From Spirochaetia bacterium (GTDB taxonomy: Bacteria > Spirochaetota > Spirochaetia > UBA9216): a stretch of DNA of 64,000 bases. Every line of letters starts with the position of its first letter. The stretch's first letter is position 1. Below are positions 1-64,000 of the stretch, in pieces. The position numbers and the translations under genes are program-made. The notes beneath the pieces were generated by a model, which was given only the letters and a program-made list of their open reading frames with translations, was not told where the DNA came from and did no database searches. The stretch covers positions 256,001 to 320,000 of the forward strand of contig CAXXYH010000003.1 in the NCBI GenBank assembly GCA_963677925.2, in the 5' to 3' direction.

Positions 1-1784
1 AAAGATATATCAAGATCCCGGGCAAAGGCTGATATTGCCGTTATAATGGCATCCGAATGTTTTTCAGTAAGCAGCTTTTTTATCAGAGTACCGTCAATTT
101 TTATATAATTAGCATGAAATTGGGACAGATAAATAAAATTTGAATAGCCGCTTCCGAAATCATCAATTGCTATCCGTATTCCCTCTTCTTTTAGCCGGTG
201 TATATTACGGAAAATTGTTTCATAGTGAATTATCGATTCTGATTCAAGCAGTTCGATTATAACATAATGCTGCATATTATAATCTCTGCAGCATTTCACC
301 AGGAAATCGACTGTAGAATCATCCTCTATATCACGGGCACTGAAATTCAATGAAATTGTCTTTCCCATACCTGTGAAATCCCTGAACGATTTCCTTATCA
401 TGCATAAAGTAAGCTCTTTATATAGTTTACTTTTTCTGGCAACCTCCAGAAAATCGCCTGGAAGCAGTACTTCTCCATTTTCTCTGCGGATTCGTATCAG
501 GGCTTCATATTTTTCAATTTCATCTGTGTAATTATTTTTAATCGGCTGGTAGTAAGGAATTACCGCATCAGCCTTAATAGCTTCTTTTATAATACCTATT
601 GTTTTGAAATTGTTGTTGTAATTCGTTTCAACCTTCATCGAATCATCATAAAGAATCCAGCCCTTCTTTTCATACTTAGCTCTGTTCTTTGCAATATTTG
701 CATGACTTAGAAGCTCCATATGCATAGTTTCCTGATAAACAATTCCTGCAGTAACTGTTAAATCAAGCGGCTGCCCTATATTTACAAAACTCTCATCTGA
801 AATAGTATTTATAATTTTTTCTGCCGTTTGTATAATAAAATCAAGTTCCCCGCAGTCTTTAGCCAGAATTATGAACTCATCAACAGGAAATTTATAAAGC
901 TTTAAATGCGGAGTACAGATTTCATTAATAATATCAGCAATACGGAGCAGGACTCTGTCTCCTACAATTCCGCCGAACAGATTGTTTATATCCCTGAAGG
1001 AATCAATATCAATCATAATTACAGACATATATTTTCGTTCAACAGGAGCTGTGTCACGTATAAATCCATCGCGGTTGGGCAGATGTGTTAATTTATCTGA
1101 ATATATAAGTTTCTCAAGATCTGCGGTCCTTCGATCAGCTCCTTTTTTTAGAATATATGTCAGGGGAATCAGCGGTATCATGAAAATGCAGATGAGAATA
1201 ACAGCTTTATAAATACTGCTTCGAAGTATACTTATCTGGTCCTGAAGTTTTATATCAGCAGCAAGCATGTATTTATTTCCCTCCGGACTTATACCGGGCA
1301 GAAAAATTGAATAATAACTGTTCCAAATATTCCTGTATGCAGAATAATACCTGTAGGTAACTTTTCCTGCGTCAAATGCATCTGTAAGATCCTTGGGCGG
1401 AAAAGGATAAGGATTGTAGAAAAGACTTGGAGTTCCCCTTATTAAATCATCTTCGGTTTCATTACTGACCACAAAATAAATTGTGCTATTCTGACGAACC
1501 ATTGCATATACATATTCGAGCCCAAGTGAATCTGCAAAATTATTCAATACTTTAGTGATTTTTTCGTATTCAGCTGCTGAAATCCTGTTATTAAAATTAT
1601 ATTGATCAAAAAAATCAGGACCAATAATCATATCAAGGGACTTTGCAGCTGCGTAAAGACTGTTATTAAGCTGCTCTTCTTTACTTTTATATTCAATACG
1701 ATAAATATAGACAGAAAAAGCTGCAGTTAATATTATATAAATTAAAATAATCAGCGAAACTTTAGATCTTATACTTTTATTCAT
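1..1784 (-). CDS. Membrane-anchored sensor with degenerate GGDEF and EAL domains (c-di-GMP phosphodiesterase); 3' end lies outside the window
   Basis: Not in the ORF track; read by hand in segments from ATG 1784 (MNKSIRSKVSLIILI, TM). Motifs THLPNRDGF, YKFPVDEF (GGDEF position), KYEALIRI, IRIAIDDFGSGYSNF. Confidence 0.85.
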   Translation of the reverse strand, partial: MNKSIRSKVSLIILIYIILTAAFSVYIYRIEYKSKEEQLNNSLYAAAKSLDMIIGPDFFDQYNFNNRISAAEYEKITKVLNNFADSLGLEYVYAMVRQNSTIYFVVSNETEDDLIRGTPSLFYNPYPFPPKDLTDAFDAGKVTYRYYSAYRNIWNSYYSIFLPGISPEGNKYMLAADIKLQDQISILRSSIYKAVILICIFMIPLIPLTYILKKGADRRTADLEKLIYSDKLTHLPNRDGFIRDTAPVERKYMSVIMIDIDSFRDINNLFGGIVGDRVLLRIADIINEICTPHLKLYKFPVDEFIILAKDCGELDFIIQTAEKIINTISDESFVNIGQPLDLTVTAGIVYQETMHMELLSHANIAKNRAKYEKKGWILYDDSMKVETNYNNNFKTIGIIKEAIKADAVIPYYQPIKNNYTDEIEKYEALIRIRRENGEVLLPGDFLEVARKSKLYKELTLCMIRKSFRDFTGMGKTISLNFSARDIEDDSTVDFLVKCCRDYNMQHYVIIELLESESIIHYETIFRNIHRLKEEGIRIAIDDFGSGYSNFIYLSQFHANYIKIDGTLIKKLLTEKHSDAIITAISAFARDLDIS

Positions 1785-1884
1785 TTTTAACCCGTCTGTT
1801 TTTATAATGATTTTCAAAACTAACCGAGGTTTGCTGGAAGATCACATCTTTAAAATATACAACAACAGTTGCGTTTTATCTTTC

Positions 1885-2409
1885 CTATTCGAAGCCAGCA
1901 ACTATTTTTTCAAAGCGGTCGTTTATTTCACCCTGAAAATTTGAGTCATTAAGACTAAGCTGCATAACATTTTCAGTCTCCGGAGAGAGCATAGCTATCG
2001 GAAGCGCGGATGCTCCGGCAAAACGATCTCCGATAATTTCTTCTATTTTCTTGAATACAGTGTCATAGCCGAATTTGGAATCCTTCTGTTCCTCTGTTGA
2101 GCCGCAGCAGGAAATAAAATACAGTTTTTTAATACTTTCACTGTATTTATTAATGTATTTGAATACAGGATAAACCACAGTCCCCATCCATATAGGACTG
2201 CAGATTATAACCCTGTCAAAATCTGCCGGTGAATATTTTGAAGAACTGATGCCGAAGCCGAATCTGACCCCTGAAAATAAAAGCTGCAGAAGGTGAAGGT
2301 TTCCCCTAGGTTTAATTTCCTCGATACTGCATTTTAATCTTTTTGAGAACTCCTGAGCAATAAACCGGTTATTATTTGAATGTGAATAGTAAGCAACCAA
2401 AGTCTTCAT
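1885..2409 (-). CDS. Flavodoxin-like protein
   Basis: MKTLVAYYSHSNNN N-terminus, DRVIICSPIWMG motif; AGGAG SD. Confidence 0.7.
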   Translation of the reverse strand: MKTLVAYYSHSNNNRFIAQEFSKRLKCSIEEIKPRGNLHLLQLLFSGVRFGFGISSSKYSPADFDRVIICSPIWMGTVVYPVFKYINKYSESIKKLYFISCCGSTEEQKDSKFGYDTVFKKIEEIIGDRFAGASALPIAMLSPETENVMQLSLNDSNFQGEINDRFEKIVAGFE

Positions 2410-2529
2410 ACTTTCTCCTAATATTTAAACAGGAATATTTTAGCATAGAAAATATAATTTTAAAAATATCTTGTGCTGACCTCTTTTTTCTAACCTCTGA
2501 TTGCTTATAATACCTAAAGAGAGAATCTA

Positions 2530-4290
2530 ATGAAAAATAAAATGTTAAAATTTCAGGCACTCGGACTCGCAGGATTTTTCCTTATCATTCTAAGCGTAAT
2601 GCTCATATGGGTAAGCAGTCTGCTTTTTAATCAGGTAGAATCGCAACGAACTATAGATTCATATAATAGATACATGAATTTTAACAACCATCTTGAAAAT
2701 TTCATATTGACTCACAATGATATTCTACTCGGATTTTCAGCTTACATTGAAACATTTGATAATTTTCAGGATGAAGAAATTTACATATTTTTAGCTAATT
2801 TAATGCACGACAGAAGTCCATATATCCGGAATATCGGGATACTCAAGGATACAACGCTTATATGGAACTACCCCAGAGAAAAAAATGCCGCCGCTATCGG
2901 GGTTGATCTCTCACAAATAGAAGGTCAGTCCCGAAAAGTCCTCCAGGTTAAACGGGAACTAAGACCTGTTTTTCAGGGACCGGTAAATCTTGTTCAGGGC
3001 GGTATCGGGTATATCATAAGGCTTCCCTTTTTAAAAGACGGTTTATATTGGGGACAGGCAAGTATTGTTCTTGATGGAATCAAATTCAATGAATATATAG
3101 ATCAAATAAGCAAAGATGCTGAAATCAAGGTTCTTATATTGGATAAAAGCGAAAAATCTCAAATCATGTACGGCAATCCAGAGATAATTGATATGGATCC
3201 TGAAAAAATTATTAAAAAAACAGATTTTGGGGACTGGGAAATCTATTATATCCCTGATGAACTTACTAACAATTTTAACTACAGCATAATCTACCTTGTA
3301 ATACTGCTAGGTATTATGGTTATTTTATCTGCAACTATCAGTTTATATCGTATTTCAGTCAAACATATGCAGCTTCGTAATAAAAATAGAACACTGAATG
3401 AGACTGCTGTAACTGACAGGCTGACAGGTGTTTTTAATAGAGAAATGCTGGAGAGGAACATTCACAGCGAAATTGATAGAGCTGATCGATTGGAATACGA
3501 TCTTTCAATAATTCTTTTTGATCTGGATCATTTTAAACATGTAAATGATAATTTTGGTCATGAAGCAGGTGATCGGGTATTGATTGGCACTGCCGCAAAA
3601 GCCAAAGAAATAATCAGAAAAAGTGATCTCCTGGTACGATGGGGCGGAGAGGAATTTTTAATCATTGTTTCCGGCGGCAGTTTGAATATAGCCGTCGGTA
3701 TTGCTGAGAAACTGCGTACAGCGATTTCAAAAATTGAATATAACGATATAGGTCATGTAACAATAAGTCTTGGAATTGCTCAGCGTCTTGAGTATGAGTT
3801 CTGGGGCAGCTTATTCAAACGTGTTGATAATGCCCTCTATAAGGCAAAAAATGACGGCAGGAACAGGTTATCAATAAGTATGGACAGTGAACCGATGAAA
3901 AGAGAATTGAAAACACTTGACTGGAAGAGTGAATGGTTTTGCAGTAATAATACAATTAATCAGCAGCATAAACAGCTGATGGTTGATGCCAACGCAATGA
4001 TTGATTTATTTGACGTTAATCCTGAGAAATTTCACTTACTATATATCGACTTCATTGAATCTCTGACAAGACATTTCAGATATGAAGAAGGAATTCTTCT
4101 TAAAGCCGGATATCCATTTCTTGATGATCATAAAGAAATACATACCCATATTCTAAACAGTATTAATCGCACAGAAGCAAACATTGATCATTATATAAAA
4201 ACTCCTGAAGCTCTCTTTGATTATATTCTTGAAGAAATTCTTGTGGGTCATTTTTTTATAGAAGACTTCAAATTTTTTAACTATTTATAA
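2530..4290 (+). CDS. Diguanylate cyclase: CHASE-like sensor, GGDEF and C-terminal hemerythrin domain
   Basis: Two TM segments flanking GPVNLVQGG (CHASE); DLDHFKHVND, RWGGEEF; hemerythrin ligands QH, HFRYEE, HKEIH, HFFIED. Confidence 0.9.
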   Translation: MKNKMLKFQALGLAGFFLIILSVMLIWVSSLLFNQVESQRTIDSYNRYMNFNNHLENFILTHNDILLGFSAYIETFDNFQDEEIYIFLANLMHDRSPYIRNIGILKDTTLIWNYPREKNAAAIGVDLSQIEGQSRKVLQVKRELRPVFQGPVNLVQGGIGYIIRLPFLKDGLYWGQASIVLDGIKFNEYIDQISKDAEIKVLILDKSEKSQIMYGNPEIIDMDPEKIIKKTDFGDWEIYYIPDELTNNFNYSIIYLVILLGIMVILSATISLYRISVKHMQLRNKNRTLNETAVTDRLTGVFNREMLERNIHSEIDRADRLEYDLSIILFDLDHFKHVNDNFGHEAGDRVLIGTAAKAKEIIRKSDLLVRWGGEEFLIIVSGGSLNIAVGIAEKLRTAISKIEYNDIGHVTISLGIAQRLEYEFWGSLFKRVDNALYKAKNDGRNRLSISMDSEPMKRELKTLDWKSEWFCSNNTINQQHKQLMVDANAMIDLFDVNPEKFHLLYIDFIESLTRHFRYEEGILLKAGYPFLDDHKEIHTHILNSINRTEANIDHYIKTPEALFDYILEEILVGHFFIEDFKFFNYL

Positions 4291-4336
4291 AATTTCATCA
4301 TTCGGAATAGAAAAGAAGTAGATCGGTTACAGATAC

Positions 4337-4374
4337 AAAAAAAAGACTGTCTGAAATTATTACAGACAGTCTTT
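4337..4374. terminator. Intrinsic terminator between the convergent DGC and tRNA genes
   Basis: AAAGACTGTCTG...CAGACAGTCTTT inverted repeat with an A8 run (U-tract on the minus strand). Confidence 0.8.
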
Positions 4375-4378
4375 AATA

Positions 4379-4451
4379 CTCCCCCGGACAGACTTGAACT
4401 GCCGACCTAGTGATTAACAGTCACCCGCTCTACCAGCTGAGCTACAGGGGA
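4379..4451 (-). tRNA. tRNA-Asn(GTT)
   Basis: Reverse complement TCCCCTGTAGCTCAGCTGGTAGAGCGGGTGACTGTTAATCACTAGGTCGGCAGTTCAAGTCTGTCCGGGGGAG folds as a cloverleaf with anticodon GTT; CCA not encoded. Confidence 0.96.
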
Positions 4452-4468
4452 TTGCTTAATGCTTGGTT

Positions 4469-4497
4469 AAGATAAATGAATTTAATTTTTATGTCAA
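4469..4497 (-). promoter_or_regulatory. sigma70 promoter of tRNA-Asn
   Basis: TTGACA-17 nt-TATCTT. Confidence 0.7.
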
Positions 4498-4610
4498 CGG
4501 GTATTCAAAAGTTTTCTTAATATTTTTAATACGATATAAATTATTGTATAATAACTAATTAAATAAAATCTCTTATAATGATGCAAAATGTTTTTTCCTG
4601 ATAAAATCCA

Positions 4611-4639
4611 TTGCTAAATAAGCATTACTATTATATAAT
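4611..4639 (+). promoter_or_regulatory. sigma70 promoter of perR (leaderless geometry)
   Basis: TTGCTA-17 nt-TATAAT; ATG 6 nt downstream; no SD. Confidence 0.65.
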
Positions 4640-4645
4640 ATTTTA

Positions 4646-5083
4646 ATGCATTTACATACAGAGAACCTGACTTTTATACGGGAGGAATTCAAAAAGTGCG
4701 GTTTGCGCATGACCCCCAACAGAGTCACTATATTTAATTTGATTAAGCCTCTAAAAACTCATCCTACTGTAGATGAAGTTTATAAACTTGTTAAACCGGT
4801 TATACCTTCAGTGACTTATGACACAGTGAACAGGACAATGCAGACTTTTCATGACTGCGGGCTTATTGAGAAAACCGAAACCTACGGCTCTACAAGACGC
4901 TTTGATACCCAGACGCATGGACATAATCACTTTCATTGTACGGAATGCGGAAATATCTATGATATCGAATCCAAAGGTAATGAAAAGGAAGTTGAATATT
5001 TGACAGCACCTCCTGAAAATTTCACAATTACAGGTATGAGAATAGTCTACAGCGGGATATGCAGCAGCTGTAAACATAATTAA
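4646..5083 (+). CDS. perR: Fur-family repressor, PerR-like
   Basis: GLRMTPNR, HPTVDEVY, HNHFHCTECG, C-terminal CSSC; directly upstream of rubrerythrin. Confidence 0.8.
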   Translation: MHLHTENLTFIREEFKKCGLRMTPNRVTIFNLIKPLKTHPTVDEVYKLVKPVIPSVTYDTVNRTMQTFHDCGLIEKTETYGSTRRFDTQTHGHNHFHCTECGNIYDIESKGNEKEVEYLTAPPENFTITGMRIVYSGICSSCKHN

Positions 5084-5137
5084 GGAATCATCATTCTGTT
5101 AAACAGATGATAAAAATATATTTATAGGAGTATCATT

Positions 5138-5659
5138 ATGGGAAAAACTTCAGAGAATCTGCAGTCTGCCTTCGCAGGTGAATCTCAGGCCAGAAACAAA
5201 TATACATTCTGGGCTGCAGTAGCTAGAGAAGAAGGCTATAACTACATAGCCAAAATTTTTGAAGAAACTGCAGCAAACGAAATGCAGCACGCTTTTGACG
5301 AGTTTACTATGCTCGGAGGTATCGGAGATACTGCGGCAAACCTGAAGGCCGCCATGGAAGGTGAAGATTACGAAGTACAGACAATGTATGCTGATTTTGC
5401 AAAGGAAGCCGAAGCTGAAGGTGAAAAAGATGCTATGAATCTATTCAAACAGATTCTTAAAGTCGAAGCTCATCACAGAGACAGATACAAAAGACTTCTT
5501 GAAATGGTTAACAACGGTACAGTCTATAAAAGAGACGAACCTATTCTATGGAAGTGCAGTGTATGCGGTTACATTGTTGAAAATACAGAACCGCCTGTAA
5601 AGTGCCCATGCTGCAAGAGCGGAAAAGAACTTTTCGAACCGGCAAACCTCGACCTCTAA
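5138..5659 (+). CDS. rbr: Rubrerythrin
   Basis: AFAGESQARNKY, NEMQH, EAHH; C-terminal rubredoxin-like WKCSVCGY...CPCC. Confidence 0.93.
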   Translation: MGKTSENLQSAFAGESQARNKYTFWAAVAREEGYNYIAKIFEETAANEMQHAFDEFTMLGGIGDTAANLKAAMEGEDYEVQTMYADFAKEAEAEGEKDAMNLFKQILKVEAHHRDRYKRLLEMVNNGTVYKRDEPILWKCSVCGYIVENTEPPVKCPCCKSGKELFEPANLDL

Positions 5660-5678
5660 AATTAATTTTCCTGAGAAG

Positions 5679-5705
5679 AAAGCCGCCTTTCAAAGGCGGT
5701 TTTTT
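5679..5705 (+). terminator. Intrinsic terminator after rbr
   Basis: GCCGCCTTT-C-AAAGGCGGT followed by a T-run. Confidence 0.8.
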
Positions 5706-5723
5706 AATGTATAATGTTTCATT

Positions 5724-6794
5724 ATGAAGTACCATAAAATCTTTAAAAACCGTAAAGAAAGCATTGGAAGTCCTCCAGGCTCACTGGTCCATATCGGCAG
5801 AAAAAAAACTGATAAGGCTGTGATATCTCTAATGAGATACAATGAAACAGAATTATCAGAAACTGTACCGGATGATATTAATTCCGCTCTAATCGAAAAA
5901 CAGGCTGATTATGTCAACTGGATCAACATTGACGGGCTTCATGATATAGAACTGATTAACAGAACAGGCACTCTTTTTAATATACATCCCCTGCTCCTTG
6001 AAGATATTCTGAATACTACAATTCTTCCCAAAATTGACATAATTGATGATCAGATGCTTTTAATACTGAAAATGATCTCCTGGGATGAGAAAAGCGGGAG
6101 CATTGAGTCTGAACAGGTCAGTTTTATCCTTGGCAAGGATTACCTAATCAGTTTTCAGGAAAAACCGGGAGACCTTTTCGATCCTGTCAGGGCAAGACTT
6201 AGAAACTGCCTTGGTAAAATCAGAAAAAAGGGTAATGATTATCTATTTTACGCGTTAATTGATATTATTATCGACAACTACATGGCAGTCACAGATACAC
6301 TTTCAGAACGTATAGATAATCTTGAAGATGAAGTACTCAAAAATCCAGTCAGCGAACACACCACAGCGCTGCATGATTTAAGAAAGGAACTGCTCTACCT
6401 TCGCAAAATAACAATGCCCCTTAAGGAAATTGCAAATAACATAAAACGCGAAGAAACTGATTTGATCAGCGAAGACACTCTGGTTTTCTTCAACGATGTG
6501 TCTGACCATGTCATACAGGTTGTTGAGTTTATCGATGTATTCCGTGAAATTCTAAGCGGTGTATATGACACATATACTTCAACTATAAGCAACCGGATGA
6601 ACTCAGTAATGAAGGTTCTGACACTGATTGCTACAATTTTTATTCCGTTAACATTTATTGCCGGTATTTACGGTATGAATTTTTCCTATATGCCTGAACT
6701 TTCTGTTAAATGGGCTTATTTTGCAGTTCTTCTTGTTATGCTTATAATCGGTGTATCTATGCTCGTTTTCTTTAAAAAGAAAAAATGGTTATAA
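5724..6794 (+). CDS. corA: Mg/Co transporter CorA
   Basis: MKVLTLIATIFIPLTFIAGIYGMNF..MPEL signature. Confidence 0.95.
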   Translation: MKYHKIFKNRKESIGSPPGSLVHIGRKKTDKAVISLMRYNETELSETVPDDINSALIEKQADYVNWINIDGLHDIELINRTGTLFNIHPLLLEDILNTTILPKIDIIDDQMLLILKMISWDEKSGSIESEQVSFILGKDYLISFQEKPGDLFDPVRARLRNCLGKIRKKGNDYLFYALIDIIIDNYMAVTDTLSERIDNLEDEVLKNPVSEHTTALHDLRKELLYLRKITMPLKEIANNIKREETDLISEDTLVFFNDVSDHVIQVVEFIDVFREILSGVYDTYTSTISNRMNSVMKVLTLIATIFIPLTFIAGIYGMNFSYMPELSVKWAYFAVLLVMLIIGVSMLVFFKKKKWL

Positions 6795-6806
6795 AAGAGG
6801 AATTAA

Positions 6807-7601
6807 ATGGCTGACGATAATTCAAATAATTTTTTCTGGTCAAAAATTCCCGAAGAAATACCGGAAATATTATTGATAAATTACGGTATAAGTGAAATTT
6901 GTATCCTGAAAAAGGCTGATTCTTTGTATACAGCATTAAAAACAAGTACAGACGGCCGTGAAAAATTCAGTTTAAACGATAAAATATCAGAGGATGCTTC
7001 GACCTCTTTCAATTTGGAAATGCTGGGTTTAAAAAACATGGGAAAAAGCAGTCTGTGTCCAGTATTTCCCGACAGACCGCTCATTCTGATGTTTGATTTC
7101 CCCTTCACACTCAATCCGGATACAGATATAAGCTTTCTCTGCAGCCTTCCTGTAGCACCGGCAATTGTAAAACAAAACCCGAAAGGTATTCTTAAAGAAT
7201 TCTCAACCTGGAAGCTCTCAAATACCTGGTCAGGCGATTTTGAATCCGGCGATCTGTGTTTTTCTTACAACACTGTATTTCATGACAGGAAAGATCTTGA
7301 AAACCTTAAACCTGACAAAGCGGCAATACTAATACATTTCTCTAATAAATCCTCTGAAGCATTCCGTTTTTATAAAATTTTTCTTAACACTCCTTCGCTT
7401 AAGATTTTTCAAAACGGCAGATACCTTTCATCTAATAAGGTTGATGTTACAGTATCAGGACCGGAACAGCTGCTGCAGTATAATTATCATGATACGCCGG
7501 GGAGAGAGATTGAATTCGATAATCTGCTTACCAGTCCAAGACGGTCTGATGATAAAAGTCTGATCAGAAGAAGTTTCAGATTTTTTAAAAATCTAGGCTG
7601 A
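6807..7601 (+). CDS. DUF432-like protein
   Basis: PVFPDRPLIL and LSNTWSG..SGDLCF motifs; sits between corA and mscS. Confidence 0.55.
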   Translation: MADDNSNNFFWSKIPEEIPEILLINYGISEICILKKADSLYTALKTSTDGREKFSLNDKISEDASTSFNLEMLGLKNMGKSSLCPVFPDRPLILMFDFPFTLNPDTDISFLCSLPVAPAIVKQNPKGILKEFSTWKLSNTWSGDFESGDLCFSYNTVFHDRKDLENLKPDKAAILIHFSNKSSEAFRFYKIFLNTPSLKIFQNGRYLSSNKVDVTVSGPEQLLQYNYHDTPGREIEFDNLLTSPRRSDDKSLIRRSFRFFKNLG

Positions 7602-7613
7602 CAGGAGTAAAAT

Positions 7614-8408
7614 ATGGATTTCAAAAACCTAAATGAATTTTTCAACAATCTTCCGTATCAAACTATTCTTAAAGCGGCAATTATTGCAGTCTGCGGGCTT
7701 ATAATAATCAGGATAATTACCGCCGTTTTAAAACGTACATTAAAGAAAAAAATCTCCCAGCAGAGCTATATGCTGATAAACAAAATTGTTATCTATGCAG
7801 GTCTTTTCATTGTTATTCTGACGGTACTTTCAATTTTCGATATTGATCTTACAGCGCTTCTGGGAGCCGCCGGAATTGCAGGCTTGACGATAGGTGTGGC
7901 CTCAAAAAACAGTGTTGGTAATATAATCAGCGGTATTTTTCTTATAAGTGAAAAATCTTTCCAGGTTGGTGATGTTGTTAAAATAGGAGATAAGACCGGA
8001 ATAGTCTATTCAATAGATCTGCTGTCCATAAAACTAAGGACCTTTGACAACCTTTTTGTCCGTATTCCGAACGAGAATATTATCAATTCAGACGTTACTA
8101 CTGTTACCAGATTTCCTATAAGAAGAATGGATATCAATATCTCTGTACCTTATAATACAGACCTTGAAAAAGTAAAAAACATTCTTTTATCGGCCGCTTC
8201 AGAGAATCCGCTTTGCCTTACCGAACCTGAACCTTTATTTGTATATAACGGCTTCGGGGAAAAAGGCTGTGAAATATTGTTGGGGATGTGGTTTGAGAAA
8301 ACAAGCTATCTTCAGCTAAAAAACTCTATAATTCCTGAAATAAAGACAGCATTTGAAAAAGAGAAAATTGAATTCGCATACCCTGCGCTCAAGATTCATA
8401 CAAAATAA
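7614..8408 (+). CDS. mscS: Small-conductance mechanosensitive channel
   Basis: LLGAAGIAGLTIG, NIISGIFL, FQVGDVVKIG, VRIPN. Confidence 0.92.
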   Translation: MDFKNLNEFFNNLPYQTILKAAIIAVCGLIIIRIITAVLKRTLKKKISQQSYMLINKIVIYAGLFIVILTVLSIFDIDLTALLGAAGIAGLTIGVASKNSVGNIISGIFLISEKSFQVGDVVKIGDKTGIVYSIDLLSIKLRTFDNLFVRIPNENIINSDVTTVTRFPIRRMDINISVPYNTDLEKVKNILLSAASENPLCLTEPEPLFVYNGFGEKGCEILLGMWFEKTSYLQLKNSIIPEIKTAFEKEKIEFAYPALKIHTK

Positions 8409-8417
8409 TACATTTGC

Positions 8418-8446
8418 TTGTATTTTAAAAATACAGATCATATAAT
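8418..8446 (+). promoter_or_regulatory. sigma70 promoter of the gcv operon with an overlapping palindrome
   Basis: TTGTAT-17 nt-TATAAT; TGTATTTT-A-AAAATACA at 8419-8435. Confidence 0.6.
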
Positions 8447-8472
8447 TATCTCAGATTTCAGGAGGCCCAGTC

Positions 8473-9555
8473 ATGTCAGATCATTTATACCTGAAACATA
8501 GCCCTCTAAACCATCTTCATCTTGAACACAACGCCCGTATGACAGCGTTTACCGGCTGGTCACTGCCTCTTCACTACGGTTCCATCATAGCGGAACATAA
8601 CTATACAAGGAAGGCTGCATCAATATTTGATATCAGCCATATGGGTGAAATTATCATTGAAGGCAGCACTGCAGAAGAAGAGCTCAACAGACTGTTTACA
8701 CGTGATATAAAACAAATTCCCGTCAATTCCTGCCGTTACGGATTCATGCTCAATAACGATGGTTTTACAATCGATGATCTTATTTTATACAGATTTTCAT
8801 CAAATAAATTTATGGCCGTTGTAAATTCATCCCGCATTGATGAAGATTTTGAGTGGCTGCTTTCAAATTTATCATCTGAAAATAATGTAATTAATATTTC
8901 TGACGATACCGTCAAACTTGATTTACAGGGACCTGATTCAATAAAAGCAGTTTCACAGATATTTGAATCAAAGGATTTACAGGATTTAATGCGGTTCTCA
9001 TTTACTGAAATTGATTATGAAAGTTTTCATATAATCATCAGCAGAACCGGATATACCGGCGAGGATGGTTTTGAATTATACATACCGGTTGAGGCCGGAG
9101 GACTTTTATGGACCAGATTTATAGAAAATACTGTTGTTAAACCAGCCGGACTGGGTGCAAGAGACAGCCTTAGACTTGAAAAGGGGTATTCTCTATACGG
9201 ACATGAGCTTTCACTTAAAATATCTCCTTCTGAAGCAAATCTTATGCATTTTGTCGACATGGAAAAAGATTTTATTGGAAAAAAAGCACTCACTGATATT
9301 GAAAATAAAGGACCTGACGTCATAATTACACCTTTTATCTGCGAAGGCAGACAGACTGCAAGGGATGATTACGAAATCTATCTGGATAAAAGAAGAATAG
9401 GAATTGTTACAAGCGGCTGTTTTTCACCAGTTCTTAAAAGAGGAATAGGACTTGCCCTCATAGACCGGCGATATTATGATAAGAATTTAAATATAACATG
9501 TGTGAATGAGGATATAAGCATAAAAGCGGAAATTGCCAGACTTCCGTTTGTTTAA
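8473..9555 (+). CDS. gcvT: Glycine cleavage T protein
   Basis: FDISHMGE, SRTGYTGEDGFE, GLGARDSLRLEKG. Confidence 0.95.
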   Translation: MSDHLYLKHSPLNHLHLEHNARMTAFTGWSLPLHYGSIIAEHNYTRKAASIFDISHMGEIIIEGSTAEEELNRLFTRDIKQIPVNSCRYGFMLNNDGFTIDDLILYRFSSNKFMAVVNSSRIDEDFEWLLSNLSSENNVINISDDTVKLDLQGPDSIKAVSQIFESKDLQDLMRFSFTEIDYESFHIIISRTGYTGEDGFELYIPVEAGGLLWTRFIENTVVKPAGLGARDSLRLEKGYSLYGHELSLKISPSEANLMHFVDMEKDFIGKKALTDIENKGPDVIITPFICEGRQTARDDYEIYLDKRRIGIVTSGCFSPVLKRGIGLALIDRRYYDKNLNITCVNEDISIKAEIARLPFV

Positions 9556-9566
9556 AAAAGGAGAAA

Positions 9567-9956
9567 ATGATGATACCCAAAGATCGACGATACACAAAGG
9601 AACATGAATGGATTATTACCGAAGGTGATACCGGAACTATTGGTATAACACAGCATGCCAGTGATGAACTTGGTGATATAACCTATGTTGAACTTCCCGC
9701 TCCAGGAACTTCATTCAGCGAGGGTGACAGCGTGGTAACGCTTGAGTCTGTGAAGGCAGTCAGTCCTGTCTACTGCCCGGCTACGGGAAGTGTAATCGAA
9801 ATCAACACAATGCTGGAAGATTCTCCGGAGCTGATAAATACAGACTGCTACAATCAAGGCTGGATAATAAAACTGAAGCTGACTTCAGGCTTAAAAGATC
9901 AGCTGCTTGATTCAGAAGAATATGAGGAATATCTGAAATCACTTGAAAATGAATAG
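9567..9956 (+). CDS. gcvH: Glycine cleavage H protein
   Basis: YTKEHEW, lipoyl-Lys motif ESVKA. Confidence 0.96.
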   Translation: MMIPKDRRYTKEHEWIITEGDTGTIGITQHASDELGDITYVELPAPGTSFSEGDSVVTLESVKAVSPVYCPATGSVIEINTMLEDSPELINTDCYNQGWIIKLKLTSGLKDQLLDSEEYEEYLKSLENE

Positions 9957-9965
9957 GAGTTCAAT

Positions 9966-11309
9966 ATGAGTTACATTCCAAACGGTGAATCCGGTAGAAA
10001 TAAAATGCTTGAATTCATTGGAGTGGAACATAATGAACTTGATAAATTATTCTCAATAATTCCACAGGAACTTCGGGCTGCAAGCTTTAATTTACCAGCC
10101 GGTAAATCCGAGTTCGAAGTAATAAGACAGTTAAAAGACCTTGGAAATAAAAACGTTCATAATCTTGTCTATTTTGTAGGCGGCGGATTTTATGATCATG
10201 AAATTCCATCTGCTGTTGATACACTCGTAAGCCGCGGAGAGTTTTTCACCGCCTACACACCGTATCAGCCGGAAGCCTCACAGGGGACTCTTCAGGCAAT
10301 ATATGAATACCAGAGCTGTATATGCGGGCTCACCGGTATGGATGTTGCGAATGCATCCCTGTATGACGGGGGAACCGCTTTATATGAAGCTATGATGATG
10401 GCTATAAGAGCCACCGGACGTAAAAAGGTGGTTATGGACGGCGGAGTAAATCCAATTTACCGGAAAATGATTAAAAGCTATTCAGAAAACCTATCAATTG
10501 ACTTCTATGAGGTTCCGGTCTGCCATGGACAGACCTGCAGAGAGGCCGTTGAAGCCTTTATTGACAATGAAACTGCGGCAGTAATAGTTCAAAATCCTAA
10601 TTTTTTCGGAGCTGTGGATGATCACACAGATATTGCAGAACTATGCCACAGCAAGGGCGCTCTGATTATTTCAAGTGTTTATCCGGTAAGCCTTGGAATG
10701 CTTAAACCGCCATCCCTGATGAATATCGACATAGTAACCGGCGAAGGTCAGTCGCTTGGTATTCCCCTGTCTTTTGGGGGACCATATCTCGGCTTTCTGG
10801 CAGCAAAACAGGAACTAGTCCGTAAAATGCCCGGGCGAATCTGCGGAAAGACGACAGACCGCAACGGCAGAGAAGGCTTTGTACTGACGCTGCAGACCAG
10901 GGAGCAGCATATCAGACGAGAAACTGCTAATTCCAATATTTGTTCAAATCAATCTCTCTGCGCGCTGCGCGCGGTAATATACATGTCTCTTCTGGGCTCA
11001 GAGGGACTGAAACAGCTTGCCGGCTTATGCCGTGATAAAACCGAATATCTCAAAGGAAGACTTTCTGCAATACCCGGAATAGAAGTAATGAAATCATCTC
11101 CCACCTTCAATGAGTTTACAGTAAAACTTCCGGTTAACGCAAATGAAGTAATCGGTTCACTTATTGAAAAAGGTATTGCTGCAGGATTTCCGCTTGGACG
11201 GTACTACGCCGAAATGCAGAATTATCTTTTAATCGCGGTTACTGAAAAAAGAACCAGACATGAACTTGCACTTTATGCAGATCTTCTGGAGGAGGCAGTA
11301 TGCAGCTGA
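9966..11309 (+). CDS. gcvPA: Glycine dehydrogenase subunit 1
   Basis: TAYTPYQPEASQG, NASLYDG, REQHIRRE...SNICSN. Confidence 0.95.
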   Translation: MSYIPNGESGRNKMLEFIGVEHNELDKLFSIIPQELRAASFNLPAGKSEFEVIRQLKDLGNKNVHNLVYFVGGGFYDHEIPSAVDTLVSRGEFFTAYTPYQPEASQGTLQAIYEYQSCICGLTGMDVANASLYDGGTALYEAMMMAIRATGRKKVVMDGGVNPIYRKMIKSYSENLSIDFYEVPVCHGQTCREAVEAFIDNETAAVIVQNPNFFGAVDDHTDIAELCHSKGALIISSVYPVSLGMLKPPSLMNIDIVTGEGQSLGIPLSFGGPYLGFLAAKQELVRKMPGRICGKTTDRNGREGFVLTLQTREQHIRRETANSNICSNQSLCALRAVIYMSLLGSEGLKQLAGLCRDKTEYLKGRLSAIPGIEVMKSSPTFNEFTVKLPVNANEVIGSLIEKGIAAGFPLGRYYAEMQNYLLIAVTEKRTRHELALYADLLEEAVCS

Positions 11310-12754
11310 TTTTTGAAAAATCAAACCCTGATCACCGGGGTATAAAACTCCCTGCATCCGATGTTCCTGCTGCAGAGAAACTTGAAGAACGTTATCTCAA
11401 CACTGCGCCTCCCAGGCTTCCAGCTCTTTCAGAATCAGAGGTTGTCAGGCACTATACAAGGCTTTCACAGCTTAATTTCAGTGTTGATACCAACTTCTAT
11501 CCCCTAGGTTCCTGCACCATGAAGTACAATCCCAGATTTACAGAAAAAATTGCATCGCTGGATAGTTTTGCCAGTCTGCATCCGCTTCAGCCGCAGCTTG
11601 TAAAAGGCGGAGTTCTGACCCAGGGTGCACTGCAGGTAATTTATGAACTTGAAAAGCAGCTCTCTGAAATAACCGGAATGGCAGCCTTCACTACCCAGCC
11701 AATGGCGGGAGCACACGGAGAATTAACCGGAGTAATGCTGATAGCAGCCTATCATAGACACAATAAAGTTAAGAAAGAAAATATCATAATCCCGGACTCC
11801 GGTCATGGAACGAATCCGGCCAGCGCAGCTATTGCAGGGTTTAAGGTTATAACTGTTAAATCTGATTCCGACGGTCTTATGGATATGGATGAATTCAAAA
11901 AGGTTCTTGATGAAAATACCGCAGGAGTTATGCTGACTTGTCCGAATACACTTGGAATCTTTAATCCCCATATCAGAGAAATAGCAGATCTGGCGCATTC
12001 TTTCGGGGCCCTTCTTTATTACGACGGTGCAAACATGAACGCTATCATGGGAAAGGCCCGTCCGGGAGATTTAGGATTTGATATAGTACATTTGAATTTG
12101 CATAAAACCTTTTCAACTCCTCACGGAGGCGGCGGTCCGGGAGCTGGGCCTGTAGGCGTTAAAGATTTCCTAATCGAGTTTCTTCCGACTTCAAGGATCT
12201 CAAAGCGTGAAGACGGTACATTTGCACTTGATTATCACAAACCTGAGTCAATCGGATATATCTCACCGTTTTATGGTAATTTCGGGATACTGCTGCGTGC
12301 ATACGCATACATTCTCTACATGGGAAGAGACGGCTTAATCGAAGTCAGTGAGAATGCTGTTCTGAATGCCAATTATCTGAAAAAAAAGCTGGAAAAAAGA
12401 TTCAGCATTCCTTATCCAGGAGGAACCCTGCATGAGTTTGTAATAAGTGCAAAGGATTATGCCTCAAAGGGTGTAAAGGCACTGGACTTTGCAAAGGCAC
12501 TTATTGATTACGGCATGCATCCACCTACTGTTTATTTCCCGCTGAACGTCCAGGAAGCACTTATGATAGAACCGACTGAAACAGAGAGTCCGGAAACACT
12601 TGATCAGTTTGCTGATGCACTGCTTGAGCTTTCTGAGAAAGCAGACCATGAATCTGCATTTTTTGAGTCATGTCCCCGAACAACTGTTGTTTCAAGACTG
12701 GATGAAGTTAAAGCGGTAAAACAGCTTGATATCAATTATTTTAAAGCCGAATAA
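11300..12754 (+). CDS. gcvPB: Glycine dehydrogenase subunit 2
   Basis: YPLGSCTMKYNP, HLNLHKTFSTPHGGGGPG (PLP Lys), IEPTETES. Confidence 0.95.
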   Translation: MQLIFEKSNPDHRGIKLPASDVPAAEKLEERYLNTAPPRLPALSESEVVRHYTRLSQLNFSVDTNFYPLGSCTMKYNPRFTEKIASLDSFASLHPLQPQLVKGGVLTQGALQVIYELEKQLSEITGMAAFTTQPMAGAHGELTGVMLIAAYHRHNKVKKENIIIPDSGHGTNPASAAIAGFKVITVKSDSDGLMDMDEFKKVLDENTAGVMLTCPNTLGIFNPHIREIADLAHSFGALLYYDGANMNAIMGKARPGDLGFDIVHLNLHKTFSTPHGGGGPGAGPVGVKDFLIEFLPTSRISKREDGTFALDYHKPESIGYISPFYGNFGILLRAYAYILYMGRDGLIEVSENAVLNANYLKKKLEKRFSIPYPGGTLHEFVISAKDYASKGVKALDFAKALIDYGMHPPTVYFPLNVQEALMIEPTETESPETLDQFADALLELSEKADHESAFFESCPRTTVVSRLDEVKAVKQLDINYFKAE

Positions 12755-12790
12755 GTTGAAAACGGTACTTAAAGATCTTATTCTTGTTAT

Positions 12791-13141
12791 ATGGAACTGA
12801 TATTTGATGAAGCTGTACTGGATTTTAACAAGTTCCTTGGTTACAGCAGTGAAGACTTTTATGGCGGCAGCAGGCTAGGCAATTTCCTCGACAGATATCA
12901 TAATCTGCTTTTCAATCTTGAGCAGTCTATAATTACGCGGGAAAATGCAACAATCTGCAGGGCGGTTAGTGAAATCAGATCTTTTACAGAAAACAACGGA
13001 GGAACCCGTATAAGTTCTATTCTCGCTGAATACGAAAAACATTCTGCAATCGGTGATTATGTAAAAACCGGAAAGTTTGAATCATTCATCTTCGAAGAAC
13101 TTAATCTTTTCAAGGAGACTGTAATAAGTTCCTTCTGCTGA
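12791..13141 (+). CDS. Small helical protein, possibly a degenerate HPt-like fold
   Basis: 116 aa; RAVSEIRSFTENNGGTRIS spaced like HPt AHxLKGxSxxIGAxxLS; own promoter TTGAAA-17-TATTCT. Confidence 0.45.
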   Translation: MELIFDEAVLDFNKFLGYSSEDFYGGSRLGNFLDRYHNLLFNLEQSIITRENATICRAVSEIRSFTENNGGTRISSILAEYEKHSAIGDYVKTGKFESFIFEELNLFKETVISSFC

Positions 13142-13142
13142 A

Positions 13143-13170
13143 TAAAAAGGCCGGAACAACCGGCCTTTTA
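13143..13170. terminator. Bidirectional intrinsic terminator
   Basis: TAAAAAGGCCGG-AACAA-CCGGCCTTTTTA between convergent genes. Confidence 0.88.
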
Positions 13171-13187
13171 TAATTAAAAAATAACAA

Positions 13188-13697
13188 TTATCTCCAACTA
13201 TCAGGGGCAGTATCAGTGATTAATTCCTGCCCGGCTTTAAATCCTTCCAGATAGGCATCCCTGAATGCATCAGTATATCCCTGTTTGTAGCCTTCACTGT
13301 ATCCGTCATTATAACCATCATCATAGCTTGAGTAATCATCATAGCTCTCATCATAATCATCGAAGCCTTCGTAATCATCAATAGTGATATAGATTACATC
13401 TTCAGCCATGATATCAATCTCATATTTGGAATAATAGTCATCATCTATATCCACTGCCTGAAGATCATATAAAACGGCTTCAGCATCATACATATCAAGT
13501 GAAATTGTAATTTCATCACCGTAATACAGAATATCTCCCTCGAGAAAATCATCTCCCCAGTCATCATAGTCAGTTGGTGAAAAATAAAGACTGGTTATAT
13601 CGTATCCTGTATCGTTATTGATAGTTACAGTAACGTCCTGTCCGAAAACCAGCACAGCCGACAATACCAATAAACCTATAAAAAAAATCCGCTTCAT
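13188..13697 (-). CDS. Secreted acidic protein with D/Y-rich linker and GxxxG repeats
   Basis: Signal peptide MKRIFFIGLLVLSAVLVFG; NDTGYDITSLYFSP...WGDD domain; AGGAG SD. Confidence 0.7.
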   Translation of the reverse strand: MKRIFFIGLLVLSAVLVFGQDVTVTINNDTGYDITSLYFSPTDYDDWGDDFLEGDILYYGDEITISLDMYDAEAVLYDLQAVDIDDDYYSKYEIDIMAEDVIYITIDDYEGFDDYDESYDDYSSYDDGYNDGYSEGYKQGYTDAFRDAYLEGFKAGQELITDTAPDSWR

Positions 13698-13800
13698 GAA
13701 TACTCCTAATATTATAATAATTTATTAATATGAAAGTTATTTGCCAATTCCATATATTAATTATATTATAATACTAAATTTTTATATAACGGGGAAATAA

Positions 13801-14574
13801 TTGATAAATTCTGAAGATATAAACGGAAAGATTTTATTCCAGACAGAAGGCCATCAGTTTATATGGCTTGGCGCCGATGAGGAAGAAGAAGTTGGTGTAG
13901 TACAGACCAATCAGTACCTTATTATAAATAACGGTCGGGGCACCCTTGTCGATCCCGGCGGAATTCACCTTTTTTCCAGGGTTGTAGCCCTTGTCAGTCA
14001 GTATATAGATCTCGATCACATTGATAATATTTTCTACTCGCATCAGGATCCGGATGTTTCCAGCGGTATAGCGCTGTGGCTGGGTGTTACACATGCTAAA
14101 ATCTATATTTCAGGTCTCTGGCTTAGATTTATTCCGCATTTCGGCATTGTTGATAACAGCAGAATTTCATCTATTGAAAATCTTGGCGGAAAGCTTAAAA
14201 TTTCACAGAACAAGGAACTGACTATGGTTCCTTCACATTTTCTTCACTCAACCGGATGTTATTCCTTTTTTGATGAAACATCAGGAATTCTATTCACAGG
14301 AGATATCGGCGCAGCGGTTTTCAAACCCGGGAACCAGTATCTTTTTGTGGAGGATTTTAATGAGCATATTAAGATTTGTGAGGGGTTCCACAAACGCTAT
14401 ATGAGCTCCAATAAAGTAATCAAGAAATGGATCAGCAAACTCAGCGGGATGAACATCAGTATGATAGCACCTCAGCATGGCGCCATTTATACAGGTGAAA
14501 ATGTCAACAAGTTTCTGGACTGGTTTTCCGGTCTAAGCTGCGGTATCGATATAATTGATGAGTTATACAACTAA
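13801..14574 (+). CDS. Oxygen-binding di-iron protein (ODP, MBL fold)
   Basis: QTNQYLI, LVDPGG, SHQDPD, HFLHS, LFTGDIG, FHKRYM, IAPQHG; TTG start after GGGGA; upstream of an MCP. Confidence 0.88.
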
Positions 14575-14591
14575 GGCAGGCTGGCTGGAAT

Positions 14592-15431
14592 ATGAATAAA
14601 TTTATTCGCAAAACACTGACTCTGCTGACAGTCGGATATAATAAGGGTATTATACTTTCCCGCATTACCCAGAATGCGATGAATATAATAACAAGAAAGA
14701 TTGCATCCATCCATAATGCCCTGGAAACTGTGGTTACCAGCTTTGAAGAGGTTCGTGCTACCTCTCAAAGTACTTCTGCCAATACCAAAAGCATTAACAA
14801 TGCTATGGACAGCATTATCGAGTCATCCACACTCATCAACAGGAATATTCAAAAGAATGTGAATGAAATTTCCACTGCGACTACGGAATCTGAAAAGATT
14901 TTTAAACTTTTCAATTCTCTGGAACAGCAGTCCTACAAGGTCAGGGAAATTACTGAAGCAATAGAAGATGTTGCACAGCAGACCAATATTCTGGCAATAA
15001 ATGCTTCAATCGAAGCTGCCCGTGCCGGAAATGCAGGACGGGGATTTCATATTATTGCAAAAGAAATTAGAAAACTTTCTGAACAGACTCAGGATTTTGC
15101 AACAACAATATCCGGCACCATAAATGAATTTAACAGCGGCATTAATAAAATACAGGAAAACTTCAACAAGCTCGTTCTGCTTCTCAACAGCTCACGTGAT
15201 GAACTTGCGAATACAAGTGAAACCTTTCAGCAGAACGAAAAAAGCCTTTCCGATTCCGGATACAGACTTGCCGAAATCAATGCCGCAGTCACAGAACAGA
15301 CTGAGGCAATGACCGACGGGTTAAAATCACTTGAAAAAGTATTTGCCCTTCTTAAGGATGCTAATTCAATTTCACAGACTCTTCATGCGTCTCAGGAATC
15401 ACTGGACAAACTTCTGGATAAGAAACTCTAA
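14592..15431 (+). CDS. Soluble methyl-accepting chemotaxis protein without a sensor domain
   Basis: [37 protein letters not shown]; no TM helices. Confidence 0.9.
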
Positions 15432-16394
15432 TCAGGCTGCCCTTTCAGGGCGGTCTTTTTTAAGTGCAGAATATATTTCGGAAGTTGTCGGCAGCCGCTT
15501 AATTCTTCCGCCAGCATCCGCCTTAACCATACTTTTTAAAAGTGCCAGATGATCCTTTCTTAACACAATAAACTTTTCACCGATTTCAGAAAACGGCTGA
15601 TAAGTTCTTTGGAAACTTTTAAAACTGTAACTGAAATCCTGTGGAGTAACTGAGGGCAGGCTTTTCTGAATAATTTGAAGACGTTTAGTATCTATAGAAG
15701 TTTTTATCATATAAGCCCAGCAGTTATCCGCAACAGCCAGGTAGACTCCCGGGAATCCAAGCCTGAATTCTGCAAGTTCAAGGTGATTAATATTTGAAGG
15801 TCGGATATATGGCGGAAGAAAAAGAAAATCCGGGTCACAGGCTTTTTTAAATGAAAGGCTGTACTGTCTGTACTCTTTTTTATTATTACTGTCCGTACTT
15901 ACAGACTTTTTAAAATCATCAATTATTTCAGATTTCACGGAAACAAAATCATAGGATTCACAGTCAAATTTACCTTTGTCACTGGTTAAAAAATGTTCAA
16001 ACTCATCAAGCATTTCACCGGTAAATTTAATCAATGTACTGCTGTCAGCCCTGAAGGCTTCAGCATACCAGCATCTATGGGCATCATATGATTTACAAAT
16101 AAGGCTCTGATTTGGCATTGCATGAATAAGGCATTTTCCGCTGTCAGCATCAACAGACAGACACTTACGCCTTAAGTAAAGGTTCCATTCGCCGCTTTTT
16201 TTCAATACAGGGTATATATCCCTGAATACAGAACTTAACTGCAGGTTGACCATGTCAGAATAATTATTCAGTTTTAAAATATCCAGCGGAAGGTTTTTAC
16301 AGCAGGGAGTGCTATCACAAACTGTACATGGAGAAACACCCCAGACATCCTGTTTCACAGACAGGTTTGAAGGCAAGTTCAATTTTTGATTCAT
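15432..16394 (-). CDS. YkgJ-like CxxCxxCC cysteine-cluster protein
   Basis: PCTVCDSTPCC and C...GKCLIH...LICKSY. Confidence 0.65.
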   Translation of the reverse strand: MNQKLNLPSNLSVKQDVWGVSPCTVCDSTPCCKNLPLDILKLNNYSDMVNLQLSSVFRDIYPVLKKSGEWNLYLRRKCLSVDADSGKCLIHAMPNQSLICKSYDAHRCWYAEAFRADSSTLIKFTGEMLDEFEHFLTSDKGKFDCESYDFVSVKSEIIDDFKKSVSTDSNNKKEYRQYSLSFKKACDPDFLFLPPYIRPSNINHLELAEFRLGFPGVYLAVADNCWAYMIKTSIDTKRLQIIQKSLPSVTPQDFSYSFKSFQRTYQPFSEIGEKFIVLRKDHLALLKSMVKADAGGRIKRLPTTSEIYSALKKDRPERAA

Positions 16395-17038
16395 TAAATA
16401 TCAGCAATAAGCTCCTTGAGATTATTAAGTATATATACAGGACGGGTTTTCAGTTCATCAGGACTGTTCGGCCCCCATGAGGCAAATGCAGTATCTACTC
16501 CGGCACTGAATCCGCTTTTGATATCAAATTCTGCGTCACCAATAAAGAGCGCTTCTTCCCTCCCGGCATTGAAATAATCAAGCGCAAATAAAACCGGTTC
16601 AGGATCCGGTTTATGGTTTTCTGTTGATTCAGGAGTAACTACAAGATCAAATACACCTTCAAGCTTGAAGTGCTGTAAATATCTGTTAAGGGAATCAAGA
16701 GATCTTGAAGTAACCAGAGCTGTTTTTTTCTTCTTATCCTTTAGTATTTCTAAAATTTCAATAGTATCCGGAAACAGCTTCAAATATTCTCTGTAAATCT
16801 GTTTCTGATATTCCCTGTGAGAAGCAAGAATTTCATTCAGTTTCTCATCTGAAAAATCTTTAAAATACATTTTCATCTGCTGCATAATAGGTATACCTAC
16901 ATGCTTTGTAACATCTTTACGGTCAATTTCAAAATTACCGTATTTCAGACATGTGTAGCGGAAAGTCTGATAAATAAGCTCCATAGTATCAAGGAGAGTG
17001 CCGTCAACATCAAAAAAGTAGTACTGGTATTCTTTCAT
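16394..17038 (-). CDS. HAD-family phosphatase (PpaX/Gph-like)
   Basis: FFDVDGTLLDT, KPDPEP, FIGDAEFDI. Confidence 0.88.
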   Translation of the reverse strand: MKEYQYYFFDVDGTLLDTMELIYQTFRYTCLKYGNFEIDRKDVTKHVGIPIMQQMKMYFKDFSDEKLNEILASHREYQKQIYREYLKLFPDTIEILEILKDKKKKTALVTSRSLDSLNRYLQHFKLEGVFDLVVTPESTENHKPDPEPVLFALDYFNAGREEALFIGDAEFDIKSGFSAGVDTAFASWGPNSPDELKTRPVYILNNLKELIADI

Positions 17039-17085
17039 TGCAGAGGAGTATAATTAATTTCCCTTTATTTTTCTATATCTGAATT

Positions 17086-19305
17086 TTATTTAGAAAAAAG
17101 TTCAGAACTATATTGTTTTATCTGCTCCTTACCCTGAAGAACTCTTACTGCACCCGCAGCAAGGGCATCCATTTCGTTTTCACCGGGGTAAACTGTTACT
17201 CCGCAGTTGAGCTGATTAATGATTCCTTCAATTTCAGAAACAAGAAAATCACTCCTGACCATACCGCCTGTAAGAATTACCTGCTCGACGGCCTCGCCGT
17301 TAAAAGCCGGGAGTAAAGAGCATATTGCCTTTGCCGTCTGATATATAAGAGCTTCAATAACCGTTTCTGCAAAGGCGTCGGTCTTTGCCTGTTCAATAAT
17401 TTCTCTCAAATCTGTAGTTCCAAGAAGATCATAGAAACCGCCGCCTCCGACATTCAGAAACCTGATCTCCTTTTCGCTTAATCTGCCTGAAAAGCACAGA
17501 TCTATCAGCGCGCCGGCCGGTATAGTACCTGATCTCTGGGGAGAAAAGGGGCCCTCCCCGTTCAGAGCGTTGTTTACATCTACATAACGTCCCCTGTGAT
17601 GAGCACCTATCGAAATGCCGCCGCCCATATGACAGACAATCACATTAATATTTTCATAAAAAGTCTCATTCTCATACGCGTATCTTCTGGCAGAGGCAAT
17701 CTGATTCAAGGCATGGCTGATAATTTCTCTTTTAATACTTTTTATTCCGGTTATCTTAACCCTGTCATCAGCTTCATCGACAACTACGGGGTCTGTTATA
17801 AAAGCAGGGACATTGCTGCCATTTGTAAGAGACTCAGCTATTATTCCTCCTAAATTTGATGCATGTTCCCCGCTTATTCCGGCTTTTAAATGCTGAAGCA
17901 TGAGATCATTCACAGCGTAGGTTCCATGAGGGATTGGCTTCAGAAGGCCTCCTCTGGCCGATACGGCATCAAGGTCCTTAACAGAGTAGCCATTTTCAGT
18001 CAGAAAATTTACAACCATCGTCCTGCGGTATTCAAACTGAGAAGTTACAGGTTCGTTTTCAAATTCTTTAAGTTCTTCAGGTTTGTGCTGCAGTTCTTCT
18101 GAAAGGATCTGATATTCTCCTTCATACAGACTAACCTTTGTCGAAGTAGAACCCGGATTAATGGACAGGATCCTGTACATCGGGAAAAAATTATCCTGCG
18201 GAGTCTTTTTCCAATCCTCTTTCTGAAGTAAATTCAGCATGGTGGCTTTAATAGCAAGACGTATATCATCAGCGCTGCAGTCCTTGGCCAGATCAACTGC
18301 AGAAAAACCTATTCCGGAAATTATGGTGAATTTCTTGGCATCAGGGAAACGTGTGGCATAAAGATGATACAGCATATTCCCCATATCAAGGTTGGGACAG
18401 ATAATTACATTTGTACCACCCTGCCAGTCTTTCTCTCCCGGCTTGCTGTAATACATTGCAGATCTTTCAGACAGGGCAACATTGACCTTTACCTCACCTT
18501 CAATGTTTATTGTTTTATACCGTTGATCTTTGAGAATATATTCTTCGAGCAGGCCAGGAACCAGGGAAGAGGCCTTATTTACAAGTACAGGTGAAGGCCC
18601 TTCATCCGAGCCGTGATTGGAATAGGAAACAATTGCTCCATTGATATTTGAAAGAACATCTTCAGGAATAATATTTCTTGTAATAGTGCAGATATCAACA
18701 GCAAGATTTGCCAGTGTTTCTTCATCCATTGTCGCATTAACGCCGACATCTCCAAAGACAATTATGTTTTTTGGAAAAACCTTCTCTGAATGCTCATCAG
18801 ATAAAACAAAAATGCCGGTTTCACACTGAACTTTTCTTTTTTTCAGATACTTCAGCATCGGTCTGAAGAAAGTTATCGGTTCATGAGTTATTCCGCCTAC
18901 GACCATATCTGCATATCCGAATTTAACACATAGAATTCCAAACAGGCAGGGATCAGAAACTGCAGATCTTATTTCCTCTGTCGTTTTCCGGCTTCCTTCA
19001 GATTCTAGCTGACCTCTGTAAAAATGACAGAATTCATCAAGAATACCATGTTCAGAGGCAATATTTATAAATCTTGATTCCGAAATTGTAAACTCTACCC
19101 TGCTGCGGTCTATGGCAGCCGCCTCATTCTCATATAGAGAGCGAATCCGTTCTTCAGACTCCAGCAGAACAGGTTTTATATACCTGCATAAGTATGAAAC
19201 GGCCTCAAGTACTCTGATATCAACAGATTCTGTGAAGATAACCACCGGTCTTGAGCGGTTAAACGAAAGTATCTGCTGTTCAAGCGATTTTTCTATATCA
19301 AACAT
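17086..19305 (-). CDS. buk: Fused phosphate acyltransferase (Pta/Ptb) and butyrate kinase
   Basis: N-half: VFGDVGVN, NVIICPNLDMGNMLY. C-half: ILSINPGSTSTK, HASNLG, HMGGGISIGAH, VNNALNGEGPFSPQRSG, PGENEM. Confidence 0.88.
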   Translation of the reverse strand: MFDIEKSLEQQILSFNRSRPVVIFTESVDIRVLEAVSYLCRYIKPVLLESEERIRSLYENEAAAIDRSRVEFTISESRFINIASEHGILDEFCHFYRGQLESEGSRKTTEEIRSAVSDPCLFGILCVKFGYADMVVGGITHEPITFFRPMLKYLKKRKVQCETGIFVLSDEHSEKVFPKNIIVFGDVGVNATMDEETLANLAVDICTITRNIIPEDVLSNINGAIVSYSNHGSDEGPSPVLVNKASSLVPGLLEEYILKDQRYKTINIEGEVKVNVALSERSAMYYSKPGEKDWQGGTNVIICPNLDMGNMLYHLYATRFPDAKKFTIISGIGFSAVDLAKDCSADDIRLAIKATMLNLLQKEDWKKTPQDNFFPMYRILSINPGSTSTKVSLYEGEYQILSEELQHKPEELKEFENEPVTSQFEYRRTMVVNFLTENGYSVKDLDAVSARGGLLKPIPHGTYAVNDLMLQHLKAGISGEHASNLGGIIAESLTNGSNVPAFITDPVVVDEADDRVKITGIKSIKREIISHALNQIASARRYAYENETFYENINVIVCHMGGGISIGAHHRGRYVDVNNALNGEGPFSPQRSGTIPAGALIDLCFSGRLSEKEIRFLNVGGGGFYDLLGTTDLREIIEQAKTDAFAETVIEALIYQTAKAICSLLPAFNGEAVEQVILTGGMVRSDFLVSEIEGIINQLNCGVTVYPGENEMDALAAGAVRVLQGKEQIKQYSSELFSK

Positions 19306-19308
19306 AAA

Positions 19309-19968
19309 CTACTCCGTGGCAAGTTTATAACCGGTTTCTTCAGCATCTTTCAGAATTTTAAGATTGCGTTCATAATCAGGCTGAGCAAGATCTTCAGGGA
19401 TCTTCATCATCCTGTAAAGCGCCTTCAGTCTTGAAGCATTCAAATCAAGCTGTCCCGCTACTGCAAGTCTTGTAGAATTTTGAAAGGTAAAACTGTTTCC
19501 TTCCCCGAAATTTGAAGTTATGAAATTAAAAAGATCTACAAGAGGTCCGGCATCTTCATCAGAACTGCTGCCCATAGCAGTTATAAGGTGAAATTTCTTT
19601 GACCAGGCTATATGGGGAGTATGAAGAATACCGTCCCTGGTAATTTGAACAGTGATAAATGATCTGAACCGATCAAGTATTTTTTTCATTGAAGCTGTCA
19701 TATGATGAAAATAGACAGGAGTTGCAAAAACAAGAAGGTCCGAAGCCAGAATCTCACTGCTTAGAGTCTCCCATTCATCATTTTTTATAATGCATTTCTT
19801 TTTTACATTGCAGACAAGGCATCCTGTACAGGGCTTGATGTCAAGCTTATCAGTTTCATACAGACTAATCTCTGCGCCTGCCGTCTCTGCTCCTTTTAAA
19901 AAAGCATCCAATATTCTTCTGCTGTTTGAATTCTTACGCGGGCTTCCGCTGAATGCAGTAACTTTCAT
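19309..19968 (-). CDS. Iron-sulfur flavoprotein / NADPH-FMN reductase family protein
   Basis: GSPRKNSNS, CTGCLVC....C, VFATPVYF. Confidence 0.82.
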   Translation of the reverse strand: MKVTAFSGSPRKNSNSRRILDAFLKGAETAGAEISLYETDKLDIKPCTGCLVCNVKKKCIIKNDEWETLSSEILASDLLVFATPVYFHHMTASMKKILDRFRSFITVQITRDGILHTPHIAWSKKFHLITAMGSSSDEDAGPLVDLFNFITSNFGEGNSFTFQNSTRLAVAGQLDLNASRLKALYRMMKIPEDLAQPDYERNLKILKDAEETGYKLATE

Positions 19969-20046
19969 AAGCTAATGATATCTTATTTTAATTTTAAATA
20001 CAATTTTTTGTTTGCAATATACACCTGGCTCCGCTATTCTGAAAGT

Positions 20047-21012
20047 ATGGCAGTAATTTTACCAATAGCAAGCGGAAAAGGCGGCGTCGGAAAAACAGTT
20101 ATTACCGGGTCGGCCGGAGTGCACCTGTCCAATTTAGGATTTAAAACTGTATTAATTGACCTTGATTTGGGTGGAAGTAATCTTCACACCTGCCTTGGTG
20201 TACGTAACCGGCATAACGGTATGGGTGCCTTCATCAATAAACAGGAATCAAATATTGAAGATATTATGGTGCCGGCAATCAACAATAATCTTTTTATGAT
20301 TCCAGGCGACATGCTGTATCCAGGGACTGGAAACCTTCCCTTTTTTATCAAACAGAAGATAATAAAACAGATTCTTGAGATAGAAGCAGATTATGTACTG
20401 CTCGATCTTGGTGCCGGCACAGCCTATAACACTGTAGATTTTTTCCTTATATCGAGCCCCGGTATTATTATTACTACACCTGAAACTACATCAATTCTTA
20501 ATGCATACTCGTTTATTAAGACAGCTGTTTTCAGACTGCTTTTCAGAAGCTTCAAGGCTAAAAGTGATGAAAGGAAAATTATACAGGAGTTTGTTTCCCA
20601 GAAACTTGAAGGCTCGGGAAGATCCTTCAGTGCTGATCTGATAAATGAATTATATGGTTATTCAAGACAGTCAGGTGAAATTGCAGAAAGCAAACTGCAT
20701 GACTTTTTCCCCTGGATAGTCCTTAACCGTGTTTCAGATGCAGGCAACAGTGCTCTAGGTTCAAAGCTGAAAGAAATAACTGTTAAAAATATTGGAATCG
20801 AAGTTGAAGACATCGGCAGTCTGCCTGATGACCAAAGTGTCGGCCGGTCAATCTTTTCACGGAAGCCTGCAGTGGTTGAAGCCCCAGACAGCCCTTTCAG
20901 CAGGGAACTTCTGCGGCTGATTCAGAAAATAAGTTCCGGAGCAATTCCGAAACAGCATGGACTCTACCTTGATGATGAAGAAATACTGCAGATTGATGCT
21001 CAGGAAGAATAA
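20047..21012 (+). CDS. MinD/FlhG-like P-loop ATPase
   Basis: ASGKGGVGKT, DLDLGGSNL, LDLGAG, TTPETTS; start moved to ATG 20047 behind TTGCAA-17-TATTCT. Confidence 0.85.
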   Translation: MAVILPIASGKGGVGKTVITGSAGVHLSNLGFKTVLIDLDLGGSNLHTCLGVRNRHNGMGAFINKQESNIEDIMVPAINNNLFMIPGDMLYPGTGNLPFFIKQKIIKQILEIEADYVLLDLGAGTAYNTVDFFLISSPGIIITTPETTSILNAYSFIKTAVFRLLFRSFKAKSDERKIIQEFVSQKLEGSGRSFSADLINELYGYSRQSGEIAESKLHDFFPWIVLNRVSDAGNSALGSKLKEITVKNIGIEVEDIGSLPDDQSVGRSIFSRKPAVVEAPDSPFSRELLRLIQKISSGAIPKQHGLYLDDEEILQIDAQEE

Positions 21013-21015
21013 GAT

Positions 21016-22488
21016 TTAATTCTGCATACTCTCATATATCCTGATATATGCTTCAGCAGATTTCTCCCAGTCGAATCTTTTTTTCATAGCAGCCTTTCTC
21101 ATTTTTGTTATATGAGGTCGTCTGTTTTCCCAAGTATCAACCACCCAGTGCATTACATTGTACAGGACCTCCGGGTTTATATCATCAAAGACAAAGCCTG
21201 TACCGCTGCCGGTTTCCTGATCGTAATTTTCAACAGTATCCGCTAAACCTCCTGTAGAACGTACAATCGGCAGAGTTCCGTAGGAAAGAGAATATATCTG
21301 GTTCAGACCGCAGGGTTCGTAAATACTCGGCATCAGAAAGAAATCTGAACCAGCCTCGATCAGGTGCGCCAGACGGTTGTTAAATCCTATATATACAGAT
21401 AAATTGGGAAGCCCGTCTGCCAGGCTGTTGAGTTCATCTTCACACCACCGGTCTCCGCTTCCGAGGAGCACAAACTGTACATTCATGCTGCTGCAAATCG
21501 AATACAGAGATCCGTAATTCGGTGCGCATAGTTCCTTAAAGCCCTTCTGCTCTACCAGTCGGCTTATCATTCCAACCAGAGGCACTTTCGGATCAATCTT
21601 CAGTCCCATTTCCTTCTGCAGGAGTTTTTTAACAGACGCCTTATTTTTCAGTGAATCGGCACTGAAATAATCAGGTTCGATGTACTTGTCCTTTTCCGGC
21701 GACCAGACATCGTAATCAATGCCATTCAGAATGCCATGCAGGTCTTCATGTCTGTAATTAAGCAGACCATCCATATTGAAACCGTGTTCAGGGCGTTTAA
21801 TTTCCTCAGCATAATTTGGAGAAACTGTTGTAATTTTGTCCGCAGTAATTATTCCTGATTTAAGGAAGTTCAGTGCCCCCGAAAACTCAAGTGCCGAAAG
21901 ATTCAGGCGGTCCGTCTCCTTTTGCAGGTAGACAGCATCCTTAAGATCGAAGATTCCCTGATAGCCCAGATTGTGAATGGTCAAAACACTTGAAGTTCCG
22001 GAGAATTCTGTAGCCTGTTCTTCTTTTTTGAGCAGGTAGCATGCGGGTGCTGACGGCCAGTCATGACAATGCAGAACATCGGGAATCCAGTGAAGCATTC
22101 GGCAAAGCTGAAAGGCGCCCCGGGAAAGAAGTGCAAAACGGGCTGCATTGTCCTTAAAACCCTCGTCCGGTCTGTGACCGTAGATGCCGTCACGTCCGTA
22201 GAAGCGCTCATGATCAAGAAAATATACCGGAACTTCAGAACCCGGCAGGACCGTTTCATAAACAGCGGTCCATTCTTCACCATGTCCAAGCCATATCCCC
22301 AGGGCTTCATCATGTTTTTTGAGCTCGGATCGGTCAATATGATAATATCTGGGCATTATGATTCTTACGTCATAACCAAGTCTTTTCAACTGAAGTGACA
22401 GTTCTGTAACGACCTCAGCAAGCCCTCCTGTTTTTGCAAAAGGGATAGCTTCGCTTGAAACCATGAGTATTTTCTTTACTTCTTTCAC
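21016..22488 (-). CDS. glgA: Glycogen synthase (GT5)
   Basis: KTGGL, HCHDW, TIHNLGYQG, SRLVEQKG, MPSIYEPCGLNQ; likely GTG start 22488 after GGAG. Confidence 0.95.
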   Translation of the reverse strand: MKEVKKILMVSSEAIPFAKTGGLAEVVTELSLQLKRLGYDVRIIMPRYYHIDRSELKKHDEALGIWLGHGEEWTAVYETVLPGSEVPVYFLDHERFYGRDGIYGHRPDEGFKDNAARFALLSRGAFQLCRMLHWIPDVLHCHDWPSAPACYLLKKEEQATEFSGTSSVLTIHNLGYQGIFDLKDAVYLQKETDRLNLSALEFSGALNFLKSGIITADKITTVSPNYAEEIKRPEHGFNMDGLLNYRHEDLHGILNGIDYDVWSPEKDKYIEPDYFSADSLKNKASVKKLLQKEMGLKIDPKVPLVGMISRLVEQKGFKELCAPNYGSLYSICSSMNVQFVLLGSGDRWCEDELNSLADGLPNLSVYIGFNNRLAHLIEAGSDFFLMPSIYEPCGLNQIYSLSYGTLPIVRSTGGLADTVENYDQETGSGTGFVFDDINPEVLYNVMHWVVDTWENRRPHITKMRKAAMKKRFDWEKSAEAYIRIYESMQN

Positions 22489-22502
22489 ATACAGCTCCGG
22501 TT

Positions 22503-24131
22503 TTATTCTTTTATCAGTAATGCAGCGACTCCGCATTTTCCCAAATTAACAATAAGATGCTCATTTACATATTCGGTCTGTGCATCCAGAGCATATATTA
22601 ACTTAAATTCAGGTATATGTCCTGCTGAAAAACTTTGGGGTGAATTAGTGTTGAAATTAGCTGCAAGAAGAATTTTTCTGCCGGTTTTGCTGTCAGTACG
22701 CTCACAGATTATCAGGCTGTCATTACCGGTTTCAATAAACTTGATATTTCCGCCCTTACGCAGCAGCGGCTCCGCTGAGAGGATACTGTTAACAGATTTT
22801 ATAAAATCGGTTAAATCAAGTTCACCGCTTAAATCAACCTTTCCCTGGTAACCGATAAACTCTACCTTCCTGGGGTATCCGTTTTCAAAGCCCTGAACTG
22901 CTCCGGACTGACCTGTGCCCATAAGTGCACAGCAGAAATACCTTGGAATCGAGGATAATGCTGTCCCGAAAAGCTGTGCAGCCGCGCCGGTGTCATGTGA
23001 AGTAGGCTGAATCATGTAACGGAGAGTATCCCTGCTGTCATGGATGAACTGAAAATATTGCTGAAGTCTCGGAGCAAAGGGCTGTTCCCAGGTATTTGCC
23101 GTCAGAAGGTTCAGTCCAAGTGATGAAACCCCTTTTATAAGATCTTCATCTGAACCAAAAAATTCAGAAAGAATAATAATTCCAGGTGAAAACTTCCGCA
23201 GACGGTGAATAAACCATTTTATAAATTCCATATTGGATGAATGCAGATTATCAAGCCGGATTACAGCACCGCATTTCTCAACCTTTTTAACCCAGAAAAG
23301 AACATATGAAAGCATGTATTCATAGATATCATGTTTTATTTTTTCAGCGGGATGATCATAATTGATTAAAACCAAATCCTCCCAGGAAATCCAGCTGTTC
23401 ATATGCCAGCAGCCGGCCCTTTTCAGACCGTCAGCGCGTTCCTTATCAGAAATAAACCAGTGGCCGTTGGTTCTTGTAAGTTCATTCTGATCACTTAAAT
23501 GGTTTAATACAATGTCAAAGCATATTCTGATACCATTATCTGCCGCCTTTTGGGCAAAAAGTTCAAAATCAGCTTCATCGCCCCGATATCCGGGATCGAG
23601 TTTAAACAGATCCGCTGCAGCATATGGACTTTGAGAGGGTCCCATAGCTGTGAATGGAAGTATATGAACCGCGTTAAAACCAAGATCAGATATTTCATCC
23701 AGTTTTGCAGTCCAGTCAGCTATGGTTCCTGATACAGTTGGTATAAGCGTATACATCCGCAGGTTGTGCATAAAATCAGGATCAACAAGAAGACGGTGGT
23801 AATCTCCGGGTTCCCAGAAGGCGTCATGCCCCTGTACCATGAAAAAGCGGAAACTGAAAAAACCTCCTTTCGGGAGATCTATTGAAAGTGTATAGATACA
23901 TGGGTCTTCATTTTTTTTAAATTTAATCCTGCCCCACTGAGTTTCAGGAAGATCAGTATGGATGTAAATCTCATCTGAATCAGGAGGCTGCTGAAATTCA
24001 AGCTGAAGTATCAGTTCTGAAGAACCTGTTACCCTGTTAAAATCTTTAACAGGGTTCAGGATTCCATCCATATCAGATATTTCAAACTTCCAGTTTCTTA
24101 TACTGGTTAGAACACAGTTATTTTTTAACAT
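22503..24131 (-). CDS. GH13 enzyme resembling the 4-alpha-glucanotransferase half of the eukaryotic glycogen debranching enzyme
   Basis: GFNAVHILPF..MGPSQSPYA, DIVLNH, IRLDNLHS, ILSEFFGSDE, PTSHDT. Confidence 0.72.
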   Translation of the reverse strand: MLKNNCVLTSIRNWKFEISDMDGILNPVKDFNRVTGSSELILQLEFQQPPDSDEIYIHTDLPETQWGRIKFKKNEDPCIYTLSIDLPKGGFFSFRFFMVQGHDAFWEPGDYHRLLVDPDFMHNLRMYTLIPTVSGTIADWTAKLDEISDLGFNAVHILPFTAMGPSQSPYAAADLFKLDPGYRGDEADFELFAQKAADNGIRICFDIVLNHLSDQNELTRTNGHWFISDKERADGLKRAGCWHMNSWISWEDLVLINYDHPAEKIKHDIYEYMLSYVLFWVKKVEKCGAVIRLDNLHSSNMEFIKWFIHRLRKFSPGIIILSEFFGSDEDLIKGVSSLGLNLLTANTWEQPFAPRLQQYFQFIHDSRDTLRYMIQPTSHDTGAAAQLFGTALSSIPRYFCCALMGTGQSGAVQGFENGYPRKVEFIGYQGKVDLSGELDLTDFIKSVNSILSAEPLLRKGGNIKFIETGNDSLIICERTDSKTGRKILLAANFNTNSPQSFSAGHIPEFKLIYALDAQTEYVNEHLIVNLGKCGVAALLIKE

Positions 24132-26562
24132 GGCAGGGCTTCAGGTTCCATATGTCTCCGGCATACTCATCTATTGTCCTGTCTGAAGAAAATTTTCCTG
24201 CGCTTGCAATGTTAATCAGTGAGGATTTCAGCCAGGACTCACGGTCTCTGTATTTGATTTCAACCAGTTTTTGCGCATCGATGTAGGCCGGCAGATCAGC
24301 AAGATTCATATAGTAATCATAATCCATAAGGTTTTTTATCAGCTGATCAAAAATTCCAGGTTCACTGATATTGAAAAATCCGCTGTTCATGAGCTTGAAG
24401 ATTTCAGCTATCTCCGGGTAATTGAGAAGATAGTCTACCGGTTTATAACCGTTTCTTTTTTCAGTTACTTCCTCTGTTTTCATTCCGAAAATGAACATAT
24501 TCTCTTCACCGGCTTCCTCAACAATCTCTATATTTGCACCGTCAAGAGTTCCCATGGTAAGCGCCCCGTTAAGCATGAACTTCATATTGCTCGTACCGGA
24601 AGCCTCTGTTCCGGCTGTGGATATCTGTTCGGAAATTTCTGCTGCCGGAAAAATCTTCTCAGCCAGTGAGACGCTGTAATTCGGAAGGAAAAAGACCTTC
24701 AGCATTTCATTTACTTTTCGATCACCGTTAATAACATGGCTTACATTATTTATAAGCTTTATTATCATTTTGGCCATATCATAGCCCGGAGCAGCTTTTC
24801 CGCTGAAAATAAAAGTTCTCGGATATATTTTTTCCCCGGATCTTATCCTGTTATATAAAACTATAATATGCAGAACATTAAGCAGCTGTCTTTTATATTC
24901 ATGTATACGCTTAACATGAATATCAAAAATTGATTCAGGGTCCATTATGAAACCGAATTCTTTTTTACAGTGCGCAGCAAGATCAATCTTGCCCTGTTTT
25001 TTAACCTGATCAAGTTTTTCAAGGAATGCACTGTCATCGACGTGCTTTTTAAGCCCCTTAAGTTCCGAGAGATTTGTAATCCAGCCATCCCCGATACTCG
25101 AGGTAATCAGCTCGGAAAGCGGTTTATTTGCCTTCCGCAGCCATCTGCGCTGAGTTATTCCGTTGGTTTTGTTATTAAAACGCTCGGGAAATATTTCGTA
25201 GAAATCCGGAACAAGCCGTTCTTTAATCAGTTTTGAATGAATTTCCGCAACACCGTTTACCGAATGTGAACCCAGGATTGCGAGAGGAGCCATTCTTATC
25301 CTTTTTTCACCATGCTCTTCTATAAGTGAAAGCCGGGAAAGTTTCCCCATATCGCCCGGATACATCCCTGTGACCTTCTGCAGAAAGAAATGGTTAATCT
25401 GGTAGATTATCTCCAGATGACGCGGCAGAAAGCGTTCAAACATGCTTACAGGCCATGTTTCAAGGGCTTCAGGCATCAATGTATGGTTTGTATATCCCAG
25501 GCAGGCTCTTGTGACATCCCAGGCTGTATCCCAGTCAATTTCTTCGATATCTACAAGAATACGCATCAGTTCCGGAACTGCAATTGCAGGATGGGTATCA
25601 TTAAGCTGTATTGCCATATAATTACTGAGGTTCTCTATAGGCTCATTAAGGCGCTTGAATCTTCTAAATATATCCTGCATTGAAGCACTCACGAAGAAAA
25701 ACTGCTGCTTGAACCTCAATTCCTTACCCGAATAAATTGCGTCATTGGGATACAGAACCTGTGTCAATGTTTCAGCAAGAACTTCTTCATCAACTGTGTT
25801 ATAGTAATCACCCTGATTGAAAGCCTGAAAATCAAACTGTTCCGAACTCTTGGAATCCCAGAGCCGCAGGGTATTAACAGTATTCCCTCCGTAACCTACT
25901 ATAGGTGTATCATATGGAACACCGATTATATCATTGGTATCAACCCAGAAGCAGCGGCCTTTCTTGTTCCTTGCAACACGGCCGCCGAACTGAACTGTTA
26001 CCGGAATATCATTCCGCCTTATCTCCCATGGATTCTTGAAACGTAGCCAGTCATCGGCCTCCTCAACCTGGTAGCCGTTAACTATGGTCTGCTTGAAAAA
26101 ACCGTATTTATACCGCAGTCCATAACCGTAGGCAGGAAACTCCAAGGTTGCCAGCGAATCAAGAAAACAGGCGGCAAGTCTTCCAAGGCCGCCGTTACCA
26201 AGGCCGCTGTCAACCATTGCTGCACTTATATCCTCCCATTCAACACCTACTTCTTCAAGCATTGCATCAACTTCATTCTTTATCCCTAGATTGATCATGT
26301 TATTAGACATTGATCTTCCCATAAGGAATTCAAATGAGAAATAGTTCACAAATTTCGCTTTCTGTTCTTCGTGTGTTTTTTTGGAGGCAAACCACCGGTC
26401 AATTATTCGATCCCTTACCATAAAAGCAAGGGCAATATACTTGTCTGTACTGTGGCTGTTCTCAAGCTTCACAGCAAGGCTGTATTTTAGATGTTCAAGA
26501 AATCCCTGTTTGATTTCTTCGGTACTTATACCTTTTTCAGGTAACCCGTAGGTATTCTGCAT
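24118..26562 (-). CDS. glgP: Glycogen phosphorylase
   Basis: GLGNGGLGRLAACFLDS, IQLNDTHP, KRIHEYKRQ, EASGTSNMK; ATG 26562 after AAGGAG. Confidence 0.96.
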   Translation of the reverse strand: MQNTYGLPEKGISTEEIKQGFLEHLKYSLAVKLENSHSTDKYIALAFMVRDRIIDRWFASKKTHEEQKAKFVNYFSFEFLMGRSMSNNMINLGIKNEVDAMLEEVGVEWEDISAAMVDSGLGNGGLGRLAACFLDSLATLEFPAYGYGLRYKYGFFKQTIVNGYQVEEADDWLRFKNPWEIRRNDIPVTVQFGGRVARNKKGRCFWVDTNDIIGVPYDTPIVGYGGNTVNTLRLWDSKSSEQFDFQAFNQGDYYNTVDEEVLAETLTQVLYPNDAIYSGKELRFKQQFFFVSASMQDIFRRFKRLNEPIENLSNYMAIQLNDTHPAIAVPELMRILVDIEEIDWDTAWDVTRACLGYTNHTLMPEALETWPVSMFERFLPRHLEIIYQINHFFLQKVTGMYPGDMGKLSRLSLIEEHGEKRIRMAPLAILGSHSVNGVAEIHSKLIKERLVPDFYEIFPERFNNKTNGITQRRWLRKANKPLSELITSSIGDGWITNLSELKGLKKHVDDSAFLEKLDQVKKQGKIDLAAHCKKEFGFIMDPESIFDIHVKRIHEYKRQLLNVLHIIVLYNRIRSGEKIYPRTFIFSGKAAPGYDMAKMIIKLINNVSHVINGDRKVNEMLKVFFLPNYSVSLAEKIFPAAEISEQISTAGTEASGTSNMKFMLNGALTMGTLDGANIEIVEEAGEENMFIFGMKTEEVTEKRNGYKPVDYLLNYPEIAEIFKLMNSGFFNISEPGIFDQLIKNLMDYDYYMNLADLPAYIDAQKLVEIKYRDRESWLKSSLINIASAGKFSSDRTIDEYAGDIWNLKPCHVKK

Positions 26563-26590
26563 AACCGCTCCTTGCGGCAAGGACTCTCCT

Positions 26591-28564
26591 TTATTTTAAC
26601 AGAGAGTATGCCCTTAATAATTCCCCGGTACTCCAGGCCTGTGCAAAGCATCCCTTTCCGTTTTCCGGCAGTAAACCGTCAAAGATTTCGGAAACATGAC
26701 CCACACCCTGCCTGTATAAATGCTTATCCAGAAGATTATCCAGATAATCACCCCAGAATTTTAATTCTTTTTTCTTATCTTCGCAATATAGAAGACTTGA
26801 TTCAACCATAATACCAATAAGCCAGGGCCATACAGTTCCCTGATGATACTTTGCATCCCTTTCATCAGAACTGCCTGAATATTCTCCCCTGAAGTCAGGA
26901 TGATCCGGAGATAAAGTTCTTAATCCCATTGGTGTAAGAAGTTTCTCTTTTACTTTTTTTATTGATGAAACCCTTATATCCCTATTTATCAGGCCCTCTG
27001 ATGCTGAGGTCGCAAACAGAAGATTCGGTCTAAGCTTGTGATCTGCAGCACCGTCAACACTGGTATCGCTTAGATAGCCGTCATTTTCGTTCCAGAATGC
27101 CTCTATAAAAGCTGCAGGGATTTTATTAATATATTCATCTGCATAGGCCGGAATATCTGATTTTATAATTCCGCAGAGCTTTTTAATAAGAATGAAGCTG
27201 TCATACCACATTGCATTCAACTCTACTGCATAGCCGTGTCTTGAGGTTACAGGCTTACCTTTGGATGTAGCATCCATCCAGGTGAGCTGAGTATTTTCGT
27301 TCCCGGTTGATATCAGGCCGCTGGAATCAAGCCTTGTTTCAGGTACCGCACCATTCAAAAATGCTTCCACTATGCTCGTGACTGCCTGAAACAGAACAGA
27401 ACGTATAAAAACCGCTTCACCTGGCTTATTACCGTATCCGAATTCTATAAGTTTCATAACCGCCCTGCAGTAAAGCAGACCTGCATCAATTGAATTGTAG
27501 GATGTGAAGCCCTGTGATTCACCGATGGTATTCGGAAGCATACCGTTTTTTATCATGCCTGCATAATCTTTCAGAACATCAAGACCCCAGGCAGTATTGC
27601 CATTACACCAGGTCAGCCCCGGAAGCGCAATCATTGTGTCCCGGCCCCATTCACCGAACCATGGATATCCGGCATTAACCGATTTTAGACCTGAGAAACT
27701 GCTTACAAGAAAATCCCCTGCACCCAATGAAAGAAGATCCTTATTTGTTTTAATGTTTTTTGCATACCCTATCTTTTTGGCAAGAATTTCACTGTATCCA
27801 GCAATCATATCTCCTCTATAGCTCTTATCTTCACCTGCTGAAACTTTTAAAACAAAAGGCTGTCCCTGTTTAAGGGTGATTTTTTCATGCCCGGGAACAA
27901 AGCGATCTTCCTCAAAATCCAAACCTCTATCCCGTTCAATTTCATATATAACATTATGATCCCAGTAAAAATCACCGAAATGAGCCCATTCTCCACTGAA
28001 TGAAACATTAACAGAAGGCAGTATTGAATAGGGCTGAATACTGTATCCGGTTTCATTGAAGCTGATATTATTTTTTAGAGCTTTATTTTCTCTGGTTGTA
28101 GTATGACTGTCGCGGAAGGTAAAAAGCAGCCTCAATTCAGCAGGTAGAGTTTCTGCACCTTCAATCAGCGTATATACAATGTATACAGAAGCTTCTTCTT
28201 CACGCATCAGTATCTCTTTCTTTAAAAGGACATCTCCGAAACTGTAAATCCATGTCGGTACAGGAAGAGTACAGAAATCTTTGATATATCCATATCCTTC
28301 CGGATACATCACTCCAGGATATATATTATTTCCAAGTCTGATTTGACTGCCGTTATTAATATTTTCCTCTATCGATGATAGAAAATGAATCCGCCCCTCT
28401 CTTCCCGGAAGGGTTGTAACAAGCAGTCCGTGATATTTCCTTGTATGGCAGCCTATGGCAGTGGAAGACGAAAACCCGCCCTTTGAATTTGTAATAAGCC
28501 ATTCTGATGTAAGCCCTTCAAAGGTATCGGGAACTATACTTTTTATTCTGTCTAATGGAGTCAT
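26591..28564 (-). CDS. Amylo-alpha-1,6-glucosidase (GH133, GDE_N plus GDE_C)
   Basis: EWLITNSKGG, TRKYHGLL, AGYPWFGEWGRDT, TWMDA, YHQGTVWPW, QAWS; ATG 28564 after GGAGG. Confidence 0.92.
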   Translation of the reverse strand: MTPLDRIKSIVPDTFEGLTSEWLITNSKGGFSSSTAIGCHTRKYHGLLVTTLPGREGRIHFLSSIEENINNGSQIRLGNNIYPGVMYPEGYGYIKDFCTLPVPTWIYSFGDVLLKKEILMREEEASVYIVYTLIEGAETLPAELRLLFTFRDSHTTTRENKALKNNISFNETGYSIQPYSILPSVNVSFSGEWAHFGDFYWDHNVIYEIERDRGLDFEEDRFVPGHEKITLKQGQPFVLKVSAGEDKSYRGDMIAGYSEILAKKIGYAKNIKTNKDLLSLGAGDFLVSSFSGLKSVNAGYPWFGEWGRDTMIALPGLTWCNGNTAWGLDVLKDYAGMIKNGMLPNTIGESQGFTSYNSIDAGLLYCRAVMKLIEFGYGNKPGEAVFIRSVLFQAVTSIVEAFLNGAVPETRLDSSGLISTGNENTQLTWMDATSKGKPVTSRHGYAVELNAMWYDSFILIKKLCGIIKSDIPAYADEYINKIPAAFIEAFWNENDGYLSDTSVDGAADHKLRPNLLFATSASEGLINRDIRVSSIKKVKEKLLTPMGLRTLSPDHPDFRGEYSGSSDERDAKYHQGTVWPWLIGIMVESSLLYCEDKKKELKFWGDYLDNLLDKHLYRQGVGHVSEIFDGLLPENGKGCFAQAWSTGELLRAYSLLK

Positions 28565-28565
28565 C

Positions 28566-30566
28566 TTATCCTCCGGGACTTGTCCTTCTGAAGACAAGGA
28601 CTGTCCTTGTCGGCAGGTAGGGAGTAATCCAACCGGAATCGCTTTTGTAATCTGCAGCTTTCAGTACAAGATTACCGGGGATCCTTCCATTACCATCGTA
28701 CTTTTCCGAATCAGAATCAAGAAGAAGATGATAACTTCCCGCAGGAACATTTATTCTGTAATCACGGTATGACTTTGTTCCGCTCATATTCACTATAAAA
28801 TACAGCTCTCCCCGGCTATAGGCAAGGACTTGATCATCTTCATGAAGACAAAGAAGAGTTGAATAACTGTTATTAAGAACATTGCTGCACTGATGCAGCA
28901 TATCTCCGGTAAATTCAAGTATTCTGCCGTACCTGAGGTCCCTGTTGGTGCTGAGAGACCATTGACGCCGGGCATAGTGATAACTCCAGCCGTTTCCCTC
29001 CCTTGGAAAGTCAATCCATTCAGGATGGCCGAATTCATTCCCCATAAAACACATGTAGCCGTCTCCGCCCAGGGAAAATGTCAGCATATTTATTATCTTT
29101 ATCAGGGCAATTCCACGGCTGACTGTCAGCGAATCAGTACCTATCGACATATCTGTGTACATGGCCGAATCGAGCATACGGAATATAAGTGTTTTATCGC
29201 CGACCAGAGCCTGGTCATGACTTTCAGAGTAAGCTATATGCTTTTCTGTGAATCTTCTGTTGTTAAGGACTCCCCAGATTTCGCCGGGACTCCACTGTTC
29301 ATCACTCTTTTCCTTGAGTATCTTAATCCAGAAATCCGGTATACCCATTGCCAACCGGTAATCAAAGCCGCAGCCGCCGTCTTCAGGAGCCCTTGCCATT
29401 CCAGGCATACCGCTCATATCTTCAGCTATACTGATAAAATCAGGCTTAATGCTGTGTATCAGATGATTTGCGAGAGAAAGGTAGCATACTGCATCTTCAT
29501 CGGTATTAGCACCGAAATATTTGTCATAGTTATCAAATGAAGCCCCCAGACCGTGATCATGATAGAGCATACTCGTTACCCCGTCAAAACGATAGCCGTC
29601 AATATGGTATTCTTCTATCCAGTAGACACAGTTTGAAAGCAGAAAATTGATCACATTGGTGTTTGAATAGTCAAAGCATCTTGAATCCCATGCCGGATGA
29701 TATCCGCGCGGTCCTTCATGAAAATACAGATATGGGGTTCCATCAAAGTTGCTCAGGCCCTCAAGCTCATTTTTAACCGCATGGCTGTGAACAAGATCCA
29801 TAATTACAGCTACACCGTTACGGTGACATTCATCTACCAGAAACTTAAAGTCTTCAGGCGTCCCGTATTTGGAACTTAATGCAAAAAAATTAGCAACCTG
29901 ATAACCAAAGGACCCGTAATAAGGATGTTCCATAAGGGCCATAAACTGAACAGTATTGAAGCCCGCGGAAATTATTCGCGGCAGGACATTCTCACGGAAT
30001 TCATTGAATGTACCTATACCGTAATGTTCAGCCGCCATTCCGATGTGGGCTTCATAAATAACCGGAGCACGGGGCGGGGTAAAATCTTTTACAGTCCATT
30101 TATATTCCTGCGCAGGGTTCCACATTCGGGAACAGTAGATGTAGGTCTGACTGTCCTGCTCAACCCTTGTGGCATAGGCTGGAATGCGGTCTCCTTCACC
30201 GCCCTTCCACTTAAGATACAGCCTGTAATAATCTCCGTGTTCAAGAACACCTTCAGGCAGTATGATTTCCCAGTCTCCGTGCTCATTCAGCCGGCTGAAA
30301 CGGTAATCATCCGAACATCCCCAGGATGTGCGGTCCGAAAGCAGATACATTTCAGTTGCATTAGGAGCCCATTCACGAACAAGAGTGTTCACACCCTGTT
30401 TATGCACTCCGTAATATTCAAATGATCTGCCGAATCCTTCAACACCTTCAAGCAGATGATGCTTCCTGTATTTATAAAGGTCAATTCGTTTCTGAATATC
30501 TCCGGCATACGGAGCGAGATAGGGGTCTTCCTGTATCAGCGGATTAAGAGGCGTATTGTTTTTCAG
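28566..30566 (-). CDS. glgB: 1,4-alpha-glucan branching enzyme, eukaryote/Bacteroidota type; start uncertain
   Basis: REWAPNA, EHPYYGSFGYQV, DGYRFDGVTSMLY, IAEDMSGMP, ESHDQALVGDKT, GNEFGHPEWIDFPREGN; frame stays open upstream of GTG 30407 with LIQEDPYLAPY. Confidence 0.92.
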   Translation of the reverse strand: MKNNTPLNPLIQEDPYLAPYAGDIQKRIDLYKYRKHHLLEGVEGFGRSFEYYGVHKQGVNTLVREWAPNATEMYLLSDRTSWGCSDDYRFSRLNEHGDWEIILPEGVLEHGDYYRLYLKWKGGEGDRIPAYATRVEQDSQTYIYCSRMWNPAQEYKWTVKDFTPPRAPVIYEAHIGMAAEHYGIGTFNEFRENVLPRIISAGFNTVQFMALMEHPYYGSFGYQVANFFALSSKYGTPEDFKFLVDECHRNGVAVIMDLVHSHAVKNELEGLSNFDGTPYLYFHEGPRGYHPAWDSRCFDYSNTNVINFLLSNCVYWIEEYHIDGYRFDGVTSMLYHDHGLGASFDNYDKYFGANTDEDAVCYLSLANHLIHSIKPDFISIAEDMSGMPGMARAPEDGGCGFDYRLAMGIPDFWIKILKEKSDEQWSPGEIWGVLNNRRFTEKHIAYSESHDQALVGDKTLIFRMLDSAMYTDMSIGTDSLTVSRGIALIKIINMLTFSLGGDGYMCFMGNEFGHPEWIDFPREGNGWSYHYARRQWSLSTNRDLRYGRILEFTGDMLHQCSNVLNNSYSTLLCLHEDDQVLAYSRGELYFIVNMSGTKSYRDYRINVPAGSYHLLLDSDSEKYDGNGRIPGNLVLKAADYKSDSGWITPYLPTRTVLVFRRTSPGG

Positions 30567-31846
30567 ATTGCGGTTCCATCCTGAAGAATCGCATTCTTAT
30601 GAATAATCAGAACTCCGTCAACTATATGATAATTTCCGTAATCGCCGTCCTTCCGCTCAAAATTATCTATACCTATACGGCAGTGAGCACCTATTCTGGC
30701 GTTTTTATCAATAATTGCCCTTTTGATTATTGCACCGCGGCCTATACCGACATTGGGAATATTCTTTTTTCTGTTTTCCTCAACCTGTTCAGGCGTTTCA
30801 TAAAAATCGGCACCCATACAATATACACCGTCAAGGGTGGCTCCGTCTGAAATTATTGTTCTTGCTCCGACAATTGAGTATGAAATTGACGCATCAGTAA
30901 TTATGGACCCCTCAGCTGCAAGAGACTGCTTGAATGTACAGGAATTAATTTTTGAAGGAGGAAGATGCCTTCGGTAATTATAAACAGGGGTTTCTTCATC
31001 GTAAAGGTTGAAGTTAGGTTCTATTGAAGCGAGGTTTATATTAGCCTCATAGAAGTTTTTAATAGTTCCTATATCCTCCCAATAGCCGTTGTATACATAA
31101 GATTTAACATTAAGGCTTTTTATTGCCTCAGGAATAATCTCCTTACCGAAGTCGGTAAAATCAGATTCCAGACACCTGTGCATAACATCAGCGTTAAAAA
31201 GATAGATACCCATAGATGCAAGATAATCCTTACCGGATTCCGGTCTTATTGAGTTACGTTCGGCAACCTCCTGGGGGATTTTATAATCATTAATATCCAG
31301 ACTGGGCCCGGGTTTTTCAAGAAACATATTGATTGTATTTTTTTTATCCGTCTGAAGGATTCCAAGTTCATTTGCATCTGTTCTTGTAACAGGGGTGGAT
31401 GCTATTGAAATCTCTGCACCCCGTTCCTTATGCTTATTCAGAAAATCTTTTAAATCCATCTTATACAGCTGATCTCCGGATAAAATCATATAATGAGTAG
31501 GCTGGTTGTCCGAAAACCGCTGAAGGTTTTTTCTGACCGCATCTGCAGTGCCCTCATACCATCCGCTGCTTGAATGAGTCTGCGAGGCTGCAAGAATTTC
31601 AACAAAGCCCTTTGAGAAAACATCAAACTGATATGCTCTGTTTACATGAAGGTTAAGCGACGCTGACTCAAACTGGGTAAGAATATATATCTGTCTAAAC
31701 CCGGAATTAATACTGTTTGATATGGCTATATCAATAAGTCTGTATTTTCCGCCGAAAGAAACCGCAGGTTTTGCACGTTCCTTTGTAAGAGGATAAAGCC
31801 TGGTACCCTTTCCGCCGCCCAAAATAATGATAATCACTCTGTCCAT
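30563..31846 (-). CDS. glgC: Glucose-1-phosphate adenylyltransferase (cyanobacterial/plant-like type)
   Basis: ILGGGKGTRLYPLTKERAKPAV, GTADAVR, LSGDQLY, ASMGIY, GADFYET, AIIDKNARIG; ATG 31846 after AAGGAGAGG. Confidence 0.95.
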   Translation of the reverse strand: MDRVIIIILGGGKGTRLYPLTKERAKPAVSFGGKYRLIDIAISNSINSGFRQIYILTQFESASLNLHVNRAYQFDVFSKGFVEILAASQTHSSSGWYEGTADAVRKNLQRFSDNQPTHYMILSGDQLYKMDLKDFLNKHKERGAEISIASTPVTRTDANELGILQTDKKNTINMFLEKPGPSLDINDYKIPQEVAERNSIRPESGKDYLASMGIYLFNADVMHRCLESDFTDFGKEIIPEAIKSLNVKSYVYNGYWEDIGTIKNFYEANINLASIEPNFNLYDEETPVYNYRRHLPPSKINSCTFKQSLAAEGSIITDASISYSIVGARTIISDGATLDGVYCMGADFYETPEQVEENRKKNIPNVGIGRGAIIKRAIIDKNARIGAHCRIGIDNFERKDGDYGNYHIVDGVLIIHKNAILQDGTAI

Positions 31847-31972
31847 ATTCCTCTCCTTATATATGGTTATTATATAATGATGTTCCTGATTTTCGCAAAC
31901 CAACATTTGGTTAATAATTAAGATTATTTCCCTCTCTATTAAAATCTGCTGTATTTAGGTATACTCCTGTTT

Positions 31973-32650
31973 ATGAAATTGAATTTTGTTGATTTAGGCA
32001 AAATGAATTACGGTGAAGCCCTGGAGATACAGCACAAGGCGGTATCCCTCATTCAGCAGGATAAACTTTCCAATACACTTTTTTTCGTTGAACATTCTCC
32101 GGTTTTAACTCTTGGCAGGCGTACTGAAAGAAAGAATATACTCGCTACGGACCAAATGCTTGAGGATGAGGGTGTTGAACTCTTTGATGTAGAACGGGGC
32201 GGTGATGTAACCTATCACGGACCGGGACAGCTTGTAGGATACCCTGTACTAAGACTTGAAGAATTCGGAAAGGATCTTCATCTTTATGTCAGCATGCTTG
32301 AGAGTGTAATCGAAAATCTGCTGAAAGAAGAATACGGAATTGAAACAACCTCCGACAAGGGTAAGTATACAGGGGTATATATAGGCTCAAGAAAAATTAC
32401 TGCAATCGGAATAGCTGTCCGGAAGTGGATAAGTTTTCACGGCTTTGCCTTTAATGTAAAAACCAATCTGAAACATTTTGACTGGATAATCCCCTGCGGA
32501 CTTGCTGACCGAAGCGTTACTTCACTTGAAAAAGAACTTCAGGAAAAAGTCGACTTTGAACTGGTAAAACAGATGACACTTAAACATTTTTCGAATGTCT
32601 TTAAAGTCGACATTGCTGAAAAAAGCATAGGAGAAATACTTGAAATCTAA
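31973..32650 (+). CDS. lipB: Octanoyltransferase
   Basis: [44 protein letters not shown]. Confidence 0.95.
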
Positions 32651-33506
32651 TTCAGGCAGGCCGGAATGGCTTAAAGTAAGATACCGTGCAGGAGCTGATT
32701 TTTCTTTTGTTGAAAACCTTCTTGAGTCTCTTAATCTTAATACTGTCTGTGAAGAAGCAGCCTGCCCCAACAAGGGTGAATGCTTTAACAGAAAAACAGC
32801 CACTTTTATGATTCTTGGAAAAGTATGCACTAGAAACTGCACCTTCTGCAATGTATCAGGCGGAACTCCTGAAGATGTATTATCTTCTGAACCTGAGAAT
32901 ATTGCACAGGCTGTAAAAGAATTAAAGTTGAAGCATGTCGTCATAACATCGGTTACAAGAGACGATCTTCCTGACGGCGGCTCCGGTCATTTTGCTGAGG
33001 TAATCAGCGAAATAAGAAAAGCCTATGCAGATGTGATTATTGAGGTTCTCATACCTGACTTCCAGGGCATTACAGATGATCTGAAAAGAGTTATTGATGC
33101 CGGTCCTCATATTATAAATCACAACGTTGAAACCGTGCCCCGGCTCTACGATGAAGTACGTCCAATGGCCGATTACCGGCAGTCGCTGGAACTTCTCGAA
33201 AAAGTTAAAACTTTTTCTGACGGGATCTATACGAAATCTGGGCTTATGACCGGTCTCGGTGAGAAAACTGAGGAAGTTATTCAGGTTTTCAGCGATCTTA
33301 GAAAAGCGGACTGTGATTTTCTGACTGTCGGACAGTATCTTGCACCTTCAGACAAACATCATCCCATAATCGAGTACACAACACCGGAGCAGTTTGACAT
33401 GTACGCGGAACAGGCCATGAAACTTGGTTTTCTGCATGTCTCATCCGCACCGCTTGTCCGCAGTTCATATCTTGCAGATGAAGCAATAAAAAATATTAAG
33501 TCCTGA
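32640..33506 (+). CDS. lipA: Lipoyl synthase
   Basis: [34 protein letters not shown]. Confidence 0.96.
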
Positions 33507-33518
33507 TTTTTACAGGGC

Positions 33519-33551
33519 AAAAAAAAGCAGCCGATCTCCAGCTGCTTTTTT
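33519..33551. terminator. Bidirectional terminator between lipA and hydA
   Basis: AAAAAAGCAGC...GCTGCTTTTTT. Confidence 0.82.
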
Positions 33552-33565
33552 ATTTTAAGAATCTG

Positions 33566-34969
33566 TTAGACTATCTGAGGACCCTTTCTCATGAGGTACT
33601 GTCCAAAGCCCTTCTCAACGCAGAGTTTATCTCCGTCGGTAACGGTAGTTCCGCGGATGATTGTTCTCACCGGCATACCTTTGATTTCCATGCCTTCGTA
33701 TGCGTTGTAGTCAACATTCATATGATGTGTCTTTGCAGAGATTGTATGCGTCTTCTCAGGATCCCAGAATACGATATCAGCATCTGAACCTACTGAAATT
33801 GTACCCTTTCTAGGATAGAGGCCCATAGCCTTTGCTGTATTAGTAGATGTTATAGCAACAAAACGGTTAAGATCAATTTTACCGGAGTTAACACCGTTAT
33901 GGTACATTACCATCATTCGGTCTTCAATTCCGGGAATTCCATTAGGAATCATATGCCAGCCGGGTTTACCCAGTTCCTTACCTGCTTTTTTGCCGTCAAC
34001 TCCGCCTTCATAATTGAAGGAGCAGTGGTCTGTAGAAACACACTGAAGAGTAGTATTTCTTAGAGCTTCCCAGATATATTTTGCATCTTCCGGTGTTCTT
34101 ACGGGTGGTCCGCATGCCCATTTGGCACCTTCAAAACCGGGAACACGCATATCGTCTTCAAACTTGAACATATACTGAGTACATGTTTCTCCCATTACTT
34201 TGTAACCCTTTGAACGTCCAATAGCCATCTGCTCGATAGAATCGCTGCAGGACATGTGGACAACGTAGAGTTTTGCACCTGTAATGGCAGCCATGGCAAT
34301 GGCTCTGGCAGTAGCCTCACCCTCAATCTCACGCGGATGTGCGACAAGATGATACTTGGGCTCGAGTTTGCCTTCAGCAACAAGCTTTTCAGTAAGCAAA
34401 GCAATGGCATCTCCGTTCTCGGAGTGTGTCATTAACATTATATCAGCCTCTGCAGTTTTCTCCATAGCCTTATACAGCGCGGTATCATCAACCATAAAAG
34501 CGCCTTTGTAAGCCTGAAAAACCTTCAGAGAACAAACACCGATATCATTGAGGGTGGAAATTTCATTGATAGATTCTTCTGTAGGATCGGTTATAGCAAT
34601 ATGGAAACCATAATCGATGATGGTATTTCCCTTTGCCTTTTCCTGCCACATTTCAACACCCTGTTTCAGGGTCTGACCTTTCTGCTGTAAAGCAAAGTCA
34701 ATGTGAGTAGTTGTACCGCCGAATGCAGCTGCTGACTGTCCTGTGTAGAAATCGTCAGCTGTTATTGTACCGCCGAATGGCATATCCAGGTGGGTATGCG
34801 CATCGATACCACCGGGTATAAGGTATTTTCCTGAAGCATCTATAACTTCAGCGCCTTCTGAAGGAAGGTTTGATCCAATCATGGCAATTTTCTCGCCGTC
34901 GATCAGAACATCAGCCTTATAGGTGTCACTGGCGGTTACAATTGTACCGTTTTTAATAAGGGTCTTCAT
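33566..34969 (-). CDS. hydA: Dihydropyrimidinase / hydantoinase
   Basis: PGGIDAHTH, AAAFGGTTT, HSENG, YVVHMS, GETCTQY, STDHC, PNGIPGIE. Confidence 0.93.
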   Translation of the reverse strand: MKTLIKNGTIVTASDTYKADVLIDGEKIAMIGSNLPSEGAEVIDASGKYLIPGGIDAHTHLDMPFGGTITADDFYTGQSAAAFGGTTTHIDFALQQKGQTLKQGVEMWQEKAKGNTIIDYGFHIAITDPTEESINEISTLNDIGVCSLKVFQAYKGAFMVDDTALYKAMEKTAEADIMLMTHSENGDAIALLTEKLVAEGKLEPKYHLVAHPREIEGEATARAIAMAAITGAKLYVVHMSCSDSIEQMAIGRSKGYKVMGETCTQYMFKFEDDMRVPGFEGAKWACGPPVRTPEDAKYIWEALRNTTLQCVSTDHCSFNYEGGVDGKKAGKELGKPGWHMIPNGIPGIEDRMMVMYHNGVNSGKIDLNRFVAITSTNTAKAMGLYPRKGTISVGSDADIVFWDPEKTHTISAKTHHMNVDYNAYEGMEIKGMPVRTIIRGTTVTDGDKLCVEKGFGQYLMRKGPQIV

Positions 34970-35065
34970 TGTATTACCTCCGAAAAATTACATTCACGAT
35001 GTTAGCGTGAACAATTACATTCTAATACCTATATATTAATCAGGCAACCTGAAATTGTCTTATAT

Positions 35066-36994
35066 TCAGGGTTTTGTATCGTTGAGAACTTTTATGATGT
35101 AAAGTGACAGATACTGTCTGAATTTTTCCTTCTTTTTTATAACATTGAAGGCGCTGTTTCTTGAAAGCAGTTCAGCAATATTCTCAACACGCTCAGGATC
35201 TGGCACAGCAAAGGCTGTTTCTCTGAGGATCTTTCTCATATAGTCACGGACCATATTCTTAACATCCTTGACGAGATTGTTTCTTGCTTCATAATCGAGT
35301 AGCGGATTCCATTCCTCCTGAAGTTCAGTAAGGGTGTTTTCAATTGTAAAACTTGTATAATTATACCTTAGCTTAAGCAATTCTACACCCTTCTTATAAT
35401 CCTGAGAGGAAACCTTTTTGACGGAACCTGCTGCCGTAGATCTTGGAACATGATTTGAATCTGAAATAGTTATCCTGGATTCTTTAGTTTCAGAGGCCGT
35501 CTTTTTAACCTTCCGCTTGCGGCGTCCACGGAACATGAATACAAGCTTTCTGAGAAAAGAAAAACTCATCCAGAACGGCATTGAACTTCTGGCTACTGAA
35601 TACAAATCCTTCCTGCGGAGATCAAGAATAATAGAAATAGGCTTCATATGAACGGCCTTATCCTCCATCCAGCCCTGAATTACCGCCTTCAGTTTGATAT
35701 TCTTTGATTCCTGCATGGCAAGATAAAGAAGTTCATAACTTAAAAGAGCAAAAAGCAGGGGATCTTCCTTTTTTATGTCCTTCACCAGTTCCGCATGATA
35801 TACCTCATCACTTGTCATGGCAGGCAGCATTCTGTACTCATTCATCGCATCAATCCAGTTATCAAGAATCTTCTTGCGGTAAAAATCATGAGCATTCGCA
35901 ACCTTTCGGTGTACAAGTGTCAGGATGGAAGACTTATGGATGTAATAAATCTTCTTGTCAACGGTCTTAATTTTTACAAGCTCAGGAAGTATTTCATCTT
36001 CCTTAATCTTCAGCTTGCCTTCAATAAACTCATGAAGATCTTTTTTTGAAAACTTGCTGTTAAGGTAGGGACCGGATTTATCCTTAAAATCATAAATATC
36101 ACTGATAGAATAATAAAAGGGTTCCTTCTTAAGCTGATCCCCTACACTTTTAAGGGCACTTTCCTTCTGCTTCTGCCGCTGTACAATACCTTTATAATAA
36201 AGAATATAACCGTGAATAAGGATGGAGGAATGAAGAATGCCCTCATCCTGACTTGTTTTATTCTCTTTATCTGAAAGTTCCTTCCTGATAAAGGCTGAAA
36301 GCTGGGTCCAGAATGTGAAAATAAACTCATCCGGCTTACGGATATTGGTTACAGCTCTGCCGGGGTTGCCCTGGATCATCTTTATTAGTTCTCCCAGTGC
36401 CCGGGTATTCTGCTTAAAAAGGGGTATCATCTTGTGGTAGATATAATTGGAATTATTTTTGTGAACCAGATAATTTCTCATCTTGTTAACAGCAAGTGAG
36501 AGAAGCCGGTTTTTTATCTGAGCTCCCGGAGCAATTATATTATTAACTCCGCTGCTGAACTTAAGACGGTAGAGCTGATTATCTTTTGAAGAATTAAGAA
36601 CTATTGTCATTTCATCAGGCATGTTCAAATTAAACAGACTGTCTTCCGGTATTCTGATGTTAATACTGTTTTCGGTAGGAAAAGGATAATCGGAATTAGC
36701 TTCAACTTTGGCAAATTCCGCTTCAACAGCTGTAGCCTGAAAACTGATGTTCTGGATAAATGTTATCCGGCTGCCCTCATATACAAGTTTACAGTCACCG
36801 GATTTTTCAAGATCGATGAGCATTGCTGTCAGAATATCATCGGTATTGGTCTCAAAAACTGAATATCGGTCATTTTCATCATTTAAAACGAGCTGATGAA
36901 TAAATTCCAGAAGGCTGTCGTAGTCAATTTCCCAGATATTTTTCCTTTTGGAATAAGCATTTATGATTCTTGTCAGAATATTGGTTCCGGCCAT
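35066..36994 (-). CDS. Large soluble hypothetical protein
   Basis: 642-aa ORF; TTGACA-17-TAGGAT promoter 8 nt upstream of the ATG; no motif recognised. Confidence 0.7.
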   Translation of the reverse strand: MAGTNILTRIINAYSKRKNIWEIDYDSLLEFIHQLVLNDENDRYSVFETNTDDILTAMLIDLEKSGDCKLVYEGSRITFIQNISFQATAVEAEFAKVEANSDYPFPTENSINIRIPEDSLFNLNMPDEMTIVLNSSKDNQLYRLKFSSGVNNIIAPGAQIKNRLLSLAVNKMRNYLVHKNNSNYIYHKMIPLFKQNTRALGELIKMIQGNPGRAVTNIRKPDEFIFTFWTQLSAFIRKELSDKENKTSQDEGILHSSILIHGYILYYKGIVQRQKQKESALKSVGDQLKKEPFYYSISDIYDFKDKSGPYLNSKFSKKDLHEFIEGKLKIKEDEILPELVKIKTVDKKIYYIHKSSILTLVHRKVANAHDFYRKKILDNWIDAMNEYRMLPAMTSDEVYHAELVKDIKKEDPLLFALLSYELLYLAMQESKNIKLKAVIQGWMEDKAVHMKPISIILDLRRKDLYSVARSSMPFWMSFSFLRKLVFMFRGRRKRKVKKTASETKESRITISDSNHVPRSTAAGSVKKVSSQDYKKGVELLKLRYNYTSFTIENTLTELQEEWNPLLDYEARNNLVKDVKNMVRDYMRKILRETAFAVPDPERVENIAELLSRNSAFNVIKKKEKFRQYLSLYIIKVLNDTKP

Positions 36995-37130
36995 TAACAG
37001 TAATCCTACCGGCGCTTCAACGCTTTGTCAACGATGTTATTTTTTGATGTTATTTTTTTTATTTCATCAATTTGAACTGTCAGAGGTTTTTACTTGCTTT
37101 TATTTCTTTTTTGCCTTTACAATAAATATT

Positions 37131-37895
37131 ATGAAAGATCTCAAATGGTATTTTCCGGATAATCTTTCAGCTGCAGTTGAACTATTTTCCGCTGGTAACA
37201 AACTTCATGGCGGGGGCACCTTTCTTTTCAAATCTCCGCTCAACACGCCCGGTCTGATTGATTTAAGACATATCACACAGATGAATACAATTGAAATTAC
37301 TGATGATACAATCAGAATCGGTGCGAACTGCACCTATACCGATATTTCAAAGTTTCTATCAGAATTAGATGCCGAAAATATTTTCACAGCATCGATCGGA
37401 AACGCGGCAGCAACTCCGCTGCGTAACCGAATCACATTGGGCGGCAGCATTCACGCTGCTCCGAAGTGGTCCGACATCACCGGCCCGCTTCTTGTTTCAG
37501 ACGCCGGACTTCTTATCAACGGTTCTGAAGCTTCGGTTTCTGCAAAAGACTATTACAGCAGCAGGGAACTTAGAAAATCAGGGATTATATCCGAGGTGCT
37601 TATAAAGCTTAGCAACTTAAAAGGCAGCTATTTCAGATATACCAGAACTGATTTCGATTACCCCTTCTTTACTGTCTCTGCAGGAGCAGCAGCAGAAGGG
37701 AAATTTAACGTTGCAGTAACCGGAATCTCCGGCGGTTATCTATTATACAGCGGTACCCCTGATGAAATTATTGAACAGATTGATGCAGAAGCCGTATTCA
37801 GCGATGAAAGAGGTACCGGAGCTGAATATCTGAAACACCGCCTTATGGTTGAACTTAAAAGAACTCTCTCAAAGACCGGAGGTGACAATGTCTGA
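37131..37895 (+). CDS. Molybdo-hydroxylase FAD-binding subunit (YgfM-like)
   Basis: LHGGGT, IRIGA, LRNRITLGGSI; start moved to ATG 37131 (about 254 aa). Confidence 0.8.
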   Translation: MKDLKWYFPDNLSAAVELFSAGNKLHGGGTFLFKSPLNTPGLIDLRHITQMNTIEITDDTIRIGANCTYTDISKFLSELDAENIFTASIGNAAATPLRNRITLGGSIHAAPKWSDITGPLLVSDAGLLINGSEASVSAKDYYSSRELRKSGIISEVLIKLSNLKGSYFRYTRTDFDYPFFTVSAGAAAEGKFNVAVTGISGGYLLYSGTPDEIIEQIDAEAVFSDERGTGAEYLKHRLMVELKRTLSKTGGDNV

Positions 37896-38376
37896 TTTTA
37901 TTGAGATGGATTTTATAATCAACGGCAGAAGGGAATCATACAGGTTCAACCCCGGCGATACACTGCTTAAAGTTCTGCGTGATAACGGACATACAGAAGT
38001 TCATAACGGCTGTGAAAGCGGCGACTGCGGAGCCTGTGTCGTAATCATGGATGGCAGAACGGTTAATTCCTGCGCTGTATTTGCAGCCACAGCCTCGGAA
38101 CGCGAAATTATAACAGTTAAGGGTATCGGCAGCGTTCACAAACCGCATCCCATCCAGACAGCCTTTGCCGAAGCAGGCGCTATCCAGTGCGGATTCTGTA
38201 CTCCCGGACAGATAATGAGTACATACGCACTTTTAATGAATAATCCTGATCCCGGAATAGGTGAAATTAAAAAAGCACTCGACGGCAACTTATGCAGATG
38301 CACAGGCTACAAAAAAATAATTGAGGCGGTTCAGTTATCTGCATCAAGAATGAGGGAGGCTGATAATGAAGCATAG
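37888..38376 (+). CDS. Molybdo-hydroxylase 2x[2Fe-2S] subunit
   Basis: GCESGDCGAC...NSC, QCGFCTPG, GNLCRCTGY; ATG 37888 after GGAGG. Confidence 0.92.
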   Translation: MSDFIEMDFIINGRRESYRFNPGDTLLKVLRDNGHTEVHNGCESGDCGACVVIMDGRTVNSCAVFAATASEREIITVKGIGSVHKPHPIQTAFAEAGAIQCGFCTPGQIMSTYALLMNNPDPGIGEIKKALDGNLCRCTGYKKIIEAVQLSASRMREADNEA

Positions 38377-40684
38377 TTTTAAAGAAGCCTCTGTATCTCA
38401 CCCTAAATATGATGCACTGTCACTGGCCTGCGGGAGCGAGCATTATACCGACGACTATAAAACTGATAATCCTGTTTATGTTGCCTTTCTCTATTCCAAA
38501 ATAGCCTTCGGTGAAATCATATCAATAGACACTTCTGAAGCTGAAAAAGCTGATGGTGTACAGGGGATATATCATTATGGAAATACCCCTTCTACACTGT
38601 ACACGACAGCAGGTCAGGGTTTTCCGGAACCATCTCCGTATGACTGCAGGATGTTCGATCGTTATGTCCGATTCTGCGGCGATCGTATAGCAGCTGTCGC
38701 TGCCGATGATATAGAAACTGCCAGAAAAGCCGTTAACCTGATTAAAGTTGAAATACGGGAAAAAACACCGCTTTTCGATGTTGAATCAGCGATGGAGTCG
38801 GATGCTCCGAGGCTTCATTTTGATGACGAATACCCTGCGATTCCGGTAACTTATAAACCCGAAAAAAACCTTGCCGCCGAAGTAATTATCGGATTCGGCG
38901 ATATGGAAAAAGGGTTTGACACAGCAGATGAAATTCTTGAGGACAGTTACAGCATGCAGTACGCGTCCCACTGTGCCATGGAGCCTCATTCAGTTATTAC
39001 ATATTTCGACAGCCGCGGCAGGCTTGTGATCGTTTCCGCAACCCAGGTTCCCTATCATGTAAGACGCATAACAGGAAGGGTCTGCGGCCGTGAGCTTAAA
39101 CAGATACGCGTAATAAAACCGCGTGTGGGCGGAGGATTCGGCGGAAAGCAGGAGGTTTTTCTTGAACCTGCGGCTGCATGGATAGCCTGGGACCTTAAAA
39201 GATCTGTTCGTATTATTCTTTCAAGAAAAGAAGTCTTTATCAGCAGCAGGACACGACATCCAATGCGGAGCCGTGTGAAAATCGGTTTTAAGAAATCCGG
39301 TAAAATAACCGCTCTGGAAATAGACGATCTGATGAACGCAGGAGCCTACGGACCGCATGCTCTTACTGTTCTTTCAAACGCAGGCGCAAAGGTACTTCCG
39401 CTCTACAATAAAATTGAGAATATGGCGTTCACGGGAAGGTCAGTATATACAAACCTTCCGGTAGGCGGGGCATATCGCGGTTACGGAGCTACCCAGGGTT
39501 ACTTTGCACTGAATCAGCATATAGATGAGATTTCAAGACGCTGCGGCATAGATTTTCTCGACTATGTGATGAAATGGCATATAAAATCGGGTGAAACATC
39601 CAAAGTCTTTGAAGCCCTCGGTGAGGGAAAAGAAGGCGTCAGTCAGTACATTCGGTCCTGCGGCCTTGATGAATGCATCAAAAGGGGCGCAGCCGCCATC
39701 GACTGGAAAAACAAACGCGGAAAAAAAATAAAAAAAGGAAGCCTTATAAGCGGCGTCGGCGCCTCTGTAAGCATGCAGGGGTCCGGAATTCCCGAGATTG
39801 ATATGGCAAGCTGTTATATCAAGATGAATGAGGACGGTTCTTTCAATCTGCAGACTGGAGCTACTGATATAGGCCAGGGTTCGGATACCATCCTTGCTCA
39901 GATTGCAGCTGAAGTGCTGCACACCGAAACAGCAGAATTTATTGTTCTCTCATCAGATACAGATACAACACCCTTTGATACCGGAGCTTATGCTTCTTCG
40001 ACTACATATGTAACCGGGAATGCTGTTAAAAATTGTGCTCAATCCGTTTTCAGTCAGATTATGGACGCAGCCTCTGAAATGCTGGGAATACCGGTTGATA
40101 AACTCAAGGCGGAAACAGGAATAGTAACAGCAGATAACGGAAAGAAAAGTATAACCTACGGTGAAATCTGCGCCTACAGACTTTATACTTCCGGACAGTT
40201 TCAGATTCAGGCTACCGAATCCTATGTCGGAAGTGAGTCGCCGCCCCCTTTCACAGCGCAGTTTGCTGAAGTAACTGTAGACACGGAAACCGGTGAAATA
40301 AAAGTAGTTAAATTTGTAACAGGCATGGACTGCGGAACAGCTCTCAACCCGATGCTTGCAGAAGGTCAGATAGAGGGAGCGGTCATGAACGGTATTTCCT
40401 ATGCTCTTACAGAAGAATACCTGTTCAATAAAGACGGCCGAATGACTAATCCGGACTTCGGAGCCTATAAAATCTTCAATGCAGCAGATGCTCCGGAGAT
40501 GGTTACAATTATTGCGGACAGTTTTGAAGAAACCGGACCTCTCGGAGCCAAAAGTGTCGGAGAGATTGCTCTTAACGGTCCGGCACCGGCAATTGCAAAT
40601 GCAGTCTTTGACGCTGTCGGAATAAGACTTACCCAGACCCCGTTTACAGCGGAAAAGGTATGGGAAAAACTTAACAGGGTTTAA
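38366..40684 (+). CDS. Molybdopterin-binding subunit, XdhD-like
   Basis: YTTAGQGFPEPSPYD (XdhD-like), GGGFGGKQ, AYRGYG, DIGQG, GAKSVGE. Confidence 0.88.
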   Translation: MKHSFKEASVSHPKYDALSLACGSEHYTDDYKTDNPVYVAFLYSKIAFGEIISIDTSEAEKADGVQGIYHYGNTPSTLYTTAGQGFPEPSPYDCRMFDRYVRFCGDRIAAVAADDIETARKAVNLIKVEIREKTPLFDVESAMESDAPRLHFDDEYPAIPVTYKPEKNLAAEVIIGFGDMEKGFDTADEILEDSYSMQYASHCAMEPHSVITYFDSRGRLVIVSATQVPYHVRRITGRVCGRELKQIRVIKPRVGGGFGGKQEVFLEPAAAWIAWDLKRSVRIILSRKEVFISSRTRHPMRSRVKIGFKKSGKITALEIDDLMNAGAYGPHALTVLSNAGAKVLPLYNKIENMAFTGRSVYTNLPVGGAYRGYGATQGYFALNQHIDEISRRCGIDFLDYVMKWHIKSGETSKVFEALGEGKEGVSQYIRSCGLDECIKRGAAAIDWKNKRGKKIKKGSLISGVGASVSMQGSGIPEIDMASCYIKMNEDGSFNLQTGATDIGQGSDTILAQIAAEVLHTETAEFIVLSSDTDTTPFDTGAYASSTTYVTGNAVKNCAQSVFSQIMDAASEMLGIPVDKLKAETGIVTADNGKKSITYGEICAYRLYTSGQFQIQATESYVGSESPPPFTAQFAEVTVDTETGEIKVVKFVTGMDCGTALNPMLAEGQIEGAVMNGISYALTEEYLFNKDGRMTNPDFGAYKIFNAADAPEMVTIIADSFEETGPLGAKSVGEIALNGPAPAIANAVFDAVGIRLTQTPFTAEKVWEKLNRV

Positions 40685-40685
40685 G

Positions 40686-41993
40686 ATGAAAAAGAAGATA
40701 CTGCTTAAAAACTGCGTCATCGCCGACAGAACATTATTCATAGAGAACGGAGCCTTGCTGATTGAAGACGGAAGCATTAAAAAAATTACTTCAGCCCCCG
40801 ATTCAATCAAAACGGATTTAAATGATACTGATATTTTCGATCTGCAGGGCCGCCTGCTTCTCCCGGGACTGACAAATCCGCATACACACCTTTATTCATC
40901 ACTAGCAACAGGCCTGTCTCCGCTTAACACACCTAGAAACTTCTCGGAAATACTTTCAAATTACTGGTGGCCGCTTGATAAAGTTCATGATGAACAATCT
41001 GTTTACTACAGCGCTGTAGCCGGAATACTGGACGCTGTCAAGCACGGAGTCACATGTATCTTCGACCATCATGCTTCGATGAGTTTTGTTGAAGGCAGTC
41101 TTGATGTAATTGAAAAAGCTGTAAAGCTTTCCGGAATAAAGGCAGTACTATGTTATGAAACAAGCGGCCGTTACGGAATGGATAAGGTTCCTTTGCATGT
41201 TGAAGAGAATCTTGATTTTCTTCAGCGTCACACACATGATACTCATATTAAAGGAATGCTTGGTTTTCATGCAAACTTTACTCTGAGCAATTCTGCACTT
41301 GCTGAGACAGCAGAAGTTATCTCAAAATACCTTGGCGAAATCCCCATACACATTCACTGCGGAGAGGATAAGGCTGATCTTGATTTCTGTCTCGAAAGCG
41401 GATATTACGGTCCAGTAGACCGGCTTGATCGTTACAGACTGATCAATTCAAAATCAATTCTGGCACACTGTGTTCACCTTTCTCATAAAGACTATGAAAT
41501 ACTGCATGATGTTAAACCCCATATCGTAACCAATCCCGAATCAAATGCGAACAACCGCGTAGGAAAAATGGATCGTTCTATTCTGCCTTTTTTCACTCTG
41601 GGAACCGACGGGATGAGTTTTGATATGATTGCATCGCTTCGCTCAATGTATCTGCTGGGAAGGGGATATACCGAAGATATGAAAAAGCTTCATGACACTT
41701 TCTTCGGAGAAACAGCAAAACTCGTTCAGGATTATTTTCCTTCTTCAGGGACACTTGAGGAAGGAAAAGATGCAGACATCGCGGTACTCGATTATATTCC
41801 TCAGACAGAAATTAAGGCAGACAATCTGATAGGACATTTAATTTTTGGTGCAAAGGGCGGAAATGCTTATATGACCATTGCAAGGGGAAATATATTGTAC
41901 AGCAGCGGAAATATCAATTTCACTTACGAAGGAAGTTTGCGGACTGAAATCAAAAAAGCCGCGGCTGAACTTCACCGGAGGTATCATGGCTGA
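40686..41993 (+). CDS. ssnA: SsnA-like amidohydrolase
   Basis: PGLTNPHTHLYS, YWWPLDK, GVTCIFDHHAS, HANFT, NPESNANNRVG. Confidence 0.82.
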   Translation: MKKKILLKNCVIADRTLFIENGALLIEDGSIKKITSAPDSIKTDLNDTDIFDLQGRLLLPGLTNPHTHLYSSLATGLSPLNTPRNFSEILSNYWWPLDKVHDEQSVYYSAVAGILDAVKHGVTCIFDHHASMSFVEGSLDVIEKAVKLSGIKAVLCYETSGRYGMDKVPLHVEENLDFLQRHTHDTHIKGMLGFHANFTLSNSALAETAEVISKYLGEIPIHIHCGEDKADLDFCLESGYYGPVDRLDRYRLINSKSILAHCVHLSHKDYEILHDVKPHIVTNPESNANNRVGKMDRSILPFFTLGTDGMSFDMIASLRSMYLLGRGYTEDMKKLHDTFFGETAKLVQDYFPSSGTLEEGKDADIAVLDYIPQTEIKADNLIGHLIFGAKGGNAYMTIARGNILYSSGNINFTYEGSLRTEIKKAAAELHRRYHG

Positions 41994-42876
41994 TCTGTCA
42001 GTAAAAATTAATGGAATTGACTTCTTAAATCCTGTAATGCCGGCTGCCGGACCGAATGTAAAAACAGCTGTTCTAATGACCAGGGCTGCACAGCTCGGGG
42101 CGGGTGCAATTGTTTCAAAAACCTTTTCAGTGAAACCTGCATCAGACCCAAGACCGACGATGAAGAAGATAAGGGATGGCGGACTTCTGAACTGCGAAAC
42201 ATGGCTTGAGGACAGTTACAGCAATTTCATTGATGAACTGCATAAAGTAAAAGAAAACAATATACCGCTCATTGTTTCAATAGGTTACAGCGCAGAGGAT
42301 GTAAATTTCCTGGGCAGTCTGCTTGAAAGGGAAATTAAACCGGACGCAGTTGAATTCTCAACCCATTACACGGGCCATGATGTTGAACCGCTGGTTGATG
42401 TAGCAGAATCACTGCGGAATAGTGTTAAGGTCCCTGTATGGATGAAGATTTCCCCGGGCTTTCCCGACATCGAAAAACTTGTACTTGCAGCAGAACCCTT
42501 TGTCGACGCTTTTGTTGCGGTTAATTCACTAGGACCGGCACTCGATTTCGATCCGGTCAAATGCAGACCTTCATTAGGTTCTGACTGGGGTCAGGGCTGG
42601 ATATCCGGACCTCCGCTGATGCCTGTTGCCCTGGCGGTTGTTCACAGGCTTTCCATGACAGTAAAAAAACCGATTGTCGGCGTCGGCGGAATCACCACCG
42701 GTGAGGATGCGGTAAAGTTCCTCATGGCGGGAGCCTCCGCGGTTCAAGTCTGTACAGCGGCTATTCATGAGGGGCCGTCAGCATACGGCAGGATTGCTGA
42801 AGAGATAAATACCTGGCTTGATGACAATAACTATTCTGAGATAAAGGAAATAATCGGACTTTATAGAAAAAATTAA
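41986..42876 (+). CDS. Dihydroorotate/dihydropyrimidine dehydrogenase-fold FMN enzyme
   Basis: NPVMPAAGP, GAIVSKT, PVWMKISP, AVNS, GVGGI, AGASAVQVCT; ATG 41986 after GGAGG. Confidence 0.8.
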   Translation: MADLSVKINGIDFLNPVMPAAGPNVKTAVLMTRAAQLGAGAIVSKTFSVKPASDPRPTMKKIRDGGLLNCETWLEDSYSNFIDELHKVKENNIPLIVSIGYSAEDVNFLGSLLEREIKPDAVEFSTHYTGHDVEPLVDVAESLRNSVKVPVWMKISPGFPDIEKLVLAAEPFVDAFVAVNSLGPALDFDPVKCRPSLGSDWGQGWISGPPLMPVALAVVHRLSMTVKKPIVGVGGITTGEDAVKFLMAGASAVQVCTAAIHEGPSAYGRIAEEINTWLDDNNYSEIKEIIGLYRKN

Positions 42877-42893
42877 TATCAGGAGTTTTTAGA

Positions 42894-44114
42894 ATGACAT
42901 CCGAAATTTACAGCCTCATAGAAGACCTTTCCCAAAAATACAGGGACTACACTGCAGACAATCTGTCAAAGATTGTTCAAATACCAAGTTTCAGCGGTCA
43001 GGAGGAGGATGTTATAAAAAAACTTCAGTCGCTATGCGTAACGGCAGGTTTTGATGATGTCTATATCGACGGACTCGGAAATCTGATTGGACGTGTAGGA
43101 AACGGTCCGATGAAAATTGCATTCGACGCACATATTGATACGGTAACAGTCGGTGATGAAAAACAATGGACTACTCCGCCCTTCTCCGGTGAAATAACAG
43201 AAGAACTGGTAAAAGGCAGAGGAGCAGCAGATCAGAAAGGCGGTGCAGCATCTATGATAACCGCCGGACGTATGCTGAAGGAATTGGGCTATGACGGAAA
43301 GTTCTCAGTATTTTTCACATTTACAGTCATGGAAGAAGACTGCGACGGCATGTGCTGGAAATTCATTATTGAAGAAGAAAAGCTTGTACCTGATTATTTC
43401 GTAAGCACCGAGCCCTCATCCTGCAATCTGTACCGCGGTCACCGCGGCAGAATGGAAATGGAAGTAATTTTCAAGGGAGTTTCCTGTCACGGCAGTGCTC
43501 CGGAACGCGGAGAAAGTGCTGCATATAAGGCTGCTAGAGGTGCATTAGCAGCAGAAAAACTCAATGAAGAACTGGAACCTGATGAGGATAATTTTCTCGG
43601 AAAGGGCACTGTTGTTGTTTCTGTTATGGACGCCCACGGACCGTCTCAATGCGCAGTCCCCGATCAGGCAAAACTCTATCTTGATCGAAGGCTGACATGG
43701 GGCGAAACCGAGGAACTTGCTGTAGAGCAAATTAAAAAAATCATGCCTGATGCTGAATCAGTTACAGTACCCTACTATGATAAAATCAGCTGGAAAGGAA
43801 CTAAATACGGCCAGCCGCTTTATTTCCCTACCTGGAAGATAGGTCGTGAGCATAAACTTGTTACATCAGGAGAGTCTGCGTACCGAAGCCTGTTTAACAA
43901 GGATGTAAAGGTTGACAAGTGGACTTTCTCGACCAATGCAGTGTCAGTTTGCGGGCGTCACGGAATTCCTTCAATAGGCTTCGGGCCTGGTGATGAAAAC
44001 CAGGCTCACGCACCGAATGAAGTTAACCGGATTGATGACCTCAGGCTGTGCAGCGCCTTTTATACAGCCCTTGTCTACTCGCTTGAAGCACAGCTTGAAG
44101 GTAACCAAAATTGA
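42894..44114 (+). CDS. ygeY: YgeY-family M20 hydrolase
   Basis: FDAHIDTV, GRGAADQKGG, EEDCDG, YRGHRGRME, GVSCHGSAPERG, DRRLTWGE. Confidence 0.9.
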   Translation: MTSEIYSLIEDLSQKYRDYTADNLSKIVQIPSFSGQEEDVIKKLQSLCVTAGFDDVYIDGLGNLIGRVGNGPMKIAFDAHIDTVTVGDEKQWTTPPFSGEITEELVKGRGAADQKGGAASMITAGRMLKELGYDGKFSVFFTFTVMEEDCDGMCWKFIIEEEKLVPDYFVSTEPSSCNLYRGHRGRMEMEVIFKGVSCHGSAPERGESAAYKAARGALAAEKLNEELEPDEDNFLGKGTVVVSVMDAHGPSQCAVPDQAKLYLDRRLTWGETEELAVEQIKKIMPDAESVTVPYYDKISWKGTKYGQPLYFPTWKIGREHKLVTSGESAYRSLFNKDVKVDKWTFSTNAVSVCGRHGIPSIGFGPGDENQAHAPNEVNRIDDLRLCSAFYTALVYSLEAQLEGNQN

Positions 44115-45277
44115 AATTTTATTACAGATGTTCTGACTGCGGTAAAACCTATGATATCAAACCAGATGTATATCTGTGTCCTTCATGTTCTTCAAGACAG
44201 CCTGAAAACAGGCCCCTAAAAGGAGTTCTTGAAACAACATTTGAAGGCAAAACGGATCCAGATACAAAAGATCACAAAGATTTCATTCATCGGCTCCTTC
44301 CGGTAGAAAAAAAATATTTCCCGCCTGTGCCTGTGGGAAGTACCCCGCTATGGAAGCCGGAAAATCTCCGTAGAGAACTAAATCTTGAAGAACTGTATAT
44401 CAAGGATGATACTCTTAATCCAACCGGAAGTCTGAAGGATCGTGCATCCTACCTTGTTTCCGCATTTGCTAATAAATACAGGATAAATGAAATAACAGTT
44501 GCTTCGACAGGAAATGCGGCTTCATCCATGTCCGGAATCGGAGCATCAGCAGGGCAGAAAATAAAAATCTTTATACCTAAATCTGCACCAAAAGCAAAAA
44601 TGGTTCAGTCGCTTCAGTACGGGGCAGAAGTTACTCTTGTTGAAGGAACTTATGATCTGGCCTTTGATCAGTCAATCGCTTACACGAAAGAGAACGGAGG
44701 TTTGAACAGGAACACAGCTTTTAATCCTCTTACACTTGCAGGGAAAAAAACCGCTGCTCTTGAAATATTTCTCCAGCTGGGGAAGGTTCCTGACTATCTC
44801 TTTGTTCCTGTAGGAGACGGTGTAATTCTCGGAGGACTATACAGAGGTTTTGAAGATTTAATCCGTCTCGGACTTTCAGAAAAAGTTCCGGTTATTCACA
44901 GCGTTCAGGCCGAGGGCTCAAATGCCATAAACAGAGCCTTAAAAAACGGAGATTTCTCGGATCCGGTTTCATCCTCAACAGTAGCAGATTCAATTTCAGT
45001 TGATATTCCCCGAAACGGTTATCTTGCCATGAAAAAACTGATACAGCATTCAGGAGTCGGGGTAGATGTTTCAGACACCGAAATCCTTTCAGCACAGAAA
45101 AAACTCGCATCAACCACAGGGCTGTTCGCAGAGCCTTCATCGTCCTCTGTGCTGGCAGGGCTGCTCGCATTCAGAAAACAAATTCCGGATCGTGCTGCTG
45201 TTGTTCTACTCGTAACAGGCAGCGGCTTAAAAGACATCGACGGAGCAATGAAAGGGCTTGAATTAAACGGAGTTTAA
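44111..45277 (+). CDS. Threonine-synthase-like fold-type II PLP enzyme
   Basis: N-terminal CxxC..CxxC; NPTGSLKDRAS, ASTGNAA, VPVGDG, TGSGLKD; TTG start overlaps the ygeY stop. Confidence 0.82.
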   Translation: MKFYYRCSDCGKTYDIKPDVYLCPSCSSRQPENRPLKGVLETTFEGKTDPDTKDHKDFIHRLLPVEKKYFPPVPVGSTPLWKPENLRRELNLEELYIKDDTLNPTGSLKDRASYLVSAFANKYRINEITVASTGNAASSMSGIGASAGQKIKIFIPKSAPKAKMVQSLQYGAEVTLVEGTYDLAFDQSIAYTKENGGLNRNTAFNPLTLAGKKTAALEIFLQLGKVPDYLFVPVGDGVILGGLYRGFEDLIRLGLSEKVPVIHSVQAEGSNAINRALKNGDFSDPVSSSTVADSISVDIPRNGYLAMKKLIQHSGVGVDVSDTEILSAQKKLASTTGLFAEPSSSSVLAGLLAFRKQIPDRAAVVLLVTGSGLKDIDGAMKGLELNGV

Positions 45278-45278
45278 T

Positions 45279-47417
45279 ATGCACAAAATAAGTAATCCGG
45301 TAATCAGAACAGATGCAGCCTCCAAGGCATCAGGGAAGGCGGAATACACCGCGGATCTTGATTTTGAAGGACTTACCTGGGGTATACCTGTGGCCTCTTC
45401 AATTCAATGCGGAACTATTGAATCTATCCGTTACCCCGAACTGCCTGAAGGTTATTTTATAACAGGCGCAGATGACATAGACGGCCTTAACAGAGCAAGC
45501 ATTGTAGCACAGGATTGGCCGGTTTTTGCTGAGAAGGAAATTTCTTTCTACGGACAGACAATATGTGTAGTATCAGGACCTGACCAGAACATATGCAGGG
45601 CATTGGCAGCCAATATTAAAATAGATTATTTCCAGACAGACGCGGTTTCCGGGATCGGGGAATCTGCAGAGTGGTTCAATGATTATCATATTAAAAAGGG
45701 AGATCCTGAAAAGAGTTTCAGTTCGGCATGGAAAATCTTTGTTAATGAATTCCGTACAGGTATTCAGGAACAGGCATATATGGAACCTCAGGCAATGACT
45801 GCCGTCTATAACAACGGCAGTTTAACAATATACGGGTCACTTCAATGTCCCTATTATGTTAAGAATTCAATTGCGGCCAGTTTCAAACTTGACCCCGAGA
45901 AGATACGGATTATTCAGTCTGTAACCGGAGGGGCTTTTGGAGGCAAAGAAGATTATCCCTCAATACTTGCATCCCAGGCTGCTGCTGCTGCAATAAAATC
46001 AGGTTCCCCTGTTCGGATAGTTCTTGACCGCCGATATGACATGACCGTCACTCCAAAGCGCCACCCTTCTGTCATACGAATACGTACTGCGGTAGATAAA
46101 GAAGGTCGAATTACAGCACTCGATATAGATACTAAAATTGACGCCGGTGCCTTTCAGACTCTATCAGGTGTAGTACTTGAACGTGCAGTTTTTATCTGCA
46201 GCGGAGCGTACAATATAGAAAATCTAAAAGTTCGCGGAAGAACGATGAAAACTAATCATGTGCCTTCCGGAGCGTTCAGAGGGTTTGGAGGCCCGCAGGC
46301 TTTGTTTGCTGCAGAGATGAATATGTATGCAGTTGCAAAGGCACTTAAACAGGATCCATCCGGGTTTAAATTAAATCATTTGCTTAAAAAAGGAGACCTG
46401 TCGGTTACCGGAGGGCGTTTCCGCGAAGATATACTTCTTAAACAGATGTTTGAGAAGGTTAATAAAGTATCCGGATATACAGAAAAATATGAACGTTATT
46501 CAAAGCCGGAAAATTTGCAGAGCCGTAAGATACGAGGCATAGGTATATCATATGCTGCACACGGAGGCGCCTTTACCGGAAGCGGTGAACAGGAAATCAT
46601 AAAAAGTCTCGTAAGGCTGAAAGCTTCTCCTGCCGATTCCGACCCTGATAAACCCGTAATAACAGTGCTGGTTTCAAATGTTGAAATGGGTCAGGGAGCA
46701 TCAACCACTCTTAGAAAGATAGTTGCTGAAACAATGAATATCCCGCTTTGTAACATTGTTTTTCAGCAGCCTGATACTGCTGAGGTTCCTGATTCAGGGC
46801 CGACGGTAGCTTCCCGCACGGTAATGATTGTAGGCAAGCTTCTCGCCGATGCTGCAGCTGAACTGTCATTAAAACTCAAAGATTCTGTAAGTAATTATTC
46901 AGATGCAATTACCGTGGAAAAGCGGTATGTGCATCCACCAGGACTTGTTTGGGATGAAAAGACATTCAGCGGTGATGCTTATCCAGGATACAGCTGGTCG
47001 GTAAATGTCGTCGAAGTGGAAGTCGACAGCCTAACCAGACAGATTGAGGTAAAGGGCTCCTGGGCAGTTTATGATGTCGGAACGCCGATCGATCTTACCA
47101 TACTTAAGGGACAGATGCAGGGAGGAACAGTCCAGGCATTCGGATATTCAACAATAGAAAACATGACGCTTCGCAATGGAAAATTCGCCCAGGCTTCTTT
47201 TACAGACTATACAATTCCCACAACAATGGATTTTCCTGACACCGAATGCCAATTCATGGATAACCCATACCCCCGCGGCCCCTTCGGAGCCAAGGCTGCA
47301 GGAGAACTTCCAAACGAAGGGCCTGCTGCAGCTGTAGCAGCAGCTGTATCTCAGGCTACAGGGAAAATACAGTACAGCATACCTATAACACCTGAAATGC
47401 TCGAGGAACAGTCATGA
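45279..47417 (+). CDS. Second molybdopterin-binding subunit (PucD/XdhA-like)
   Basis: EQAYMEPQ, GGAFGGKED, GAFRGFGGPQ, VEMGQG, GPTVASR, GAKAAGE. Confidence 0.88.
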   Translation: MHKISNPVIRTDAASKASGKAEYTADLDFEGLTWGIPVASSIQCGTIESIRYPELPEGYFITGADDIDGLNRASIVAQDWPVFAEKEISFYGQTICVVSGPDQNICRALAANIKIDYFQTDAVSGIGESAEWFNDYHIKKGDPEKSFSSAWKIFVNEFRTGIQEQAYMEPQAMTAVYNNGSLTIYGSLQCPYYVKNSIAASFKLDPEKIRIIQSVTGGAFGGKEDYPSILASQAAAAAIKSGSPVRIVLDRRYDMTVTPKRHPSVIRIRTAVDKEGRITALDIDTKIDAGAFQTLSGVVLERAVFICSGAYNIENLKVRGRTMKTNHVPSGAFRGFGGPQALFAAEMNMYAVAKALKQDPSGFKLNHLLKKGDLSVTGGRFREDILLKQMFEKVNKVSGYTEKYERYSKPENLQSRKIRGIGISYAAHGGAFTGSGEQEIIKSLVRLKASPADSDPDKPVITVLVSNVEMGQGASTTLRKIVAETMNIPLCNIVFQQPDTAEVPDSGPTVASRTVMIVGKLLADAAAELSLKLKDSVSNYSDAITVEKRYVHPPGLVWDEKTFSGDAYPGYSWSVNVVEVEVDSLTRQIEVKGSWAVYDVGTPIDLTILKGQMQGGTVQAFGYSTIENMTLRNGKFAQASFTDYTIPTTMDFPDTECQFMDNPYPRGPFGAKAAGELPNEGPAAAVAAAVSQATGKIQYSIPITPEMLEEQS

Positions 47418-47908
47418 ACAGCAATGTAAAAATTAACCTGAAATTTAATCTGAATGGAAAAGATATTGAAATAACTGCGGGCTCTTCTGAGCGTCTGCTT
47501 GATATTCTGCGGAATAAATTTGAACTGACAGGTGTCAAGGAAGGCTGCGGTGAGGGCGAATGCGGCGCCTGCAGTATCCTGAGAAACGGAAGGCTTGTAA
47601 ATTCCTGCACTATACCTGCGGCAGCAGTAGATGGCGATGAAATTATAACCATAGAAGGTTTCAGTAAAACCGAGGAATTCAGGATAATTTCAGAAGCATA
47701 TGCTCAATGCGGCGCTGTACAGTGCGGATTCTGTACACCGGGGTTCATACTGGCAACAGCAGCTTTGCTTAGAAAAAACCCGAATCCTGATGATGAACAG
47801 ATAAAAGAAGGTCTTTCAGGTAATCTCTGCCGCTGCACAGGATACAGTATGATTATGGAAGCTGTAAAAACCGCTTCTCAAAACGGAGCACACATATGGC
47901 GGAAATAA
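47414..47908 (+). CDS. [2Fe-2S] subunit (PucE/XdhC-like)
   Basis: GCGEGECGAC, QCGFCTPG, GNLCRCTGY. Confidence 0.93.
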   Translation: MNSNVKINLKFNLNGKDIEITAGSSERLLDILRNKFELTGVKEGCGEGECGACSILRNGRLVNSCTIPAAAVDGDEIITIEGFSKTEEFRIISEAYAQCGAVQCGFCTPGFILATAALLRKNPNPDDEQIKEGLSGNLCRCTGYSMIMEAVKTASQNGAHIWRK

Positions 47909-48819
47909 TTAACCTCTCACCGAAAAATATAGAAGATGCACTGCTTCTGCTCGAAAAAGGTTTCATACCTGTTGCAGGCGGTTCAGATTTAATGGTCAGA
48001 CGTCATGCCTTATTAAACCAGGGCTCTTCGTTTCCATCTGATACCCGAAATCGTGATTTTCCTGAAATCTTCTATACCGGTCACATAAAAGATTTTGATG
48101 TGATTGAAAAAGACTGCTCGCTGTTTTATGCCGGGGCTTCTGTTGTCCTGTCCGACCTGATTGAACACAGTGATACCCCTCCGCCTCTAGTAGAAGCGTT
48201 AAAACACATTGCTTCCCCCGGAATACGAAATACCGCAACCCTTGCAGGCAATATCTGCAACGCAAGCCCTGCCGCGGATTCCTTACCTGTGCTGTATATC
48301 CTTGATACTGAAATTGAATGTATTTCATTAATAAATAAGAAAAACAGTAACGCCGGAACCACAATAAGAAAAGTTGCAATAGATGATTTCATCACAGGAC
48401 CGGGATCTACTGACTTAAAAGCAGGTGAACTTCTTCGCGGTATCAGCATGACATATGATTCCGATTTGCAGACGAAATTTATCAAAGTAGGAACAAGGGC
48501 TGCAAATGCACTATCCAAGCTCAGCATTGCGGCAGCATGGGAACTTGTAGACGGGAATATAGAAGATATTAGAATAGCAGTAGGGGCCTGCGGTCCGAAG
48601 GTAATAAGAAGCGAAGAAGCTGAAGACCTGTTAACCGGTATAAATCCTTCAGAAGATTATGAAAAAATTAATCGTGCTGTTGAAATATATTCCAGTCTTT
48701 TAAAACCTATTAACGATCAGCGAAGTACTGCTCTATACAGATTTAATACTGCACTTCGGCTAATAAAAGATATTATCATTTCCACCGGAGATAAAGATGC
48801 TGATACTGAAAAATCTTAA
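47896..48819 (+). CDS. FAD-binding subunit (PucC/XdhB-like)
   Basis: VAGGSDL, IRNTATLAGNICNASPAAD, PINDQRST. Confidence 0.9.
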   Translation: MAEIINLSPKNIEDALLLLEKGFIPVAGGSDLMVRRHALLNQGSSFPSDTRNRDFPEIFYTGHIKDFDVIEKDCSLFYAGASVVLSDLIEHSDTPPPLVEALKHIASPGIRNTATLAGNICNASPAADSLPVLYILDTEIECISLINKKNSNAGTTIRKVAIDDFITGPGSTDLKAGELLRGISMTYDSDLQTKFIKVGTRAANALSKLSIAAAWELVDGNIEDIRIAVGACGPKVIRSEEAEDLLTGINPSEDYEKINRAVEIYSSLLKPINDQRSTALYRFNTALRLIKDIIISTGDKDADTEKS

Positions 48820-50158
48820 ATCTTTATACGATGGTTCACAACTGTATTCTGATGTGAACCTCATTATTAACGGAAACATCATTGAGGCTGTTGTAAGTAC
48901 AGCTGACATGGATTTTTCTCATTACCCTTCTCATGAAATAATCGACTGTTCAGGATGCATAGCAGTTCCCGGTTTTGTAAATACCCATCATCATTTCTAT
49001 CAGGTACTCACCCGCAATCTTCCTGAAGTACAGAATGCCGAACTTTTTGAATGGCTGGTTTTTCTCTATGAAAAATGGAAAAATATAGATTCTGAAGCGG
49101 TTTATTATTCTTCACTTTGCGCTTCAGCTGAATTAATGAAGACCGGATGTACATGTTCAACAGATCACCATTATCTTTATCCTTCCGGTTTTACCGGTGA
49201 TATTATGGGGCTTCAGTTTGAAGCAGCCGGAAAACTGGGTTTACGTTTTTCACCCACACGCGGCTCAATGTCACTCAGCAGAAAAGACGGTGGGCTGCCA
49301 CCTGATACAGTTGTACAGACAGGTACAGAAATAATCAAAGACAGTGAACGCGTAATCCGTGAGTTCCATGATGAGGATAGATATTCCATGCAGCGGATTA
49401 TACTTGCTCCCTGCAGCCCTTTTTCTGTTACTACAGAACTCATGAAGCAAACCGCTTTACTCGCACGTGAGAAGAACGTCCTTCTTCACACTCATCTTGC
49501 CGAAACCTTCGATGAGAATGATTTCTGTATCAAGAAACATGGAATAAGGCCGCTGGAGCTGATGAAAAGCTGTGATTTTACAGGCCCTGATGTTTCATTT
49601 GCCCATGGAATACATTTTAATGATGAGGAACTTTCCTACCTGAAAGATTCAGGATGCTGTATATGCCATTGCCCATCATCCAACATGCGGCTTGGCTCGG
49701 GAATTGCCCGTATCAGAGAGATGATTGATCTCGGAATTAATGTCAGTCTTGCTGTTGACGGTTCAGCATCGAATGACAGCTGCGATATGCTGGGTGAGAT
49801 AAGAGCCGCTCTGATGCTGCAGAGAATTAAATACGGAGCATCCGGATTGACAGTTAAAGAAGCCTTCAGCATGGCCTCTGCCGGCGGAGCTAAAACACTT
49901 AATTACGATACTATCGGATATATTAAACAGGGCTATGCTGCAGATGTTGCAGTCTTTGATATCTCAGGATTGGAATACTCAGGCTCAGAGTCCGATCCGC
50001 TCGCATCACTTATTTTCTGCGGGCATAATCACACTACTAAATATACGATAGTCAACGGAAAGATTACTGTCTATAAAGGAGAACTTACAGGATTTGATGA
50101 AGAGGAACTCTCATTTAAAACAAGAGAGATATCTTCAGCGCTTCTTAATAAATTCTAA
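48797..50158 (+). CDS. 8-oxoguanine deaminase-like amidohydrolase
   Basis: PGFVNTHHHFYQ.LTR, DHHY, RGSMS, APCSPFSV, HTHLAET, HCPSSNMRLGSG, VDGSASND. Confidence 0.82.
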   Translation: MLILKNLKSLYDGSQLYSDVNLIINGNIIEAVVSTADMDFSHYPSHEIIDCSGCIAVPGFVNTHHHFYQVLTRNLPEVQNAELFEWLVFLYEKWKNIDSEAVYYSSLCASAELMKTGCTCSTDHHYLYPSGFTGDIMGLQFEAAGKLGLRFSPTRGSMSLSRKDGGLPPDTVVQTGTEIIKDSERVIREFHDEDRYSMQRIILAPCSPFSVTTELMKQTALLAREKNVLLHTHLAETFDENDFCIKKHGIRPLELMKSCDFTGPDVSFAHGIHFNDEELSYLKDSGCCICHCPSSNMRLGSGIARIREMIDLGINVSLAVDGSASNDSCDMLGEIRAALMLQRIKYGASGLTVKEAFSMASAGGAKTLNYDTIGYIKQGYAADVAVFDISGLEYSGSESDPLASLIFCGHNHTTKYTIVNGKITVYKGELTGFDEEELSFKTREISSALLNKF

Positions 50159-50188
50159 TCTGCAAAATTTCTAAAAGAGAGGATAAAT

Positions 50189-51388
50189 ATGGAGAACAGG
50201 GAAATAAAAAAATTACTTACTGAACTTAACAGCCTTGACTGGTCAAAGATGTTCGGAGGAGATTTTCTGCTCACCTGGGATAAAACATTCGACGAACTTG
50301 ATGCCGTTTTCAAAACCGCTGAACTGCTCAGGCTGCTGCGTAAAGCCAATATATCTCCAAGAATATTTGATTCCGGTCTTGCTGTTTCAATCTTCAGGGA
50401 TAATTCCACCAGAACAAGGTTTTCTTTTGCCAGTGCTGCAAACCTGCTTGGCCTAACGGTTCAGGATCTTGATGAACAGAAATCTCAGATCGCACACGGA
50501 GAAACCGTCAGAGAAACCGCATGTATGATTAGTTTTCTTACAGAAGCAATCGGAATAAGAGATGATATCTTCATAGGAGAAGGACACACCTACATGACGG
50601 AAGTAGCAAAATCACTCAGTGAAGATTTTAAGGACGGCATTATTCCTTCAAGACCTGCACTTGTGAACCTTCAGTGCGATCTTGACCACCCGACTCAGGG
50701 TATGGCTGATACACTACACCTCATAAATACCTTCGGCGGTATTGACCAGCTCAAGGGTAAAAAGGTAGCAATGACCTGGGCATATTCTCCATCTTACGGG
50801 AAACCTCTTTCTGTTCCGCAGGGAGTGATCGGGTTGATGAGCCGCTTCGGAATGGATGTGAGTCTTGCATATCCGAAGGGGTACAATCTTATAGATGAAA
50901 CAGTTGAAATTGCAAAAGGATTTTCTGCTAAAAGCGGCGGAAGCTTTACTGTCACAAACTCAATGGAAGAAGCATTTGAAGGTGCTGATATAGTTTACCC
51001 GAAAAGCTGGGCTCCTTTCAGCGTGATGGAAAAACGTACTAAACTATTTCGGGAAAATGATCGTGAGGGTCTTGTTCAGTTAGAGAAAAACTGTCTGGAA
51101 CAGAACAAAGATTATATGTCATGGGAATGCAGTGAAGAACTTATGACTAAGACAAAAAACGGAAAAGCCGTGTATATGCATTGCCTGCCGGCAGATATAA
51201 GCGGAGTGAGCTGTGAACATGGAGAAGTAGCGGCTTCTGTATTTGACAGGTATCGTAAAACAACTTATATAGAAGCAGGATATAAACCTTATATAATTGC
51301 CGCCATGATCTTTTTAAGCAAGGTCATGAATCCTGTTTCAGGAATTCATGATCTTATTAAAAAGTCATCTTTCAGATCTCTAATATAG
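50189..51388 (+). CDS. ygeW: YgeW knotted carbamoyltransferase
   Basis: DFLLTW, FRDNSTRTRFS, NLQCDLDHPTQ, WAYSPSYGKPLSVPQG, YPKSWAP, HCLPADI. Confidence 0.93.
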   Translation: MENREIKKLLTELNSLDWSKMFGGDFLLTWDKTFDELDAVFKTAELLRLLRKANISPRIFDSGLAVSIFRDNSTRTRFSFASAANLLGLTVQDLDEQKSQIAHGETVRETACMISFLTEAIGIRDDIFIGEGHTYMTEVAKSLSEDFKDGIIPSRPALVNLQCDLDHPTQGMADTLHLINTFGGIDQLKGKKVAMTWAYSPSYGKPLSVPQGVIGLMSRFGMDVSLAYPKGYNLIDETVEIAKGFSAKSGGSFTVTNSMEEAFEGADIVYPKSWAPFSVMEKRTKLFRENDREGLVQLEKNCLEQNKDYMSWECSEELMTKTKNGKAVYMHCLPADISGVSCEHGEVAASVFDRYRKTTYIEAGYKPYIIAAMIFLSKVMNPVSGIHDLIKKSSFRSLI

Positions 51389-51402
51389 TAAATGTTTTAC
51401 AT

Positions 51403-51441
51403 AAAAAGAGCTGTCCGAAGTAACACTAAGGACAGCTCAAA
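51403..51441. terminator. Hairpin between the convergent ygeW and gdhA genes
   Basis: GAGCTGTCC...GGACAGCTC with an upstream A-run (U-tract on the minus strand). Confidence 0.72.
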
Positions 51442-51478
51442 ATATTAGTTGGAAAAAGTGATTTAAATTTTAACCTGA

Positions 51479-52876
<1,398 letters not shown>

Positions 52877-52941
52877 TCAGGCCTTTTTGTTTGTCAAGAA
52901 AAAATACTTCATTTTTTTCACATAAATCTCTGTTATATCTC

Positions 52942-55902
52942 TTACTTTTGTATGACAGACATAGAGTTTTTACCATCCATAATAACTTTAAATGGCTTAT
53001 CGTTCACAATATGGGTAAAATACTGATACTTTATAGCACCTTTAAAGTCTTTTATGTGATTCCAATCAATATTTGACCTTTTTTTCTTCTTGTGCGGAAC
53101 ATTAAAATAGCCGATATTCATTGCAACGACATTATGAAAAAAATGTGTGCCCTGCGAAGGTTCTATATCGAAATTTTCAAGTCCAACTTCAACAATTACT
53201 CTAGCCTTGCTTATTTGGGACCATAAAACAGGAATTCCAAGAAATCTATCACGCGATCCCCAGCGTCCGGGAGCAATAAGGATGTATTCTCTACCCGCTT
53301 CTTTCATCTCATCATTGAGCATTTCAATTTCCTGCTGCATTTCCATTGTCTTTGTATTATCAAAATCCTCCGGAGCTATAAAAATTATGTCTCTGATATC
53401 ATCTATGAGACCGTTTCCAAGCCCTTCTTCCGTGTAGAGAATCAGATCATCCTTATCCAGACTTTCAAAATCGATACATGCCTCATCAAGATTAACTGTC
53501 ATAGGACGGACCTGAAGCAGGTAAAAGGACGGCAGCTCATCCGCCGTTTTCATTAAATCGACGGCAAACTCTATTTCAACAGGCACTCCAAGTGCAGCCT
53601 GTGCCATCTCCAGAACCTCTTTAACAATATCCGAAAGTGGAAATACGTTATATTTCAGAATATTGGCAAAATTAATTACTCTGGGCCCCGGCGAACTGAT
53701 ACCGTCAACCATCCGCTGGTTTTCAGAATCCCAGACTGAAGCCATGTGATAAAGATTCCTGTGTTTTTCGGCAACATTGACCCGCAGCCTGGAAAGTGTT
53801 TCATATTCTCCTTTAAGAATATCCGTGTCTTTCTTATTCAGATCTATTGCATAGAAATGCGTCTGAGTAGATTTTACAATCTCCTCATCGGAAAGATACG
53901 AAACAGTAGGATATTCCGGACAGAAGCGGTAGTTTTTCTCACCGTCAACAACAGCCTGCCCCAGCCCCACAGCAATTGAAGCAACTCCGTCCGTATTTTT
54001 CATATTCCCAAGGGGATAGTAATTAAAGGACTGTCCGACTCCGGAGACATGCGGGTAATAGTAGCTGTCATAAGAACGCCCTACAACTTCCTGTATAACC
54101 ACCGCCATCCTCTCTTCTTCAATGAGGTAATTAAGATTTTCAATGTATTTTCGAGTATTATTAAGAAATACTGATGAATAAACAAGTTTAATTGCATTTG
54201 TAAGCTGTTTCAGCCGCTGCTCAATACTGTCGTCATTATTTGGGATCATATATGTCTGATAAACACCGGCAAAAGGCTGAGATTGTGAATCTTCAAGCAG
54301 CCCCGAAGAACGTACTGCAAGCGGAACCCTGACTTCTTCAAGAAAAAGCATCAGTTTTTCGTTAACAAACGGCGAGAGTCTTCCTGCAACAAATTTTTGT
54401 TTGATATCCTCGTCATCAGGACTATTTCTGAGTTCAAAAAGGTTGTTTTCATTTACAAAATCACTGAATACCGATGTTCCAATAATTGTTGTCCTTGGAA
54501 TTTTAACCAGAACATCCTTGAATTTATTCTCAAACTCGGTAGTCACCAGAAAAGAGTTAAAAAAGGCTAGACCGCGCCCTTTCCCACCGAGAGATCCTGA
54601 TCCAATTCGATTGATTACACCGTCATTCTTTAGACTTTCTAGATTAAGGCTTACTATCTTACCGCGGTTTCTCATTCGACGCAGCTTCATAAACTGCTGA
54701 AGAAGATACTTGCGGTAGGTATCGTAGTTATTAAAATCCTCAGCTTCAACCGGCCGAAGGATTCTTGCCAGCTGCATTTCTCCATGCGCAATCAGCCATG
54801 ATGAGAAATCTTTTTTCCGGCTGTGATTAAGCAGTGATTCAAGCGGCAATTCCGGAATAATTCTTTCAAAATCACCAAGATTTCTGGCCCTTGCTATTTC
54901 CCCGCCATCTTCATCCTTGAAAACCAGATCTCCGAAACCAAGATTCTCGATTATAAAATTGCGCAGATCTTTCAGAAGAAACTGGGACTGCTTATGAAAG
55001 AAATTAACCCCGAGCTGTTCAGCTCTTCTTCTGTTTGTGAGCACCGATGACTGAAGAATACAGGGCATATCAGGATTCTCATTTCTTATCTTTCCAAGAA
55101 ATTTAACTCCTGCATCTCCATCCAGAGCGTGGTCTTTATAAAACTCCATATCTGACATAACGCAGAGAATATGCTCCTGGTACTGTTCATAAAGTTCCAC
55201 ACCTTTTTCATAGTTATCGGTTACAATAACCTTTGGTCTTGTACGCATCCGGTTGTATTTCTGGTTATCATTAAGCTCTTCGGATATCAGCCGCTGAGTC
55301 TGCTCCATAATTTCGGTATATAGAAGCGGCAGGTATATTGAGATAAAGTTAATTGAATCTTCAACAAGGAGAATCACCTTAACCAGTCCGTGTTCAGTAT
55401 CATAAGGAGCATTTTTTTTATCCTCGATAAACTTAATCATTGCAAGAATAAGCTTGGAATCACCGTTCCAGAGAAATATATTCTCAATATGCTCAAGCCG
55501 GTTCCGGTTTCTGTTTACAAGCGCTATATCAGACTGTACTGTTAAAAGCAGGATCACAGGAACATCAGGCTGTACTTCCTTAATCTTGGCAGAGAGTTCA
55601 AAACTGCTCTCTTCACCCGTCCTGAGAGTTGTAATTACAAGATCAAAGCGTCTTTCGCGCAGCAGATTAAGCGCATCAGTACCGGTAGGCGTACTCGTTA
55701 TCCTTGGCACCGTAGTCAGGTTTAGCTGATGATACTCGCCTACTATCTGCTCTGAAAGTAGAGAATCATGCTCAAATATATAAGCATCATAAAAAGTTGA
55801 GATAAGAAGTATCTCTTTAACGCGGTACTGCATCAGATTATGAAAGTTATCTTCACCGTATTTAAATTTGTCATAGTAAAATCTCAGTTCTTCAAGATTC
55901 AT
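52942..55902 (-). CDS. Receiver-domain plus PPDK_N (PEP synthase nucleotide-binding) protein
   Basis: REC-like ILLVEDS..VMSDME; GGKGRGLAF, PLAVRSSGLLED..FAGVY, VEIEFA, LLQVRP; no pyruvate-binding barrel. Confidence 0.85.
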   Translation of the reverse strand: MNLEELRFYYDKFKYGEDNFHNLMQYRVKEILLISTFYDAYIFEHDSLLSEQIVGEYHQLNLTTVPRITSTPTGTDALNLLRERRFDLVITTLRTGEESSFELSAKIKEVQPDVPVILLLTVQSDIALVNRNRNRLEHIENIFLWNGDSKLILAMIKFIEDKKNAPYDTEHGLVKVILLVEDSINFISIYLPLLYTEIMEQTQRLISEELNDNQKYNRMRTRPKVIVTDNYEKGVELYEQYQEHILCVMSDMEFYKDHALDGDAGVKFLGKIRNENPDMPCILQSSVLTNRRRAEQLGVNFFHKQSQFLLKDLRNFIIENLGFGDLVFKDEDGGEIARARNLGDFERIIPELPLESLLNHSRKKDFSSWLIAHGEMQLARILRPVEAEDFNNYDTYRKYLLQQFMKLRRMRNRGKIVSLNLESLKNDGVINRIGSGSLGGKGRGLAFFNSFLVTTEFENKFKDVLVKIPRTTIIGTSVFSDFVNENNLFELRNSPDDEDIKQKFVAGRLSPFVNEKLMLFLEEVRVPLAVRSSGLLEDSQSQPFAGVYQTYMIPNNDDSIEQRLKQLTNAIKLVYSSVFLNNTRKYIENLNYLIEEERMAVVIQEVVGRSYDSYYYPHVSGVGQSFNYYPLGNMKNTDGVASIAVGLGQAVVDGEKNYRFCPEYPTVSYLSDEEIVKSTQTHFYAIDLNKKDTDILKGEYETLSRLRVNVAEKHRNLYHMASVWDSENQRMVDGISSPGPRVINFANILKYNVFPLSDIVKEVLEMAQAALGVPVEIEFAVDLMKTADELPSFYLLQVRPMTVNLDEACIDFESLDKDDLILYTEEGLGNGLIDDIRDIIFIAPEDFDNTKTMEMQQEIEMLNDEMKEAGREYILIAPGRWGSRDRFLGIPVLWSQISKARVIVEVGLENFDIEPSQGTHFFHNVVAMNIGYFNVPHKKKKRSNIDWNHIKDFKGAIKYQYFTHIVNDKPFKVIMDGKNSMSVIQK

Positions 55903-55972
55903 ATAATTCTCCCCTTTCAGCTTAAGCCGATGATCTGCCTATGGTCAATATATAACTTTTAGGTAATTTTGT

Positions 55973-56001
55973 TTGCATGATTCATTCTTATCTGGTATTA
56001 T
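55973..56001 (+). promoter_or_regulatory. sigma70 promoter with extended -10 for the M20 hydrolase
   Basis: TTGCAT-17 nt-TATTAT, with TG 1 nt upstream of the -10. Confidence 0.65.
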
Positions 56002-56090
56002 GTATATATATGTTCGGGCAAACATTTTTAACACATCCGGATTACCCGCCGGACTAAAATGTTTGTAATTTTTCAGGAGGACGATATCAT

Positions 56091-57338
56091 ATGGATCTAA
56101 AAGAATTACGGATCGATGGTGCCAGATTAAAAAGCACCCTCGAAGAATCGGCCAAAATCGGAAAAACTGAGAATAATGGTCTGATTAGATGTGCCGCAAC
56201 TGATGAAGATAAAATTGGAAGAGATCTTCTTGTTAAATGGTACAAGGAATGTGGTTGTGAAATCACTATTGATGAAATGGGAAACATTTTTGCCCGTCGT
56301 CCGGGTAAGAATCCGGAACTCGGTGCAGTAATGACCGGGTCGCATTTTGACACTCAAAAACCCGGCGGAAGGTTTGACGGTATTCTTGGTGTTCTTGGAG
56401 CACTTGAGGTAATGCGTGTTATCAACGAGAATAACATTGAACTTGAAAGAGATTTTATTATAGTAGACTGGACCAATGAAGAAGGCGGCTGGTTTGCTCC
56501 CGCATGTATGGGTTCAGGTGTTTGGGTTGGTAATCATACTAAAGAATGGGCCTATGAAAGAAAGGACCGTGACGGAAACACCGTTTTCGGTGAAGAGCTT
56601 GAGAGAATCGGCTACAAGGGCACTTACCCATGCTCCCACAAAGAATGGAATATCTATGCTGCGTACGAACTTCATATCGAGCAGGGACCACAGCTTGAAA
56701 AAGAAGGAATCCAGATTGGAGCTCCCAAGGGAATTCTCTGTCTTCACTGGTATGACATCTACCTTGAAGGTACAGCCAACCAGGTTGGACCGACACCAAT
56801 GGTAGGCAGAAACGATGCGCTCCTGGCATTTTCTGAAATGAATATGGTGGTAAATAAAGTAGCTCATCAGTTCGGTGATATGGTTGGAACAGTAGGCGAA
56901 ATTCAGAACTATCCTAATTCAAGAAACATCATTCCGGACAAGGTTCACTTCACAGTAGACATTCGTTCATGGGATGATGATCATGCTATCAAAGCATGGG
57001 AAATGATGAAGAAAGAGTTTGAAGTTATTGCTGAGCGGAGAGGATGTCCTATCAGAACAGAAGAAACCTGGAAAGTAGCTCATGCACCATTCGATAAGGA
57101 TTTATGGGATCGTGTAGTAGAAACATCCGAAGAACTCGGCTATTCATCAATGCGGATGGTATCAGGTGCCGGCCACGATATGAGTGAAGTTAATCAGGTT
57201 ACCAGAGGCGCAATGATCTTTGTTCCGTCTATCAACGGACGCAGTCACGTAGAAGTTGAAGACACTCCTTATGAAGACTGTGAAAGAGGTGCAAACGTGC
57301 TTCTCCACTGTATTCTAAAGACTGCAAACGAAAAATAA
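56091..57338 (+). CDS. Zn-dependent N-carbamoyl-amino acid hydrolase (beta-ureidopropionase/allantoate amidohydrolase family)
   Basis: GSHFDT..GGRFDG, NEEG, ELHIEQGP, SGAGHD, MIFVPS. Confidence 0.9.
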   Translation: MDLKELRIDGARLKSTLEESAKIGKTENNGLIRCAATDEDKIGRDLLVKWYKECGCEITIDEMGNIFARRPGKNPELGAVMTGSHFDTQKPGGRFDGILGVLGALEVMRVINENNIELERDFIIVDWTNEEGGWFAPACMGSGVWVGNHTKEWAYERKDRDGNTVFGEELERIGYKGTYPCSHKEWNIYAAYELHIEQGPQLEKEGIQIGAPKGILCLHWYDIYLEGTANQVGPTPMVGRNDALLAFSEMNMVVNKVAHQFGDMVGTVGEIQNYPNSRNIIPDKVHFTVDIRSWDDDHAIKAWEMMKKEFEVIAERRGCPIRTEETWKVAHAPFDKDLWDRVVETSEELGYSSMRMVSGAGHDMSEVNQVTRGAMIFVPSINGRSHVEVEDTPYEDCERGANVLLHCILKTANEK

Positions 57339-57382
57339 ATTTACCAATAACACACAAAGCTACTATCCGTAGCATAAAATAC

Positions 57383-57408
57383 AGGCAGCTTAACAGCTGC
57401 CTTTTTTT
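57383..57408 (+). terminator. Intrinsic terminator
   Basis: AGGCAGCT-TAAC-AGCTGCCT followed by a T-run. Confidence 0.88.
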
Positions 57409-57417
57409 AAACGTTAT

Positions 57418-58419
57418 TCAAAAAAAACTTCGGATTTTTTTAAAAATAAGAAATAAAGGATAGCCAAGACATCCGCCAGCACTGTTGAGTGCAAGATCAA
57501 GCATTGATGAATTCCTGCCGGGTATCCCGACCTGAAGTAATTCTATAAATAAACTAACTCCAAAAGAGATGCATAGCACAATTAGAAACCTGCGAATCTT
57601 TCTTTTTTTAATCTTCTGAAAGCTCAATATCGAAGAAATAAAACCCAATGGAATAAAACCCAAAAAGTTAATTACAGCGTCTCTTTGTAAATTTCTTGAA
57701 TAAAATAGATCAAAACCTGTGTTTTGCAGATAAACAGGATATATATTGCTGTTCTTTTGAGGGATAATAATATCAGAACGCTTTGATATTGTATCGACTG
57801 AAATTTCTTCGACTGCAATATCATTATTTTTATAAAAGCTTATATTTGAAATTGCCCCATGCCACGGAGCGGTACCGGAAGAGTGATTACCTATTATCAA
57901 TCGATAATTTTTTTTTGAAGGTTCAAGTTTTAAAACTAAATTGTCAGAGGTTCTTTCAAGTACACCATCAACGTACACAGTTGTTTTTTTAAATCCGCCA
58001 GCAACCTTAATTTTGTAGCTCCCCGGCTTTTCACTAAGCGGTACATAAATTTTAGGTTCTTTTCTATTATTGCTGTAATCATCTCCGTTCATTATCATCA
58101 GACTGTTTTGCCATTGACCGATTACAAACTGCTTTTTGCTATCTCCGTAAGTCAGCATTAAAAGTACGCTGAATCTTTTTTCATCGAGACGCTCAGGCTT
58201 AACAGTTAATTCAATAATAAAACCGTCATCAAAACTATGTTTTGCTAAAAAACCTTCATCGGTATATAACATAGAGTTTTTTGTAAATATCAAATCGGAA
58301 TCCGAATCTATATCAAAGCTATTAATGGATGCCTGTCCATTTTTTTTAAGACCGAAATACAAAATGAAAGACAGGATAATGATAAAAGATATGATACAAA
58401 GTAATTTTTTCAATCTCAT
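57418..58419 (-). CDS. VanZ-family membrane protein with a LamG-like extracytoplasmic domain
   Basis: DAVINFLGFIPLG, IELLQ..IPGRNSSMLDL..N..G; LamG-like VYVDG, LIIGN, WHGAI. Confidence 0.8.
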   Translation of the reverse strand: MRLKKLLCIISFIIILSFILYFGLKKNGQASINSFDIDSDSDLIFTKNSMLYTDEGFLAKHSFDDGFIIELTVKPERLDEKRFSVLLMLTYGDSKKQFVIGQWQNSLMIMNGDDYSNNRKEPKIYVPLSEKPGSYKIKVAGGFKKTTVYVDGVLERTSDNLVLKLEPSKKNYRLIIGNHSSGTAPWHGAISNISFYKNNDIAVEEISVDTISKRSDIIIPQKNSNIYPVYLQNTGFDLFYSRNLQRDAVINFLGFIPLGFISSILSFQKIKKRKIRRFLIVLCISFGVSLFIELLQVGIPGRNSSMLDLALNSAGGCLGYPLFLIFKKIRSFF

Positions 58420-58442
58420 TGCTTATAGTTTTTAAATTTATT

Positions 58443-58483
58443 ATCAGATTTTAGCAAGCCGTTAAAGCCTGCTAAAATCTGAT
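58443..58483. terminator. 14-bp perfect hairpin after the surface lipoprotein gene
   Basis: ATCAGATTTTAGCA...TGCTAAAATCTGAT. Confidence 0.6.
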
Positions 58484-58492
58484 TTAGAATTA

Positions 58493-61159
58493 TTAATCCT
58501 GTTCATATGCGCCAATAGACCAGCCTGTACTTCCATTCCCTGTTCTCAGGGTTCCATCAATATCATCAGTGAAAGACCAGCCGTTTGAACTTCCGTCAAT
58601 CGCTCCTTCTCTTACTGTTATATCTGCGCTTGAGGTAAGATGCCAATCGGCTGTCTCATCTACAAAATAAGTATTGCTGCCATCAACAAGATCGACAGAA
58701 ACATTAGAGCTTGCGCCTGTAATTGAACTATTCAGATCAGCAGCACTTATATAGTTCTCAGAACCTGAATTACCGTAGTAAAAAGAATCAAGTTGAAAAA
58801 AATTATTATTTTTTAAAGAAACCACGTCCCAGACTGATGTAGTTCTGCACAGACCATATGAACCGCCGTCGAATGTTTCATAATACTCATATACAATATT
58901 ATTATCAAAGGAAATTGTTACAGTTCCTGTATTCGCTGAAGTTTCACCAAAAGCATATGATGGAGAGGCATTACCATCTTCACCAATAATAAAAGTATTA
59001 TTTCTTACGATAAAAACAGGATTTGTACATGAGGCTAAATGGATTCCGCAGCTGCCGCCGTTAACGGGGTTAAACCTGAGATTAAACAGATTATTCAGGA
59101 TTGATGCAGTCCCTGTAAATGATGAAGCATAAACTGCATAAACGTATCTTGGCCCGGTCTGCATTTCTATAACATTATTTTTTAATATAAACCCATCTGA
59201 TGCTGAATATAATGCTACACCTACTCCTGTACTGTTTGACCCCTTTACAACTATATTATTGCTGCTGACGGTCAAATTCTGGCAGTTAGTCAGATAAAGC
59301 CCATAGGCGCTTCCTGAACTATTTATAGATTCGATAGTAAATCCGTCAATTGTAAGCCCTGTGCTTAAAGAACTTCCCGTGAACGCATATATTGTAGTAC
59401 TGGTTGAACCTTGACTTATTGTTGTTGTATTTACTGCAACATCTCTGGTCCACTCAGAACTTTCATATCCTCCGAACAACGAGACTCCATCCGCAAGAGT
59501 TATAGTCGAGGCACTGTCTATTACATATGTGCCGGATGCGACTTTTACTGTATCCCTTGCTGCAATCACCGCTTCATCAATGCCTTTCTGAATTGTAGCA
59601 TATGGAAGAACGGAAGACCCATCCCCGGTTGTATCATTTCCGGTCGTCGCGACGTAGACAGAACTGTCTGCACCCGCCTTAATAGTTGAAATTGAAATAT
59701 TACCGCCCAGACTGGACTCTGCACCAATTCGGATACAATCAAGCGCTATTGCAGAAGTTACCGTGCCGCTGCCGGTACTTCCTCCTGCATTAAGGGTCCA
59801 GAAACCGGTATCATATTCATATGTAAAAATTACAGTCTGTGCTGCAGCTGTAACAGCAGGCGACAGAAGAGCAGAACCAGGATCTCCACCTATACCCCAA
59901 CCGGACAGAGAGCCGATATTTCCGATGAAAAAATGTTCCGTTCCGGAAGAGCCGCCTGAATACAGACTTATTCCAGCCCAGCTTGTATTTGCAAACGTAC
60001 CGCTGCCAAGCTCTTCTGTTGTAAATGTCAATACAAGAGTTTCTCCTGAAGCAAGCGAGGAACTCAGATCTGCATAAGCATATTTGTCAGTAGCGGTTAA
60101 ACTGGTATCAATAATCCCGTTTGAAACGATAAAAGTACCAGAAGAGACCGACCAGACTCCTCCGACATCCGGAGTCAAACCGTCAAGTGAGCCATCCGTA
60201 CTGAAATCATCAAAAAATAAATCACTCAAAGCCGGTGAAGCTGTAGTTGCATTATTTGAGATATAAACAGCCTTGTTACCATCTTCATCTGAAACCAATA
60301 TGTTAATATAGTAAGAAGTGTTTGAGATCAAACTTCCTGCATTATAACTGGATATATTTGTCAGATTACTGCCGTTCAGTTTTGTACCGTTTAAGATACA
60401 GTCAGTGAGACTTGTTATATTATTTGCAGTGGAGATATAAACCTCATAATTGAGATTTGACTGACTTGTTGTCGTATCGGTTGCTGCAGACCATGATACT
60501 GTAAATGAAGAATCAGTAATAGATGAAATTGATAATATACCGCTGCCGCCGGGAACAGGCGGTACAGCATCTGCCCATGCTGCATATAAAGTAAGATCTG
60601 AATTTACAACATCAGAAGCGAGAATCCACTCCTGAGTAAGCAGGCTGTCTGTATACCATCCTGAAATTGAAAAGTCTGTTCTAACTGGATTCACAGGAAT
60701 AGAAACAAGCCCTCCCTTTTGCACATACTGAACAGGCAGAGACGTTCCGCCGTTCGTATTGAAGGTCACATAAAACCCAGCATATCCAAGGTTAATTACC
60801 AGCTCTGCATCTTCTCCTGCGGTAAGGTTAATTGTTGAATTTCCGGAAAACAGGACATTTCCATCTGCATCCAAAGCTTCAAGTACGAAACGCCGGTTGG
60901 GTCCTGCTTCAACCTCAATACTGATTGATTCTTCAGTAAACTCATACTCTATCGCCGACATATCATCAGCGGAAATACTTATTTTAAAGGAGATAACATC
61001 AGCTGCGGCAGTCCTGCTTTCCGCAGGGTTCAGGCCTGTATTAACAGTGACTCTTGTTGTTTCTATTAAAAAGTTGTTCAAAGGGTTACAGGTGGTGATT
61101 ACAAATATCATTGGAATTAAGAGTAATATAATTAAATACTTCATTATTTTGCTGGCCAT
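58493..61159 (-). CDS. Large surface lipoprotein with InlB B-repeat, FN3 and DUF1565/beta-helix domains
   Basis: Lipobox-like VITTC; VTFNTNGG..P.RTDF...GWY..DLTLYAAW; FN3 VSWSAATD; YVATTGND..GDGS..PYATIQKGI; NN-rich beta-helix; C-terminal IGAYE. Confidence 0.78.
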   Translation of the reverse strand: MASKIMKYLIILLLIPMIFVITTCNPLNNFLIETTRVTVNTGLNPAESRTAAADVISFKISISADDMSAIEYEFTEESISIEVEAGPNRRFVLEALDADGNVLFSGNSTINLTAGEDAELVINLGYAGFYVTFNTNGGTSLPVQYVQKGGLVSIPVNPVRTDFSISGWYTDSLLTQEWILASDVVNSDLTLYAAWADAVPPVPGGSGILSISSITDSSFTVSWSAATDTTTSQSNLNYEVYISTANNITSLTDCILNGTKLNGSNLTNISSYNAGSLISNTSYYINILVSDEDGNKAVYISNNATTASPALSDLFFDDFSTDGSLDGLTPDVGGVWSVSSGTFIVSNGIIDTSLTATDKYAYADLSSSLASGETLVLTFTTEELGSGTFANTSWAGISLYSGGSSGTEHFFIGNIGSLSGWGIGGDPGSALLSPAVTAAAQTVIFTYEYDTGFWTLNAGGSTGSGTVTSAIALDCIRIGAESSLGGNISISTIKAGADSSVYVATTGNDTTGDGSSVLPYATIQKGIDEAVIAARDTVKVASGTYVIDSASTITLADGVSLFGGYESSEWTRDVAVNTTTISQGSTSTTIYAFTGSSLSTGLTIDGFTIESINSSGSAYGLYLTNCQNLTVSSNNIVVKGSNSTGVGVALYSASDGFILKNNVIEMQTGPRYVYAVYASSFTGTASILNNLFNLRFNPVNGGSCGIHLASCTNPVFIVRNNTFIIGEDGNASPSYAFGETSANTGTVTISFDNNIVYEYYETFDGGSYGLCRTTSVWDVVSLKNNNFFQLDSFYYGNSGSENYISAADLNSSITGASSNVSVDLVDGSNTYFVDETADWHLTSSADITVREGAIDGSSNGWSFTDDIDGTLRTGNGSTGWSIGAYEQD

Positions 61160-61258
61160 ACTATTCTCCATATACCGGGGGCTGCCCCTATCCGCATCAG
61201 GAACCTGCAGAATTATTAAAGGTGTGAGAACTCTCTTCATGCAGAACTCCGGCTAAAA

Positions 61259-62170
61259 TTACTCAGGCCAGTTAACCTGAATATTAACATTTGTAGTTGT
61301 AGGCACCACTGTGGTAATAACCTCTGTTATCACTGCGGTAATTGCCGACTCGGTTTCAGTTGAGGAGACACTGCCGCCGCCTGTTGAGATATCTGACGGA
61401 GAGGGCGGTTTTGTAGAGACGGTGACTATTGACTGCGCAATTGCAGTAGCCATTGGTGTAACCATTCCACCGTCTGCACCGCTTGCAAGCAAAGGAGCAG
61501 ATGCAATTTCCGCCGGAGGCTCGGATGGTTCGGGAAGATCTGCACCAGCATCTTCAGTAGAATCATCACCTGCGACTTCCTCACCATCGGCTTCATCACT
61601 GCTGTCAGACTCTTCACCGTCTTTTTTTTCTTTAGTCTTTGTTTTCTTCTCTTCACCTACCGTAGCTTTTTTCCCTGTCCTGATATCGGTAACTACAGCC
61701 ATACCGTCCCATGCCATCACCTTCATCCCTTGGCCGTCACCGAGTATTTCAACATCAAGAACCGTACCCCGGACAGATGCAGTAGAGTTTGCATTTCTAA
61801 TGGTAAAATCATGATCAACACCCTCACTCGAATGCACTTCAGATCTGACATTCCCGATATCAAGGAATAGATCTGTTACAACCGTTCCTTCTTTTTCTAC
61901 AAGTTCTGATAATGTAAGCCTGGTCAGATCTTTTGCAACAACAACTGATGAATCACCCAGTATCATCACAGCTTTGGAGTTAAAACCGGTAGAAATACTG
62001 TCACCTGCAGTCAACTTATCTCCAGGGACTACAGGGCGCCATCCTCCTCCGCCTATTTTAGCCTCAACTTTACCACTCACCTCTTTGATAGTGGCAGTCA
62101 GCTCCGCCGCTGTAATTCCAACAGTTATTACAAAAATCATAAAAAAAATTATGGTAATCTTTTTAAGCAT
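61259..62170 (-). CDS. Secreted FecR-domain protein
   Basis: Signal peptide; VSGKVE, GDSISTG, TASVRGT; acidic/Pro linker. Confidence 0.82.
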   Translation of the reverse strand: MLKKITIIFFMIFVITVGITAAELTATIKEVSGKVEAKIGGGGWRPVVPGDKLTAGDSISTGFNSKAVMILGDSSVVVAKDLTRLTLSELVEKEGTVVTDLFLDIGNVRSEVHSSEGVDHDFTIRNANSTASVRGTVLDVEILGDGQGMKVMAWDGMAVVTDIRTGKKATVGEEKKTKTKEKKDGEESDSSDEADGEEVAGDDSTEDAGADLPEPSEPPAEIASAPLLASGADGGMVTPMATAIAQSIVTVSTKPPSPSDISTGGGSVSSTETESAITAVITEVITTVVPTTTNVNIQVNWPE

Positions 62171-62179
62171 ACTATCCTC

Positions 62180-63445
62180 CTATAGACTCAATGAGACTGA
62201 TGCTGTGACCTTAAACTGAATAGATTGATCAAGCATAACCGAAGAAGGGAAAAAGACATTTCCTCCTGCAGACATTCCCAAATCAGAGAGAAGTCTCATC
62301 ATGACATTCAGGTTAGCTTCAGTTCCAAGATATAAACCGGTAGAATCTGCCGAAGTATTTCCTGTACTTACAGGTCCTGCAGTGCTTCTGAAAAAAGTAG
62401 TCCCTTTGAGCATTATCATTGTGCTTTTTACTGGTTTCATTGAATATAAAGCACTGAAATAAAACAGATTCGACTGCTGTGCCGTAAAGATCACTCCGGC
62501 TGCTATCGGGGTTACAGGTGTGTACATTGTTGAAAACCCCGATGTATTTCCTTCATAAAATCCGGAATAATCTGCATCACCGCTGGAGTAATGGCCCTCA
62601 ACAGAAACTCTTGATGACAAAAAAGCAGGAATCAGATAATTCAAACCGCCGCCGGCTATATACGCAAGGATCTGATTATCCCCATAGCTTCCTCCGTTCC
62701 AGAAACCGTAAGCACTGTAAAAAAATGAAGGAAGTATAGGTATCGGCCCCATCAGCCCGGCCCCCGCATAATAAGTATTGAGCCTGTTTCCTCCTGAAAC
62801 TATCTGAGCATCTGTATGCAAGTCCTGCTGAAATAAACCTGACAGAATAAGTGTCTGCCCTGCAAACAGCGCTGGAAAGGTTATACGTAATCCTTCCACA
62901 AGTCTCGGTGATGCAAAAGGGCCCCACACAGGAACAGGATCTACAGCCTGAGCCGATAGATCCGAATGGCTCATAATTATAGTTGCTGCAGGCCCCTGGA
63001 TAAGACCGGTATAGGCAGTAAACATAGAAAAGCTTACAGCCGGCAGAGCCCAGTCTATAAAAATACCGTCACCGGTATGAGAAAAAACTTTTGTAGAAAA
63101 ATCCGAAAAAGAGAAACGGCCTGCTTTAAATGACAAATTACCCAGGCCTCCATCATCGAGACTGTATTTCCCCTGAAGTTTAAGCTGATCCAGTTCAAGA
63201 AGGAAGGCTCTGCTGTCTTTGAAAGTGTAACTGCCCTGGAATTCATAACTTAAAGCCTTGTTAATTTTACCGTTTGCCCAGCCTGCTGATTTTATCGTGT
63301 AGGAAAGGCCGCTCCAGTCAACTTCCGTCTGTCCCGAATTAAAGAGCATTGCAGGCGAAGCATCTACAGTTAATCCAAAATCATATCCGTAGGCAGTTCC
63401 TGTAAGTATGATAATCAAAAGCGCTATTATAACTGTTCTCTTCAT
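62180..63445 (-). CDS. Putative outer-membrane beta-barrel protein
   Basis: Signal peptide (AYG); alternating aromatic strands; YLGTEANL; C-terminal FKVTASVSLSL. Confidence 0.62.
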   Translation of the reverse strand: MKRTVIIALLIIILTGTAYGYDFGLTVDASPAMLFNSGQTEVDWSGLSYTIKSAGWANGKINKALSYEFQGSYTFKDSRAFLLELDQLKLQGKYSLDDGGLGNLSFKAGRFSFSDFSTKVFSHTGDGIFIDWALPAVSFSMFTAYTGLIQGPAATIIMSHSDLSAQAVDPVPVWGPFASPRLVEGLRITFPALFAGQTLILSGLFQQDLHTDAQIVSGGNRLNTYYAGAGLMGPIPILPSFFYSAYGFWNGGSYGDNQILAYIAGGGLNYLIPAFLSSRVSVEGHYSSGDADYSGFYEGNTSGFSTMYTPVTPIAAGVIFTAQQSNLFYFSALYSMKPVKSTMIMLKGTTFFRSTAGPVSTGNTSADSTGLYLGTEANLNVMMRLLSDLGMSAGGNVFFPSSVMLDQSIQFKVTASVSLSL

Positions 63446-63449
63446 AACT

Positions 63450-63896
63450 TCAGCTCCGCTCTCTCATTATTTTCCCAATTATGGAAACCGCTTCACCACC
63501 GGTCATACTCCTGTATGCACCGGAATTTTTACTTATATATCCCATAAATCCAAGTTCACGGGAGGCGTAACGCGGAGAGGGAAAAATTGAATACATTAAA
63601 CCGCCTTTCATTTCAAATCCCTTCATTATTAGAAAAGAAAACTCGCCCAGGGTCATTCCGGCTGATGGTGTTCTAAATTCCTTTATCCAGTTTTTCTCCT
63701 GCAAAAGAATAAAAGCCTGAGCAGGTGCAATGTTGTCGTCCCCGAGGCCTGCAGCAGTCGCAACAAGGTATGCACCCATACCGCAGTTTAAAATTTCAGC
63801 CTCGAGAATACCGTCTATCACATCATTTGACTGGCCGAAGGCTGATAATGGAGATACAAATATCAAGGCTATAAAAAGAAATTTTATTTTGTTCAT
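63450..63896 (-). CDS. Exported hypothetical protein with SLH-like helical repeats
   Basis: Signal peptide MNKIKFLFIALIFVSPLSAFG from ATG 63896; MTLGEFSFLIM, GGLMY..FPSPRYA.REL, MTGGEA. Confidence 0.6.
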   Translation of the reverse strand: MNKIKFLFIALIFVSPLSAFGQSNDVIDGILEAEILNCGMGAYLVATAAGLGDDNIAPAQAFILLQEKNWIKEFRTPSAGMTLGEFSFLIMKGFEMKGGLMYSIFPSPRYASRELGFMGYISKNSGAYRSMTGGEAVSIIGKIMRERS

Positions 63897-64000
63897 ACTT
63901 AAAAGTATATGTAGATGAGCTGAGTTTGCAATTTCGGTTTTCAAAAATTATAATTTTTTTATGAATATAAAACATCTGCAAAAAACCTTTCTTATTCCGG

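Follow-up and report, generated by a model that had tools for sequence, protein, structure and literature searches.

The operon studied here occupies positions 37131-51388 of the window, by which we mean the whole 64,000-nucleotide stretch of spirochaete DNA that was analyzed. All of its genes lie on the forward strand with intergenic gaps of -23 to +30 bases, and every gene named in a preliminary description of this DNA was found there; the orientation and close spacing given in that description were correct, but the number of genes is 12 rather than 11 (Table 1). For the gene encoding the YgfM-like protein we chose the start at 37131, the mechanical open reading frame start being 36963. The hydA gene, previously placed about 2 kb upstream on the other strand, is indeed located 2.2 kb away, with a 642-aa gene in between. 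Each of the 12 genes has an unbroken frame that is conserved in the family, and the identical 12-gene order was found again in relatives at 40-80% protein identity, which argues that the cluster did not arise by chance. A scan for promoters and terminators gave 26 and 14 sites versus 26.4 and 13.9 in shuffles, none beyond chance. The operon is confirmed as a real cluster of the reductive urate (2,8-dioxopurine) pathway.

Table 1. Genes of the operon and the nearby hydA gene, with window coordinates and the evidence for each assignment
Gene product	Position	Strand	Evidence
HydA, dihydropyrimidinase/hydantoinase, probable HyuA step	33566..34969	-	D-hydantoinase model TIGR02033 over cut-off; 35% to E. 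coli HyuA
YgfM-like FAD subunit of XdhD-type enzyme	37131..37895	+	PF00941; 23% to E. coli YgfM
2x[2Fe-2S] subunit	37888..38376	+	PF00111 + PF01799
XdhD-type molybdopterin subunit, probable urate -> 2,8-dioxopurine reductase	38366..40684	+	38% to E. coli XdhD
divergent SsnA amidohydrolase, opening of the six-membered ring	40686..41993	+	best NCBIfam matches SsnA, under cut-off
UacX-type FMN barrel, 296 aa, probable 2,8-dioxopurine reductase	41986..42876	+	homology, motifs, ygfK exclusion
YgeY ureido hydrolase	42894..44114	+	NF009555 and TIGR03526 over cut-off; 48% to E. coli YgeY
ThrC-like PLP enzyme (ThrL), proposed 2,3-diaminopropionate ammonia-lyase	44111..45277	+	PF00291; under thrC cut-off
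Second molybdopterin subunit, xanthine-dehydrogenase-like, probable (hypo)xanthine -> urate	45279..47417	+	best PDB matches bovine xanthine oxidoreductase
2x[2Fe-2S] subunit of second Mo enzyme	47414..47908	+	PF00111 + PF01799
FAD subunit of second Mo enzyme	47896..48819	+	PF00941 + PF03450
8-oxoguanine-deaminase family enzyme, probable guanine + 8-oxoguanine deaminase	48797..50158	+	NF006055 over cut-off
YgeW carbamoyltransferase	50189..51388	+	TIGR03316 and NF005538 over cut-off; 61% to E. coli YgeW

The genome is 99.63% complete and its assembly contains no N. Among the genes reported as missing from the window, ygfK and ygeX are absent genome-wide: profile searches returned no ygfK match over cut-off, only GltD-type matches at model positions ~415-903, while the best TIGR03528 match for ygeX had an E-value of 3.9e-7 and tblastn with E. 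coli YgeX gave no match. Two candidates were rejected, namely a 1080-aa frame (L001) considered as a hidden ygfK, in which the match is confined to the GltD part, and a PLP gene at C4:585281 considered as ygeX or thrC (27%, own clade). Carbamate kinase is absent from the cluster but encoded elsewhere in the genome (C3:1762269-1763195, over cut-off), as is an NCS2 permease (C3:360022-361545); other parts of the genome also have a chaperone of XdhC type and a MocA-like gene. The two genes that take the place of ygfK and ygeX, encoding DHODH-fold and ThrC-like proteins, are conserved neighbours of ygeY and ygeW, and each excludes the gene that it replaces.

The SsnA protein matches SsnA models best but under their cut-off (369.8 vs 444), and it falls in a clade of its own, made up of relatives linked to UacX-type genes and separate from the SsnA that is linked to ygfK in another family member (G454). 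The hydA gene occupies the corresponding place in four relatives, and it is the sole such gene at E<=1e-60 in two genomes (G453 and G456). Our genome has a second hydA paralogue (C3:435878), the two paralogues are not separated in the HyuA tree, and hydA may also serve pyrimidine breakdown. The deaminase scores 556.5 bits against NF006055 (cut-off 532), and its best PDB matches are 3HPA and 7WW2. As in these 8-oxoguanine/isocytosine deaminases, the motifs HHHxxQ, APCSPF, HLAE and DGSAS align; unlike them, it occupies the place of guaD in other clusters, in a genome where our searches, including PF00383, found no GuaD. The PF00383 matches considered as guanine deaminase were one dCMP-deaminase-like and one cytidine-deaminase-like protein, both judged by eye, and a 393-aa frame. 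Relatives of the deaminase use both guanine and 8-oxoguanine (PMC6186785). The family assignment behind the earlier proposal of 8-oxoguanine entry by deamination stands, but the enzyme probably doubles as a guanine deaminase, with guanine at least as likely a substrate as 8-oxoguanine.

The DHODH-fold gene scores under the pyrD cut-off. The barrel was compared with two stand-ins for UacX, PF01180 genes taken from plasmid records of Cetobacterium somerae and Clostridium butyricum, where they belong to dpaL-ygeY-D-aminoacylase-ssnA clusters of the C. difficile type; it is 43% and 37% identical to these two, and 25-30% identical to PreA and PyrD of its own genome. It lacks the loop Cys of DHODH and DPD and has the motifs N-x-E-(x)-W, S-(I/V)-G-Y and S-T-(x)-H in common with the N-terminal barrel of YgfK. 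It contains no CxxCxxCxxxC motif, whereas both stand-ins have two; the C-terminal 2x[4Fe-4S] domain is also missing in 49 of 120 homologues among the matches listed, and ferredoxin-bearing homologues at 55-60% identity exist. A quick tree, with long branches and with UacX represented by the stand-ins, is compatible with a UacX-type placement. A PF01180 FMN barrel adjoins ssnA where ygfK is absent, and ygfK was found in none of the seven family genomes with a UacX-type gene and in two of the three without it. No UacX-type gene was detected in 351 genomes of the phylum of G406, in a search run without a positive control. In family f34, the genes that precede ssnA were considered as a possible third reductase but proved unrelated; ygfK lies elsewhere in these genomes. 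A complex prediction for the barrel and SsnA scored 0.00, which speaks neither for nor against their association.

Homology and motifs identify the product of the DHODH-fold gene as a reductase of the UacX type minus the ferredoxin domain, and the ygfK swap is largely known already. The preliminary reading needs correction at this point: the enzyme belongs to a published type and is homologous to the FMN barrel of YgfK itself, and so does not count as a novel non-orthologous replacement. The barrel is the probable 2,8-dioxopurine reductase that replaces YgfK. In the available part of Li et al. 2025, UacX activity is stated only in the methods.

The replacement of ygeX by a ThrC-like enzyme, here called ThrL, is new in that it was absent from the literature searched. 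None of 80 ThrL loci carries ygeX, 58 of them have a core pathway gene, and at 15 no pathway gene was seen; a genome-wide search of 49 of these genomes likewise found no ygeX. Among 80 ygeW-positive Bacteroidales genomes, 71 have ThrL only, six ygeX only, two neither and one both, versus about six expected to have both. Five of 25 ygeW-positive spirochaetes have ThrL plus a YgeX homologue. A one-for-one swap in the slot, next to a second PLP gene (PLP2) discussed below, is seen in G1114 (ygfK-PLP2-ThrL versus ygfK-PLP2-ygeX), and the slot in G026 reads ygfK-ygeX-xdh-ssnA. On the basis of this gene slot and of the exclusion of ygeX, which together form the support for a lyase role, ThrL seems to act as the diaminopropionate lyase, and it holds this slot in many environmental bacteria.

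ThrL is a PF00291 protein with Lys109 and an N-terminal Cys4 motif. It shares fold and PLP lysine with threonine synthase (TM 0.75-0.77 over the query and 31-34% identity to 2ZSJ, 6NMX and 1UIM), and its ESM Atlas matches are solely PF00291 clusters labelled ‘threonine synthase’. However, it forms its own clade and scores under the TIGR00260 cut-off (156.9 bits against 167.1), while the host keeps a true thrC (C4:354548, 291.4 bits). In Thermus thermophilus ThrC numbering, checked on 1UIM, Thr88 is replaced by Ala136 and Asn188 by Asp236 in all 103 ThrL orthologues, and Arg160 by Thr208 in 102 of them; we take these three to be phosphate-site residues. Gln164 has become Lys, and ATAI reads ADSI. 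With YgeX/DpaL (TIGR03528) ThrL has in common the PLP fold type II, the place in the cluster and the proposed reaction, at 21% identity over 231 residues. It differs in its threonine-synthase clade and fold, Cys4 motif and CysK-fold companion, and in Asp120 and His123 being replaced by Thr133 and Ala136, so that the TDGNH motif reads STGNA with the Lys kept. Lys77 and Asp120 of YgeX/DpaL are named in PMC4000059.

The companion, PLP2, is a CysK-fold PLP enzyme encoded 1.5 Mb from the operon (C3:1779519-1780991), with which the ygeX replacement probably acts together. PLP2 is present in 43 of 45 ThrL genomes, in none of 16 ygeW-negative genomes and in none of eight genomes where a close YgeX occurs and ThrL does not. 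It also occurs in five of six genomes with a divergent YgeX; its role is therefore not confined to ThrL, and it could be the real lyase. Such a scheme, in which PLP2 is the main diaminopropionate lyase and ThrL or the divergent YgeX is a racemase or minor-enantiomer enzyme feeding it, appears unlikely. PLP2 follows the pathway nearly as closely as ThrL, adjoins it in 58 of 80 loci, has carbamate kinase as its neighbour in G453 and folds like beta-replacement enzymes, and ThrL has Thr where YgeX has its second base, Asp120; a racemase and lyase pair is known for cysteate (PMC11193023). Against this, the ygeX slot is held by ThrL and not by PLP2, ThrL swaps one-for-one with a YgeX that retains the TDGNH motif, and PLP2, which two ThrL genomes lack, is not part of the operon in this spirochaete.

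Threonine-synthase and CysK folds form aminoacrylate intermediates and perform replacement chemistry. ThrL or PLP2 might accordingly act one step earlier, by urea elimination from 3-ureido-2-aminopropionate (albizziin) or by beta-replacement with sulfide or another nucleophile, giving the pathway an end unlike that of E. coli; the order of ureido cleavage is indeed under dispute (PMC12990295). We consider this rather improbable, as ygeY is retained and overlaps the ThrL gene by 4 bases, which suggests that diaminopropionate is still made, and the mutual exclusion of ThrL and ygeX places both at one step. It is very improbable that ThrL merely duplicates threonine synthase, or is a passenger with no link to the pathway, and that the pathway halts at diaminopropionate: threonine synthases are its closest matches among solved structures and in the Atlas, and at some loci no pathway gene was seen, but the genome has a true thrC, the three phosphate-site residues are altered clade-wide, and a passenger is not expected to exclude ygeX.

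Turning to the molybdoenzymes, the XdhD-type subunit is sister to the XdhD clade (FastTree) and keeps the XdhD-specific Glu606 as Glu420. The second Mo subunit falls in a clade separate from XdhD and has GGKE, LERA, AFRGFGGPQ and GE(L/P) aligned with bovine xanthine oxidoreductase, with residues Glu224, Arg302 and Glu676. The absence of selenium-accessory genes noted for the window extends genome-wide, where no selD, selA, selB, yqeB, yqeC or tRNA-Sec was found; for this reason, the molybdoenzymes are probably sulfur-dependent and not selenium-dependent. There is scant probability that they depend on selenium supplied by a route other than SelD, YqeB and YqeC, or that this lineage has a non-functional cluster. 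In favour of this, SelD and YqeBC were present in every cluster-bearing gut strain, DOPDH of C. sporogenes showed no activity when it came from a selD mutant (bioRxiv 2025.04.24.650524), and selD is kept in all five relatives tested in genus g153; against it, these relatives also lack yqeB (0/5) and yqeC (0/3), selD and yqeB are both missing in 22 of 79 pathway genomes, and the 12 frames are intact and conserved family-wide.

We infer every activity from gene content, homology, motifs and co-occurrence. On this basis it is reasonably likely that the operon encodes a functional reductive urate pathway in variant form, with UacX-type, ThrL, PLP2 and sulfido Mo enzymes, and the preliminary reading of an alternative pathway version with putative replacement enzymes is supported. 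In this variant, the deaminase would convert guanine to xanthine and 8-oxoguanine to urate, and the second Mo enzyme would oxidize (hypo)xanthine to urate. The XdhD-type trimer would reduce urate to 2,8-dioxopurine; as selenophosphate cannot be synthesized in this cell, the ligand in both Mo enzymes would be sulfido. Ring reduction is assigned to the UacX-type barrel, which would receive electrons from a separate carrier since it has no ferredoxin domain, and ring opening to SsnA and HydA. YgeW and YgeY would remove the ureido groups, with the distant carbamate kinase yielding ATP together with YgeW, and ThrL would form pyruvate from 2,3-diaminopropionate by ammonia elimination, which is the reaction of YgeX. 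PLP2 would carry out a complementary step made needless by a classical YgeX, most simply on the other enantiomer or on a ureido-alanine side product.

With somewhat less than even confidence, we suggest that the dominant non-gut reductive urate pathway ends in a so far undescribed two-enzyme PLP module (a ThrL-type lyase derived from threonine synthase and a CysK-fold enzyme, either one per enantiomer or as racemase and lyase) and uses sulfido molybdoenzymes. If so, about a quarter of sampled Bacteroidales species (88/381) carry the pathway; urate use is reported absent in gut Bacteroidetes isolates. This bears on the age of the pathway in guts, ancient or recent, a question raised in PMC12990295, because free-living-type spirochaete and Bacteroidales genomes widely have it; it would be an old sediment pathway taken up later in guts. 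Candidate last-step enzymes of a medically studied pathway would be named in hundreds of YgeX-less genomes, where they are annotated ‘threonine synthase’. A published survey scored YgeX via PF00291, and such counting merges YgeX and ThrL. The Dodd paper found no residue to explain selenium versus sulfur dependence; a natural candidate for a selenium-free XdhD-type urate reductase makes this dependence testable and could simplify urate-degrading probiotics.

The 2,8-dioxopurine pathway of E. coli and C. sporogenes comprises xdhD-ygfM, ygfK, ssnA, hyuA, ygeW, yqeA, ygeY and ygeX (bioRxiv 10.1101/2025.04.24.650524; bioRxiv 10.1101/2025.05.19.654654 = PMC12507026). Our system resembles it in the XdhD-type enzyme with its conserved Glu606, SsnA, the HyuA-like protein, YgeW and YgeY, in a carbamate kinase encoded in the genome and in a second xanthine-dehydrogenase-like enzyme. 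In contrast, it has no ygfK, ygeX, guaD or selD/yqeB/yqeC, XdhD is split into Fe-S and Mo genes, and carbamate kinase and permease are unlinked. Another close known system is the C. difficile UacX variant, in which a PF01180 PydA homologue replaces YgfK (Li et al. 2025). As in the UacX stand-ins, the FMN barrel adjoins ssnA, shows 37-43% identity, keeps N-x-E-x-W, GY and S-(T/A)-H-Y and occurs where ygfK is absent; unlike the C. difficile-type variant, it has no C-terminal 2x[4Fe-4S] domain (the PydAc architecture), and its partners are YgeW instead of UacY and ThrL instead of YgeX.

The source genome (5.04 Mb, 99.63% complete, no N) carries, in the window on contig C3, twelve co-oriented genes with intergenic gaps of -23 to +30 bases, in the order FAD, Fe-S and Mo subunits, ssnA, a DHODH-fold gene, ygeY, a ThrC-like PLP enzyme (ThrL), a second Mo, Fe-S and FAD set, an 8-oxoguanine-deaminase-like gene, and ygeW. 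The identical order was found in the sister genome (L010, 92-99% identity), in genomes G453, G455, G456 and G459, and in metagenome locus L092, and a partial order in G457, G458, L090 and L091. In the known pathway, as given in the accessible text of its descriptions, urate is converted to 2,8-dioxopurine (XdhD/DOPDH), followed by reduction (YgfK), ring opening (SsnA, HyuA), ureido removal (YgeW, YgeY) and formation of pyruvate (YgeX) (bioRxiv 2025.05.19.654654; bioRxiv 2025.04.24.650524; PMC12990295). We conclude that the operon is a real, conserved variant of this pathway, all of its functions being predicted from context and motifs. G455 has an insertion of ExbB, TonB and TonB-receptor genes that separates the deaminase gene from ygeW. 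Between hydA and the operon, and divergent from the latter across a 136-base gap, lies a 642-aa gene with no Pfam or NCBIfam match, which four relatives have in the same place at 51-55% identity.

Coordinates of the operon and of associated features
Feature	Window	Contig	Fetched locus	Strand
642-aa gene	35066-36994			-
Twelve-gene operon	37131-51388			
UacX-type (DHODH-fold) gene	41986-42876			+
ThrL	44111-45277			+
M20 N-carbamoyl amidohydrolase	56091-57338			+
preT/preA, aminotransferase, NCS2 permease		C3:349-361 kb		
[FeFe] hydrogenase genes		C3:1757-1760 kb	L119:3060-6548	
PLP2		C3:1779519-1780991		
D-3-phosphoglycerate-dehydrogenase-like gene		C3:1781188-1782363	L178:9188-10363	-
1080-aa multidomain protein		C4	L169:4907-8149	
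ExbB, TonB, TonB-receptor genes (G455)			L151:17107 to L152:2503	

The preliminary description held that ygeX is apparently replaced and named mutual exclusion with the ThrC-like gene across ygeW/ygeY loci as a check; the survey supports the replacement. A GTDB search gave 458 confirmed relatives of ThrL, the best 80 of which are spread over Spirochaetota, Bacteroidota, Ignavibacteria and other groups. At the loci of these 80, ygeX was never found (0/80); 58 of the loci carry ygfK, ssnA, hyuA, ygeW, ygeY or a UacX-type gene, 7 an XDH gene only, and 15 nothing, several of the last lying on short contigs. Nor did ygeX occur at E<=1e-25 in any of 49 genomes picked from the 80 for having ThrL with pathway neighbours. 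To avoid the bias of a ThrL-based choice, two further samples were picked by ygeW. This gene occurs in 43/401 spirochaetes, and 25 of the 42 other positive genomes (17 of one genus were dropped) included 11 with ThrL only, 8 with ygeX only, 5 with both, and 1 with neither; in the five with both, ThrL lies in or beside the cluster, while the flank retrieved for the ygeX homologue shows no pathway gene. Among sampled Bacteroidales, 88 of 381 species have ygeW, in contrast to the accessible report of gut Bacteroidetes isolates as non-consumers of urate (bioRxiv 2022.07.24.501321). Eighty of these 88 genomes (five met earlier and three more were left out) comprised 71 with ThrL only, 6 with ygeX only, 1 with both, and 2 with neither (Fisher p 6e-7, which is overstated since kin are not independent).

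In a quick tree, the ThrL orthologues group as a single clade (SH-aLRT 96) separate from true ThrC and YgeX, and the structure predicted for ThrL (pLDDT 91.7) shows the threonine-synthase fold; a true thrC is present in the genome as well. At the positions of T. thermophilus ThrC Thr88, Arg160, Gln164 and Asn188, the orthologues have Ala (103/103), Thr (102/103), Lys (103/103) and Asp (103/103), respectively. We take Thr88, Arg160 and Asn188 of ThrC to be ligands of the substrate phosphate, and the Asp at the last of these would suit an amine substrate. Counting against ThrL as a YgeX substitute, Asp120 of YgeX is Thr in ThrL. In some spirochaete and Bacteroidales clusters (L105, L134, L192, L193, L194), the ThrL slot is filled by YgeX proteins of a divergent subfamily, which are 36-42% identical to the E. 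coli enzyme and retain TDGNH. In Ignavibacteria-like and Acidobacteriota clusters (L013, L020-L023), a 336-aa carbamoyltransferase with 32-38% identity to YgeW, a possible replacement for it, lies between ygeY and ThrL.

A second PLP enzyme of about 490 aa (PLP2) was found at 58 of the 80 ThrL loci (best 80 of 458). PLP2 has the CysK fold and Lys106, and its matches to named families all stay below cut-off. In 80 chosen genomes (G450 counted through L010), it is present in 43/45 with ThrL, 5/6 with divergent YgeX only, 0/8 with close YgeX and no ThrL, 0/16 without ygeW, and 2/5 of the remainder. The divergent YgeX subfamily usually co-occurs with PLP2. The gene order is ygfK-PLP2-ygeX in G1114 and ygfK-PLP2-ThrL in most Bacteroidales. 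PLP2 and carbamate kinase are adjacent in G453 and 16 kb apart in the source genome. In the source genome, as in G450, G453 and G456, the gene just before PLP2 resembles that of D-3-phosphoglycerate dehydrogenase; the source genome also has a BMP-type ABC transporter upstream.

The absence of ygfK and ygeX holds genome-wide: ygfK gave nothing over cut-off (30 matches, all confined to the GltD part), and ygeX only a top match of E 3.9e-7. The top ygfK match, a protein of 1080 aa, contains a GltD-type module; it belongs to a set of about nine GltD-like genes, all candidates for the role of electron donor. Carbamate kinase and the selenium-accessory genes had been noted as absent from the window; the former is encoded 1.45 Mb from the operon (with NADH-dependent [FeFe] hydrogenase genes 2 kb from it), but selD, yqeB and yqeC are absent from the whole genome. 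Searches by tblastn with relatives' SelD, SelA, YqeB and YqeC gave zero matches, a SelB search found GTPase paralogues only, and tRNA-Sec was not among the ARAGORN calls. Between its aldolase and serA-like genes, G453 has genes that motif and position mark as selA- and selB-like; since the source genome has two other genes at this site, the gap looks like a genuine absence and not a hole in the assembly.

The second Mo subunit has bovine xanthine oxidoreductase as top match, with GGKE, LERA, AFRGFGGPQ and GE aligned, motifs that presumably hold bovine Glu802, Arg880, Phe914 and Glu1261. The first is 38% identical and sister to E. coli XdhD (FastTree tree), and its Glu420 keeps XdhD Glu606, a residue singled out in the accessible text of Li et al. 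(bioRxiv 2025.05.19.654654). The two enzymes are accordingly named, by sequence, as putative xanthine dehydrogenase (second) and urate reductase (first). Bacteroidales loci L026-L088 have a single-chain XDH of about 850 aa, in a clade apart from XdhD and without the Glu606 motif; yqeB was not found in these genomes. Among 79 pathway genomes, many of them incomplete MAGs, 16 had a yqeB match, 57 a selD match, and 22 neither. The sister genome has neither selD nor yqeB, five other family carriers have selD without yqeB, and yqeC was found in 0/5 genomes tested. Liu et al., in the text covered, report that every gut carrier has SelD and YqeBC and that DOPDH is inactive without selD; the enzyme in that experiment was C. 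sporogenes XdhAC, and no test of E. coli XdhD for selenium was seen in the same text (bioRxiv 2025.04.24.650524), so an XdhD type that depends on sulfur is plausible and would be no great surprise.

The proposed deamination of 8-oxoguanine agrees with the deaminase's family membership (over cut-off; closest to 3HPA and 7WW2). However, its relatives Vcz and URA3 are reported, in a source seen in part and with data not shown there, to convert both guanine and 8-oxoguanine (PMC6186785), the accessible text of another source places the family in the GuaD cluster (PMC12828455), and GuaD was not found in the source genome, unlike E. coli and both plasmid clusters described below, which have guaD; guanine is therefore a likely main substrate. 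In two of five genomes searched (G453 and G456), hydA is the sole dihydropyrimidinase gene, which supports the HyuA role, although preT/preA and a second hydA paralogue in the source genome make sharing with pyrimidine breakdown possible. The M20 amidohydrolase in the window, with 89-91% identity to its counterparts in two relatives across the stretches retrieved, probably serves pyrimidine breakdown as beta-ureidopropionase; the preT/preA, aminotransferase and NCS2 permease genes of that route lie together elsewhere on C3.

The 296-aa DHODH-fold protein in the ygfK slot has 43% and 37% identity to the PF01180 genes of plasmid clusters (dpaL-ygeY-D-aminoacylase-ssnA) of Cetobacterium somerae and Clostridium butyricum, which served as stand-ins for UacX itself; its identity to the PreA and PyrD-like proteins of its own genome is 25-30%. 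Like the stand-ins, it has E-F-S-T-H-Y instead of an N-x-S-C-P loop, and the S, H and Y are kept in 120/120 homologues listed. A profile alignment with YgfK residues 1-440 was weak (probability 51%, E 1.5e-4); the motifs matched (AAGP, N-x-E-(x)-W, S-(V/I)-G-Y and S-T-(M)-H) each vary little or not at all among 47 YgfK sequences. Seven of ten family genomes have the UacX-type gene, none of them with ygfK, which is found in two of the other three; a ygfK match also occurs in 21/21 other ygeW-positive spirochaetes tested (20 over cut-off). Given this exclusion and the resemblance to the stand-ins, the proposed replacement of ygfK is borne out, though by a type already known, UacX. The source-genome SsnA falls in a long-branch clade apart from the ygfK-linked SsnA of G454, which suggests, in a tree without a root test, that reductase and SsnA were exchanged together. 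In two clusters with ThrL, ygeY and ygeW (L016, L018), ssnA adjoins a GltD-type oxidoreductase gene, possibly a further reductase type unless the assemblies are incomplete; ygfK was not seen in their genomes (G405, G407) or in G406 and G408.

The words 'threonine' and 'threonine synthase' are absent from the main texts of Li et al. (bioRxiv 2025.05.19.654654; PMC12507026) and Liu et al. (bioRxiv 2025.04.24.650524), whose supplements could bear on the novelty of the ThrL swap; in their accessible text, Li et al. mention Spirochaetota and count YgeX via PF00291 (bioRxiv 2025.05.19.654654). The literature searched gave no account of the replacement by ThrL, of the CysK-fold enzyme that accompanies it, of a short UacX or of the missing selenium genes, whereas the UacX-type swap is already published: Li et al. 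describe UacX, in the text accessible, as a PF01180 PydA homologue in YgfK's place in C. difficile (bioRxiv 2025.05.19.654654; PMC12507026). Compared with that type, the source-genome protein is without the ferredoxin domain, which is present in 71 and absent from 49 of the 120 homologues listed and, judging from a quick tree, was apparently lost more than once.
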